A DNA stretch of 33,362 bases from Bacillota bacterium (GTDB lineage: Bacteria; Bacillota; Sulfobacillia; JAJZYS01; JAJYTV01). How positions within the stretch are numbered: position 1 is the stretch's first letter; each line of letters begins with the position of its first letter. The stretch lies in assembly GCA_021806845.1 (NCBI GenBank), contig JAKAPV010000001.1, forward strand, positions 1 to 33,362, read 5' to 3'. Below are positions 1 through 33,362 of the stretch, in pieces. Position numbers and translations under genes: made by a program. The notes below the pieces were generated by a model. The model did not search any database. It was not told the origin of the DNA and was given only the letters and a program-made list of their open reading frames with translations.

Positions 1-599
1 GATCTGAGCCTCCCGAGACGGTCTGCTTCATCCAGTGCGTCGGCTCGCGCGACCGCCAGATCGGGAACAAGTACTGCTCCAAGGTCTGCTGCGGCATCGC
101 TTCCAAGCAGTCGATCGAGATCAAGCGCATGCTGCCGAACGCCAAGGTGTTCATCTTCTACATCGACATGCGCATGTACGGGTTCTGGGAGGACCAGATC
201 TACTGGAAGGCCCAGGAAGAGTACAAGGTCAACTACGTGCGCGGCATTGTGACGGAAGTCATCCGCAAGGGAGACAAGCTCCTCGTCAAGGGCGAGGACA
301 CGACGATGGGCCGGCCGATGGAAGTGCTGATGGATCTCGTGATCCTTTCGGTCGGCATGGAACCGTCGCGCGGGACGATCGACATGTCGCGCGTGTTTTC
401 GCTCCCGCGGGAGGAGCACGGATTCCTCGCCATCGTCGGAGGCCCCCTCGACACCGTATCGACCCCGGTGCAGGGCATCTATGTAGCCGGTGCGGCGGCG
501 GGGCCGAAGGACCTCGAGGACTCGATCTCGATGGGCGGAGCCGCGGCGATGAAGGCCGTCTCCCTGCTCGGTCGCATGCGGCGTATGGCCGCCCGGTGA
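1..599 (+). CDS. hdrA: Heterodisulfide-reductase-like subunit A (sHdrA), C-terminal part; the 5' end lies outside the window
   Basis: Frame 3 is open from base 3. The translation SEPPETVCFIQCVGSRDRQIGNKYCSKVCCGIASKQ... carries the HdrA-type CxGSRD / YCSxxCC cysteine motif, and later GIYVAGAAAGPKD. The TGA stop is at 597-599. Confidence 0.85.
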   Translation, partial: SEPPETVCFIQCVGSRDRQIGNKYCSKVCCGIASKQSIEIKRMLPNAKVFIFYIDMRMYGFWEDQIYWKAQEEYKVNYVRGIVTEVIRKGDKLLVKGEDTTMGRPMEVLMDLVILSVGMEPSRGTIDMSRVFSLPREEHGFLAIVGGPLDTVSTPVQGIYVAGAAAGPKDLEDSISMGGAAAMKAVSLLGRMRRMAAR

Positions 600-1315
600 G
601 CGTCCCGCTGATCGACGCGCAGGTACTCCAGGAGTTCCTCGACAAGGCCGAGCCGCTTCTTTCGGAGGCGGACCTGCGCGCGATCGGAGATTGCATGCAG
701 CGGCGCACCGGGGCCCTGCTCGCCGGCGATACGGACGTCGCGGAGGCGCTGCGGCAGGCCCCCGCGACGCGGCGGCTGCAGGCAAGGGATCTCGGCGGCT
801 GGGATGATCGGCTGCGGGAGATCTGGCCGCAGCTGCGGCAGGGGGATGCGGACGGAGCGCTTCTTCGGCTCTGCGAGCGGGAGGAGCCGCCGCCATGGAT
901 CGTCGATGCCGCGACCTTCTGGCTGCATGCCGCGAGTCCGGCGGAGAACCCCTGGTGGGCACGCTGGGTCCTCGAGCGAAGGCGCCGCACGGGCGCGATC
1001 CTGCTCCTGCTCGACGACCCCGGGGCCCTCGCCGAGGGCGGCACAGCTCAGGCATACGTTGACCTGCGGCAGGCGGTGCAGTTCCTGACGGAGATCCTCG
1101 CGGCGACGCGCAGGTTGCGGCCGGTCGCCCAGCCCTACCGGGCGACGGTGGCGCTCGCGGCGGTCTACGCGGTCTACATGTTCACGATGGCTTCCTGGAG
1201 GATGACGGACGAGTTCACCCAGGTGATGCCGCCCTTTCCAGGGGTGGTAGCGTCCCTGCTCGGGGTGGCCAGGCGGGAGGTGCGGTGCGTTGGAGGAGAA
1301 GGCGAAGGCGGTTGA
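596..1315 (+). CDS. Conserved hypothetical protein in the 'sHdrH' position between hdrA and the hdrCB-like gene
   Basis: GTG 596 overlaps the hdrA stop (GTGA). The part of ORF 35..1315 upstream of 596 is only the alternate frame of hdrA. I recognise no motif, so the call rests on position within the locus. Confidence 0.55.
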   Translation: MSVPLIDAQVLQEFLDKAEPLLSEADLRAIGDCMQRRTGALLAGDTDVAEALRQAPATRRLQARDLGGWDDRLREIWPQLRQGDADGALLRLCEREEPPPWIVDAATFWLHAASPAENPWWARWVLERRRRTGAILLLLDDPGALAEGGTAQAYVDLRQAVQFLTEILAATRRLRPVAQPYRATVALAAVYAVYMFTMASWRMTDEFTQVMPPFPGVVASLLGVARREVRCVGGEGEGG

Positions 1316-2573
1316 GCTCCCCTCGGTCACCATCGACGGGGTCACGCTCCCCGCACAGTGGAACCGGATGTTCGAGCCGCGCGTGATCAACCAGTACGAC
1401 ATATCGGTGCTGGAGGAGACGACCGCCATCCCCGGAGCGGAGTCGCTCGGCTACTGCTACCAGTGCGGCAAATGCACTGGCGTGTGCCCGATCGACACGG
1501 TCGGGGACTATTCGCCCCGCAAGATCTTCCGCAGGACCCAGATCGGCATTCCGCTGATCGACAGCCCGGACCTCTGGCTTTGCACGACCTGCCGCAACTG
1601 CCTGCGGGTCTGCCCGAAAGAGGTCAATATGATCGACATCATGCCGGCGGTGCGCGAACAGGCCGTCCTGGAGGGAAAGGCGCCGCAGGAGCTGCTGACC
1701 GCGTTCGAAAACACGGCGCGCTACGGCAACCCGCTCGGGGAGGCGCCGCGCAAGCGCGCCGACTGGACCAAGTCCGCCGGCGTCGAGGTCCGGATCATGT
1801 CCCAGCTGAAGGCGCCCGTCGACGTGCTCTGGTTCGTGGAGTGCTACCCCTCGTACCACCCGCGCGGCAAGGATGCCTCGGTCGCGCTCGCCCGCATCCT
1901 CGACAAACTCGGCATCGACTTCGGCATCCTCGGCGTGGAAGAGAAGTGCGCGGGGGACTCGCAGCGCATGGCCGGGGAGCGGGGGCTCTTCGAGATGCTG
2001 GCCGAGCAAAACATCAGCACGCTCTCCAAGTACGAGTTCGAAACGCTGATGGTCACCGATCCCCATGCCTACAACGCCTTCCTGCATGAGTACCCCAAGC
2101 TCGGCGGCAGCTACAAGACCGTCCACTACACGCAGCTCCTCGCCCCGCTCATCGATCAGATGGGCCTGTCGCAGGAAGTGCCCGCGCGCGTCACCTTCCA
2201 CGACCCCTGCTACCTCGGGCGGCACAACGGCGAGTACGAGGCGCCGCGGAGGCTCCTTGAGGCCATACCCGGCATCGACCTCGTGGAGATGGGTCGCTGC
2301 AAGGAGCGCTCCTACTGCTGCGGCGGCGGGGGCGGCGGCATGTGGCTCGACAGCTTCACCCGCGACCACACCAGTGCGCGCCTTTCGGAGATGCGGGTGC
2401 GCGAGGCGATCGAGTACGGGGCGGAGATCCTCGCCGTCGCGTGCCCGTACGAGGTGTCGCGCTTCGAGGATGCGGTCAAGTCGACGGGCAACGCCGGCCG
2501 GCTCAAGGTGATGGACATCTCCGAGCTGCTCGCGCTATCCATGGGGCTCATCCCGATGGAAGCGCTCGCCTGA
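1290..2573 (+). CDS. HdrC-HdrB fusion protein (sHdrB3-type): 2x[4Fe-4S] ferredoxin module plus two CCG domains
   Basis: CYQCGKCTGVCP and CTTCRNCLRVCP are ferredoxin motifs. FHDPCYLGRHNG and CCGGGGGG are CCG-domain motifs. A TTG start at 1290 lies 9 nt after GGGAGG and overlaps the previous gene by 26 nt. Confidence 0.8.
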   Translation: MEEKAKAVELPSVTIDGVTLPAQWNRMFEPRVINQYDISVLEETTAIPGAESLGYCYQCGKCTGVCPIDTVGDYSPRKIFRRTQIGIPLIDSPDLWLCTTCRNCLRVCPKEVNMIDIMPAVREQAVLEGKAPQELLTAFENTARYGNPLGEAPRKRADWTKSAGVEVRIMSQLKAPVDVLWFVECYPSYHPRGKDASVALARILDKLGIDFGILGVEEKCAGDSQRMAGERGLFEMLAEQNISTLSKYEFETLMVTDPHAYNAFLHEYPKLGGSYKTVHYTQLLAPLIDQMGLSQEVPARVTFHDPCYLGRHNGEYEAPRRLLEAIPGIDLVEMGRCKERSYCCGGGGGGMWLDSFTRDHTSARLSEMRVREAIEYGAEILAVACPYEVSRFEDAVKSTGNAGRLKVMDISELLALSMGLIPMEALA

Positions 2574-2588
2574 AAGGAGGACTTCCGC

Positions 2589-3347
2589 TTGCGCATCGCA
2601 GTCGTGATGAAACTGGTTCCCGACGTGGTGGAGGAACTCGTCCTCTCGGAGGACGGGAAGAGGCTCGAACGCGGCGACATCGCACTCAAGGCGAACGAGT
2701 TCGACGAGCAGGCCCTGGAACAGGCGCTTCTGCTCAAGGAGTCGTCCGGGGCGGAGCTGACCGTGATCGCCGCCGAGACGGGCGATGTCGACGAGATGCT
2801 CTATACCGCGCTCGCCAAGGGCGCGGACCGCGCCCTGAAGCTCGTGGGCGACGGTCTTCAGGACGGCATTTGGAACGCGCAGTATGCAGGCATTTTGGTC
2901 GACGTGATCGCGGACGTCGGCGCGGACGCGGTGCTGACCGGCGTCCAGGCGAACGACGACCTCGATGGGCAGCTTGCCACCTGGCTCGCGGCAGGTCTCG
3001 GCTGGTCCTTCGCGACGGTCGTCTCCGGGGTCGAGGCGGCGGGGGAGAGCCTCATCGCCAAGAAGGAGTTCGCGGGCGGACTGACGGCCAACTTGCGGCT
3101 GCCGCTGCCTGCGGTGCTGGGCATCCAGGCGTCCCCGGAGCCACCCCGCTACGCGCCCATCTCCCGGGTCCGCCAGATCATGAAGACCCAGTCGCTCGAG
3201 GAGCGAGAGGTGACGGCGCCGGCAGGGAGCATCACCGTTCTCTCGCTGCGGCCTCCCGAGAAGACGGGAGGCGCAGAGATGATCGAGGGAGACGTGCAGG
3301 CGAAGGCCGCGCGCATTGCGGAGGTCCTCGCGCAGCAAGGCATCTAG
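2589..3347 (+). CDS. etfB: Electron transfer flavoprotein beta subunit
   Basis: MRIAVVMKLVPDVVEEL... has the typical EtfB N-terminus and length (252 aa). A TTG start follows GAAAGGAGGA by about 8 nt. Confidence 0.85.
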   Translation: MRIAVVMKLVPDVVEELVLSEDGKRLERGDIALKANEFDEQALEQALLLKESSGAELTVIAAETGDVDEMLYTALAKGADRALKLVGDGLQDGIWNAQYAGILVDVIADVGADAVLTGVQANDDLDGQLATWLAAGLGWSFATVVSGVEAAGESLIAKKEFAGGLTANLRLPLPAVLGIQASPEPPRYAPISRVRQIMKTQSLEEREVTAPAGSITVLSLRPPEKTGGAEMIEGDVQAKAARIAEVLAQQGI

Positions 3348-3365
3348 GCTAAGGAGGTGGCACTG

Positions 3366-4307
3366 GTGAAGAAGGTACTCGCGTTCATCGATGTGGTGGA
3401 CGGCCAGCCGGGGGAGATCGGCTACGAACTCCTGGACTTCGCCCGGCAGGCGGCGCCGGAGGCGGAACTCGTGGCCGTCGGCGCAGGGCCGCAGGCCGCC
3501 CTCGAGGGACTTGCCGGCGCTGACCGGGCCCTCTGGACGGTCGCGGACGGCTACCGACCGGATCTCGTCGGCGAGGTGCTGACCGCCGCGATCGTCGCGG
3601 AGCAGCCGGACCTCGTGCTGGTTGGAAGCACTGCCGTGGGAATGGATGCCGGGACATATGCGGCGGCCAAGAGCGGCTACGCGAGCATCGCGTACGTGCG
3701 CTCGCTCGAGCCTCTGGACGGGAGCCTTGCAGCGCAGTCGGTGATCCTCGGCGGCAAGATGGTCGCGCGCGTCGCTGTGCCGGACCGAACGGTCCTGCAG
3801 GTCCTCGCCGGCGCGGGATCTGCGGAGCGCGGACGCGTCCCGGGTCGGCCGGCGCAGGTCGGGACCCTGGCGGAACCTGCGGCCAAGGCTTCGTTCGAAG
3901 GCTTCGGGCGGCCGGAGGCGCAGGACGTCGACATCACGCGCCACGATGTGCTCGTCAGCGTGGGCCGGGGCATCGGCGACGCGTCCAACATCGAACTCGC
4001 GGAGGAGCTCGCCGAGGCACTCGGCGGCGTGGTCTCCTCCTCGCGGCCGGTGGTCGACGCCGGCTGGCTGCCGAAGGCACGCCAGGTCGGCAAGTCGGGG
4101 AACAAGGTGAAGCCGAAGGTGTACCTCGCGCTCGGGATCAGCGGCGCGCCGGAGCACCTCGAGGGCATGCGCGACGCTGCCTGCATCATCGCCGTCAACA
4201 CGGACCCGGCTGCCCCGATCTTCGAGGTGGCGCACTACGGCGTCGTCGACGATGTACTCGACTTCATCCCGGCCCTCACGGAGTCGCTCCGGGTGCGCCA
4301 AGGATAG
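3366..4307 (+). CDS. etfA: Electron transfer flavoprotein alpha subunit
   Basis: The C-terminal FAD-binding signature SSRPVVDAGW...QVGKSGNKVKPKVYLALGISGAPEHLEGM is present. GTG 3366 lies 8 nt after AAGGAGG. The ORF-track start at 3357 overlaps the SD and is less likely. Confidence 0.85.
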   Translation: MKKVLAFIDVVDGQPGEIGYELLDFARQAAPEAELVAVGAGPQAALEGLAGADRALWTVADGYRPDLVGEVLTAAIVAEQPDLVLVGSTAVGMDAGTYAAAKSGYASIAYVRSLEPLDGSLAAQSVILGGKMVARVAVPDRTVLQVLAGAGSAERGRVPGRPAQVGTLAEPAAKASFEGFGRPEAQDVDITRHDVLVSVGRGIGDASNIELAEELAEALGGVVSSSRPVVDAGWLPKARQVGKSGNKVKPKVYLALGISGAPEHLEGMRDAACIIAVNTDPAAPIFEVAHYGVVDDVLDFIPALTESLRVRQG

Positions 4308-4319
4308 GAGGCCGTCCTC

Positions 4320-6449
4320 TTGCCGACAGGCACGGATCTGCCCGTCGCCCAGCGCGCTGTCTTCGAGGGATTCCAGCACAGCTGGCTCGTACCCCTCTTC
4401 TACGTGCTGGCGACGGTCGCGCTCATTATCTTCTTCTACGGGGTCTACCGCCGCGTCGGGCGCTACCGCGCAGGCAAGCGCGCGACGCTCGTGCGGGGCT
4501 GGCCACGCCGCATCGCCCGGTCCCTCATGGAGGTCCTGACCAGCCGGAGGATCGGGCGCCGCGACCGCTACACGGGCGTTGCGCACGCGTTCATCTTCTG
4601 GGCGTTCGGCTTCCTCTTCCTCGGAACCACGACCATCTTCCTCGACCACGACGTTCTTGGGCTCGTGGCTCCCTCGCTCGAGTTCTGGAAGGGAGCCTTC
4701 TTCCTCGGCTTCTCGGTCGTGATGGACGTGTCCGCTGCGCTCTTCATCATCGGACTTGTGATGATGGCGGTGCGCCGGGCCTTCTTCTCCACCTTCCGCC
4801 TGAGCTACCGCCGGGTCGACGGGAAGCAGCAGGACCGGTCCGCCTATGAACGCGAGGACTGGTGGTTTCTCGGCCAGCTGCTCTTGATCGGCGTCACCGG
4901 CCTGCTGCTCGAGGCGTTCCGGCTGATCCACGACCACCCGTGGTTCCAGGGCTACTCGCCGGTCGGCCTCGCGGTCGCAAAGGGGTTCGAGGCGCTCGGG
5001 ATGACGGCTCCCTCAGCCGGCGAGGCGCACTTTGTCACCTGGTGGGTGCACGCCTTCCTCGCGCTGACGTTCATCGCCTACATCCCGTACGCGAAGTCGG
5101 TGCACATGCTCGCGTCCTGGGCAAACGCCGCGGCGCGGGACGAGAAAGCGGCCGTCGTGCTGCCGACCCAGGAGACCGGAGCGCAGACGATCCCGCTGAC
5201 GCCCATCGCGGCAAACCTCACCTGGAAGCAGCTGCTCGCGGTGGACGCCTGCACGAAGTGCGGGCGCTGCCATGAGGTGTGCCCCGCGCGAACGTCGGGC
5301 GCGCCGCTCTCGCCGCGGGATCTCGTGCTCGACCTGCGCGAGTTCCTGGGCGGACGCCGCGGCACCGCCGCGGCCGCACAGGGGACGCTCTCCGCTGCCG
5401 CGACCGCCCTGCGCGACGACGGATCCCCTCTGATCTCCGCGGATGTGCTCTGGTCCTGCACCACCTGCCGGGCCTGCATCGAGGTCTGCCCGGTGGGGAT
5501 CGAGCATGTACCGCTGATCGTCGGCATGCGCCAGACACTGGTCGAGGAAGGCGAGATGGACCAGAACCTCGCGCAGGCCCTGATGAACCTCGGGCGCAAG
5601 GGCAACTCTTTCGGCCAGTCCGAGCGGGCGCGCGCCAAGTGGGCCGAACAGGCTGGCGTGCCGATCAAGGACGCGCGCACAGAGCACTGCGAGTACCTTT
5701 GGTTCGTCGGAGACTTCGCAAGCTACGACCCGCGCGCACAGCGCGTCAGCCAATCGGTCGCGCGCGTGCTGCACCATCTCGGCGTCGACTTCGGCATCCT
5801 CTTCGAAAGCGAGCGCAATGCGGGCAACGACGCGCGGCGCATCGGCGAGGAGGGGCTTTTCGAGTCGCTCGCGGAGAAGAATATGAAGGCGCTCTCGCAG
5901 GCGAGCTTCGACCGCATCTTCACGACGGACCCGCACAGCTACAACACCCTGAAGAACGAGTACCCCGCCTATGGCCTGGAGTGCGAGGTCCTGCACTACA
6001 CACAGCTGCTGCAGCGCCTGGCGGCGGAGGGCAAGATGCAGATCGTCGCGCCGCAGGACATCACCGTCACCTACCATGACCCCTGCTACCTCGGCAGGTA
6101 CAACCGGGTGTTCGATGCACCGCGGGAGCTCATTCGCCTGACGGGCGCGACGCTGCTCGAGATGCCGCGCAACCGCGAGGAGAGCTTCTGCTGCGGCGCC
6201 GGCGGCGGGCGCATCTTCACAGGCGACAGCCTGTACGGGGAGAAGCCGGCGGAAAGCCGCATCCGGGAGGCGGCAGGCCTGCACGGGATCGAGAGCTTCG
6301 TCGTGGCCTGCCCGAAGGACATGGCGATGTATACCGATGCGGCCAAGACGGCGGGTTACGAACAGCAGATCGCGGTCGAGGATGTCATCTTCCTGATCGA
6401 GCGCGCGCTTGGCATCGGAGCGAAGACACCGGAGGAGGTGAACGCATGA
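4320..6449 (+). CDS. Membrane-anchored HdrD/DsrK-like Fe-S oxidoreductase (putative Etf:quinone oxidoreductase, Emo/EtfD-like)
   Basis: The N-terminal ~270 aa are hydrophobic, with His in predicted helices (GVAHAFIFW, WWVHAFLAL, KSVHML). They are followed by CTKCGRCHEVCP and CTTCRACIEVCP ferredoxin motifs and two CCG domains (YHDPCYLGRYN, FCCGAGGG). A TTG start lies 8 nt after AGGAGG. Confidence 0.8.
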   Translation: MPTGTDLPVAQRAVFEGFQHSWLVPLFYVLATVALIIFFYGVYRRVGRYRAGKRATLVRGWPRRIARSLMEVLTSRRIGRRDRYTGVAHAFIFWAFGFLFLGTTTIFLDHDVLGLVAPSLEFWKGAFFLGFSVVMDVSAALFIIGLVMMAVRRAFFSTFRLSYRRVDGKQQDRSAYEREDWWFLGQLLLIGVTGLLLEAFRLIHDHPWFQGYSPVGLAVAKGFEALGMTAPSAGEAHFVTWWVHAFLALTFIAYIPYAKSVHMLASWANAAARDEKAAVVLPTQETGAQTIPLTPIAANLTWKQLLAVDACTKCGRCHEVCPARTSGAPLSPRDLVLDLREFLGGRRGTAAAAQGTLSAAATALRDDGSPLISADVLWSCTTCRACIEVCPVGIEHVPLIVGMRQTLVEEGEMDQNLAQALMNLGRKGNSFGQSERARAKWAEQAGVPIKDARTEHCEYLWFVGDFASYDPRAQRVSQSVARVLHHLGVDFGILFESERNAGNDARRIGEEGLFESLAEKNMKALSQASFDRIFTTDPHSYNTLKNEYPAYGLECEVLHYTQLLQRLAAEGKMQIVAPQDITVTYHDPCYLGRYNRVFDAPRELIRLTGATLLEMPRNREESFCCGAGGGRIFTGDSLYGEKPAESRIREAAGLHGIESFVVACPKDMAMYTDAAKTAGYEQQIAVEDVIFLIERALGIGAKTPEEVNA

Positions 6450-6877
6450 GTGAACGCTGCAAGCTCCCCGAGGAGCTCTATTACTGGCCGGAAAAGCATG
6501 TCTGGGCCCGGACCGAGCCGGACGGCAGCATCGTCGTCGGCATGACCGACGTCGCCCAGAACCTCGCCGGGAGGATCATCGTCGTGAGCCTCCGCTCGCT
6601 CGGCAAGACCCTCGCGCGCGGCAAGAGCGCGGGAACGCTCGAGAGCGGCAAATGGGTGGGGGCGATTCCGACGCCGGTCGCCGGCGAGGTGATCGCCGTG
6701 AACGACGGGTTGAAGGCGAACCCGTCGGTGATCAACGATGACCCGTACGGGGAGGGCTGGCTGATCCGCGTCGTGCCATCCGCGTGGGACGAGGATCGGC
6801 AGACCCTGGTCACGGGGCCGGACGGCGTGGCCGATTACCGCCGGCAGCTCGACGCCGCGGGCATCGCCTGCGCGTAG
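6446..6877 (+). CDS. lbpA: GcvH-like lipoate-binding protein (LbpA paralog 1)
   Basis: GcvH fold signatures are present (VVGMTDVAQ, DPYGEGWL) and the lipoyl-lysine context LESGKWVG is retained. The ATG overlaps the upstream stop (ATGA). Confidence 0.8.
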   Translation: MSERCKLPEELYYWPEKHVWARTEPDGSIVVGMTDVAQNLAGRIIVVSLRSLGKTLARGKSAGTLESGKWVGAIPTPVAGEVIAVNDGLKANPSVINDDPYGEGWLIRVVPSAWDEDRQTLVTGPDGVADYRRQLDAAGIACA

Positions 6878-6898
6878 GCAAGCCGGGGGGGTGAGGCA

Positions 6899-7363
6899 GT
6901 GGCGTTCGTCTACGCCTGCGAGTTCCCGGATCACCTCTGGTTCGACGTGGCCCGGGACGTCTGGCTGGAGGAGCTCCCGGGGGGCGGCCTGCGTCTCGGA
7001 ATGACGGATCCCGCGGTGACGCGGGCGGGACGCATCGTCCACGTGCGCGTGCGCGCGGGCAGGCAGGCGGCGCCCGGCCAGGGCGTCGCCAGCGTGGAGT
7101 CGAGCAAGTGGGTGGGCCCCGTGCCAACCCCGCTGGAGGCCCGCGTCCTGCGGGGCAACCCGCTGCTCGCCTCGGACCCCGGACTCCTGAACCGGGACCC
7201 CTACGGCGAGGGCTGGCTCGCGGAGATCGAGCCGGTCGCTGCCGCGCCGGACCTGCGGGCGCTGGGCTTGAGGTACGGCACCGACGCGCTTGCGCCGTAT
7301 ACCGAGAAGCTCCGCCAGGAGGGGCTCAACTGCATCCGCTGCGCCGACGGCGCAGGCCAGTAG
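6899..7363 (+). CDS. lbpA: GcvH-like lipoate-binding protein (LbpA paralog 2)
   Basis: LGMTDPAVT, VESSKWVG (lipoyl-lysine context) and DPYGEGWL are present. A GTG start follows a G-rich SD. Confidence 0.8.
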   Translation: MAFVYACEFPDHLWFDVARDVWLEELPGGGLRLGMTDPAVTRAGRIVHVRVRAGRQAAPGQGVASVESSKWVGPVPTPLEARVLRGNPLLASDPGLLNRDPYGEGWLAEIEPVAAAPDLRALGLRYGTDALAPYTEKLRQEGLNCIRCADGAGQ

Positions 7364-7379
7364 GCAGGGGAGGAAAGGC

Positions 7380-8444
7380 ATGCGCTATCTCGACTTCGGC
7401 ACCGTCAGCGCCGAGCAGTCCCAGGCCGTCTACCATGCTGTCGCCGAAGAGCTCAGGCCCGGGGACCCCATCACCCTGATCACCGTGAGTCCTGACAGGC
7501 CCTACGTCTGCGTCGGCTACCACCAGGCGGCGAGCAGGGAGATCGACCGCGCCTACTGCGAGGAGCAGGGGGTGCCGGTCGGCCGGCGGATGGTCGGGGG
7601 CGGCGCCGTCTACCTCGATCATGACCAGATCTTCTGGCACCTCGTGATGCCTGGCGGGGCGCCCCCCGTCCAGGCCTTCTACGACCGCCTGCTCTCCGCG
7701 CCCGTCGGGGCGTACCGCGACATTGGCATCCAGGCGGAGCACCGGCCCGTGAACGACATCGTCGTCGGGCCGCGGAAGATCGGCGGCACCGGCGCCGCTT
7801 CGATCGGCCAGGCAAACGTGCTCGTCGGCAGCATCATGATGGACTTCGACACGAAGGCCATGGCCCGCGTCCTGCGCGTCCCTTCGGAGAAGTTCCGCGA
7901 TAAGCTCATCTCCTCGCTCGACGACTACATGACGACGATCCGCCGCGAGCTCGGAGACGGGGCGCCCACGCGCGAAACGGCGACGGCTCGTCTGGTCTCC
8001 CGCTTCTCAGAGGTGCTCGGCGAGCGGGTGGAAGCCTCGGCGCTCTCCCCCGGCGAGCGGGAACGGCTGGATCATTACGCGCAGATCCTCTTCGACCCGG
8101 AGTTCGTCTACCGCCAGGAGGGGTGGCTCCAGCCGGGCGTCAAGCTCAAAGACGGCGTGCGCCTGTACGAGGGCGTGCACAAGGCCCCCGGGGGACTCCT
8201 CCGCTTCATTTACCGCGACCGGGAGGGGGTGTTCGACGACGTTCTCCTGAGCGGGGATTTCTTCGTGGACCCGCCGGATGCGCTGCAGCGGATCGCACGC
8301 TCGCTGCTCGGACGTCCGGCCTCGGAAGAGGTCCTGCGCCTGCTGCTGGAAGAGGGACTCGCACACGCGGCGATGCCCGGGGTCGGGGAGGAGGACTTCC
8401 TGCAGGCGTTCCGCGCCGCGAAGGCGATCGAGGCGACGGTCTGA
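7380..8444 (+). CDS. Lipoate-protein ligase (LplA-like, single polypeptide with C-terminal accessory domain)
   Basis: MRYLDFGTVSAEQSQAVYHAVA..., RRMVGGGAVYLD and KIGGTGAASIG are LplA/LipB/BirA-fold signatures. ATG 7380 follows GGGGAGGAAAGG. It lies next to the two lbpA genes. Confidence 0.8.
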   Translation: MRYLDFGTVSAEQSQAVYHAVAEELRPGDPITLITVSPDRPYVCVGYHQAASREIDRAYCEEQGVPVGRRMVGGGAVYLDHDQIFWHLVMPGGAPPVQAFYDRLLSAPVGAYRDIGIQAEHRPVNDIVVGPRKIGGTGAASIGQANVLVGSIMMDFDTKAMARVLRVPSEKFRDKLISSLDDYMTTIRRELGDGAPTRETATARLVSRFSEVLGERVEASALSPGERERLDHYAQILFDPEFVYRQEGWLQPGVKLKDGVRLYEGVHKAPGGLLRFIYRDREGVFDDVLLSGDFFVDPPDALQRIARSLLGRPASEEVLRLLLEEGLAHAAMPGVGEEDFLQAFRAAKAIEATV

Positions 8445-8463
8445 GACCGAAGGAGGTTGATCT

Positions 8464-8706
8464 GTGATGGAAACGGCGAAGGCAGCATTGACGATCGACG
8501 CGAAGGGGCTCGCGTGCCCGCTGCCGGTGATCCGGGCAAAGAAGGGGATCTCGTCGGTGGAGATCGGAGAGGTCATTGAAGTCGTGTCGACCGATCCCGG
8601 TTCCATGGCGGACTTCCAGGCCTGGGCCCGCTCCACGGGGCACGAACTCGTGAGTGCGCAGCAGGACGGCAGCGTGTACACCTACCTGATCCGACGCACC
8701 AAGTGA
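8464..8706 (+). CDS. tusA: TusA-family sulfurtransferase
   Basis: The 80-aa protein has the GLACPLPV (Cys-Pro-x-Pro) active-site motif. GAAGGAGG lies upstream. The start is GTG 8464 or ATG 8467. Confidence 0.85.
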   Translation: MMETAKAALTIDAKGLACPLPVIRAKKGISSVEIGEVIEVVSTDPGSMADFQAWARSTGHELVSAQQDGSVYTYLIRRTK

Positions 8707-8721
8707 CGGGAGAGGTGCCAG

Positions 8722-9102
8722 ATGTCCGATGAGGCGAAGAAGTTTCTCTACATCCAGACAACCGGCGTCGAGGCTCCCGAGCGGTCTGCGTCGCCGTTCT
8801 TCCTGGCGACAACCGCCGCACTGATGGACCACGAGTCGACCATGGTGTTCACGATCACCGCGACGAGTCTGCTGAAAAAGGGCGCTGCGGACAACCTGCA
8901 CATCAAGTCGACCGGAGAGAGCCAGAATCTGCGCTTCTTCATCGACCAGGCCCGCGACGCGGGCGTTCGCTTCTTCGTCTGCGCCCCCAGCCTGGACCTC
9001 AACGACTGCACGGTCGACGACCTGATCGAGATCGATGGCGTGGTGGGCGGCACGGCACTGAACGAGATGGCGGCAGAGGCGGATGTCGTCATCACCTTCT
9101 GA
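8722..9102 (+). CDS. dsrE: DsrE/DsrF-family sulfur-carrier protein
   Basis: The 126-aa protein has the DsrE-like layout (FLYIQTTG...; conserved Cys in RFFVCAPSL). It lies directly after tusA. Confidence 0.75.
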   Translation: MSDEAKKFLYIQTTGVEAPERSASPFFLATTAALMDHESTMVFTITATSLLKKGAADNLHIKSTGESQNLRFFIDQARDAGVRFFVCAPSLDLNDCTVDDLIEIDGVVGGTALNEMAAEADVVITF

Positions 9103-9634
9103 GGGACGCAAGAGCGCGTGGCCTGCCTGGCTGACCGCCCTGCAGCAGATCACCCCCGAAAGCGCCGTGCCCGAGGTGCTGACGGCCCTTGAGCGAGGGC
9201 TTGGCGCAGAAGGACATTGGCTTGCGCGGCTGTCGAACACCGTCGCGCTCTTGCGCCGCTACCTGCCGGATCTCTTCTCCGCGGGCTTCTACATCACGGC
9301 GCGCCCGGGCACCCATCTCTGGCTCGGACCATACCAGGGACCGCCTACGTTTGCCCAGGTGGAGTGGGGGGACGGGGCCGTCGGCTCCGCGGCGAACGAG
9401 CGCGCGGTGCAGATCATCGCGCAGCTCAGGCGCTTCCCCAACTACGTTCCGGCGTACCGGGCGATCCGCTCGGAGATCGCCCTCCCGCTGGTGCGCGACC
9501 GCATGGTCCTGGGTGTCCTGGACGCCACCTCAGAGGCCGAGGCGCGCTTTGGCATCGTCGAGGCGGAGTTCCTTTCGCTCTGCGCCGAGCGCATTGTGCG
9601 CGCCTGGCCGCAAGGCAGCGCAGGCATCCCCTGA
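9083..9634 (+). CDS. GAF-domain protein of the free-methionine-(R)-sulfoxide-reductase (YebR/fRMsr) fold, lacking the catalytic cysteines
   Basis: GFYI...LWLGPYQGPPTFAQVEWGDGAVGSAA...FPNYVPAY...SEIALPL...LGVLDATS is colinear with the E. coli YebR pattern GFYL..LGPFQGKIACVRIPVGRGVCGTA..FDGHIACD..SEIVLPL..IGVLDIDS (recalled from memory). The start is uncertain; ATG 9083 overlaps dsrE by 20 nt. Confidence 0.7.
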   Translation: MSSSPSEGRKSAWPAWLTALQQITPESAVPEVLTALERGLGAEGHWLARLSNTVALLRRYLPDLFSAGFYITARPGTHLWLGPYQGPPTFAQVEWGDGAVGSAANERAVQIIAQLRRFPNYVPAYRAIRSEIALPLVRDRMVLGVLDATSEAEARFGIVEAEFLSLCAERIVRAWPQGSAGIP

Positions 9635-9727
9635 CGACCTGCGCCACGCAGCAGACAGGCGACGAGGATGGCGGACCTCCGGCCGGGCCGCAATACCGGA
9701 TACCAGGGTTCTGCGGGACAGGGCCGG

Positions 9728-11035
9728 CTATCCGCGCACGTGCCCCGCGCCGCGGACGACGTACTTGTAGCTCGTCAATTCCCGCAGTCCCATCGGGCCG
9801 CGCGCATGCAGCTTCTGTGTGGAAATGCCGATCTCGACCCCAAGCCCGAACTCGTAGCCGTCGGTGAAGCGGGTCGAGGCGTTGTGGTAGACGGCGGCTG
9901 CGTCCACCTCTGAGAGGAAGACCTCGGCTGCGCTCACGTCCTCCGTCACGATGGCCTCGGAGTGGCGGGTGCCGTACCGCGCGATGTGCGCCAGAGCGGC
10001 ATCGAGGCCTTGCACCACGCGCACCGCGAGGATGAGTCCCAGATACTCCGTGTCCCAGTCTTCCTGCGTTGCCGCACGGACGCGGGGCTGGTCCTCGCCG
10101 CCCAGGATCGCGAGCGCCTGCGGGCAGGCCCGCAGCTGCACGCCGCGCGCCGAAAGGTCCGCAGCGAGGCTCGGCAGCCACTGCTGGGCAACGTCCTCGT
10201 GCACGAGCAGCGTCTCGATCGCATTGCAGACGGACGGGCGCTGCGTCTTCGCGTTGACGACGATCTTCCCTGCCATGTCGAGATCCGCCGCGCGGTCGAC
10301 ATAGACGTGGCAGTTGCCCACGCCCGTCTCGATCACCGGCACCAGAGAACGCTCGCCCACGTGGGAGATGAGGCCGGCGCCGCCCCGAGGGATGGCCAAG
10401 TCTACGAGGCCCTTTGCGCGGATCATCAGGTCGACGGTTTGTCGCTCGACCTTCTCGATGAACTGGACGGCCCCGGATGGCGCACCGACCGCCTCGAGGC
10501 CCGTGTGGATGGCCGCGACCAGTGCCGCGTTCGAGCGCAGCGCCTCGCTCCCGCCGCGCAGCACGGCTGCGTTGCCCGTCTTCAGGGTGATCGCGGCGGC
10601 ATCTACGGTGACGTTCGGCCGCGACTCGTAGACGATGGCGACCACGCCAATCGGCACGCGCAGCTTCTCGATGCGCAGTCCGTCGGGGCGCACCGCATAT
10701 TCGAGAAGCTCGCCGATGGGATCAGGGAGGGCGGCGACGGCCTCGAGGCCCTCCTGCATCTGACGGATGCGCTCCTCGCTGAGCACGAGGCGGTCTAGCC
10801 GCGCGTCGTCCATGCCTTCGCGCCTGGCTGCGTCGACGTCTTCGCCGTTCGCTTTCAGGATCGCCGCACGCCGCTGCCACAAGGCCTCGGAGATCGCGCG
10901 CAGAGCAGCATTCTTCTCGGCGGTCGACAGTCTGCCAAGGGGTCCGAGCGCCCCTCGTGCCGCGCGCAGCCGCTGCGTCACATACGCTTCAAGTCCGCGG
11001 TCCCGCGATCCCGACTCCAGCATCGACGGCTGCAT
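9728..11035 (-). CDS. proA: Gamma-glutamyl phosphate reductase
   Basis: It has full-length aldehyde-dehydrogenase-type ProA similarity (AIPRGGAGLI, VGNCHVYVD, NASTRFTDG). ATG 11035 lies 8 nt after AAGGGGG and overlaps the proB end. Confidence 0.95.
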   Translation of the reverse strand: MQPSMLESGSRDRGLEAYVTQRLRAARGALGPLGRLSTAEKNAALRAISEALWQRRAAILKANGEDVDAARREGMDDARLDRLVLSEERIRQMQEGLEAVAALPDPIGELLEYAVRPDGLRIEKLRVPIGVVAIVYESRPNVTVDAAAITLKTGNAAVLRGGSEALRSNAALVAAIHTGLEAVGAPSGAVQFIEKVERQTVDLMIRAKGLVDLAIPRGGAGLISHVGERSLVPVIETGVGNCHVYVDRAADLDMAGKIVVNAKTQRPSVCNAIETLLVHEDVAQQWLPSLAADLSARGVQLRACPQALAILGGEDQPRVRAATQEDWDTEYLGLILAVRVVQGLDAALAHIARYGTRHSEAIVTEDVSAAEVFLSEVDAAAVYHNASTRFTDGYEFGLGVEIGISTQKLHARGPMGLRELTSYKYVVRGAGHVRG

Positions 11036-12161
11036 CGAGCTCTACCCCCTTCAAGGCGGACATCTCTCTGTGGTGCACCACTCGGAACTCCCGCGCGTGC
11101 CCGCCGGACGAACGGTGTTGCAGCCGGGCCTGCAAGTCCCATGAGGAGCAGTTGACGATCCCCTTGCCGATCACGCGCCCCGAAGGCGCGGCGAGCTCGA
11201 CGACGTCACCCGCCCGGAAGACGCCGGACACCTCAGTGATGCCCGGCAGGAGGAGGCTTGCGGACCGTCCGAGGACGGCAGCCACCGCCCCGTCGTCCAG
11301 CGTGAGCCTGCCGCCGGCGCGCTTCGCGTGCAGCATCCAGAGCTTCTTGCGCGGCAGGGGGTCCCGGCGTGCGTGGAAAGTGGTGCCGAGGAGCTCCCCG
11401 GCGACGACGCGGCAGAGGACGGAGGACTCGTTCGACGACACGATCACCGTGTCGATTCCGGCGTCCATCGCGATGCGCGCGGCCTCGAGCTTGGTGCTCA
11501 TTCCCCCGGTGCCGATCCGCGAACCAGGGCTGCCGGCCATCCGGGTGAGGGACTCGGTGACGCTGTAGACGTCCTGGATCCTCCGCGCCGTGGGTACGAC
11601 GCGCGGGTCTGCGTCATAGAAGCCGTCGGTGTCGGTGAGCAGAACGAGAAGGTTTGCGTCCGCCACCATGGCGACGAGTCCAGCCAGGGTGTCGTTGTCG
11701 CCGAACTTGAGCTCGTCGACGGCGACCGTGTCGTTCTCATTGACGATCGGGAGGAGTCCGTGGCGCAGGAGGGTGCTCAAGGTGTTGCGCACATGGACGT
11801 AGCGGCGCCGGTCATCGAGATCACCGCGCACGAGCAGGAGCTGCGCCACCTCGATGCCGTGCGGCCCGAAGAGTTCGCGATAGGCGTCGATCAAGAGGCT
11901 CTGCCCGACAGCGGCGGCAGATTGCCTCTCGCGCAGGGTAACCTCTCCCGGGCGCCAGCCGAGCCGGCCAAGACCTGCGGCGACCGCGCCGGAAGAGACC
12001 AGGATAACCTCCGCACCGCCGCCGCGCAGCAAGGAGATCTGCGCTGCGAGCGACGCCATGCGCTCCGGGGAGAGGAGTCCGTTCGATCCCGTGAGGCTGC
12101 TCGAGCCAACCTTCACCACTACCCGACGCGCACCCACCACGAGCCCCTCCGATCGGCGCAT
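10989..12161 (-). CDS. proB: Glutamate 5-kinase with C-terminal PUA domain
   Basis: RVVVKVGSSSLT, FGDNDTLA and GTGGMSTKL are amino-acid kinase motifs, and the PUA-like tail has GDVVEL / GKGIVN. The start is ambiguous: ATG 12176, ATG 12161, or GTG 12137 (6 nt after GGAGGGG). Confidence 0.93.
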   Translation of the reverse strand: MRRSEGLVVGARRVVVKVGSSSLTGSNGLLSPERMASLAAQISLLRGGGAEVILVSSGAVAAGLGRLGWRPGEVTLRERQSAAAVGQSLLIDAYRELFGPHGIEVAQLLLVRGDLDDRRRYVHVRNTLSTLLRHGLLPIVNENDTVAVDELKFGDNDTLAGLVAMVADANLLVLLTDTDGFYDADPRVVPTARRIQDVYSVTESLTRMAGSPGSRIGTGGMSTKLEAARIAMDAGIDTVIVSSNESSVLCRVVAGELLGTTFHARRDPLPRKKLWMLHAKRAGGRLTLDDGAVAAVLGRSASLLLPGITEVSGVFRAGDVVELAAPSGRVIGKGIVNCSSWDLQARLQHRSSGGHAREFRVVHHREMSALKGVELDAAVDAGVGIAGPRT

Positions 12162-12187
12162 GCAACTCTGATGCATATCAATTCATA

Positions 12188-12217
12188 CTTATACCCTACA
12201 TGACGGGGTGGCGTCAA
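12188..12217 (-). promoter_or_regulatory. Candidate sigma-A-type promoter for proBA
   Basis: The minus strand reads TTGACG (12217-12212), an 18-nt spacer, then TATAAG (12193-12188), 11 nt upstream of ATG 12176. Confidence 0.4.
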
Positions 12218-12488
12218 TCGCTGGCTGCCTTGCGGTTGGGACGTGAGAGCACTAGCGGCTGGCCTGCCGATGCGCTGCGGGACGCAAGTTTATGCGCTTG
12301 TGCGCATGCTGATGGGCGCAAGGCGTCCGGCTCGGGTGCCGCCGCATTCCGCGAAGGTCAGGCGGGGGTCGATGCAGAACTGTTCTGCCAAGACCGTACG
12401 CGTGTTCGAAATTCCCAAGTGGCCGCTTTGGCGGCTTTCTGAGATTCGCAGGGACGGGAAGGCGACCCGAGTGGCGCAGACGCTCCTG

Positions 12489-12896
12489 ATGGTGGGAACG
12501 GCCAAGGGCCTGTTCCTTTTTTCTTCGGATAACCGCAGATCGTGGCGGGCGAGCGGTCCGCATTTTCCGGAGACGCCGGTCTACACGGCGGTCTTCGACC
12601 CTCGCACAGGGACGCTACTCGCCGGCGTCAACTCTGAGTTCTACGGACCTTCGATCCGGCGCTCGCGGGACCTCGGCGAGACATGGGACGCGGGCGGCTC
12701 CGGACTGCAGTACGGGGCCGACGACCCGGAGAAGGTCAGCCGTGTCTGGTCGATCTTCCCGGGCGGCACCGGCGAACCGAACGTCATTTACGCGGGGGTC
12801 GAGGCGAGCGGCCTCTTCCGCTCGGACGATGGCGGCGACACCTGGTCGGAGATCGCTTCGCTGCGCGCGCACCCGACCCACGACCTCTGGGGGTAG
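12489..12896 (+). pseudogene. 5' fragment of a BNR/Asp-box (sialidase-like beta-propeller) gene, interrupted by the IS element
   Basis: MVGTAKGLFLFSSDNRRSW... contains Asp-boxes SRDLGETW and SDDGGDTW. The frame ends ...HPTHDLWG-TAG exactly where AT-rich IS sequence begins. Confidence 0.7.
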
Positions 12897-12924
12897 GAAC
12901 TGCGTGAAAATATCTAGATGATTC

Positions 12925-12953
12925 TTGAAACATATGGAGATTTGATCTATGAT
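12925..12953 (+). promoter_or_regulatory. Candidate tnpA promoter predicting a leaderless mRNA
   Basis: TTGAAA (12925-30), a 17-nt spacer and TATGAT (12948-53) are followed by 6 nt and ATG 12960. No SD lies between them. Confidence 0.45.
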
Positions 12954-12959
12954 ATAAGC

Positions 12960-13604
12960 ATGCTGGTAAGTATCAAGGAAGCCGCCAGAGAACTGGGCGT
13001 ATGGCCGGAGACATTGCGTCGCTGGGAAGCCGAGGGGAAGATCGAGCCGCCGATGCGCACCCCCGGAGGGAGAAGGCGCTACGATCTCGCCAAGCTGCGC
13101 GGGCTTGCGCCGCACAAGGCGCCCTCGGCGCGCCAGACCCTGCTCTACGCGCGTGTCTCAAGCCACGACCAGAAGGAGGACCTCGTGCGCCAGGTGGCGC
13201 TGCTCGAGTCCTTCAGCGCTGCGAACGGCTGGACCTACGAAGTGCTGCAGGACCTGGGTTCCGGCCTCAACTACCACAAGAAGGGCCTTCGCCTCTTGAT
13301 CAAGCGCATCTGCAGCGGCGAAGTCGGGCGCTTGGTGATTACGCACAAGGACCGCCTGCTGCGCCTGGGCTCCGAACTCGTCTTCTCGCTCTGCGAACAG
13401 TTCGGAACGGAGGTCGTGATCGTCAACGCCTCGGAAGAAGCGAGTTTTGAAGAAGAACTCCTGGAGGACGTCCTGGAGATGATCACCGTGTTCTCCGCAC
13501 GACTTTATGGCAGCCGCAGCCACAAGAACAAGCAGCTACTCGACGCCCTGAAGGCGGCGGCAAACGTGGTGGCAGGTGGGCCTCCACTGGAGGCTCACCC
13601 GTGA
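12960..13604 (+). CDS. tnpA: IS607-family transposase TnpA (MerR-like HTH plus serine recombinase)
   Basis: MLVSIKEAARELGVWPETLRRWEAEGKI is the HTH. LLYARVSSHDQKEDL holds the catalytic-Ser motif. VITHKDRLLRLG is the resolvase core. In-frame ATG 12960 is preferred over the ORF-track start at 12918. Confidence 0.9.
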   Translation: MLVSIKEAARELGVWPETLRRWEAEGKIEPPMRTPGGRRRYDLAKLRGLAPHKAPSARQTLLYARVSSHDQKEDLVRQVALLESFSAANGWTYEVLQDLGSGLNYHKKGLRLLIKRICSGEVGRLVITHKDRLLRLGSELVFSLCEQFGTEVVIVNASEEASFEEELLEDVLEMITVFSARLYGSRSHKNKQLLDALKAAANVVAGGPPLEAHP

Positions 13605-15127
13605 AGCGAACAGCGAAGTATGCGACCCTTCCCCTCAACCGGGGCAAGCGCAACATGCTGCGCTCTCTGATTGACGCCTTCGCGAACCTGAAGGACCTGG
13701 CGCTGCGCACGCTCTCAAGAACCAGGCAGTGGCACTATCTCGACGGTCGCTGGCAGGTCTTGCGCGACGTGATGAAGCCGCGTTACGCAAAAGGTGTGCC
13801 CGTCCACCTGCAGGACCAGGCCATCAAGGACGCCGTTCTCACCATGCGTCGCTGGATCGAGTCGGTCATCGCACTCACCCATCTGAAGAAGCGGATCTTC
13901 GTACGCTTCGAGAAGCAGCAGCGGCACTACGCATTCTGGCTCCTGCGCAGATACGGGCGGATCGGCGCCGTGCTGCGGGGCGAGGCGCCCGTGCCCAAGT
14001 TCGAGATTGCGGCGAGGGAGCGCAAGGAGGTCGTGCGCTTCCTGCACCGGATCCTGCGGCACGCACTGGGCAGGGCGCCGCGCATGAATGTGCGTCGGAG
14101 CGTGGCGCTCGACACCTCGCTCTATAGGGTGTTCGAGCACAGAGGGCGCGTGTATGTGGCCATCGCGTCTTCCGTTCGTGGCGAACGCCTTGTGCTGCCG
14201 CTGCGCGGCCAGGGGCGAATCTCGGGAGACATCCGCGTGGTGTTCGACATGGGCCGCAGGACCGGGTTCGTGCATATGGCCTACAACGTGCGGGTGCCCG
14301 TCCAGCCTGCGACCGGCGCAGCGGTCGGCCTCGACGCCGGCGTGACGGAGGTGCTGGCTGCGTCGAGCGGAGAGAAGTACGGCCACGGCTACGGCGTCCT
14401 GCTCGATCGGCTGTCGCAGGAGACGACGGAGACCGGCAAGGCGCGCAACAAGCTCTCCCAGATCGCGAACAGGGCCGAGGAGAGGGGGCGCAAAGCGCGG
14501 GCTGCCGGTGGCAGCCCAGGAGATGCGAAGAAAGCCTCGCGCATCCGGCGCCAGAACCTTGGCAGCAGGAAGCTCAACGTGAAGCGCGCACGCGGCGAGG
14601 CGGCGGTGAAGACGATGGTGGGTCAGGCGGTGCGCGCGGCGCTCAAGGACCGTCCGTCCGTGGTGGCCGTCGAGGACCTTTCTCACTTGCGGGGACGCAC
14701 CAAGAGCAGAAGGCTCTCGCGCGTCGTTTCGCGCTGGGCGCGCTCAGTATTGCGCGAGAGGCTAGAGTTCCGTGCCGAGGCGGGACGTTCCCGCCTGGAA
14801 ACGGTCAACGCCGCGTACACAAGCCAGGCCTGCCCCAATCCGGCGTGCGGCTTCGTCCACAAAGACAACCGACACGGGGACAGGTTTCACTGCCTGCACT
14901 GCGGGTGGGATGGTGACGCGGACGTTGTCGCCGGAATGAACCTCCTCGCCAGGGTGGCCGATCCCGAGATTCATCTTTGGACACCCAAGGAGCGGGTGAA
15001 GGCCATCCTGGAAGCGAGGTTCCGTCGCCGGAAGGAGACCGGGAACCTGGTTCGCCCTGTGGACCAGGGAAACGGCACACCGCTCCCGGCCGGGCTCCAG
15101 AGCAGCCATGCGGGTACAGCTGTCTGA
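13601..15127 (+). CDS. tnpB: TnpB (IS605 OrfB-family RuvC nuclease, RNA-guided OMEGA-type), 508 aa
   Basis: RuvC-I is VGLDAGVTE, RuvC-II is VVAVEDLSH, the zinc ribbon is CPNPACG...HCLHCG, and RuvC-III is GDADVVAGMNL. The GTG start overlaps the tnpA stop (GTGA). Confidence 0.9.
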   Translation: MKRTAKYATLPLNRGKRNMLRSLIDAFANLKDLALRTLSRTRQWHYLDGRWQVLRDVMKPRYAKGVPVHLQDQAIKDAVLTMRRWIESVIALTHLKKRIFVRFEKQQRHYAFWLLRRYGRIGAVLRGEAPVPKFEIAARERKEVVRFLHRILRHALGRAPRMNVRRSVALDTSLYRVFEHRGRVYVAIASSVRGERLVLPLRGQGRISGDIRVVFDMGRRTGFVHMAYNVRVPVQPATGAAVGLDAGVTEVLAASSGEKYGHGYGVLLDRLSQETTETGKARNKLSQIANRAEERGRKARAAGGSPGDAKKASRIRRQNLGSRKLNVKRARGEAAVKTMVGQAVRAALKDRPSVVAVEDLSHLRGRTKSRRLSRVVSRWARSVLRERLEFRAEAGRSRLETVNAAYTSQACPNPACGFVHKDNRHGDRFHCLHCGWDGDADVVAGMNLLARVADPEIHLWTPKERVKAILEARFRRRKETGNLVRPVDQGNGTPLPAGLQSSHAGTAV

Positions 15128-15251
15128 CGGTTGCGCCTGAATGGTCCCGCCATGGCCCTGTGGCTTCGGATGCCACAGGAAACACCACGACGGGCGGAGT
15201 GCGAACAATCAGCGAAAGACTTTGGTATCCATGAATATCTAAGTCTTTCAG
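14950..15251 (+). ncRNA. Candidate omega-RNA scaffold region at the tnpB 3' end / IS right end; extent not determined
   Basis: The position follows the rule for TnpB elements. Strong local hairpins are present: CCTGTGGC-TTCGGAT-GCCACAGG (15157-15179), GGTTCC...GGAACC (15018-15047), CCTGGT...ACCAGG (15046-15068), and GAAAGACTT...AAGTCTTTC (15214-15249). I cannot run a covariance model here. Confidence 0.35.
15214..15249. repeat. 9-bp perfect inverted repeat with an 18-nt loop at the IS right end / host junction
   Basis: GAAAGACTT (15214-15222) and AAGTCTTTC (15241-15249) flank TGGTATCCATGAATATCT. Confidence 0.7.
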
Positions 15252-15317
15252 AGCGGCCCGGGCAACGGAGGCAAATGCCTGCACACGATCGCCGTCGACC
15301 CGTTCGACCAGGAGCGC
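15252..15317 (+). pseudogene. Short downstream remnant of the interrupted BNR gene; the rest of the gene is missing
   Basis: Frame 3 reads SGPGNGGKCLHTIAVDPFDQER, which continues the beta-propeller family pattern after HPTHDLW. Similarity then ends and the eamA SD/start follows within 20 nt. Confidence 0.55.
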
Positions 15318-15337
15318 TCGAAGGAGGAACCCCCCCC

Positions 15338-16237
15338 TTGCGCCGCAGCGGCTACGCGATCGCGCTGATGGTCCTTGCAAACCTCTTCTGGAGCGGCAAC
15401 TACATCGCAGGCAGACTGCTCGGGCCCGCCATGCCGGCGCTCTTTCTGAACGGCGTGCGCTGGGGAGTGTCCGCAATCCTGCTGCTGCTCATCGTGCGCG
15501 CGCGCGGCGGCCTCGTACCGCTCCGGCGCGAGGCGGGCCTCTTCACCGTCCTCGGCCTGCTCGGCATGTTCCTCTTCTCCGCCCTGACCTATCTAGGTCT
15601 CCAGCAGGTGCCCGCAGCGCAGGCCGGCATGATTTCCGGCCTCATGCCCGTCACGATCATGCTGTTCGGCGCGGTGCTGACCCGGGAGCGGCCGACCCTC
15701 CTCGGCTGGATCGGCACGCTGCTCGCCGTTTTCGGCGTCCTCCTCCTGGTCGGTGTCCAGTTCGGCAACGGCATGCCCCTCGCGGGTGCGCTGGAGCTGC
15801 TCGCGGCCGCGGTCTCCTGGGGTGCCTATACCGCGCTCGGGCGCAGGGCCAAGGACCGCATGGCTCCGCTGGAGCTCACCGCGGGCGCGGCGACGTTCGG
15901 CGCCGTGCCAAGCGTCCTGGCGGGCCTCATCTCCCTGCATGGCGCAACGCTGCACATCACTCTCCTGACCATGCTGGCGCTCGCGTACGTCTGCACGGTG
16001 GCGTCGGTGGTCGCGTACTGGGCCTGGAACCAGGGGGTGGCCATCGTGGGGACGGCGCGCTCCGCGCCGCTTGGAAACCTCCTGCCGGTCTTCACTGTCG
16101 CGCTCGGCATCGCCTTGCTGGGAGAGCGCGTGACGCTGCTCGAGATCGTCGGCGGCGTCGTCATCGTGGCCGGTGCGCTGCTCTCGCAGATCGAGCCCGG
16201 CGGCGCGCGGCGCGTGCAGCGGGACACCGCCACCTGA
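15338..16237 (+). CDS. EamA/DMT-family transporter
   Basis: It has about ten hydrophobic segments. The N-terminus YAIALMVLANLFWSGNYIAGR is typical of EamA repeats. TTG 15338 is preceded by AAGGAGG and a C8 tract. The part of the ORF upstream of 15338 reads through IS/pseudogene sequence. Confidence 0.8.
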   Translation: MRRSGYAIALMVLANLFWSGNYIAGRLLGPAMPALFLNGVRWGVSAILLLLIVRARGGLVPLRREAGLFTVLGLLGMFLFSALTYLGLQQVPAAQAGMISGLMPVTIMLFGAVLTRERPTLLGWIGTLLAVFGVLLLVGVQFGNGMPLAGALELLAAAVSWGAYTALGRRAKDRMAPLELTAGAATFGAVPSVLAGLISLHGATLHITLLTMLALAYVCTVASVVAYWAWNQGVAIVGTARSAPLGNLLPVFTVALGIALLGERVTLLEIVGGVVIVAGALLSQIEPGGARRVQRDTAT

Positions 16238-16260
16238 TCGCCAAGGATCCCATCCGCGGC

Positions 16261-17040
16261 TCAGTAATGCCCGAGCGCGCCGCGGCTGCGGGCCCGCTCG
16301 TGCGCCGCCCCGTAGACGGCGTACCCGATCACGAGCCAGAGCAGCATGTTGACGATCCCGAGAAGCAGCCACGCCTCTTCCCCCGGGAAGCTCGACTGCC
16401 CGAGCGCCAGGTGGCGCAGCACGCCCATCTGCGGGCCGATCGGGACAACTACCGCGATGTACTTGAAGACGCCCGGAAGGTCCGTGAAGGGCGTCATCAC
16501 GAGAAACAGCACGCCGAACTGCAGGAGGTTCAGGAACTGGTTCGAGCGTTTGAAGAGGATCGTTACGCTGGCGACTAGGTAGCCGACGCCGAACGAGACC
16601 CCGATGGACAGGATCACGGGCACCAGCTCCAGCGGGGAGAAGTGGATGAAGTGCCCGGTCAAGACCATGATCAGCACGAGCGCGAGGCCCGTCAGCACGA
16701 AGTCATAGGCGAGATTCGCGACAGAGCGCAGCGCGAAGATCACGCGGATGGGCAAGGGCGCGAGACAGACCTGCTCGAGCGTCCCGTTCTGGGCCTCGTT
16801 CGCGATGGCCCAGCCCATGTTGCCGATCGCGCCCATCATCAGCGTCCAGAGCGTATAGCCGATGATGATGTCGCTGAGGCGGCTTCCAAGGATGCCGCGC
16901 CCCGCCATGTAGCTGCCGCCGAGGAAGAGCCCGTAGAAGACGATGGAGATGAAGAGGACTTCGCTCAAGAGTTCTGTCGGGTAGCGGAAGAGCTGGGTGA
17001 GTTCACGCCGCAGTTCGGCCGCCAGCGCGGTGAGGATCAT
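16261..17040 (-). CDS. ABC-2 type transporter permease
   Basis: It has six hydrophobic segments and is 259 aa from ATG 17040, which overlaps the ATPase stop (ATGA). The upstream extension of the ORF track is Arg/Pro-rich and implausible. Confidence 0.8.
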   Translation of the reverse strand: MILTALAAELRRELTQLFRYPTELLSEVLFISIVFYGLFLGGSYMAGRGILGSRLSDIIIGYTLWTLMMGAIGNMGWAIANEAQNGTLEQVCLAPLPIRVIFALRSVANLAYDFVLTGLALVLIMVLTGHFIHFSPLELVPVILSIGVSFGVGYLVASVTILFKRSNQFLNLLQFGVLFLVMTPFTDLPGVFKYIAVVVPIGPQMGVLRHLALGQSSFPGEEAWLLLGIVNMLLWLVIGYAVYGAAHERARSRGALGHY

Positions 17041-17984
17041 GGCTGCGCCCCCTCGTTCCCGTCGCCGTGCACATAGTGGCGAAAGACCGCGCCGAGGTCG
17101 GCCGTATCGCGGCTGGCGCGGACGATCGGGCATGGCTGCAGCCGCGCGATGACCTCGTAGAAGTCGCCCGGGGAACTGAGCACGACGCGAAAAGCCAGGG
17201 ACCCGTCGAACTCCGCGTCCCGCTTCGCCAGATACGCGCGCTGCTCCGCGCTCAGATTCCCTGCGAGTTCGAACACATAGGCGTCTCCGCTCAGGCGCTC
17301 GCGCACGACATCCGTCGGACCGTGCAGGATCACCGCCCCTTCCCGGATCAGCACCACTTCGTCCGACAGCCGCTGGGCGACCTCCATCTGGTGCGTCGTC
17401 AGGAGGATCCCGACGCCGTTCACCCGCGCCAGCTGCTCCACGAGCTGCTGGATGCGGTCCGCGGCGTCGAGGTCCAGGCCGAGTGTGGGCTCGTCGAGCA
17501 GCAGAAGGTTCGGGCGGTGCACCAGCGCCGCGCAGATGGCGACGAGCTGCTGCATGCCGCGGCTCAATTGCTGCACCGTCTGGTGCGCCTTCTCTTCGAG
17601 GCCGCAGAGGCGCAGGAGCTCGAGCCCACGCTCCCGCGCCTCACGGCGCGGCACCCCGCGAATGCCGGCCCAGTACTCGATGTTCTCTACCGGCGTGAGA
17701 CGCCAGTAGAGATTGCGGCTGCCCTCGAGCACGGCTCCGAGCTGCCGCCGCGCGGATGCGCCGGCGGTGCGCAGGCTGTGCCCCGCGATGCGCACGTCTC
17801 CCGCGTCCATCTTGACGAGTCCCGCGATCATCTTGATCGTCGTCGTCTTGCCCGCTCCGTTCGGGCCGAGGAAGGCAAGGATGCGGCCTGCGGAGAGCTG
17901 CAGGCTCACGTCGCGGACGGCGAGCACCTCCGCGCCGCCGCGCCTGCGGTAACTCTTGCGGACGGCTTCCACCTCAAGCAGCAC
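17037..17984 (-). CDS. ABC transporter ATP-binding protein
   Basis: Walker A is GPNGAGKTTT, the signature is LSRGMQQ, and Walker B is LLLLDEPTLGLD. GTG 17984 lies 7 nt after GGGAGG. The alternative start is ATG 17999. Confidence 0.9.
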   Translation of the reverse strand: MLLEVEAVRKSYRRRGGAEVLAVRDVSLQLSAGRILAFLGPNGAGKTTTIKMIAGLVKMDAGDVRIAGHSLRTAGASARRQLGAVLEGSRNLYWRLTPVENIEYWAGIRGVPRREARERGLELLRLCGLEEKAHQTVQQLSRGMQQLVAICAALVHRPNLLLLDEPTLGLDLDAADRIQQLVEQLARVNGVGILLTTHQMEVAQRLSDEVVLIREGAVILHGPTDVVRERLSGDAYVFELAGNLSAEQRAYLAKRDAEFDGSLAFRVVLSSPGDFYEVIARLQPCPIVRASRDTADLGAVFRHYVHGDGNEGAQP

Positions 17985-18002
17985 TGAACCGCCTCCCATC
18001 CA

Positions 18003-18887
18003 TCAAAGGTGCAGGCGCGACGCGGCCGCGGCCGCCATCTCCCCCAGCTGCGGCAGGAGCGCCGGGAAGGCATACCCGATCTTCCGTGCCGTCCCGGAGG
18101 ATACACGCAGCGATCCGCCCAGCACATAGGGAGAGCGGCGCGGGTCCTCAGGTGCGGCGACCGCGAATCGGGGGATCTTTCCGAGCCTATCTCCGATCGC
18201 GCGGCTGAGTCCCTGCGCGCTCAGGTAACCATCGTTTCCGCAGTTGATCGGTCCCGTGAAGGAGCTCGTTCCCAAAAACCGCAGGAAGTCCGCAGCGTCC
18301 CGGGCGGTGATGAACGTGATCTCCTGCTCCTGCGGCGCGACGCCGATCGTCTCGCCGCGGGCGACGCGCGCGACGTGGAAGTCGAAGCGTCCCGTGTAGT
18401 CGTCCGTCCCCGAGATCACCATCGTGACCCGCGCGGCGGCCAGGGGAAAGGGGGCGTGCCGGAAGAGATAGGCCTCCGCCTGCCGCTTGCCCTCGGCGTA
18501 GTCGTAGTCGGTGGCATCGAGGTCATACGGGTAATCCTCCGGCTGAAAGCCGCCCTCCTCCAGATCAGCGTCCTGGAACGGGTACACAGCCATCGACGAC
18601 GTGAGGATGTAGCGCCCAGCGCGGTCTCCCAGCGCATCGAGCGCCCCCTTCGCGTCGCGGGGCGTGTAGCAGATCTGGTCGTAGACGAGGTCGTACTCCC
18701 GCCCGCGCAAGGCCTGCGCGAGCGCCCCGTGGTCGCGGCGGTCCGCGCGGATGCGCTCCACCTGCCCGCATGAGCCGTCCTGCGCCTGGCCGCGGGTCAC
18801 GAGCGTGAGACTGTGACCTTCCTCGAGCAGGCGCTGCGCGAGGCGGCGCCCGAAGAATCTCGTCCCCCCAAAAATCAGCACCCGCAT
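18003..18887 (-). CDS. NAD(P)-dependent epimerase/dehydratase-family (SDR) protein
   Basis: MRVLIFGGTRFFGRRL is a Rossmann GxxGxxG motif. ATG 18887 follows GGAGGAGG. The ORF-track N-terminal extension (127 aa, Arg/Ala/Pro-rich) is rejected. Confidence 0.8.
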   Translation of the reverse strand: MRVLIFGGTRFFGRRLAQRLLEEGHSLTLVTRGQAQDGSCGQVERIRADRRDHGALAQALRGREYDLVYDQICYTPRDAKGALDALGDRAGRYILTSSMAVYPFQDADLEEGGFQPEDYPYDLDATDYDYAEGKRQAEAYLFRHAPFPLAAARVTMVISGTDDYTGRFDFHVARVARGETIGVAPQEQEITFITARDAADFLRFLGTSSFTGPINCGNDGYLSAQGLSRAIGDRLGKIPRFAVAAPEDPRRSPYVLGGSLRVSSGTARKIGYAFPALLPQLGEMAAAAASRLHL

Positions 18888-18919
18888 GCCGCGAGGACCT
18901 CCTCCATGTGCACCAGCGC

Positions 18920-19528
18920 TCACTCGATGACCGCGCCGCGCGACCTTGCGAGCGCCAGCGCGCCTGCAAGATCCAAGCGCACGCCGGTGAGGTCGAGCGT
19001 CCCGAGATCGACGCCCTCCAGCTGCGCGCCGCGCAGGTCCGCCCGCTGCAGCTTCGCGCCGTGCAAGACGGCCTGGCGGAGGTCCGCTTCGCGCAGGTCG
19101 ACCCCCTGCAGGTTGCAGCCGGAGAAGTCGGCCTCGCGCAGGCGCAGGCCGCGCAGGCACAGCCTGCGCAGGTCGAGTCCGCGCAGAGAGCAGTACGACC
19201 AGTCTCCCCCCTGCACTTCGAGCCCGGCGAGTCTTGCCTCGTCGAAGCGGCTGCCGGTCAGGCGGCACTCATGCAAAAGCCCTCCGAGCTGTGCCGCAGA
19301 GCCGCGGAAATCGCAGTTCAGGAACGAGGAGTTGCGGGCCGCGATACCGTTCAGATCGCTGCCGGCGAAGCTGCAATCGGAAAAGATACAATCGCTGACG
19401 CTCGCCTCGACCCACCTGGTACCGCTGAAGGTGCATCGCTCGAAGCTGCAGGTCTGCAGGTGAGAGGTGCTGAAGTCCTGCTTCGAAAAGTCTTGCCCGG
19501 CGAAGTGCTGCCCTTCGCACTGCAACAT
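18920..19528 (-). CDS. Pentapeptide-repeat protein, Qnr/MfpA/McbG-like (202 aa)
   Basis: Tandem A(D/N)LxX-type pentapeptides run through most of the protein (ADFSGCNLQGVDLREADLRQAVLHGAKLQRADLRGAQLEGVDL...). Its size and its C-terminal LDLAGALALARSRGAVIE tail resemble the gyrase-protecting members. Confidence 0.85.
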   Translation of the reverse strand: MLQCEGQHFAGQDFSKQDFSTSHLQTCSFERCTFSGTRWVEASVSDCIFSDCSFAGSDLNGIAARNSSFLNCDFRGSAAQLGGLLHECRLTGSRFDEARLAGLEVQGGDWSYCSLRGLDLRRLCLRGLRLREADFSGCNLQGVDLREADLRQAVLHGAKLQRADLRGAQLEGVDLGTLDLTGVRLDLAGALALARSRGAVIE

Positions 19529-19645
19529 TGGATTCCCCCCACGCTATGGTTCCACGGCCCTGCCGCACTTCCTGGCGCCGCTGGATAGGGCCTCCAGGCG
19601 TACCGCAAGGCGCCTTCCGGCCAGACTGAGATGGGAGGAGAGCGC

Positions 19646-20350
19646 ATGCGCATCGCGGCACTCTACGACATTCACGGGAACCTGCCTGCGATGGAGGCGG
19701 CACTGCAAGCCTGCCGCGGGGAAGGGGTGGCCGCCGTGGTGATCGGCGGCGACATCGCCGCGGGTCCGCTACCCTCCGACACGCTCGACGTGCTGATGGC
19801 GCTCGGGCCCTGGGCGGTGCCGATCCAAGGACCGCTCGATCGGGCGGTCGTATCCGCGTACGACCTTTTGATGGCCGGCAAGCGGCAGGAACTCGCCTCC
19901 TGCGACCCCATCGCCGCCTGGGCCGCTGGCCGCATCACCGCAAGGCACCGCGACTTCCTCGCGGGGCTGCCGCAAGAGGTCGTCCTGCCGGCCAGCGAGC
20001 TTGGCGACATCCGCTTTTGCCGCCAAAGCGCAGGCGACGGGGCCGACTCGCAAGCGGCCGAGGAAGAGGCCCTGCGCTCGCTCCTTGCGCGCCATCCAGA
20101 ACGGACTTTGGTCTGCGGCGGAACGCACAGAGCCGCTCTGCGCAAGGAAGATGGCAAAACGCTCGTCGACCCCGGCAGTGTCGGGCTGCCGGAGGATGAC
20201 GCCCCCGGCGCCTATTGGGCGGTCTTCGGCCCGGACATCGCGCTGCGGCGGACAGACTACAACCTGCGCAGCGCGGCACGGCGCATAGGGCGGTCCGGCA
20301 TGCCGGACGCGCGGGCTTTTGCGCAGACGTTCGTGCTCAAGCAAGCCTGA
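19646..20350 (+). CDS. Metallophosphoesterase (calcineurin-like)
   Basis: MRIAALYDIHGN and VIGGDIA are motifs I/II, and VCGGTH is a late motif. The ATG lies 5 nt after GGGAGGAG. Confidence 0.8.
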   Translation: MRIAALYDIHGNLPAMEAALQACRGEGVAAVVIGGDIAAGPLPSDTLDVLMALGPWAVPIQGPLDRAVVSAYDLLMAGKRQELASCDPIAAWAAGRITARHRDFLAGLPQEVVLPASELGDIRFCRQSAGDGADSQAAEEEALRSLLARHPERTLVCGGTHRAALRKEDGKTLVDPGSVGLPEDDAPGAYWAVFGPDIALRRTDYNLRSAARRIGRSGMPDARAFAQTFVLKQA

Positions 20351-20379
20351 CGCACATGCTCCTCGCGCCCTGCAAGCGG

Positions 20380-22281
20380 TCAGTAGGTGGGGCTGCCGGA
20401 GATCTCGCGCCAGGTCTGTCCGCCGTCTGATGTCGCGTAGACGCTGCTGCCGGCAAGGATCCAGCCGTGCTGCGCGTCGGAAAAGCTGACATCGGAAATG
20501 GCCAGCTGGTCGCCAAACGCCATCGGTTCCCAGGTCGCGCCCTGATTCGTACTCAGCCACAGATGCGTCGGGGACCACATCCAAAGCAGCCCGCCCGGAC
20601 CTGAACGCAACCCCAGGGGCAGGGCCTGCCCCTGGGACCAGTGCGGGATGGCCACGGGGCACCAGGCACCGCCGCGCTGCAGCCAGAGGTACGGGGTGCC
20701 CGGCGAGAGGGAGATCGCCTGCATGTCCCCGCCGAACCCATGAACAAAGACTTCGCGTTCTGTCGCCGTGCCGACGGCCATCACTCCGCCGCCTGAGCTC
20801 ACCGCGACGGCCACGGGCGAGAACGGCGCAGGCACCGCCTGCCAGGTCTCGCCGCCGTCTACCGTGGCAAAGAGGGTCCGGCCGGCGCCCGGCTTGTAGG
20901 CAACAAGGTAGCCAGTGTCGGCGTTCAGCATGCCGAGGGCTGCCGGGTAGTAGCCGGGCGGTGCCGCCGCTGCGGCCCACGTCAGCCCGCCGTCCTCGCT
21001 CCGGTAGAGCGTGTTCTGGCCGAGGACGAGATAGGTGCGCGGGCCGACGACGGCAAGGTCCGAGATCTGCACGGGCGCCCGGCCGGACATCTGCCAACTC
21101 TGGCCGCCATTCGAGGTGGTGAGGATGAGTGTGCCGTCGTACGCCCAGCCGGCGCCGACGCCGTCGAGCGGAGAGAGGAACGTGAGCGCCGTCGCCGGGC
21201 TGAGCGGCGGGTAGACGATCGTCCAGGTCCGCCCGCCGTCCTCTGTGGTGGCGAGGGGAGGGCCTTCGCCGTAGAGCAGCCACCCGTGCAAGGGGTCAGA
21301 GAACCCGACCGAAAACGCGTTGTCTGCCCCAGGAGCAAACGGAGGTTGCCAGACGGGGTGCCAGGTCGCGCCGCCGTCGGTTGTCGCGTAGATCCCTCCG
21401 CGGTCAAGGCCCATCCAACCGTCGAGCGTGCTCAAGAAGAACAGCGACCGTACGGTGCCGGAAAGCGGCAGGGCGCCGCCAGGCGCCGCGGCCCCGGCTG
21501 GTGCGGGCAGCAGGACGGAAGCGACGAGAGCCCAGTGGACGCCGCCGTCCGTCGTGCGGTATAGAGATTTCGCCTGCATGCCGGACCCTGCCTGGCCGCC
21601 GCAGAGCAGAAACCCATCGAGGGGTGTCGGGAACGAGAGGGCGAATATCTGCGTGCCGCAAGGCATCGGGTACTGCGTCCAGGTCTGGCCCCCGTCCGCG
21701 GTTGCGAGCAGGTCTCCGAATCGCGTCCCGCCCGCGGCGCGGACGGTGCCGCCGACGTAGCCGACGGACGGGCTGACAAAGCTGATGCTCTTCCCGGCAA
21801 AGCCCTGCGCGGAATAAACCGATTGCCACGTCGCTCCGCCGTTCTTTGTCGCCACGACCTGGGTCGACGTGCAAGTCTGGTGCTTGCAGACCGAGAGCAG
21901 CGCGTAGGCGGTCTGCATGCTGGAGGCGCTAAGTTCTACCGCCGGATTCGGCGTCACATAGAGGGTCGTCCAGTGCCTGCCGGCATCTGTCGTCCGCGCG
22001 ATGGCGGTCCCGTGCAGCAATTGTTCGATGGCCCAGCCGCCATACGGCCCGACCATCTGCACATCTGTCAGGAGCGGGTACTGCACGAGCGTGCCGGAGA
22101 TCACGATCGGGTCCATGGCCTGGAGTGAGCCGGCGAAGGCCGGGCGCAGTGAGGCAGCGGCGCGCGCCGGGGGCGCGGGTCTTGGGTGGGAACGAGGCGT
22201 CGCGCTTTGGCTCGCGCACCCGGAGAGCGCGGCCGACAGCGCGATCAGCAGCGCCGCGAGGCACCTGCCCGACGTTTGCAA
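20380..22281 (-). CDS. Secreted lipoprotein with ~11 BNR/Asp-box repeats (tandem beta-propeller, Ycf48/sialidase-like)
   Basis: The signal peptide has the lipobox LSGC. Repeated (S/T)xDGGxTW boxes include TADGGQTW, TTDGGVHW, TTDGGATW, TEDGGRTW, SEDGGLTW, TVDGGETW and TSDGGQTW. A TTG start follows GGGGAGGGAG. Confidence 0.8.
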   Translation of the reverse strand: MQTSGRCLAALLIALSAALSGCASQSATPRSHPRPAPPARAAASLRPAFAGSLQAMDPIVISGTLVQYPLLTDVQMVGPYGGWAIEQLLHGTAIARTTDAGRHWTTLYVTPNPAVELSASSMQTAYALLSVCKHQTCTSTQVVATKNGGATWQSVYSAQGFAGKSISFVSPSVGYVGGTVRAAGGTRFGDLLATADGGQTWTQYPMPCGTQIFALSFPTPLDGFLLCGGQAGSGMQAKSLYRTTDGGVHWALVASVLLPAPAGAAAPGGALPLSGTVRSLFFLSTLDGWMGLDRGGIYATTDGGATWHPVWQPPFAPGADNAFSVGFSDPLHGWLLYGEGPPLATTEDGGRTWTIVYPPLSPATALTFLSPLDGVGAGWAYDGTLILTTSNGGQSWQMSGRAPVQISDLAVVGPRTYLVLGQNTLYRSEDGGLTWAAAAAPPGYYPAALGMLNADTGYLVAYKPGAGRTLFATVDGGETWQAVPAPFSPVAVAVSSGGGVMAVGTATEREVFVHGFGGDMQAISLSPGTPYLWLQRGGAWCPVAIPHWSQGQALPLGLRSGPGGLLWMWSPTHLWLSTNQGATWEPMAFGDQLAISDVSFSDAQHGWILAGSSVYATSDGGQTWREISGSPTY

Positions 22282-22332
22282 GCCGCTCCCTCCCCGGACT
22301 GATCGTTTCTCGCCCGCGATCTGAGAACCTCT

Positions 22333-23529
22333 CTACGAGGACGGTACCGCAGGGCGCAGCCACGCAGTGATCAAAAGCCCTGCGAAGACGAATGCGGCGG
22401 CCACCGCGGACGCTGCGGCGAAGCCCCCGGTGCGGCCGATCAGGTAGCCGCTCAGGGCCGGCGCAACGACGGAGGCCAACATCCCGACGAAGTTCAGAAG
22501 GCCGAATGCCTGCCCATAGCCTGCCTCGGGAAGGCTCGACGTCACCTCGCTGAGGATCAGGGGATCGAGCACGAGCTTGCCGGTACCGCCATAGACGGTC
22601 AGCAGCAGCAAAATGACGGCAGGGTTGTGCGCTGCACCAAGCAGCGCGAGGGAGATGCCCGCCGCAGCCAGCAATCCGCGGATCTTGCGCAGGCGCTGCG
22701 CGCCCGCGGGTCCCCGCGCGCTCCAGAGGATCGTTGCGGGAAGCGCGACGATTGTAGGCCAGGCGGCCGCCGCTCCGAGCGCGAGTCCGCGCCAGGGGAC
22801 GAGGCCCGCGAGCGTGTACGGCAGCCAGGCGAGCAGGAAGAAAAACGCGTAGAGAGAGCAGAAGTTCAGGGCGAGCAGCAGCGCGAAGCGGCGCCGCCCC
22901 ATGCTCGGCGGGGACTGCGGGACGCTGCCCACGGGCGCTCTGCTCGTGCGGACGTCCCTTGGGGTCGCCATGTAGAGCACGGCGCCGACCAGGACCGTCA
23001 GCGCCCCCAGCAGCCAGACGGGGGTCTGCCAGGACGACCTGCCGAGCCCCGTCGCGACGAGATATCCGAGTGCGATCCCGGCGCCCATCCCCGCCGTGAT
23101 CACCGCGTTCGCGAGCGGCAGGTTGCGCTGGGGGATGCGCCGGGCGGTGACGGCGAACTGGGTCGGGTAGTAGAAGCCTTGGAAGAGGCCCGCGAGGGCG
23201 GAAAAGGCGAGCAGGCTGAGGTAGTTCGGCGCCAGCGCCGTCAGGGCGATGAAGACGCCGAAACCGATGTAGCCCACGCCGAGCAGGGTGCGTGGCGATA
23301 CGCGGTCGGCGAGCCGGCCGGCGGGGATCTGGACGGCCGTATAGGTCAGGAAGAACGCGGTCGACAGCAGCCCGAGCGCGGCCGGTCCGACGTGAAAGAG
23401 TTGGCCGAAGTCTCGCAGCAAGGGGCTGAGCACCGCGCGGTCGGCATAGACGAACAGCCAGCCTGCGGCCCCGAGCAGCGCCCAGGGCAGCCAGCGGAGG
23501 TCACGGTCGGGTCGCAGCAAGAGCGGCAC
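22333..23529 (-). CDS. MFS transporter
   Basis: It has about 12 hydrophobic segments and a GRLADRVSPR-type loop-2/3 motif. The GTG start is uncertain. Confidence 0.8.
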   Translation of the reverse strand: MPLLLRPDRDLRWLPWALLGAAGWLFVYADRAVLSPLLRDFGQLFHVGPAALGLLSTAFFLTYTAVQIPAGRLADRVSPRTLLGVGYIGFGVFIALTALAPNYLSLLAFSALAGLFQGFYYPTQFAVTARRIPQRNLPLANAVITAGMGAGIALGYLVATGLGRSSWQTPVWLLGALTVLVGAVLYMATPRDVRTSRAPVGSVPQSPPSMGRRRFALLLALNFCSLYAFFFLLAWLPYTLAGLVPWRGLALGAAAAWPTIVALPATILWSARGPAGAQRLRKIRGLLAAAGISLALLGAAHNPAVILLLLTVYGGTGKLVLDPLILSEVTSSLPEAGYGQAFGLLNFVGMLASVVAPALSGYLIGRTGGFAAASAVAAAFVFAGLLITAWLRPAVPSS

Positions 23530-23566
23530 CTCGCTCAGAAGGTTCCTGCAAAGACCGCCGATGTCC

Positions 23567-23607
23567 TCTAAAACGCGCCGCAGCGAGCGCCGAGGCGCCC
23601 GCTGCGG
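23567..23607 (-). terminator. Candidate intrinsic terminator after the symporter gene
   Basis: The minus strand reads CCGCAGCG-GGCGCCTCGGCGCT-CGCTGCGG, then CGCGTTTTAGAGG (U-tract separated from the stem by 4 nt, so imperfect). Confidence 0.45.
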
Positions 23608-23642
23608 GATGTCGCGCCAGGAGACTTCGGGGTGGGCCGCCG

Positions 23643-25169
23643 CTACCTCGTGGCGCTGGTCTCCACGAGCGCGTAGTCGGCAGCGGTGGTGGCGTCGTTG
23701 CCTTCAGGCACGCGCGCGGCGCGCAGCACCCAGGTCAGCACGACGACGACCACGAGGTTGGCGATGAGCGCCCAGAGCCCCGCGTATCCGGCCACGCCGC
23801 CAAGCGCGAAGACCGAAGACGTGAAGCCGCTGGAGGCCGCCATTACCGTGCCGACGACCATGCCGACGAGCCATCCGAAGATCAGAGCCGTGCGGTGCAT
23901 CCAGCGCGTGTAGAGGGCGAGCACGATGGCCGGCAGCGTCTGCAGGATCCAGATGCCGCCGAGCAGCTGCAGCTGGATGGAGAACGTCGTCGGGATGAGG
24001 ATGATGAACGCCAGCGCGCCCAGCTTCACCACGAGCGACGTGACCTTCGCCGTCTTGGCCTCCTGCTGGTCGCTCATCTTCGGGTTCACGTACTCACGCC
24101 AGATGTTGCGGGAGAACAGGTTCGCCGCGGCGATCGACATGATCGAGGCCGGTACCAGCGCACCGATCGCGATGGCTGCGAACGCCACGCCGGCGAACCA
24201 GGACGGGAACATCTTGAGGAAGAGCGCCGGAACGGCCGCGTTCGGGCTCGTCACGTTTACGTGGGCGGCAAGCGCCATGTATCCGAGGAGGGCGATGAAC
24301 CCGAGCAGCAGCGAGTAGATCGGCAGGAACGCCGCGTTGCGCTTGATGGTCCGCGGCCCGTTGGAGGCGAAGACGCCCGTGAGGGCGTGCGGGTAGAGGA
24401 ATAGCGCCAGCGCGGAGCCGAACGCCAGTGTGCCATACGCGGCGAAGAGAGGCGGGCTCAGCAGGAGCGAGCCTGGGGGCGTGTGCGACGGGAGCTGCTG
24501 TGCCGCGGACTGGAAGATCGCCGCGAAACCGCCGAGGCGGGACGGGATCACGATCAGCGCCACGATGATCGTCAGGTAGATGAGCACGTCCTTGACGATC
24601 GCGGTCAGCGCCGGCGCCCGAAGGCCGCTGGTGTAAGTGTAGGCTGCGAGGATCACGAAGGCGATGATCAGCGGCAGGTCGTTCATCCAGCCGGTTCCGG
24701 TGATGCCCATCGCCGCCAGCACGTATTGGATGCCGACGAGCTGCAGGGCGATGTACGGCATCGTCGCGAGGATGCCCGTGATCGCGACGGCGAGGGCGAG
24801 GCCGCGGCTCTCGAAGCGGCCCTTCACAAAGTCGGACGGGGTGATGTAGTTGTGCTTCTTCGCCACTGCCCACAGCCTGGGCATGACGAGGTAGACGAAC
24901 GGGTACACGACGATCGTGTACGGCACCGCGAAGAAGCCCAGGGCACCCTTGCCGTAGACGAGTCCCGGCACTGCGATGAACGTGTATGCGGTGTAGAGGT
25001 CGCCCCCGAGCAGGAACCAGGTGATGAGGGCTCCAAAGCTCCGCCCTGCGAGGCCCCACTCGTGCAGGACGTCAAGGTCCCCGGCCCGCCAGCGCGCCGC
25101 CAAAAAGCCGACCACGGCGACGAACAGGAAGAGCACGAGGAAGACGATCAGTGCTGTCCAGTTGACCAT
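23643..25169 (-). CDS. Sodium:solute symporter family (SSF) transporter
   Basis: The 508-aa protein has about 13 TM segments with an SSF-type N-terminus (LFVAVVGFLAARW...). The ATG lies 9 nt after AAGGAGG. Confidence 0.85.
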   Translation of the reverse strand: MVNWTALIVFLVLFLFVAVVGFLAARWRAGDLDVLHEWGLAGRSFGALITWFLLGGDLYTAYTFIAVPGLVYGKGALGFFAVPYTIVVYPFVYLVMPRLWAVAKKHNYITPSDFVKGRFESRGLALAVAITGILATMPYIALQLVGIQYVLAAMGITGTGWMNDLPLIIAFVILAAYTYTSGLRAPALTAIVKDVLIYLTIIVALIVIPSRLGGFAAIFQSAAQQLPSHTPPGSLLLSPPLFAAYGTLAFGSALALFLYPHALTGVFASNGPRTIKRNAAFLPIYSLLLGFIALLGYMALAAHVNVTSPNAAVPALFLKMFPSWFAGVAFAAIAIGALVPASIMSIAAANLFSRNIWREYVNPKMSDQQEAKTAKVTSLVVKLGALAFIILIPTTFSIQLQLLGGIWILQTLPAIVLALYTRWMHRTALIFGWLVGMVVGTVMAASSGFTSSVFALGGVAGYAGLWALIANLVVVVVLTWVLRAARVPEGNDATTAADYALVETSATR

Positions 25170-25184
25170 ATCGCTCGCGCCTCC

Positions 25185-25385
25185 TTATCGTGCGATGAGA
25201 TACACCAGGAGAGTGATGATGCTGGAGATGATCACCCAGAGAAACTGATACCAGTAGAAGAACGGGAAACCCCACAGGGTCGGGGTCGCGGCAGCGTAGA
25301 ACGATGGGAACAGCGTGCCGATGAAGGGAATGATGAGCAGTAGATACCAGCCTTTGCGTCCAGCGCTAGCGCGCTCGGGTTCCAT
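25185..25385 (-). CDS. Small membrane protein (DUF3311-like) preceding the SSF transporter
   Basis: From ATG 25385 it is 66 aa with two hydrophobic helices (WYLLLIIPFIGTLFPSFY, YQFLWVIISSIITLLVYLI). It ends 15 nt before the symporter start. The rest of ORF 25185..25703 is implausible. Confidence 0.65.
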   Translation of the reverse strand: MEPERASAGRKGWYLLLIIPFIGTLFPSFYAAATPTLWGFPFFYWYQFLWVIISSIITLLVYLIAR

Positions 25386-25563
25386 ATCTCCATCTCCTTC
25401 CTGCAAGGCGTGCGAGCCCGAAATCTCCGAACGGGCACTCCGGAAGGTCCCTATGTCGCTCCCGAGATGCCCATTCGGCAAACGTGTTCGCCCAGCTTGT
25501 GAAGTTTCCTCCTGCGCGGGTGCGGGATGTGCATGCACGGTGGCATTTAATAGAGGAGCGAAC

Positions 25564-25896
25564 ATGGCGGAACTCCAGGAGAAGCTCGCAGCGGAGAGAA
25601 CGTTTCTCGCGTGGCTCCGCACATCCATTTCCATCATGGCGTTCGGGTTTGTCGTCGCGCGGTTCGACTGGTTTCTCCACCGCACCACATCGACGACAGG
25701 CACATTCCTCGGGGCGCTCCTGACCGCCGTTGGCGGTCTCTTCGCCGTGCTGGCGGCCGCGCGATTCTGGCACGAGGCGCGCCACCCTTCGAGCGTGCAC
25801 CCGGGGCCGGGGCTCGCGGTCGCTGCGGGCGGGGCGGTCGCGCTCAGCGCAGTCTTGCTTACCGTCTACCTTTTGGTGCATCGTTTGCTGGTATAG
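25564..25896 (+). CDS. DUF202/YidH-family membrane protein
   Basis: MAELQEKLAAERTFLAWLRTSISIMAFGF is the DUF202 signature (ER..LAW.RT). It has three TM segments. AGAGGAG lies upstream of ATG 25564. Confidence 0.75.
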   Translation: MAELQEKLAAERTFLAWLRTSISIMAFGFVVARFDWFLHRTTSTTGTFLGALLTAVGGLFAVLAAARFWHEARHPSSVHPGPGLAVAAGGAVALSAVLLTVYLLVHRLLV

Positions 25897-25916
25897 GCAG
25901 ACCTTGTATGCCGAGG

Positions 25917-25945
25917 CAGACAACGGGGCCCTCGTGTGGTAAAGT
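25917..25945 (+). promoter_or_regulatory. Candidate promoter for abrB-like gene
   Basis: CAGACA, a 17-nt spacer and TAAAGT with an extended TGg are present. The abrB SD (GGGAG) and ATG lie about 35 nt downstream. Confidence 0.3.
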
Positions 25946-25980
25946 AAACTTGCACACGGGTATAGCGGGAGTGAACAAAA

Positions 25981-26244
25981 ATGGCGCTTAAGTCTACTGG
26001 CATCGTTCGCAAGGTGGACGACCTTGGCCGCGTAGTGCTTCCGATTGAGCTGCGCCGTACGCTCGGCATCACCGAAAAGGACTCGCTGGAGATCTACGTC
26101 GACGGCGAGCAGGTGATCCTCAAGAAGTATGAGCCTGCATGCATCTTCTGCGGCAACGCCTCGGAAATGACGCACTTCCACGGGAAGAACGTCTGCCTTG
26201 GATGCGCTGCGGAACTGCAAGCGATGAGCGAGCGCGCAGGTTAA
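25981..26244 (+). CDS. abrB: AbrB-family transition-state regulator homolog with Cys4 C-terminal tail
   Basis: KSTGIVRKVDDLGRVVLPIELRRTLGITEKDSLEIYVDGEQVILKKY is near-identical in pattern to the B. subtilis AbrB N-domain. The C-terminus carries CIFCG...CLGC. Confidence 0.9.
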   Translation: MALKSTGIVRKVDDLGRVVLPIELRRTLGITEKDSLEIYVDGEQVILKKYEPACIFCGNASEMTHFHGKNVCLGCAAELQAMSERAG

Positions 26245-26259
26245 GAACAGCGATAATCT

Positions 26260-26300
26260 GCAGAGCGCTCCGGCCACGGCCGGGGCGCTCTGCGTCTTTT
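26260..26300 (+). terminator. Rho-independent terminator after abrB
   Basis: GCAGAGCGCTCCGGCC pairs with GGCCGGGGCGCTCTGC (one G-U pair, small apical loop). It is followed by GTCTTTTCTCC. Confidence 0.7.
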
Positions 26301-26461
26301 CTCCGGCGCACAGTTTCTGTTCACGGGCCGGCTCGCGACAGAAAGACGCCTCGAGGACCTGAGGCTCTCAGCGCAGTGGAGGGGCTGTGCTTTGGCATGG
26401 CAGCCGCGACAGACCGGCTGGAGGCAGCGGGCCTGTCGGCCCGCGCCCGCGCCGCAATGCG

Positions 26462-27085
26462 CTAGCGCACGGCCCGCAGCGCGAGGAGCACGCCCCAGAT
26501 GCCGCGCCTCTTGATCTGCGGCTCCCATCCTGCTGCGCGCAGGAGGGCGACCGGGTCGCGGTTCAGGTTGCACGCCGTTCCGCGGTAGAAGCCGGGAGCG
26601 ATCCGGTCCAAGAGCTTTCCCACGAGCGTGCGGTCTCCGCGCCCGTGTTCCGCGAGCAGCAGGACGCCGCCTGGGCGGAGTACCCGGCGCATCTCCCGAT
26701 AGGCGGCGACGGGATCGGGGAAAGTGCAGCCCGCGAACGTTTCGGTCACCGTGTCAAAGCTCGCGTCGGCGAAGGGGAGCGCGGCCGCGTCGGCCTCTTC
26801 GAGGTCGGCGCGGATCCCGAGCGAACGGGCGCGAGCCTTTGCGTACTCGAGCATTTCAGGACTGAGGTCTACGCCCGTCAGGTCGATGCCGGGCGGATAG
26901 TACGGGAGGTTGAGTCCCGACCCGATCGCCACCTCCAGGGTCCTGCCGTGCGCTCCGGCTGCGACCATGCGTCGCAGGCGGGCGAATCCGAGCAGGGAGA
27001 GCAGGGCCGGTTCACGCTGGAAGAAGCGCGCATTTTCACGGTAGCGTTCGCGCACAAAGGCGCTCCCGTCCGGCTCGCCTGCCAT
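26462..27085 (-). CDS. Class I SAM-dependent methyltransferase (Methyltransf_11-like)
   Basis: Motif I is LEVAIGSGLN, and the post-motif is RVLRPGGVLLLAEH. The ATG directly abuts the ribH stop (0-nt gap). Confidence 0.8.
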   Translation of the reverse strand: MAGEPDGSAFVRERYRENARFFQREPALLSLLGFARLRRMVAAGAHGRTLEVAIGSGLNLPYYPPGIDLTGVDLSPEMLEYAKARARSLGIRADLEEADAAALPFADASFDTVTETFAGCTFPDPVAAYREMRRVLRPGGVLLLAEHGRGDRTLVGKLLDRIAPGFYRGTACNLNRDPVALLRAAGWEPQIKRRGIWGVLLALRAVR

Positions 27086-27544
27086 CTAGATGATGGTCAG
27101 GAGGCGGGCCATCTCGAGCGCCGTCCTGGCCGCTTCCTCGCCCTTGTTCTCCTTGAGACCCGCGCGTGCGAGGCCCTGTTCGACCGTGTCCACCGTGAGG
27201 ACACCGAAGCCTACCCCGACCTTCGCGCCCAGGGCGACCTGCTGCACGCCTTGCGCGCACGCCTGCGCAACCACCTCAAAGTGGTAGGTCTCTCCGCGCA
27301 GCACGACACCCAGTACGACGATGGCATTCAGCTGGCCCGTCTCCGCGAGCCGCCGCGCGGCGGCCGGGAGCTCGAACGCCCCGGGGACGCGCACCAGCAC
27401 GATGTCGTCTTCCTTCACGCCGGCCTCGATCAGGATCTCATGCGCCCCTTCGATCATCTGCCGCACCAGCATCTCGTTGTACCGGGCGGCCACGATGGCG
27501 ACGCGGAAGCCTGTACCCTGCGGCTTGCCGCGCAGTTCCCGCAA
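27086..27544 (-). CDS. ribH: 6,7-dimethyl-8-ribityllumazine synthase
   Basis: FRVAIVAARYNEMLV..., VPGAFELP and VVLRGETYHFEVV are the canonical RibH pattern. Confidence 0.95.
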   Translation of the reverse strand: MRELRGKPQGTGFRVAIVAARYNEMLVRQMIEGAHEILIEAGVKEDDIVLVRVPGAFELPAAARRLAETGQLNAIVVLGVVLRGETYHFEVVAQACAQGVQQVALGAKVGVGFGVLTVDTVEQGLARAGLKENKGEEAARTALEMARLLTII

Positions 27545-27560
27545 AGTCCTCTCTCCCTTG

Positions 27561-28757
27561 CTACTCGGTCAGCAGGTGACCGAGCTTGCTGCGTTTGGTC
27601 TCGAGATAGCGCTGGTTCTCGGGACGATGCGCAATCTCGATGGGCACGCGTTCGACGATCTCGATGCCGTACCCTTCGAGAGCGGCGACTTTGCGGGGAT
27701 TGTTTGTCAGGAGCCTCAGCTTGTGCACGCCGAGGTCGACGAGAATCTGCGCGCCGATGCCGTAGTCGCGCAGGTCCGGGGGGTAGCCGAGGCGCAGGTT
27801 CGCCTCGACGGTGTCGAGGCCGCTGTCCTGCAGCGCATAGGCCTGGATCTTCGGAGCGAGCCCGATGCCCCGGCCTTCGTGACCACGCAGGTAGATGAGC
27901 GCCCCGCGCCCTTCGCGGTCGATCTGCATCAGGGCCTCCGCCAACTGGTCGCCGCAGTCGCAGCGCAGCGACCCGAGCACGTCGCCGGTCAGGCACTCGG
28001 AGTGCATGCGGCAGAGCACCGGCTCCCCGTCGGTGATGTCCCCCTTGACGACCGCGAGGTGCGAATTCTGGTGCAGCACGTCCTCATAGGCGATCGCGCG
28101 GAAGTGGCCGAACTTCGTCGGCAGTTCGGCCTCGCCGACGCGCTGGATCAGCCGCTCGGTCTGGTGACGGTAGCGGATGATGTCGGCGATCGTCACGACG
28201 TTCAGACCGTGGCGCTGCGCAAACGCGAGAAGGTCGGGCGTGCGGGCCATCGTCCCGTCGTCGTTCATCACCTCGCAGATCACCCCGGCCGGCGCGAGCC
28301 CGGCCATCCGTGCGAGGTCCACCGCGGCCTCCGTGTGCCCGGCGCGCTTGAGGATGCCGCCCGGCTGGGCCTCGAGCGGGAAGATGTGGCCGGGCTGCAA
28401 GAAGCCCTCCGGGCCCACCTTAGAGTCCGCGGCGAGACGCGCCGTCAGCGCGCGGTCCGCCGCCGAGATGCCGGTCGAGACGCCGCGCGCGTCGATCGAG
28501 ACGGTGAATGCCGTTTCCCAGTGCTCCGTGTTCTGCAGCACCATCGGCGGCAGCCGCAGCTGGCGTACGCGCTCGGCCGAGAGCGGCAGGCAGATGAGCC
28601 CGCGTCCCTGCGTGGCCATGAAAGTGATGATCTCCGGGGTGACGAGTTCCGCCGCCGCGACAAGGTCTCCCTCGTTCTCGCGGTCGGCGTCGTCGATGAC
28701 GATGACCATCCTTCCGGCGCGGATATCGGCGAGTGCATCCTGCACATTGGCGAACAT
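27561..28757 (-). CDS. ribBA: Bifunctional 3,4-dihydroxy-2-butanone-4-phosphate synthase / GTP cyclohydrolase II
   Basis: The RibB part has [11 protein letters not shown] and [13 protein letters not shown]. The RibA part has [20 protein letters not shown] and [11 protein letters not shown]. Confidence 0.95.
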
Positions 28758-28759
28758 TG

Positions 28760-29353
28760 CTATGCCTCCTCGGGTCGGTGCAAGGCTTCAAGGTACCGTG
28801 CGATCACGTCGACTTCGAGATGGACGTCGTCGCCCGCCGCTCGCGCCAAGAGATCGGTGTTACGGTAAGTGTGGGGGATGATGGCGAAGGAAGCGGTCCC
28901 CTCCGCGTAGTCTGCCACGGTCAGGCTGATTCCGTTGACGGTGAGAGAACCTTTCTGCGCGATGTACCGCCGGAGCTGTGCCGGAACGGCGATCCGCAGG
29001 CGATACCCGTCGCCTTCCGGCAGGAGGCACTCGAGCTGCCCGAGCCCGTCGACGTGGCCCTGCACGATATGTCCTCCGAGCCGGTCCTGCAATCGCATGG
29101 CGCGCTCGAGATTGACCGGCGCCCCCGGGCCCCACGTTCCGAAGGCGGTGCGGCGCAGCGTCTCCGGGCTGAGGTCGGCAGCGAATCCGGACCCGTCCCG
29201 CTCCACGGCCGTCAGGCAGCAGCCCGACACCGCCACGGACTCCCCGATCTCGAGGTCGGCGCCGAACGATGCGAGCACGCGCAGGCGCGCTCCTTGCGCC
29301 GACTCGTCGATGGACAGGATCTTGCCGACTTCCGAAACCAGGCCGGTGAACAC
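28760..29353 (-). CDS. ribE: Riboflavin synthase alpha chain
   Basis: [12 protein letters not shown]..., [12 protein letters not shown] and [12 protein letters not shown] form the duplicated lumazine-binding repeat. Confidence 0.95.
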
Positions 29354-29357
29354 GTCA

Positions 29358-30446
29358 TCAACCTCTTTCCACGTTCGCGCTGCAGCAGATGTCCCGCCCG
29401 TACTGCCGCCACTCGATATCTCGCAGGCGGACGCCCTCCGCCGGACGCACCGCGCCCAGCCCGGCGACGGCGGCCGGTGCGCCGGCCCCTCCGATCACGA
29501 GCGGCGCGAAGAAAGCTTGTACGCGATCGACGAGGCCCGCGTCGAACAGGCGTCCCAGTAGAGTCGGGCCGCCCTCCACCAGCACAGAGAGGACATCCCG
29601 GCGGGCGATCTCCGCAAGAACCTGCGACAGCGGCAATTCCGGGCCTGGCGGGAAGAACAGAAGTTCCGCGCGGTCGCCGAGGGCTGCCTTGCGCTCTGCG
29701 GGGGCATCCTCCGCAGCACAGATCAGAGTGCGTCCCGGCGCGGAGAGGATGCGCGCCTCGGGCGGGGTGCGCAGTGCCCGATCAAGCACGACGCGGAGGG
29801 GATGCTCGCCGGATGCGTCGCGCACCGTGAGCTGCGGATCGTCGGCCAGCACCGTCCCGATCCCCACCATGACGGCATCATGGTCGGCGCGCAGCCGGTG
29901 CACTTCCTGGCGCGCCTCCGGGCCCGTGATGTAGAGGCTCTCGCCCGTTCGGGCCGCGGCGTGTCCGCAGAGGGCGCTCGCCCATTTGGCGGTGACGAGC
30001 GGACGCCCTTCCCGCCGCCAGGTGAAATACGGCCGGTTCATCTCCTCGGCGGCGGCGGCCTCCAGGCCGACCGCAACCTCGATACCTGCGGTACGCAGCT
30101 CTGCGATGCCGTTGCCTTGCTCCGCCGGGTTCGGGTCCTCGATCGCGGCGACCACGCGAGTGACGCCGGCTGCGATGAGGGCCTGGGTGCAGGGGGGCGT
30201 TCGGCCGAAATGGCGGCAGGGCTCGAGCGTGACGTAGAGGGTCGCGCCTTTTGCCGCTGGACCGGCTTCGTGGAGCGCGGCGATCTCCGCGTGCGGAGTG
30301 CCGGGTCCGCGATGCCATCCCTGGCCAACGACCTGACCGTCCTTCACCAGGACGGCGCCGACGCGGGGGTTCGGCGACACGCGCCCTTGCGCCCGCGTTG
30401 CGAGCGCGAGCGCAGAGTGCATGTGGTGGAGGTCAGTGGAAGACAT
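29358..30446 (-). CDS. ribD: Bifunctional riboflavin deaminase/reductase
   Basis: The deaminase zinc motifs HAEIAAL and TLEPCRHFGRTPPC are present, along with the C-terminal RibD reductase domain. Confidence 0.95.
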   Translation of the reverse strand: MSSTDLHHMHSALALATRAQGRVSPNPRVGAVLVKDGQVVGQGWHRGPGTPHAEIAALHEAGPAAKGATLYVTLEPCRHFGRTPPCTQALIAAGVTRVVAAIEDPNPAEQGNGIAELRTAGIEVAVGLEAAAAEEMNRPYFTWRREGRPLVTAKWASALCGHAAARTGESLYITGPEARQEVHRLRADHDAVMVGIGTVLADDPQLTVRDASGEHPLRVVLDRALRTPPEARILSAPGRTLICAAEDAPAERKAALGDRAELLFFPPGPELPLSQVLAEIARRDVLSVLVEGGPTLLGRLFDAGLVDRVQAFFAPLVIGGAGAPAAVAGLGAVRPAEGVRLRDIEWRQYGRDICCSANVERG

Positions 30447-30464
30447 GCGATCACCTTCCGCAGC

Positions 30465-30501
30465 AAATGTGAAAGACCCAAGGAGTGTCCTTCCTCAGGT
30501 C
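30465..30501 (-). terminator. Candidate riboswitch expression-platform terminator upstream of ribD
   Basis: The minus strand reads GACCUGAGGA-AGGACAC-UCCUUGGGUC (10 bp including two G-U pairs), followed by UUUCACAUUU. The ribD SD GGAAGGTG lies just downstream. Confidence 0.45.
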
Positions 30502-30524
30502 GCAGGGCATGAAGCCATACAGCC

Positions 30525-30653
30525 CCTTCTTCCATCCCGACTCTAACGGTCGGCCCCGGATTTTCACCGGATCGGCCCCAGTTGCCTGGGGTTCGCGGGC
30601 TCGGCCTTGCGGCCATCACCGCCGGTACGGAATTTCACCGGACCCTGAAGGAG
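30525..30653 (-). promoter_or_regulatory. FMN riboswitch (RFN element) aptamer
   Basis: The minus strand reads CCUCCUUCAGGGUCCGGUGAAAUUCCGUACCGGCGGUGAUG...GAGCCCGCGAAC...GAUCCGGUGAAAAUCCGGGGCCGACCGUUAGAGUCGGGAUGGAAGAAGG. This matches the conserved RFN core blocks and lies at the head of the rib operon. Confidence 0.9.
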
Positions 30654-30682
30654 GATATCGCGCCTATGCATTTGGTGCCGTC

Positions 30683-30712
30683 ATCCTACCACTTGTATGC
30701 GCGATCCGGCAA
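30683..30712 (-). promoter_or_regulatory. Candidate rib operon promoter
   Basis: The minus strand reads TTGCCG (30712-30707), an 18-nt spacer and TGgTAGGAT (-10 at 30688-30683), about 30 nt upstream of the riboswitch. Confidence 0.4.
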
Positions 30713-30828
30713 GGATCTGCGGCCCGGGCGCGCGTGTACCCATGGTGACGGCACGGCTCCAGCGGCGGCAGGTGGACGTTCTGCTCCTGAGCCGTGACGA
30801 GATGTTATTACCCTGCGGGGAGCGGGCT

Positions 30829-33204
30829 TCATGCGAGCCGCTCTGCGCTCCCGGCATCCTCTTCCCCGCGCACGCCGGCCGCGTACTGCGCGAGGCGCCG
30901 CGCTGCCCGCGCGAAGACGGAGTTCGGGCGGTAACCGCCATCGCCATCGTCGCCGGCCGCAACTCCCGTCAGGAGTTCGATGCCCTCGTCGATCGACGCG
31001 ATCGCGTAAATGTGGAAGCGCTCCTCCTGGACGGCCTGCAGGACCTCGGCGGACAGCATCAGGTCCGGGACGTTCTGGCGCGGGATCATGCAGCCCTGCG
31101 TGCCTGTGAGGCCCTGCGCCGCGCAGACGGCGTAAAACCCCTCGATCTTCTCGTTGACCCCGCCGATCGGCTGGATCATGCCGTTCTGGTCCACCGAGCC
31201 GGTGACGGCGATGTCCTGGCGGACCGGCAGGTCCGCAAGATCCGACAGAACGGCGTAGAGCTCGGTCGAGGACGCCGAGTCGCCTTCGATGCCGCCGTAG
31301 TTCTGCTCGATCGTGAGGCTCGCCGAGAGCGAGAGCGGCTGCGTGCGGCCGAACCTCCAGCCGAGATATCCGGAGAGGGTCAGGACGCCCTTGGAGTGGA
31401 TGGGTCCAGAGAGCTGGATCTCCCGCTCGATGTCGATCACGCCCGCGCCTCCGCAGTAGGTGCGGGCGGTGATGCGCGCAGGCAGGCCGAACTCCTCTTC
31501 GCCCTGCGTCAATACGGTGAGCCCGTTGACCTGGCCGACGCGGCCGCCGCGCGTCTCGATGCGCACCGTGCCGAGGGAGATCTGCTCGAGCATGCGTTCG
31601 CGCAGGAGGCCGCCGCGAGCTCGCCGGCTGTCCAGCGCGCCTTCGACATGCTCCGCGGCGATGGCCGCCGCCTCCTCGGCGGATGCCGCCGCCTCCGCCT
31701 CGACGGCGAGCTCGATGATTGCCGCCATGCGCGTCGAGAGCCTGCGGCGGCCCCCCGCGAAGCGCGACGCCTGCTCGATCAGGCGTGCCGCACCGGCCGC
31801 GGTGAACGGGCGAAGCCCGTGGGACTGGGAGAGGCCCGCAAGGAAGCGGACGAGCGCGGCGCGGTTCTCCGGCGAGTTCGGCATGTCGGGTGCGAAGTCG
31901 ACGCGTACCTTGAAGAGCTTTCGAAACTGCTCGTCCATCTGGCGCAGCTCGTGGTAGGCGGCTACGGGCCCGACCAGCACGACCTGCAGGTCGAGCGGGA
32001 TGGGCGCGGGCTGCAGCCCCAGCGTCGGCGTCGGGCGGTCCTCCTGGCCGATGTTCTCGATCCGGGCACTGCGGTGGAGGAGCGCGCGTTTCAGTCCCTG
32101 GTATGCCAGGGGGTTCATCAGCAGTTCTCTCGCAGGCACGATCAGGTAGCCGCCGTTCGCCCGGTGTACCGCACCGGGGCGGATCAGGGTGAAGCCGGTG
32201 CGGAGGCCGCCCGCCGCAGACTGCTCATATGCGATGCTGCCCATCAGGTTGTAATAGGCGGGGTTTGCCTCGTAGACCACAGGCACTTCACCCTCGCCGC
32301 GCACGACGAAGGCGTTCACGGCGAACCACCCGGGATCCTCCGGCGGCTGTTCGCCGTCCCGCGGCACAAGCAGCGGCAGCCATTCGGGAATCCTGCGGTA
32401 GAGTTCCCGCAGGTGATCGCGCAGCGCCGGCTCCTCGAACTGGCGCTCCATCCGCTCGAAGAGCGGCTGGCAGGTGTACGCGGCGAGCGCGTGGGCGAGT
32501 TCCTGCAGCTTGGCTTCGGATGCCTGCTGCAGGTCATGGGCGCGGCGGAGGAACGCCTCGCCGAGCTTTTGCACCTTCTGGCCCGCCTGCTCGAGGGCTT
32601 CGCGCCGTTCGGCGGACAGCTCCTGCACCTCTTGCGCCGAGAGCGGCTGGCCGTTCTCAAGCGGTTTCGTCGTCAGCCCCGTGGAGCTTGGCTGAACGGA
32701 GAAGCCGAGTTCCAGCGCGTTCTGCTGGAAGCGGGAGAACTCCGCGTCCGCCTCCTGGGCGAAGACGGTCAGCGCCTGCTCGCGTGACGCGGCATACTCC
32801 TCCGAGGCGAACGCCTGCGGCAGCCGCTGCTGACACTCGCGCTGCAACTGGCGCAGCGCCTGCTGAAAGCGTGGCCCCTGACCCGCAGGCACTGCGGCGG
32901 CTTGCGGCGAAGATGGATCTTGGAAGTTCGGCAGGTAGAGCCAGTCTTTCGCGGGCGGCAGGTCTCCCGCCGCCTCCCGCAGACGCCTGCGCGCATAGGT
33001 GGTGCGCCCCGTGCCCGTCGGGCCGGAAAGGTACACGTGGTAGCCGTGGCGGCGCAGGGAAAGGGCGAGCGACATCGCCTCCTCCGCCCGGGGCTGGCCG
33101 ATGAGCTCCTCTCGCGTGTCGAGTTCCGCGGTTGTGCGAAAGCCGAGTTCGGTCGGATCGAGAGTCCAGCGCAGCGCATCGATCGAGAGCGGCTGCACAG
33201 CCAT
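30829..33204 (-). CDS. Lon-like protease with AAA-like domain carrying degenerate Walker motifs (LonC-type)
   Basis: The S16 protease domain has IEGDSASSTELYAVLS (Ser) and GGVNEKIEGF (Lys). The AAA-like region has GPTGTGRTTY (Arg in place of the Walker A Lys) and GGYLIVPAREL (no Asp-Glu in Walker B), plus a long coiled insertion. ATG 33204 follows GAGAGGTGG. The ORF-track extension to 33351 is rejected. Confidence 0.85.
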   Translation of the reverse strand: MAVQPLSIDALRWTLDPTELGFRTTAELDTREELIGQPRAEEAMSLALSLRRHGYHVYLSGPTGTGRTTYARRRLREAAGDLPPAKDWLYLPNFQDPSSPQAAAVPAGQGPRFQQALRQLQRECQQRLPQAFASEEYAASREQALTVFAQEADAEFSRFQQNALELGFSVQPSSTGLTTKPLENGQPLSAQEVQELSAERREALEQAGQKVQKLGEAFLRRAHDLQQASEAKLQELAHALAAYTCQPLFERMERQFEEPALRDHLRELYRRIPEWLPLLVPRDGEQPPEDPGWFAVNAFVVRGEGEVPVVYEANPAYYNLMGSIAYEQSAAGGLRTGFTLIRPGAVHRANGGYLIVPARELLMNPLAYQGLKRALLHRSARIENIGQEDRPTPTLGLQPAPIPLDLQVVLVGPVAAYHELRQMDEQFRKLFKVRVDFAPDMPNSPENRAALVRFLAGLSQSHGLRPFTAAGAARLIEQASRFAGGRRRLSTRMAAIIELAVEAEAAASAEEAAAIAAEHVEGALDSRRARGGLLRERMLEQISLGTVRIETRGGRVGQVNGLTVLTQGEEEFGLPARITARTYCGGAGVIDIEREIQLSGPIHSKGVLTLSGYLGWRFGRTQPLSLSASLTIEQNYGGIEGDSASSTELYAVLSDLADLPVRQDIAVTGSVDQNGMIQPIGGVNEKIEGFYAVCAAQGLTGTQGCMIPRQNVPDLMLSAEVLQAVQEERFHIYAIASIDEGIELLTGVAAGDDGDGGYRPNSVFARAARRLAQYAAGVRGEEDAGSAERLA

Positions 33205-33362
33205 GAGACCACCTCTCGGCTGGGTTTCGGAATGCGCAAGGGGACTCCTGCAGGAAGGGGCTGGCTCCTTGGAAGCGGAGTTGCGGAGGGAATTGCGCCA
33301 GGCCGTGCGGCGAGGCGCGAGGGAAGGACTCCTGCGCGGAACGTTCGGCAATGTCTCTGCGC

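Follow-up and report, generated by a model that had tools for sequence, protein, structure and literature searches.

The window, an entire 33,362-bp contig from an uncultured, GC-rich (about 68%) Bacillota lineage, begins with a cluster of co-directional genes that lie on the + strand throughout. The host appears to be a Firmicute of the heat-loving type, and its RibBA is at best 64–67% identical to that of any named organism. Neighbors among the first eleven genes either overlap (by 4, 26, and 4 nt at three junctions) or are 9–22 nt apart, as calculated from the ORF coordinates. All gene calls are matched by Pfam and NCBIfam domains, except shdrH, for which neither collection returned a hit, and the E-values of 1e-15 to 1e-50 place these genes well beyond chance. 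An earlier note on this DNA had described eleven co-directional genes. All eleven were recovered with their coordinates and domains, and the ESGKW and ESSKW motifs of the GcvH-like pair and the CPLP motif of TusA were verified in the translations; however, a twelfth gene, encoding a GAF protein (9083–9634, +), also belongs to the cluster.

As the window is the whole contig, the region upstream of base 1 can be read only in a sibling assembly. The metagenome contig L001, which is 99.98% identical to the window, supplies the absent 5′ end as dsrE2-shdrC1-shdrB1-shdrA, so that hdrC1 and hdrB1, which had been predicted to lie upstream, are indeed present. The full operon very probably reads dsrE2-shdrC1-shdrB1-shdrA-shdrH-shdrB3-etfB-etfA-emo-lbpA-lbpA-slpl(AB)-tusA-dsrE3A-GAF, with the window holding its 3′ three-quarters. 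On L001, a divergent XRE-type HTH gene is located 0.6 kb upstream of the cluster, and no sHdrR/ArsR-type regulator was seen. Sulfite-oxidizing, SQR, SOR, and TTH genes were not found within the window.

The shdrA gene (1–599, +) is cut by the contig end and retains the C-terminal 198 codons of a protein that is 354 aa long on L001. The fragment matches the NCBIfam HdrA models only centrally (profile positions 373–570 of about 775), implying that the ferredoxin domains are absent. The full-length L001 protein aligns over residues 6–352 with residues 4–347 of Hyphomicrobium denitrificans sHdrA (PDB 6TJR, 267 bits), its best solved match, whereas methanogen HdrA reaches about 207 bits with partial coverage. 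This short protein, matched end to end by 6TJR, is thus of the sHdr type. The next gene, shdrH (596–1315, +), has a GTG start that overlaps the shdrA stop and encodes a conserved hypothetical protein of 239 aa, whose counterparts (23–49% identity by tblastn), likewise flanked by shdrA and shdrB3, occur in most of the related loci. The shdrB3 product (1290–2573, +; Pfam CCG and Fer4) fuses an HdrC-like part, with two CxxCxxCxxxC motifs (C56–C66 and C98–C108), to an HdrB-like part with a single CCG (C343–C344). It has 7611 homologues, and 537 relatives among GTDB species representatives, and is 77–80% identical to its orthologues in Sulfobacillus, Kyrpidia, and Ca. Hydrogenisulfobacillus. The orthology of the HdrC-HdrB fusion to the sHdrB3 proteins of the Sulfobacillus, Kyrpidia, and Alicyclobacillus type II clusters favors its assignment to sHdr. 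Moreover, sHdrB3 shares 38% identity over 396 aa (E = 3e-85) with the soluble part of EMO, from which we infer that it is a paralogue of EMO's cytoplasmic module without the membrane anchor.

Downstream lie the genes of an electron transfer flavoprotein, etfB (2589–3347, +; Pfam ETF) and etfA (3357–4307, +; Pfam ETF and ETF_alpha; alternative start at 3366 in the ENA record, by the L001 gene call). The best solved relatives of EtfB are nonbifurcating ETFs (1O94, 98 bits; 1EFP, 81; 1EFV, 68), whereas bifurcating ETFs score lower (5OL2, 60 bits; 4KPU, 49). For EtfA, the solved matches are 6FAH_A (142 bits) and 1O94_D (134 bits). Going by the closest solved relatives, EtfAB would be an ordinary ETF of the nonbifurcating type. 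The emo gene (4320–6449, +; CCG, Fer4, and a NarI/QmoC-like membrane part by Pfam and NCBIfam) encodes an ETF:(methyl)menaquinone oxidoreductase, or EtfD-like protein. The membrane domain is N-terminal, and the protein has two cubane [4Fe-4S] motifs and a single CCG site that is intact. EtfB, EtfA, and EMO are 39–50% identical to the Sulfobacillus proteins, versus 61–65% to those of Alicyclobacillus tolerans.

Two GcvH-like proteins follow, namely a first LbpA with ESGKW (6446–6877, +) and a second with ESSKW (6899–7363, +), both matched by Pfam GCV_H. At 89.7 and 43.2 bits, respectively, both fall below the GcvH equivalog cut-off of 115.85, although the first scores 122.9 bits with the broad GcvH subfamily model, above the cut-off of 117 for that model. 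The first LbpA shares 60–70% identity with its counterparts at the first lbpA position in Sulfobacillia shdr clusters, and the second falls in the clade of second-position LbpAs in a neighbor-joining tree. In a neighbor-joining tree of shdr-linked LbpAs and solved GcvH proteins, both group with the former and not with the latter, with a weak bootstrap of 46–50% for the split; published trees likewise do not resolve LbpA from GcvH for Firmicutes. The lipoate:protein ligase gene slpl(AB) (7380–8444, +) encodes an N-terminal catalytic domain (Pfam LplA-B_cat, residues 13–207) and a C-terminal small domain (NCBIfam LplB small-subunit model, residues 265–347), and its orthologues (53–66% identity) occupy the same position in Sulfobacillia loci. 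The earlier note had also named lipS1, lipS2, and lipT as possible genes just upstream; this was not borne out, as no LipS1 or LipS2 match was found across the 42 kb of the window and L001.

The sulfur carrier TusA (8464–8706, +; Pfam TusA, 2.5e-23) has the active-site motif CPLP, and TusA proteins of sulfur oxidation have been described with Leu at the X of CPXP. The adjacent sulfurtransferase gene (8722–9102, +; Pfam DsrE) encodes a Cys87-X8-Cys96 pair that is kept in 24 Bacillota loci. The sole solved match of this protein is SSO1125 DsrE3A (3MC3), and the other DsrE protein of the cluster matches DsrE2B (2QS7). On these best solved matches, the two are designated DsrE3A-like and DsrE2-like, although C-X8-C differs from the archaeal C-X7-C.

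The GAF-domain protein (183 aa; Pfam GAF_2), whose gene overlaps dsrE3A by 20 nt, shares the single-GAF fold family with fRMsr/MsrC, matching 3MMH (4.9e-18), 3KSF, 1F5M, and 1VHM across some 140 residues at E-values from 5e-18 to 1e-14. In each of the 25 Bacillota loci that extend this far, dsrE3A is followed by an orthologue, and none of these proteins has the GVCG or HIAC cysteine. In the window protein and 24 orthologues, all three catalytic and resolving cysteines of fRMsr are replaced (LAC by PTF, GVCG by GAVG, and HIAC by YVPA), so the known fRMsr chemistry is not possible.

By the operational definition of Tanabe et al. (2024, PMC11094781), a type II cluster is one in which shdrC1B1AHB3 and etfAB lie together in synteny, accompanied by emo. 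With the 5′ end read from L001, the genes described here correspond to this definition, and the locus is in all likelihood a type II sHdr-LbpA operon, as the earlier note had called it. Its remark that type II systems have little biochemistry behind them also agrees with the literature, in which their role is deduced from type I genetics in Hyphomicrobium and the physiology of the hosts (PMC11094781). Among 81 fetched loci, 54, drawn from several phyla, have C1, B1, A, B3, EtfB, and EtfA together, 46 of the 54 also having EMO; across related loci, two gene orders are present, with the modules shuffled yet kept together.

The following scheme draws on the type I sHdr literature and on the solved EtfD and EMO structures. 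Sulfane sulfur, or a thiosulfonate, would be passed via DsrE3A/DsrE2 and TusA to the LbpAs, on which the ligase encoded in the cluster would install lipoyl or octanoyl groups, and to the sHdrC1B1A core, which would oxidize the sulfur to sulfite in the cytoplasm. Electrons would move from sHdrA (FAD) and sHdrB3 to EtfAB and on to EMO, whose two cubane clusters, single noncubane cluster, and b haem would relay them to menaquinone for use in aerobic respiration. In the solved EMO–ETF complex, the cytoplasmic module of EMO docks ETF. As sHdrB3 is a paralogue of that module, we infer that it is likely the face of the sHdr complex at which ETF docks and is given electrons, the counterpart of EMO on the accepting side. 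Overall, we read the locus with high confidence as a type II sHdr-LbpA operon for cytoplasmic sulfur oxidation that delivers electrons to the quinone pool.

The same machinery could instead oxidize endogenous or organic thiols and persulfides, such as low-molecular-weight thiol persulfides and organosulfur breakdown products, for maintenance, persistence, or detoxification rather than for lithotrophy on inorganic sulfur. In Thermomicrobium roseum, nutrient limitation, and not added sulfur, induced a homologous hdrABC-etfAB-tusA-dsrE-lbpA cluster about 45-fold, more than any other locus, and the authors of that study proposed thiol-compound oxidation. sHdrB3 relatives are also present in many lineages that are not known for sulfur lithotrophy, among them Saprospiraceae, Cyclobacteriaceae, Ktedonobacteraceae, and Dormibacterota, and the window has no other dissimilatory sulfur genes. 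However, the cultured Sulfobacillus spp. that carry the identical cluster are established sulfur oxidizers, just two sulfur-oxidation modules are conserved throughout that genus and Hdr cluster II is one of them (PMC4378227), and genetics has shown the type I system to be necessary for the oxidation of thiosulfate and DMS (PMC11094781), which makes thiol oxidation as the sole role unlikely. The two activities are compatible with each other.

It is far less probable that the modules are chance neighbors, with EtfAB-EMO serving acyl-CoA (β-oxidation), the GcvH-like proteins and ligase serving glycine cleavage or lipoate salvage, and only the hdr genes linked to sulfur. Although EMO/EtfD experimentally links β-oxidation to menaquinone and the first LbpA passes the broad GcvH model, every module border is a 4-nt overlap or a 9–22-nt gap, the combination recurs in the 54 loci in both gene orders, and no acyl-CoA dehydrogenase, gcvT, or gcvP gene is present in the window or L001. 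Moreover, both LbpAs score below the equivalog cut-off, and type I LbpAs are unable to replace GcvH. Chance juxtaposition is thus largely refuted by synteny. Least probable of all is an Hdr of methanogen, Flx-Hdr, or Qmo type that works reductively or by bifurcation, either on a heterodisulfide or in NADH/ferredoxin balancing: the models of methanogen HdrA, HdrB, and HdrC, the only ones for Hdr in NCBIfam, give the best named matches, but these score far under their cut-offs (e.g., HdrA at 258 bits versus 1100), sHdrA is matched at full length by 6TJR, mvh, flx, qmo, and fdh genes are absent nearby (window and L001), and EtfB is nearest to nonbifurcating ETFs.

Comparing the window EMO with M. 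smegmatis EtfD (9OJN, its best solved homologue at 243 bits) and Syntrophus aciditrophicus EMO (SaEMO), all combine a NarI-like membrane domain with two cubane [4Fe-4S] motifs and with a CCG domain for the noncubane cluster. EtfD and EMO are ETF-to-menaquinone links by experiment, with β-oxidation as the source of electrons through acyl-CoA dehydrogenases, whereas the proposed source here is a sulfur-oxidizing complex. Among 60 shdr-linked EMOs, a single set of noncubane-site cysteines (C589, C624, C625, and C664) is conserved, whereas C457 and C555, possible ligands of a second distal cluster, are not. The window EMO has only two well-conserved membrane histidines (H89 and H262), which would fit the single haem of EtfD and not the three of SaEMO, and it has no long disordered C terminus.

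The type I sHdr-LbpA systems of H. denitrificans, Aquifex, and Acidithiobacillus (shdrC1B1AHC2B2) resemble this cluster in the fold and length of sHdrA, in having sHdrC1, sHdrB1, and sHdrH, in pairing lipoate-binding LbpA with a ligase dedicated to it, Lpl(AB), and in the TusA/DsrE sulfur relay. However, the single-CCG fusion sHdrB3 replaces C2 and B2 here, EtfAB and EMO are additional, linked lipS1/lipS2/lipT are lacking, and the XRE-type gene is found instead of an sHdrR/ArsR-type regulator. The closest likeness is to "Hdr cluster IIa," an arrangement already drawn for Sulfobacillus (Justice et al. 2014, PMC4378227), with dsrE2, shdrC1B1AH, the fused shdrB3, etfBA, a long membrane "hdrC" (EMO), two lbpA, the ligase, tusA, dsrE, and the trailing GAF gene in the same order. 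This order is identical in S. benefaciens AMDSBA4, S. thermotolerans Kr1, and Alicyclobacillus tolerans. The core proteins share 72–84% identity with their counterparts in loci from Sulfobacillus and other Bacillota, whereas the host belongs to a different lineage. The cluster is a copy of an already described gene cluster, known from Sulfobacillus and many other bacteria.

The gene cluster that opens the window has the gene set, synteny, and emo gene of the published type II sHdr–LbpA class, in line with the interpretation that the earlier note had drawn from sequence alone. The genes all lie on the plus strand. The first is a C-terminal fragment of shdrA (1–599), identified by translation and cut by the contig end, followed by shdrH, which encodes a hypothetical protein of 239 aa (596–1315), and shdrB3, which encodes an HdrC–HdrB fusion of 427 aa (1290–2573). 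These are followed by etfB (2589–3347), etfA (3357–4307), and emo, which encodes a membrane Fe–S protein of 709 aa (4320–6449). The remaining named genes are two copies of lbpA whose GcvH-like products carry ESGKW (6446–6877) and ESSKW (6899–7363), respectively, a gene for a lipoate–protein ligase of the Lpl(AB) type (7380–8444), tusA with its CPLP motif (8464–8706), and a dsrE that is probably of the DsrE3A type (8722–9102). Pfam and NCBIfam agreed on the domains of the products from sHdrB3 onward, and the coordinates, strand, and three motifs are as first read. Within 1–9102, the ORFs overlap by 4, 26, and 4 nt and are otherwise separated by gaps of 9 to 22 nt. The count of eleven holds for the genes that the earlier note named; it overlooked a twelfth co-directional gene, which encodes a GAF-domain protein (9083–9634) and overlaps dsrE by 20 nt. 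Because convergent proA and proB genes follow the GAF gene, we place the end of the operon there. Scanning the operon and its flanks for sigma-70 promoters returned none and nothing above the shuffled expectation, while the search for intrinsic terminators returned 8 against 5.0 ± 2.4 expected from shuffled sequence, with none at the operon end.

The window is a complete contig of 33,362 bp, and the upstream part of the cluster was recovered from L001, a 43-kb sibling contig from an ENA metagenome that encodes the exact sHdrB3 protein and matches 11,757 bp of the window at 99.98% identity. The L001 sequence immediately before window base 1 encodes a DsrE of 157 aa, an sHdrC1 of 227 aa that is a di-cluster ferredoxin, an sHdrB1 of 398 aa that is a CCG protein, and the full sHdrA of 354 aa. 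The hdrC1 and hdrB1 genes had been predicted upstream of base 1, and both are found there, next to the full shdrA. The window alone holds a partial shdrA, shdrH, shdrB3, and etfBA; since L001 adds dsrE2–shdrC1–shdrB1 and the full shdrA, the two stretches combined contain shdrC1, shdrB1, shdrA, shdrH, shdrB3, and etfAB in one syntenic cluster, which is the defining set of type II. Linkage to lipS1 and lipS2, and to lipT, is frequent in type II sHdr–LbpA systems and does not define them. The suggestion that lipS1 and lipS2 would also lie upstream was not borne out, as tblastn with LipS1 and LipS2 from a Bacteroidota locus (L047; identity by NCBIfam) gave no match in the window or L001. The same queries matched inside most Bacteroidota and Calditrichota loci, and no lipS genes were found within ±10 kb in the Bacillota loci, L021 excepted. 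In L047 (10352–13969) and in most Bacteroidota and Calditrichota loci (e.g., L038, L050, and L052), an lbpA–lipS1–lplA–lipS2 block sits between shdrB3 and etfBA. Upstream of the cluster (L001 1–5195), L001 encodes a giant protein that exceeds 1700 aa and combines beta-helix (NosD-like) with SLH domains, as well as a divergent XRE-type HTH protein of 96 aa, whose gene lies 0.6 kb upstream of dsrE2. This HTH gene is a candidate for regulating the operon; an ArsR-type sHdrR was not seen upstream in L001.

Homologs of sHdrB3 are abundant (7611 at E ≤ 1e-10), and the protein is 77 to 79% identical to those of Sulfobacillus acidophilus, Sulfobacillus sp. hq2, Kyrpidia tusciae, and Ca. Hydrogenisulfobacillus. 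Among GTDB species representatives, 537 stretches encode an sHdrB3 relative, the best match being 80% identical, so that the host genome is not one of the representatives scanned, and the same gene set recurs in the best 80 of these 537 loci. C1, B1, A, B3, EtfB, and EtfA occur together in 54 of 81 loci, and 46 of those 54 also have EMO. The exact gene order of the window is found in S. benefaciens AMDSBA4, S. thermotolerans Kr1, and Alicyclobacillus tolerans, and a second order, with etfBA–emo last, is found in S. acidophilus-like genomes. Justice et al. 2014 (PMC4378227) depicted these two orders as Hdr clusters IIa and IIb. Tanabe et al. 2024 (PMC11094781) named the class type II (shdrC1B1AHB3–etfAB–emo), recorded it in 130 GTDB assemblies that include all sHdr-containing Bacillota, and described it as typically accompanied by TusA and DsrE3A and as functionally unproven. 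In the cultured strain S. thermotolerans Kr1 (L007), the operon is split by a transposon-like insertion of about 3.8 kb between shdrA and shdrH (5515–8977), which carries an rve-family integrase and an AAA_22 ATPase. We regard the locus as one more representative of this well-described system, from a lineage that is new and uncultured. We found no biochemistry on type II after Tanabe et al. 2024 in the literature searched, and each well-resolved locus is thus useful for comparative work. The window copy adds little beyond one more lineage, and the same arrangement in cultured, tractable Sulfobacillus, Alicyclobacillus tolerans, and Kyrpidia offers a better experimental route.

The sHdr–LbpA route ranks among the main cytoplasmic pathways that oxidize sulfane sulfur, and to our knowledge lipoate has no other use in sulfur energy metabolism. 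The anatomy and orthology of the locus are observed directly; how it may work we infer from studies of type I systems and from the solved structures of EtfD and EMO. Sulfane sulfur or thiosulfonate would be relayed by DsrE3A/DsrE2 and TusA, the two LbpAs would be modified by the ligase of the cluster, and the sHdrC1B1A core with LbpA would convert the sulfur to sulfite. Electrons would then pass from sHdrA and sHdrB3 to EtfAB, to EMO, and on to menaquinone. The likely role of the cluster is dissimilatory oxidation of reduced sulfur, in an organism known from metagenome contigs only. A role in persistence or thiol oxidation, as in T. roseum, is compatible with the same machinery. Dissimilatory sulfur oxidation, our preferred reading, also has to be weighed against the idea that the cluster joins independent beta-oxidation and glycine-cleavage modules, which would account for the ETF genes and the GcvH-like genes separately and is contradicted by the tight gene coupling and the recurrent synteny.

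The two GcvH-like proteins are linked to the shdr genes and keep the lipoyl-lysine motif. Both fall below the cut-off of the TIGR00527 GcvH equivalog (115.85), with 89.7 bits for the first LbpA and 43.2 bits for the second, and the first passes the broader GcvH subfamily model. They are 29 to 41% identical to the solved GcvH chains of E. coli, Thermus, and Thermotoga and 47 to 70% identical to the LbpAs at the same position in Sulfobacillia loci. In a neighbor-joining tree (computed in numpy with Kimura distances) built from the 141 GcvH-like ORFs of the fetched loci and the three solved GcvH sequences, the two LbpAs fell into separate clades, each composed of shdr-linked LbpAs, and the solved GcvH lay outside; these splits have only 46 to 50% bootstrap support. 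Because of this low bootstrap, their membership among the LbpAs rests mainly on conserved linkage. The deep nodes in the LbpA/GcvH tree of Cao et al. are likewise without resolution, including for Firmicutes. A glycine cleavage system was considered and rejected: the equivalog cut-off is failed by both proteins, and gcvT and gcvP are absent from the window and L001. A third GcvH-like gene beside the A. tolerans cluster was tried as a true GcvH outgroup; it has an SGKW motif and dsrE2-like and lplA-like neighbors and is therefore not a clean outgroup, so the solved GcvH sequences were used instead. Such a set of dsrE2-like, lplA-like, and third GcvH-like genes lies just beyond the shdr cluster in A. 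tolerans (L009 18971–20941) and in L016, L021, and L022, and its GcvH-like protein passes the equivalog cut-off yet has the LbpA-like ESGKW motif. The domains of the ligase are arranged as in Lpl(AB), with a catalytic domain at residues 13–207 and an LplB-like small domain at residues 265–347, and it has positional orthologs in Sulfobacillia, Chloroflexota, and others.

NCBIfam has no sHdr-specific models and returned only far sub-threshold methanogen Hdr matches. The PDB holds no LbpA, sHdrB, or sHdrC and thus provides anchors for sHdrA, DsrE, ETF, EMO, and GAF only. The full sHdrA is a short Fe–S flavoprotein that lacks the ferredoxin domains found in methanogen HdrA, and its best solved match is the sHdrA of H. 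denitrificans (6TJR, 349 aa), to which residues 6–352 align with 267 bits. Methanogen HdrA chains, which are about 650 aa long, give only partial alignments, with scores near 207 bits. A methanogen- or Flx-type Hdr, which the matches to methanogen HdrA might suggest, is contradicted by the end-to-end match to 6TJR and by the HdrA profiles, which are matched only in their own central third and reach 258 bits against a cut-off of 1100; mvh, flx, and qmo partner genes are absent from the 42 kb of the window and L001 combined. The earlier note had named phylogenetic placement of HdrA and the HdrC–HdrB fusion with methanogen-type or Flx/Qmo-associated Hdr as grounds for abandoning its interpretation, and the matches to solved HdrA chains favor the type II reading.

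The rest of the window contains no further sulfur genes; it encodes proBA, an EamA transporter, an ABC transporter, an epimerase, a phosphoesterase, MFS and SSF transporters, and a rib operon. The proBA synteny downstream of the cluster, sought as an argument for vertical descent, is not conserved. A 217-aa ORF with no family match (12243–12896) precedes an IS607-family element on the plus strand (12918–15127), composed of a MerR-HTH/serine-recombinase gene (12918–13604) and a TnpB/Cas12f-like TNB-domain gene (13601–15127). On the minus strand lie genes for a BNR/Asp-box repeat protein (20380–22281) and a LonB/LonC-like AAA protease (30829–33351), both unrelated to the cluster, and the rib operon with ribBA (27561–28757) and ribD (29358–30446). 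An FMN riboswitch upstream of ribD (30520–30656, minus strand; Rfam RF00050, 107 bits) was the only hit in tRNA and Rfam scans of the window. The nearest named RibBA relatives, from Thermacetogenium, Moorella, Thermanaeromonas, and Carboxydothermus, are 64 to 67% identical and all from thermophilic Bacillota, and about twenty metagenome RibBA proteins are 80 to 92% identical. With a GC content of 61 to 71% throughout and nearest named RibBA relatives that are all Bacillota, the initial description of the host as GC-rich and Firmicutes-like was fair, but the host is not itself a Sulfobacillus.

By its match to 3MMH (4.9e-18), the GAF protein is a member of the free methionine-R-sulfoxide reductase family. 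The catalytic cysteines of fRMsr/MsrC, in the GVCG and HIAC motifs, are absent from the window protein and from all 24 orthologs. An ortholog, likewise lacking these cysteines, follows dsrE3A in all 25 Bacillota loci reaching that position, and in the IIb gene order the GAF gene is internal to the cluster, flanked by dsrE3A and etfB. Neither Justice 2014 (PMC4378227) nor Tanabe 2024 (PMC11094781) uses the term GAF in its text. The protein could be a binding or sensing subunit for a small molecule, such as a sulfur compound or oxidized sulfur. We tentatively propose, at somewhat less than an even chance for the two parts jointly, that the GAF protein is a previously unremarked Bacillota-specific component of type II sHdr and that sHdrB3, a soluble paralog of the ETF-docking module of EMO, is the ETF-reducing face of the sHdr complex. 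The analysis also yields three testable details: a conserved GAF gene whose product lacks the catalytic cysteines, a distal cluster site that appears to be lost from sHdr-linked EMOs, and the paralogy of sHdrB3 and EMO.

Among the sulfur carriers, the CPLP motif of TusA (CPXP type) fits a sulfur-oxidation TusA. The only solved match of the downstream DsrE is 3MC3; the upstream DsrE in L001 has 2QS7 as its best solved match and can be aligned with the DsrE2 model from one end to the other. These structures are DsrE3A and DsrE2B of S. solfataricus, respectively (Liu et al.), and by nearest solved match the downstream protein is probably DsrE3A-type and the upstream one DsrE2-type. The cysteines Cys87-X8-Cys96 of the downstream DsrE are conserved in 24 Bacillota loci, whereas the archaeal DsrE3A prototypes have C-X7-C.

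The electron-transfer proteins were compared with newly solved EtfD and EMO structures. In sHdrB3, there are two CxxCxxCxxxC motifs and one CCG motif at residue 343, and of the first CCG-like repeat C185 and C220 alone remain; the protein is thus an HdrC-like di-cluster ferredoxin fused to an HdrB-like part with one noncubane-cluster site, as it was described by Tanabe et al. 2024 (PMC11094781), able to bind one noncubane cluster only. C185, C220, and C337 are invariant extra cysteines outside the assigned cluster sites. EtfB is nearest to nonbifurcating ETFs. EMO has a NarI/QmoC-like N terminus followed by Fer4 and CCG domains (Pfam and NCBIfam), and its best solved homolog is M. smegmatis EtfD (9OJN, 243 bits), which wires ETF to menaquinone, as shown by cryo-EM and assays. 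In the S. aciditrophicus EMO–ETF structure, the FAD of ETF docks at the CCG-domain clusters. The cytoplasmic part of EMO is 38% identical to sHdrB3 over 396 aa (E = 3e-85), which marks the two as paralogs by sequence. Because of this paralogy, sHdrB3 may carry the same ETF-docking surface on the donor side, suggesting where ETF docks on the sHdr complex. EtfB, EtfA, and EMO (2589–6449, compared with L002–L027) are 39 to 50% identical to their Sulfobacillus orthologs and 61 to 65% identical to those of A. tolerans (L009), and the sHdr core is 72 to 84% identical to Sulfobacillus and A. tolerans loci alike, a contrast that may reflect a separate history of the etf–emo module or different constraints on it. 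Across 60 shdr-linked EMOs, the eight cubane-motif cysteines and one noncubane set (C589, C624, C625, and C664) are kept, C457 and C555 are not conserved, and the membrane histidines H89 and H262 are kept in 56 of 60. The solved MsEtfD and SaEMO have two CCG-domain clusters each, whereas the shdr-linked EMOs have one conserved cysteine set, as judged from ortholog conservation, and the distal cluster site may have been lost in this subfamily. Likewise, SaEMO has three hemes, whereas two membrane histidines, H89 and H262, are conserved in the shdr-linked EMOs, and the comparison suggests that the wire is trimmed to a single noncubane cluster and a single heme.

Follow-up and report, generated by a model that had tools for sequence, protein, structure and literature searches.

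The question raised by the locus at the start of the analysed window (33,362 nt of a Bacillota contig, JAKAPV010000001.1) is how electrons from sulfur oxidation may leave the sHdr complex and reach the membrane. As originally predicted, etfB and etfA were found between the sHdr core and a two-part membrane protein, and etfB-etfA-emo are packed tightly between shdrB3 and two lbpA genes (Table 1). We consider etfBA-emo to be the module through which electrons leave a type II sHdr locus for sulfur oxidation, with a probability of roughly three in four. For type II shdr clusters, Tanabe 2024 (PMC11094781, citing Kuempel 2024) already proposes the route from sHdr via Etf and EMO to menaquinone, and the predicted passage of electrons from sHdr to Etf, a membrane oxidoreductase and menaquinone fits this proposal as well as the synteny described below. 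The window represents a new genome carrying this known EtfB-EtfA-EMO system, for which we infer function and direction of flow.

Table 1. Genes of the sHdr locus in the window, with coordinates and domain matches.
Gene	Position	Strand	Remarks
shdrA 3' part	3..599	+	contig begins within gene; Pyr_redox_2 match weak
shdrH-like gene	596..1315	+	without Pfam family
shdrB3	1290..2573	+	soluble HdrC/HdrB fusion; Pfam Fer4_8 and CCG
etfB	2589..3347	+	252 aa; Pfam ETF 5e-23; sHdr-linked subfamily
etfA	3357..4307	+	316 aa; ETF_alpha 3e-32 plus ETF; FAD-binding subunit
emo	4320..6449	+	709 aa; 4Fe-4S dicluster domain and two CCG domains
lbpA1	6446..6877	+	GcvH-like lipoate-binding protein; Pfam GCV_H 3.5e-34
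lbpA2	6899..7363	+	second GcvH-like protein; Pfam GCV_H 5e-21
slpl, lipoate-protein ligase	7290..8444	+	Pfam LplA-B_cat 7.5e-34
tusA	8464..8706	+	63% identical to Kyrpidia TusA
dsrE-type sulfur transferase	8722..9102	+	Pfam DsrE 3e-15; 72% identical to Kyrpidia protein

The type II cluster is defined by shdrC1B1AHB3 and etfAB within one syntenic cluster (PMC11094781); its gene content was first noted in Justice 2014 (PMC4378227), and known carriers include Sulfobacillus and Thermomicrobium (PMC4378227; PMC11094781; Kuempel 2024). The 3' half of shdrA, H, B3, etfB, etfA and emo are contiguous in the window and are accompanied by lbpA, lipoate ligase, tusA and dsrE genes, as in type II. The gene order is that of the published cluster (shdrA to H, B3, etfB, etfA, emo, lbpA, lbpA, slpl, tusA, dsrE), whereas shdrC1 and shdrB1 are absent: neither these genes nor the 5' half of shdrA were found across the whole assembly because the contig breaks inside shdrA, which leaves the visible locus incomplete. 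From shdrA on, the order also matches that of Kyrpidia spormannii (shdrC1B1AH-B3-etfB-etfA-emo-lbpA-lbpA-slpl-tusA-dsrE). The shdrA part shares 92% identity with Kyrpidia sHdrA over residues 159-346 of the latter, sHdrB3 is 78% and LbpA1 69% identical to their Kyrpidia counterparts, the shdrH-like protein is 38% identical to a 245-aa Kyrpidia gene product encoded between shdrA and shdrB3, and slpl is placed alike in Kyrpidia and in MAG loci. The same order is shared with a close metagenomic contig, with MAGs labelled Bacteroidetes, Ktedonobacteraceae and Deltaproteobacteria and with about 20 Chloroflexota loci, while a haloarchaeal MAG carries the same genes in rearranged order; overall, synteny is conserved in more than 25 loci of several phyla, Bacillota included. 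A close copy of the cluster was seen in none of 30 sampled relatives. In Thermomicrobium roseum, the 19 genes of a homologous cluster, hdrABC, etfAB and tusA among them, are induced together, on average 45-fold (PMC6776052).

Intergenic spacing at the locus ranges from a 4-nt overlap to a 15-nt gap, with Shine-Dalgarno sites, and a scan of positions 1 to 8100 found no terminator-like sites. The GTG start of the shdrH-like gene overlaps the shdrA stop as GTGA, etfB and emo start with TTG (AAGGAGG 8 nt upstream of the former, AGGAGG at the latter), and the end of emo shares 4 nt with the beginning of lbpA1. The true start of slpl probably lies downstream of 7290.

Judged by sequence and by structural model, the emo product is assigned to the EMO/EtfD family, i.e., ETF:(methyl)menaquinone oxidoreductases or EtfD-FadF-type membrane Fe-S haem proteins. 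It had been likened to the Etf membrane partner that actinobacteria use in fatty-acid oxidation, and M. smegmatis EtfD/EMO (PDB 9OJN) was indeed its best match both by sequence (E 4.9e-71) and by fold (Foldseek, full length, E 1.1e-35, TMq 0.81 / TMt 0.78), far beyond chance; NarI chains were also among the fold matches. ETF-dependent (methyl)menaquinone reduction would be the predicted function, and adjoining etfBA as well as a genomic menA, with a score above its cut-off, were observed. The several hydrophobic helices expected at the N-terminus number five, as seen from the hydropathy of the N-terminal ~260 aa and from the AlphaFold2 model (helices 23-51, 83-116, 125-155, 174-205 and 230-257; pLDDT 89, pTM 0.87), which has basic loops on the cytoplasmic side, as expected of a NarI-like domain whose C-terminal end faces the cytoplasm. 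The C-terminus, described beforehand as HdrD-like, carries the 4Fe-4S dicluster and the two CCG domains, and its residues 367-699 are 42% identical to sHdrB3, which has two cubane-cluster motifs, two CCG domains and the ligand pattern C, C-A, D-x-H-A / C, CC, C, E. Compared to EtfD of M. smegmatis and M. tuberculosis (9OJN; PMC13083937), the window EMO shares a single chain with five TM helices, two cubane motifs and two CCG domains, the proximal haem His pair, the non-cubane His ligand and the Phe pair at the menaquinone pocket, at 28% identity and a TM-score of 0.81, but lacks the ~30 kDa disordered C-terminal tail.

The original prediction read the helix-embedded histidines as compatible with NarI/DsrM-like di-heme ligation. 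The three histidines it named, in AHAFIFW (H89), WWVHAF (H244) and KSVHML (H262), are invariant in 89 aligned sequences (the window EMO and 88 homologues of 48-77% identity) and correspond to histidines of M. smegmatis EtfD in the alignment; a NarI-type four-His set was rejected, however, since the three conserved residues follow the EMO pattern of a bis-His proximal and a single-His distal haem. Proximal haem b is ligated by H78/H241 in MsEtfD and H87/H251 in SaEMO, and a third His on TM helix V, H233 in SaEMO (H223 in MsEMO), is the distal-haem ligand (PMC13083937; preprint 10.64898/2026.08.18.745454). H89 and H262 are thus the predicted proximal-haem ligands of the window EMO and H244 the predicted distal one. 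Conservation of these residues, the lack of which would have told against the original prediction, was complete in the 88 close homologues but not across the sHdr-linked EMOs: H89 and H262 are kept in every sHdr-linked locus sequence covering those positions, whereas the H244 position is Ala in 20 of 29 such loci, all 20 from Chloroflexota. The haem-propionate arginines R152/153, R165 and R316 and the phenylalanines F96 and F251 near the proximal haem are conserved (roles according to PMC13083937). SaEMO (preprint 10.64898/2026.08.18.745454; PMC8805022) is similar in length (706 aa compared to 709 aa) and also has five TM helices; its H87/H233/H251 correspond by numbering offset to H89/H244/H262, and, by numbering offsets only, E187 corresponds to E198 and A101 to T103. 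In MsEMO, alignments place either Arg or Ala at the E198 position.

With respect to iron-sulfur clusters, both cubane [4Fe-4S] motifs (CxxCxxCxxxCP twice; Cys 311/314/317/321 and 380/383/386/390) are invariant. The proximal non-cubane [4Fe-4S] cluster, bound in MsEtfD by Cys637/672/673/709/712 and His583 (PMC13083937), finds its counterparts in C589, C624, C625, C664 and H539, whereas the position of the fifth ligand of this D2 site, Cys712 in MsEtfD, holds D667, a putative ligand, in the window EMO and Asp in 118 of 119 homologues compared. The distal D1 cluster is a linear [3Fe-4S] cluster in MsEtfD (Cys503/538/581/584; PMC13083937) and a [4Fe-5S] cluster in SaEMO (preprint 10.64898/2026.08.18.745454). 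By contrast, all four of its Cys are replaced in the alignment of the window EMO, where the positions hold D465, N500/A501, D537 and S540. The distal cluster varies within the EMO family, because B. subtilis FadF and P. aeruginosa DgcB, likened here by description, have lost the same Cys (PMC13083937), albeit in the context of fatty-acid and dimethylglycine catabolism, unlike in the window. Loss of the distal-cluster Cys implies direct transfer from FAD to the proximal cluster.

Following this, we propose that the cytoplasmic sHdr complex would release electrons to an EtfBA that is dedicated, non-bifurcating and equipped with a single FAD. The likely donor is sHdrB3, which is soluble and paralogous to the cytoplasmic domain of EMO. 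The HdrD-like cytoplasmic part of EMO may provide the docking site for EtfB, a proposed arrangement like that of SaEMO and its Etf, although in that system an acyl-CoA dehydrogenase is the donor and a canonical Etf of the AMP type the carrier. The FAD domain of Etf would then swing within electron-transfer distance of the sole remaining non-cubane cluster of EMO (C589, C624, C625, C664, H539 and D667), from which electrons may pass via both cubane [4Fe-4S] clusters to haem b at the proximal site (H89/H262), possibly to the distal haem site (H244, E198) and finally to menaquinone in the membrane. We infer the donor to Etf, the direction of flow, the acceptor, the haem number and the quinone site used. 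Reverse flow, in which menaquinol reduces EMO with the membrane potential assisting via the distal haem and quinone site, and Etf passes electrons to sHdr/LbpA, where they might re-reduce a disulfide or lipoamide, is unlikely. EMO and ETF do operate reversibly in Syntrophus aciditrophicus during enoyl-CoA respiration (preprint 10.64898/2026.08.18.745454, PMC8805022), and the window EMO retains the distal-haem ligand H244 as well as E198 at the position of the twin-haem Ca-ligand E187 of SaEMO (numbering offset, not an alignment). However, the literature describes carriers of type II clusters as sulfur oxidisers (PMC11094781), oxidation of sulfane sulfur yields electrons that require an exit, and the locus encodes no low-potential acceptor reaction.

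An exit from sHdr to menaquinone would differ in its energetics if the Etf were bifurcating, a point that the original prediction left open. Marks of a second, bifurcating FAD are Thr94/Thr97 (GADTxAT), Gly123 and a DGDT(A/G)Q zipper in EtfB, the zipper Thr being conserved in 100% of 216 bifurcating ETFs (PMC8958531, PMC12630350). All of these marks are present in the five bifurcating PDB references and absent from all 28 sHdr-linked EtfBs compared; the window EtfB has Asn and Tyr at Thr94/Thr97, Asp at Gly123 and DDLDGQ replacing DGDTAQ. Its best PDB matches are AMP-type ETFs (1O94_C, 9e-27; 1EFP_B; 1EFV_B), above bifurcating ones, and in a tree with eight reference sequences the sHdr-linked EtfBs form one separate clade (SH-aLRT 99), apart from the five bifurcating references. 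As judged by these residues and the tree, the window Etf is most likely not bifurcating. The canonical AMP-type (group 1) zipper DDDxNQ is not matched either. Moreover, the inter-domain Arg of EtfA (R146 in A. fermentans, R165 in R. palustris) is Ser in the window and Ser or Ala in all 29 sHdr-linked EtfAs, compared to Arg in 447 of 449 canonical ETFs. A cofactor content of one FAD plus AMP is not secure because of this replacement and the deviating zipper; EtfB may still bind AMP.

A two-FAD bifurcating or confurcating Etf, coupling sHdr to NAD(H) or ferredoxin and menaquinone in the manner of FixABCX/EtfABCX, is accordingly very improbable: besides the missing second-FAD determinants and the separate EtfB clade, EtfA lacks the Arg hydrogen-bonded to N5 of the bifurcating flavin. 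In its favour, the best single PDB match of EtfA, CarE, comes from a bifurcating complex (6FAH_A, 4e-40), and the methanogen homologues of sHdrA are flavoproteins that bifurcate. The solved group 1 and 2 ETFs (1EFV, 1EFP, 1O94; 4KPU, 5OL2, 6FAH, 7QH2, 7KOE) have the same two-subunit fold as the window Etf, with Arg, Ser/Thr and His likewise conserved near the flavin in the FAD domain, but the window Etf differs in its separate clade, its zipper, the missing inter-domain Arg and its FAD motifs (GISGAPEH and QVGKSG instead of GISGAxQH and QVGQTG). EtfA is without an N-terminal ferredoxin domain, and it retains the flavin-site Arg and His, although its motifs are GISGAPEHLEGM and QVGKSG; in SSSRPVVDAG, QVGKSG and GISGAPEH, the Arg over the flavin, the Ser at N5 and the His at O2 are kept, while the residues beside them differ from canonical. 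Altered FAD motifs and a missing inter-domain Arg mark the sHdr-linked Etfs as a group, and these three signatures co-occur among library representatives.

The Etf of the sHdr locus is a dedicated Etf of its own lineage. A second, ordinary housekeeping Etf is encoded elsewhere in the genome, adjoining an acyl-CoA dehydrogenase, and the two are separate in the tree, so that grouping with a partner of this type, which would have spoken against the sulfur-related assignment, was not observed. A second EMO fragment, Cys-complete, adjoins acyl-CoA synthetase and thiolase genes. An etfBA-emo trio that carries the Etf and EMO signatures seen here adjoins GMC oxidoreductases without shdr genes; therefore, the module itself is not sulfur-specific. 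That EtfBA-EMO serves catabolism in general, for fatty acids or with other dehydrogenases, and stands beside shdr by chance of position, is nevertheless scarcely credible despite this trio and the service of EMO/EtfD, FadF and DgcB in beta-oxidation or dimethylglycine catabolism (PMC13083937), given the identical place between shdrB3 and lbpA in most of the syntenic loci, the emo/lbpA overlap and the Etf and EMO paralogues already present in fatty-acid contexts of the genome.

The route proposed for electrons leaving the sulfur-oxidising heterodisulfide-reductase-like (sHdr) system, namely from sHdr through the electron-transfer flavoprotein (Etf) and a membrane oxidoreductase to menaquinone, is supported here by inference from the conserved gene order of the cluster and from the identity of the membrane protein as a predicted ETF:(methyl)menaquinone oxidoreductase (EMO/EtfD). 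The system itself has already been described: Etf genes and a long hdrC-like gene bearing transmembrane (TM) helices were noted in 2014 (PMC4378227), and the route has been published as a proposal, for which no experimental test in type II systems was found in the literature. What is added here is sequence-level detail on Etf and EMO.

The contig belongs to an assembly of 2.9 Mb in 362 contigs with 67% GC, and the coordinates, the domain split of the membrane protein and the three histidine motifs given in the original prediction were all correct. Spacing between consecutive genes from shdrB3 to lbpA1 ranges from a 4-nt overlap (emo/lbpA1) up to 15 nt, the TTG starts of etfB and emo are preceded by AGGAGG-type ribosome-binding sites, and a scan of positions 1-8100 detected no terminator-like site. 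The genes shdrC1 and shdrB1 and the 5' half of shdrA were not found in the whole assembly. Identity to Kyrpidia spormannii is very uneven within the one operon: 92% for sHdrA, 78% for sHdrB3, 72% for DsrE, 69% for LbpA, 65% for EMO, 62% for EtfB, 58% for EtfA and 38% for sHdrH.

Features of the sulfur locus, with positions in the window
Feature	Positions	Strand	Remark
shdrA, 3' half	3-599	+	92% identity to Kyrpidia spormannii sHdrA
shdrH-like gene	596-1315	+	
shdrB3	1290-2573	+	
etfB	2589-3347	+	
etfA	3357-4307	+	
emo	4320-6449	+	membrane Fe-S protein, 709 aa
two GcvH-like lbpA, lipoate-protein ligase, tusA, dsrE, GAF protein		+	downstream of emo

Sequence and predicted structure identify the 709-aa protein as an EMO/EtfD. 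Its closest solved relative in a sequence search of the PDB was EtfD of M. smegmatis (MsEtfD, 9OJN; E 4.9e-71), and an AlphaFold2 model derived from 89 sequences (pLDDT 89, pTM 0.87) matched the same structure over its full length in a fold search (TM-score 0.81/0.78, E 1e-35), followed in rank by HdrB, NarI and hydrogenase-1 cytochrome b. In the model the chain forms five TM helices, and its basic loops face the cytoplasm, an arrangement shared with MsEtfD and with SaEMO from Syntrophus aciditrophicus (PMC13083937; preprint 10.64898/2026.08.18.745454). H89 and H262 are the counterparts of the proximal-haem ligands H78/H241 of MsEtfD and H87/H251 of SaEMO, and H244 is that of the distal-haem ligand H233 of SaEMO, the SaEMO equivalences being by numbering offset. 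All three histidines were invariant in 89/89 aligned sequences (the window protein and 88 closer homologues with 48-77% identity); the haem-propionate arginines R152/153, R165 and R316 are kept, as are F96 and F251, the Phe pair of the MsEtfD menaquinone pocket. The NarI/DsrM-like di-heme ligation originally suggested has to be amended, since the pattern is the three-His one of EMO and not the four-His one of NarI: TM helix II carries only one conserved His, with Leu99 ten residues on.

The sHdr-linked EMOs of Chloroflexota (Thermomicrobia, Anaerolineae and Chloroflexaceae; loci L004-L025) have Ala at H244, Gln at E198 and a His at position 238, six residues upstream of H244; in them the loop of TM helix II is also shortened by 5 residues. 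Unlike these, the branch containing the window EMO retains H244 and E198. Haem content may therefore differ between the two branches, in which case the coupling to membrane potential may differ too.

In its iron-sulfur ligands the protein is an EMO of the type that lacks the distal cluster, with Asp at one position of the proximal site. None of the eight cubane cysteines varies, and only four Cys are left in the CCG domains, namely C589, C624, C625 and C664. The distal-cluster ligands Cys503/538/581/584 of MsEtfD are replaced by D465, N500, D537 and S540, and the fifth proximal non-cubane ligand Cys712 by D667, while the His ligand H583 is retained as H539; this Cys/Asp pattern was found in 118/119 homologues compared. 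That these distal-site cysteines are lost is not a novelty: the same has been published for the EtfD homologues FadF from B. subtilis and DgcB from P. aeruginosa, where it was read as direct transfer from the ETF flavin to the proximal cluster (PMC13083937). The SaEMO:ETF structure places the flavin at a distance of 12-13 A from each of the two clusters (preprint 10.64898/2026.08.18.745454).

Whether the Etf is a bifurcating enzyme with a second FAD bears on this route. Thr94 and Thr97 of EtfB are diagnostic of the second FAD, and when both were changed in the R. palustris ETF (T94,97A), AMP was bound where the bifurcating FAD had been; furthermore, the EtfB zipper reads DGDTAQ in bifurcating and DDDxNQ in canonical group 1 ETFs (PMC8958531), and Gly123 is invariant in bifurcating ETFs and a bulkier residue in canonical ones (PMC12630350). 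The numbering was verified on 4KPU_B, in which the diagnostic positions fall at GADTLATS and DGDT. The window EtfB has Asn at 94, Tyr at 97, Asp at 123 and the zipper DDLDGQ, the sequence VQAxDDLDGQ being common to all 28 of 28 sHdr-linked EtfBs. These sequences cluster in a single clade (SH-aLRT 99), separate from the housekeeping EtfB of the same genome and from the bifurcating and canonical references, although the references were few (five and three, respectively). The top PDB matches of the window EtfB are AMP-type ETFs. Since the marks of a second FAD are missing, the clade is separate and the best PDB matches are of the AMP type, a two-FAD enzyme is unlikely. A non-bifurcating Etf is very probable, and its sequence favours a simple one-electron shuttle to menaquinone over a bifurcating device.

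Nor does the sHdr-linked Etf resemble a typical canonical ETF; by its sequence it constitutes a distinct subfamily. Canonical ETFs possess an inter-domain Arg (R146 in A. fermentans, R165 in R. palustris) that is required for nucleotide binding and present in 447/449 of them, and their flavin motifs are QVGQTG and GISGAxQHxAGM; the sHdr-linked Etf departs at all three. The Arg is replaced by Ser or Ala in 29/29 sHdr-linked EtfAs, the motif TRPAFGGN becoming TSQIYGGK (AQSVILGGK in the window), and at the flavin QVGKSG and GISGAPEH(L/V)EGM take the place of the canonical motifs. The 150 top-ranking cluster representatives in a library of 1.84 billion proteins show the three signatures co-occurring, with a joint switch to Arg and QH from about rank 30. 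They are not sulfur-specific: at a locus with no shdr genes (L043:7243-10950), an etfB-etfA-emo trio divergent from two GMC-oxidoreductase gene pairs has GVSGAPEH, QVGKSG and no Arg, and its EMO displays the D465/D537/D667 pattern of the window protein. Judging from this trio, etfBA-emo seems to be a portable exit for quinone reduction, recruited by type II sHdr.

The link of Etf and EMO to sHdr is conserved and not incidental. The complete cluster of Kyrpidia spormannii reads shdrC1-B1-A-H-B3-etfB-etfA-emo-lbpA-lbpA-slpl-tusA-dsrE, and the core order is repeated in a close metagenomic contig, in MAGs labelled Bacteroidetes, Ktedonobacteraceae and Deltaproteobacteria, and in about 20 Chloroflexota loci, the contig scan having yielded mainly Chloroflexota. 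In a haloarchaeal MAG, shdrC1B1A and B3 adjoin emo on the opposite strand, with etfA seen only as a fragment. A homologous cluster of Thermomicrobium roseum including etfAB was co-induced 45-fold on average (PMC6776052). The Etf does not group with the second, housekeeping Etf of the genome, which adjoins an acyl-CoA dehydrogenase on contig C324, and a second EMO/EtfD (L032; contig C88:4881-5609, minus strand), cut by the contig end, adjoins acyl-CoA synthetase and thiolase genes. The latter has the full MsEtfD-type Cys pattern (GC, GCTG, CPHC, C, CCG, CPFC) and is probably the EMO that this organism uses for fatty acids. With a separate Etf and EMO in fatty-acid contexts, the sHdr-linked pair represents a dedicated paralogous set. 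For menaquinone synthesis, menA was found in the genome and MqnA was not. On another contig (C204) lie a second tusA-like gene and two HdrA-like frames with 29-34% identity to sHdrA, all of which may be part of a different Hdr-like system.

On the putative donor side, sHdrB3 is a paralogue of EMO's cytoplasmic half (5250-6440), with about 37-42% identity. Both contain the D/H pair, the first CCG motif is degenerate in both, and the last Cys of the second, EMO position 667, is replaced by an acidic residue (E or D). In a tree with sHdrB1 as outgroup, the sHdrB3 and EMO domains group together, the order inside the group being unsettled: sister relationships of sHdrB3, sHdr-linked EMO and fatty-acid-type EMO were not resolved even with this outgroup. 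Given this likeness, sHdrB3 is a plausible docking site for Etf. In the proposed mechanism, sHdr would oxidise protein-bound sulfane sulfur, and a one-FAD Etf would take the electrons on to EMO. There they would enter at the proximal non-cubane cluster, pass both cubane clusters and then the proximal haem, and arrive at menaquinone. The exit route from the cytoplasmic sHdr sets the energy gain of the organisms; if the shuttle is indeed non-bifurcating, no low-potential ferredoxin or NADH would be made at the Etf step. Moreover, the recognisable Etf subfamily and the cluster-depleted EMO type could be used for annotating such loci and for choosing proteins for biochemistry.

A more far-reaching scenario seems to us rather unlikely as a whole: a third ETF cofactor class, with no bifurcating FAD and, the inter-domain Arg being lost, with AMP absent or bound differently, would have co-evolved with an HdrD-like docking module with one non-cubane cluster, present in two copies in the operon, as soluble donor sHdrB3 and membrane acceptor EMO. 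The same EtfB surface and a swinging FAD domain would serve both, carrying electrons from one to the other, and the distal-haem features H244 and E198, lost in Chloroflexota, would render menaquinone reduction sensitive to membrane potential in the branch of the window.

As to the origin of the locus, mis-binning or recent transfer of the contig finds no support in composition: its tetranucleotide composition is the closest of all contigs to the genome mean, with nothing atypical about the shdr part. In 30 sampled relatives, from the same genus to the same class, a search with window positions 1-9700 found no EMO above 41% identity and no sHdrB3-like match. Absence from these relatives despite the most typical composition suggests that the locus was acquired long ago or has been lost repeatedly. 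Downstream, about 3 kb past the sulfur genes, is an IS607-type pair (12918-15127) in which a MerR-HTH serine recombinase is accompanied by a TnpB with a Cas12f-like TNB domain; this stretch shows a lower GC content (64%) and atypical composition.
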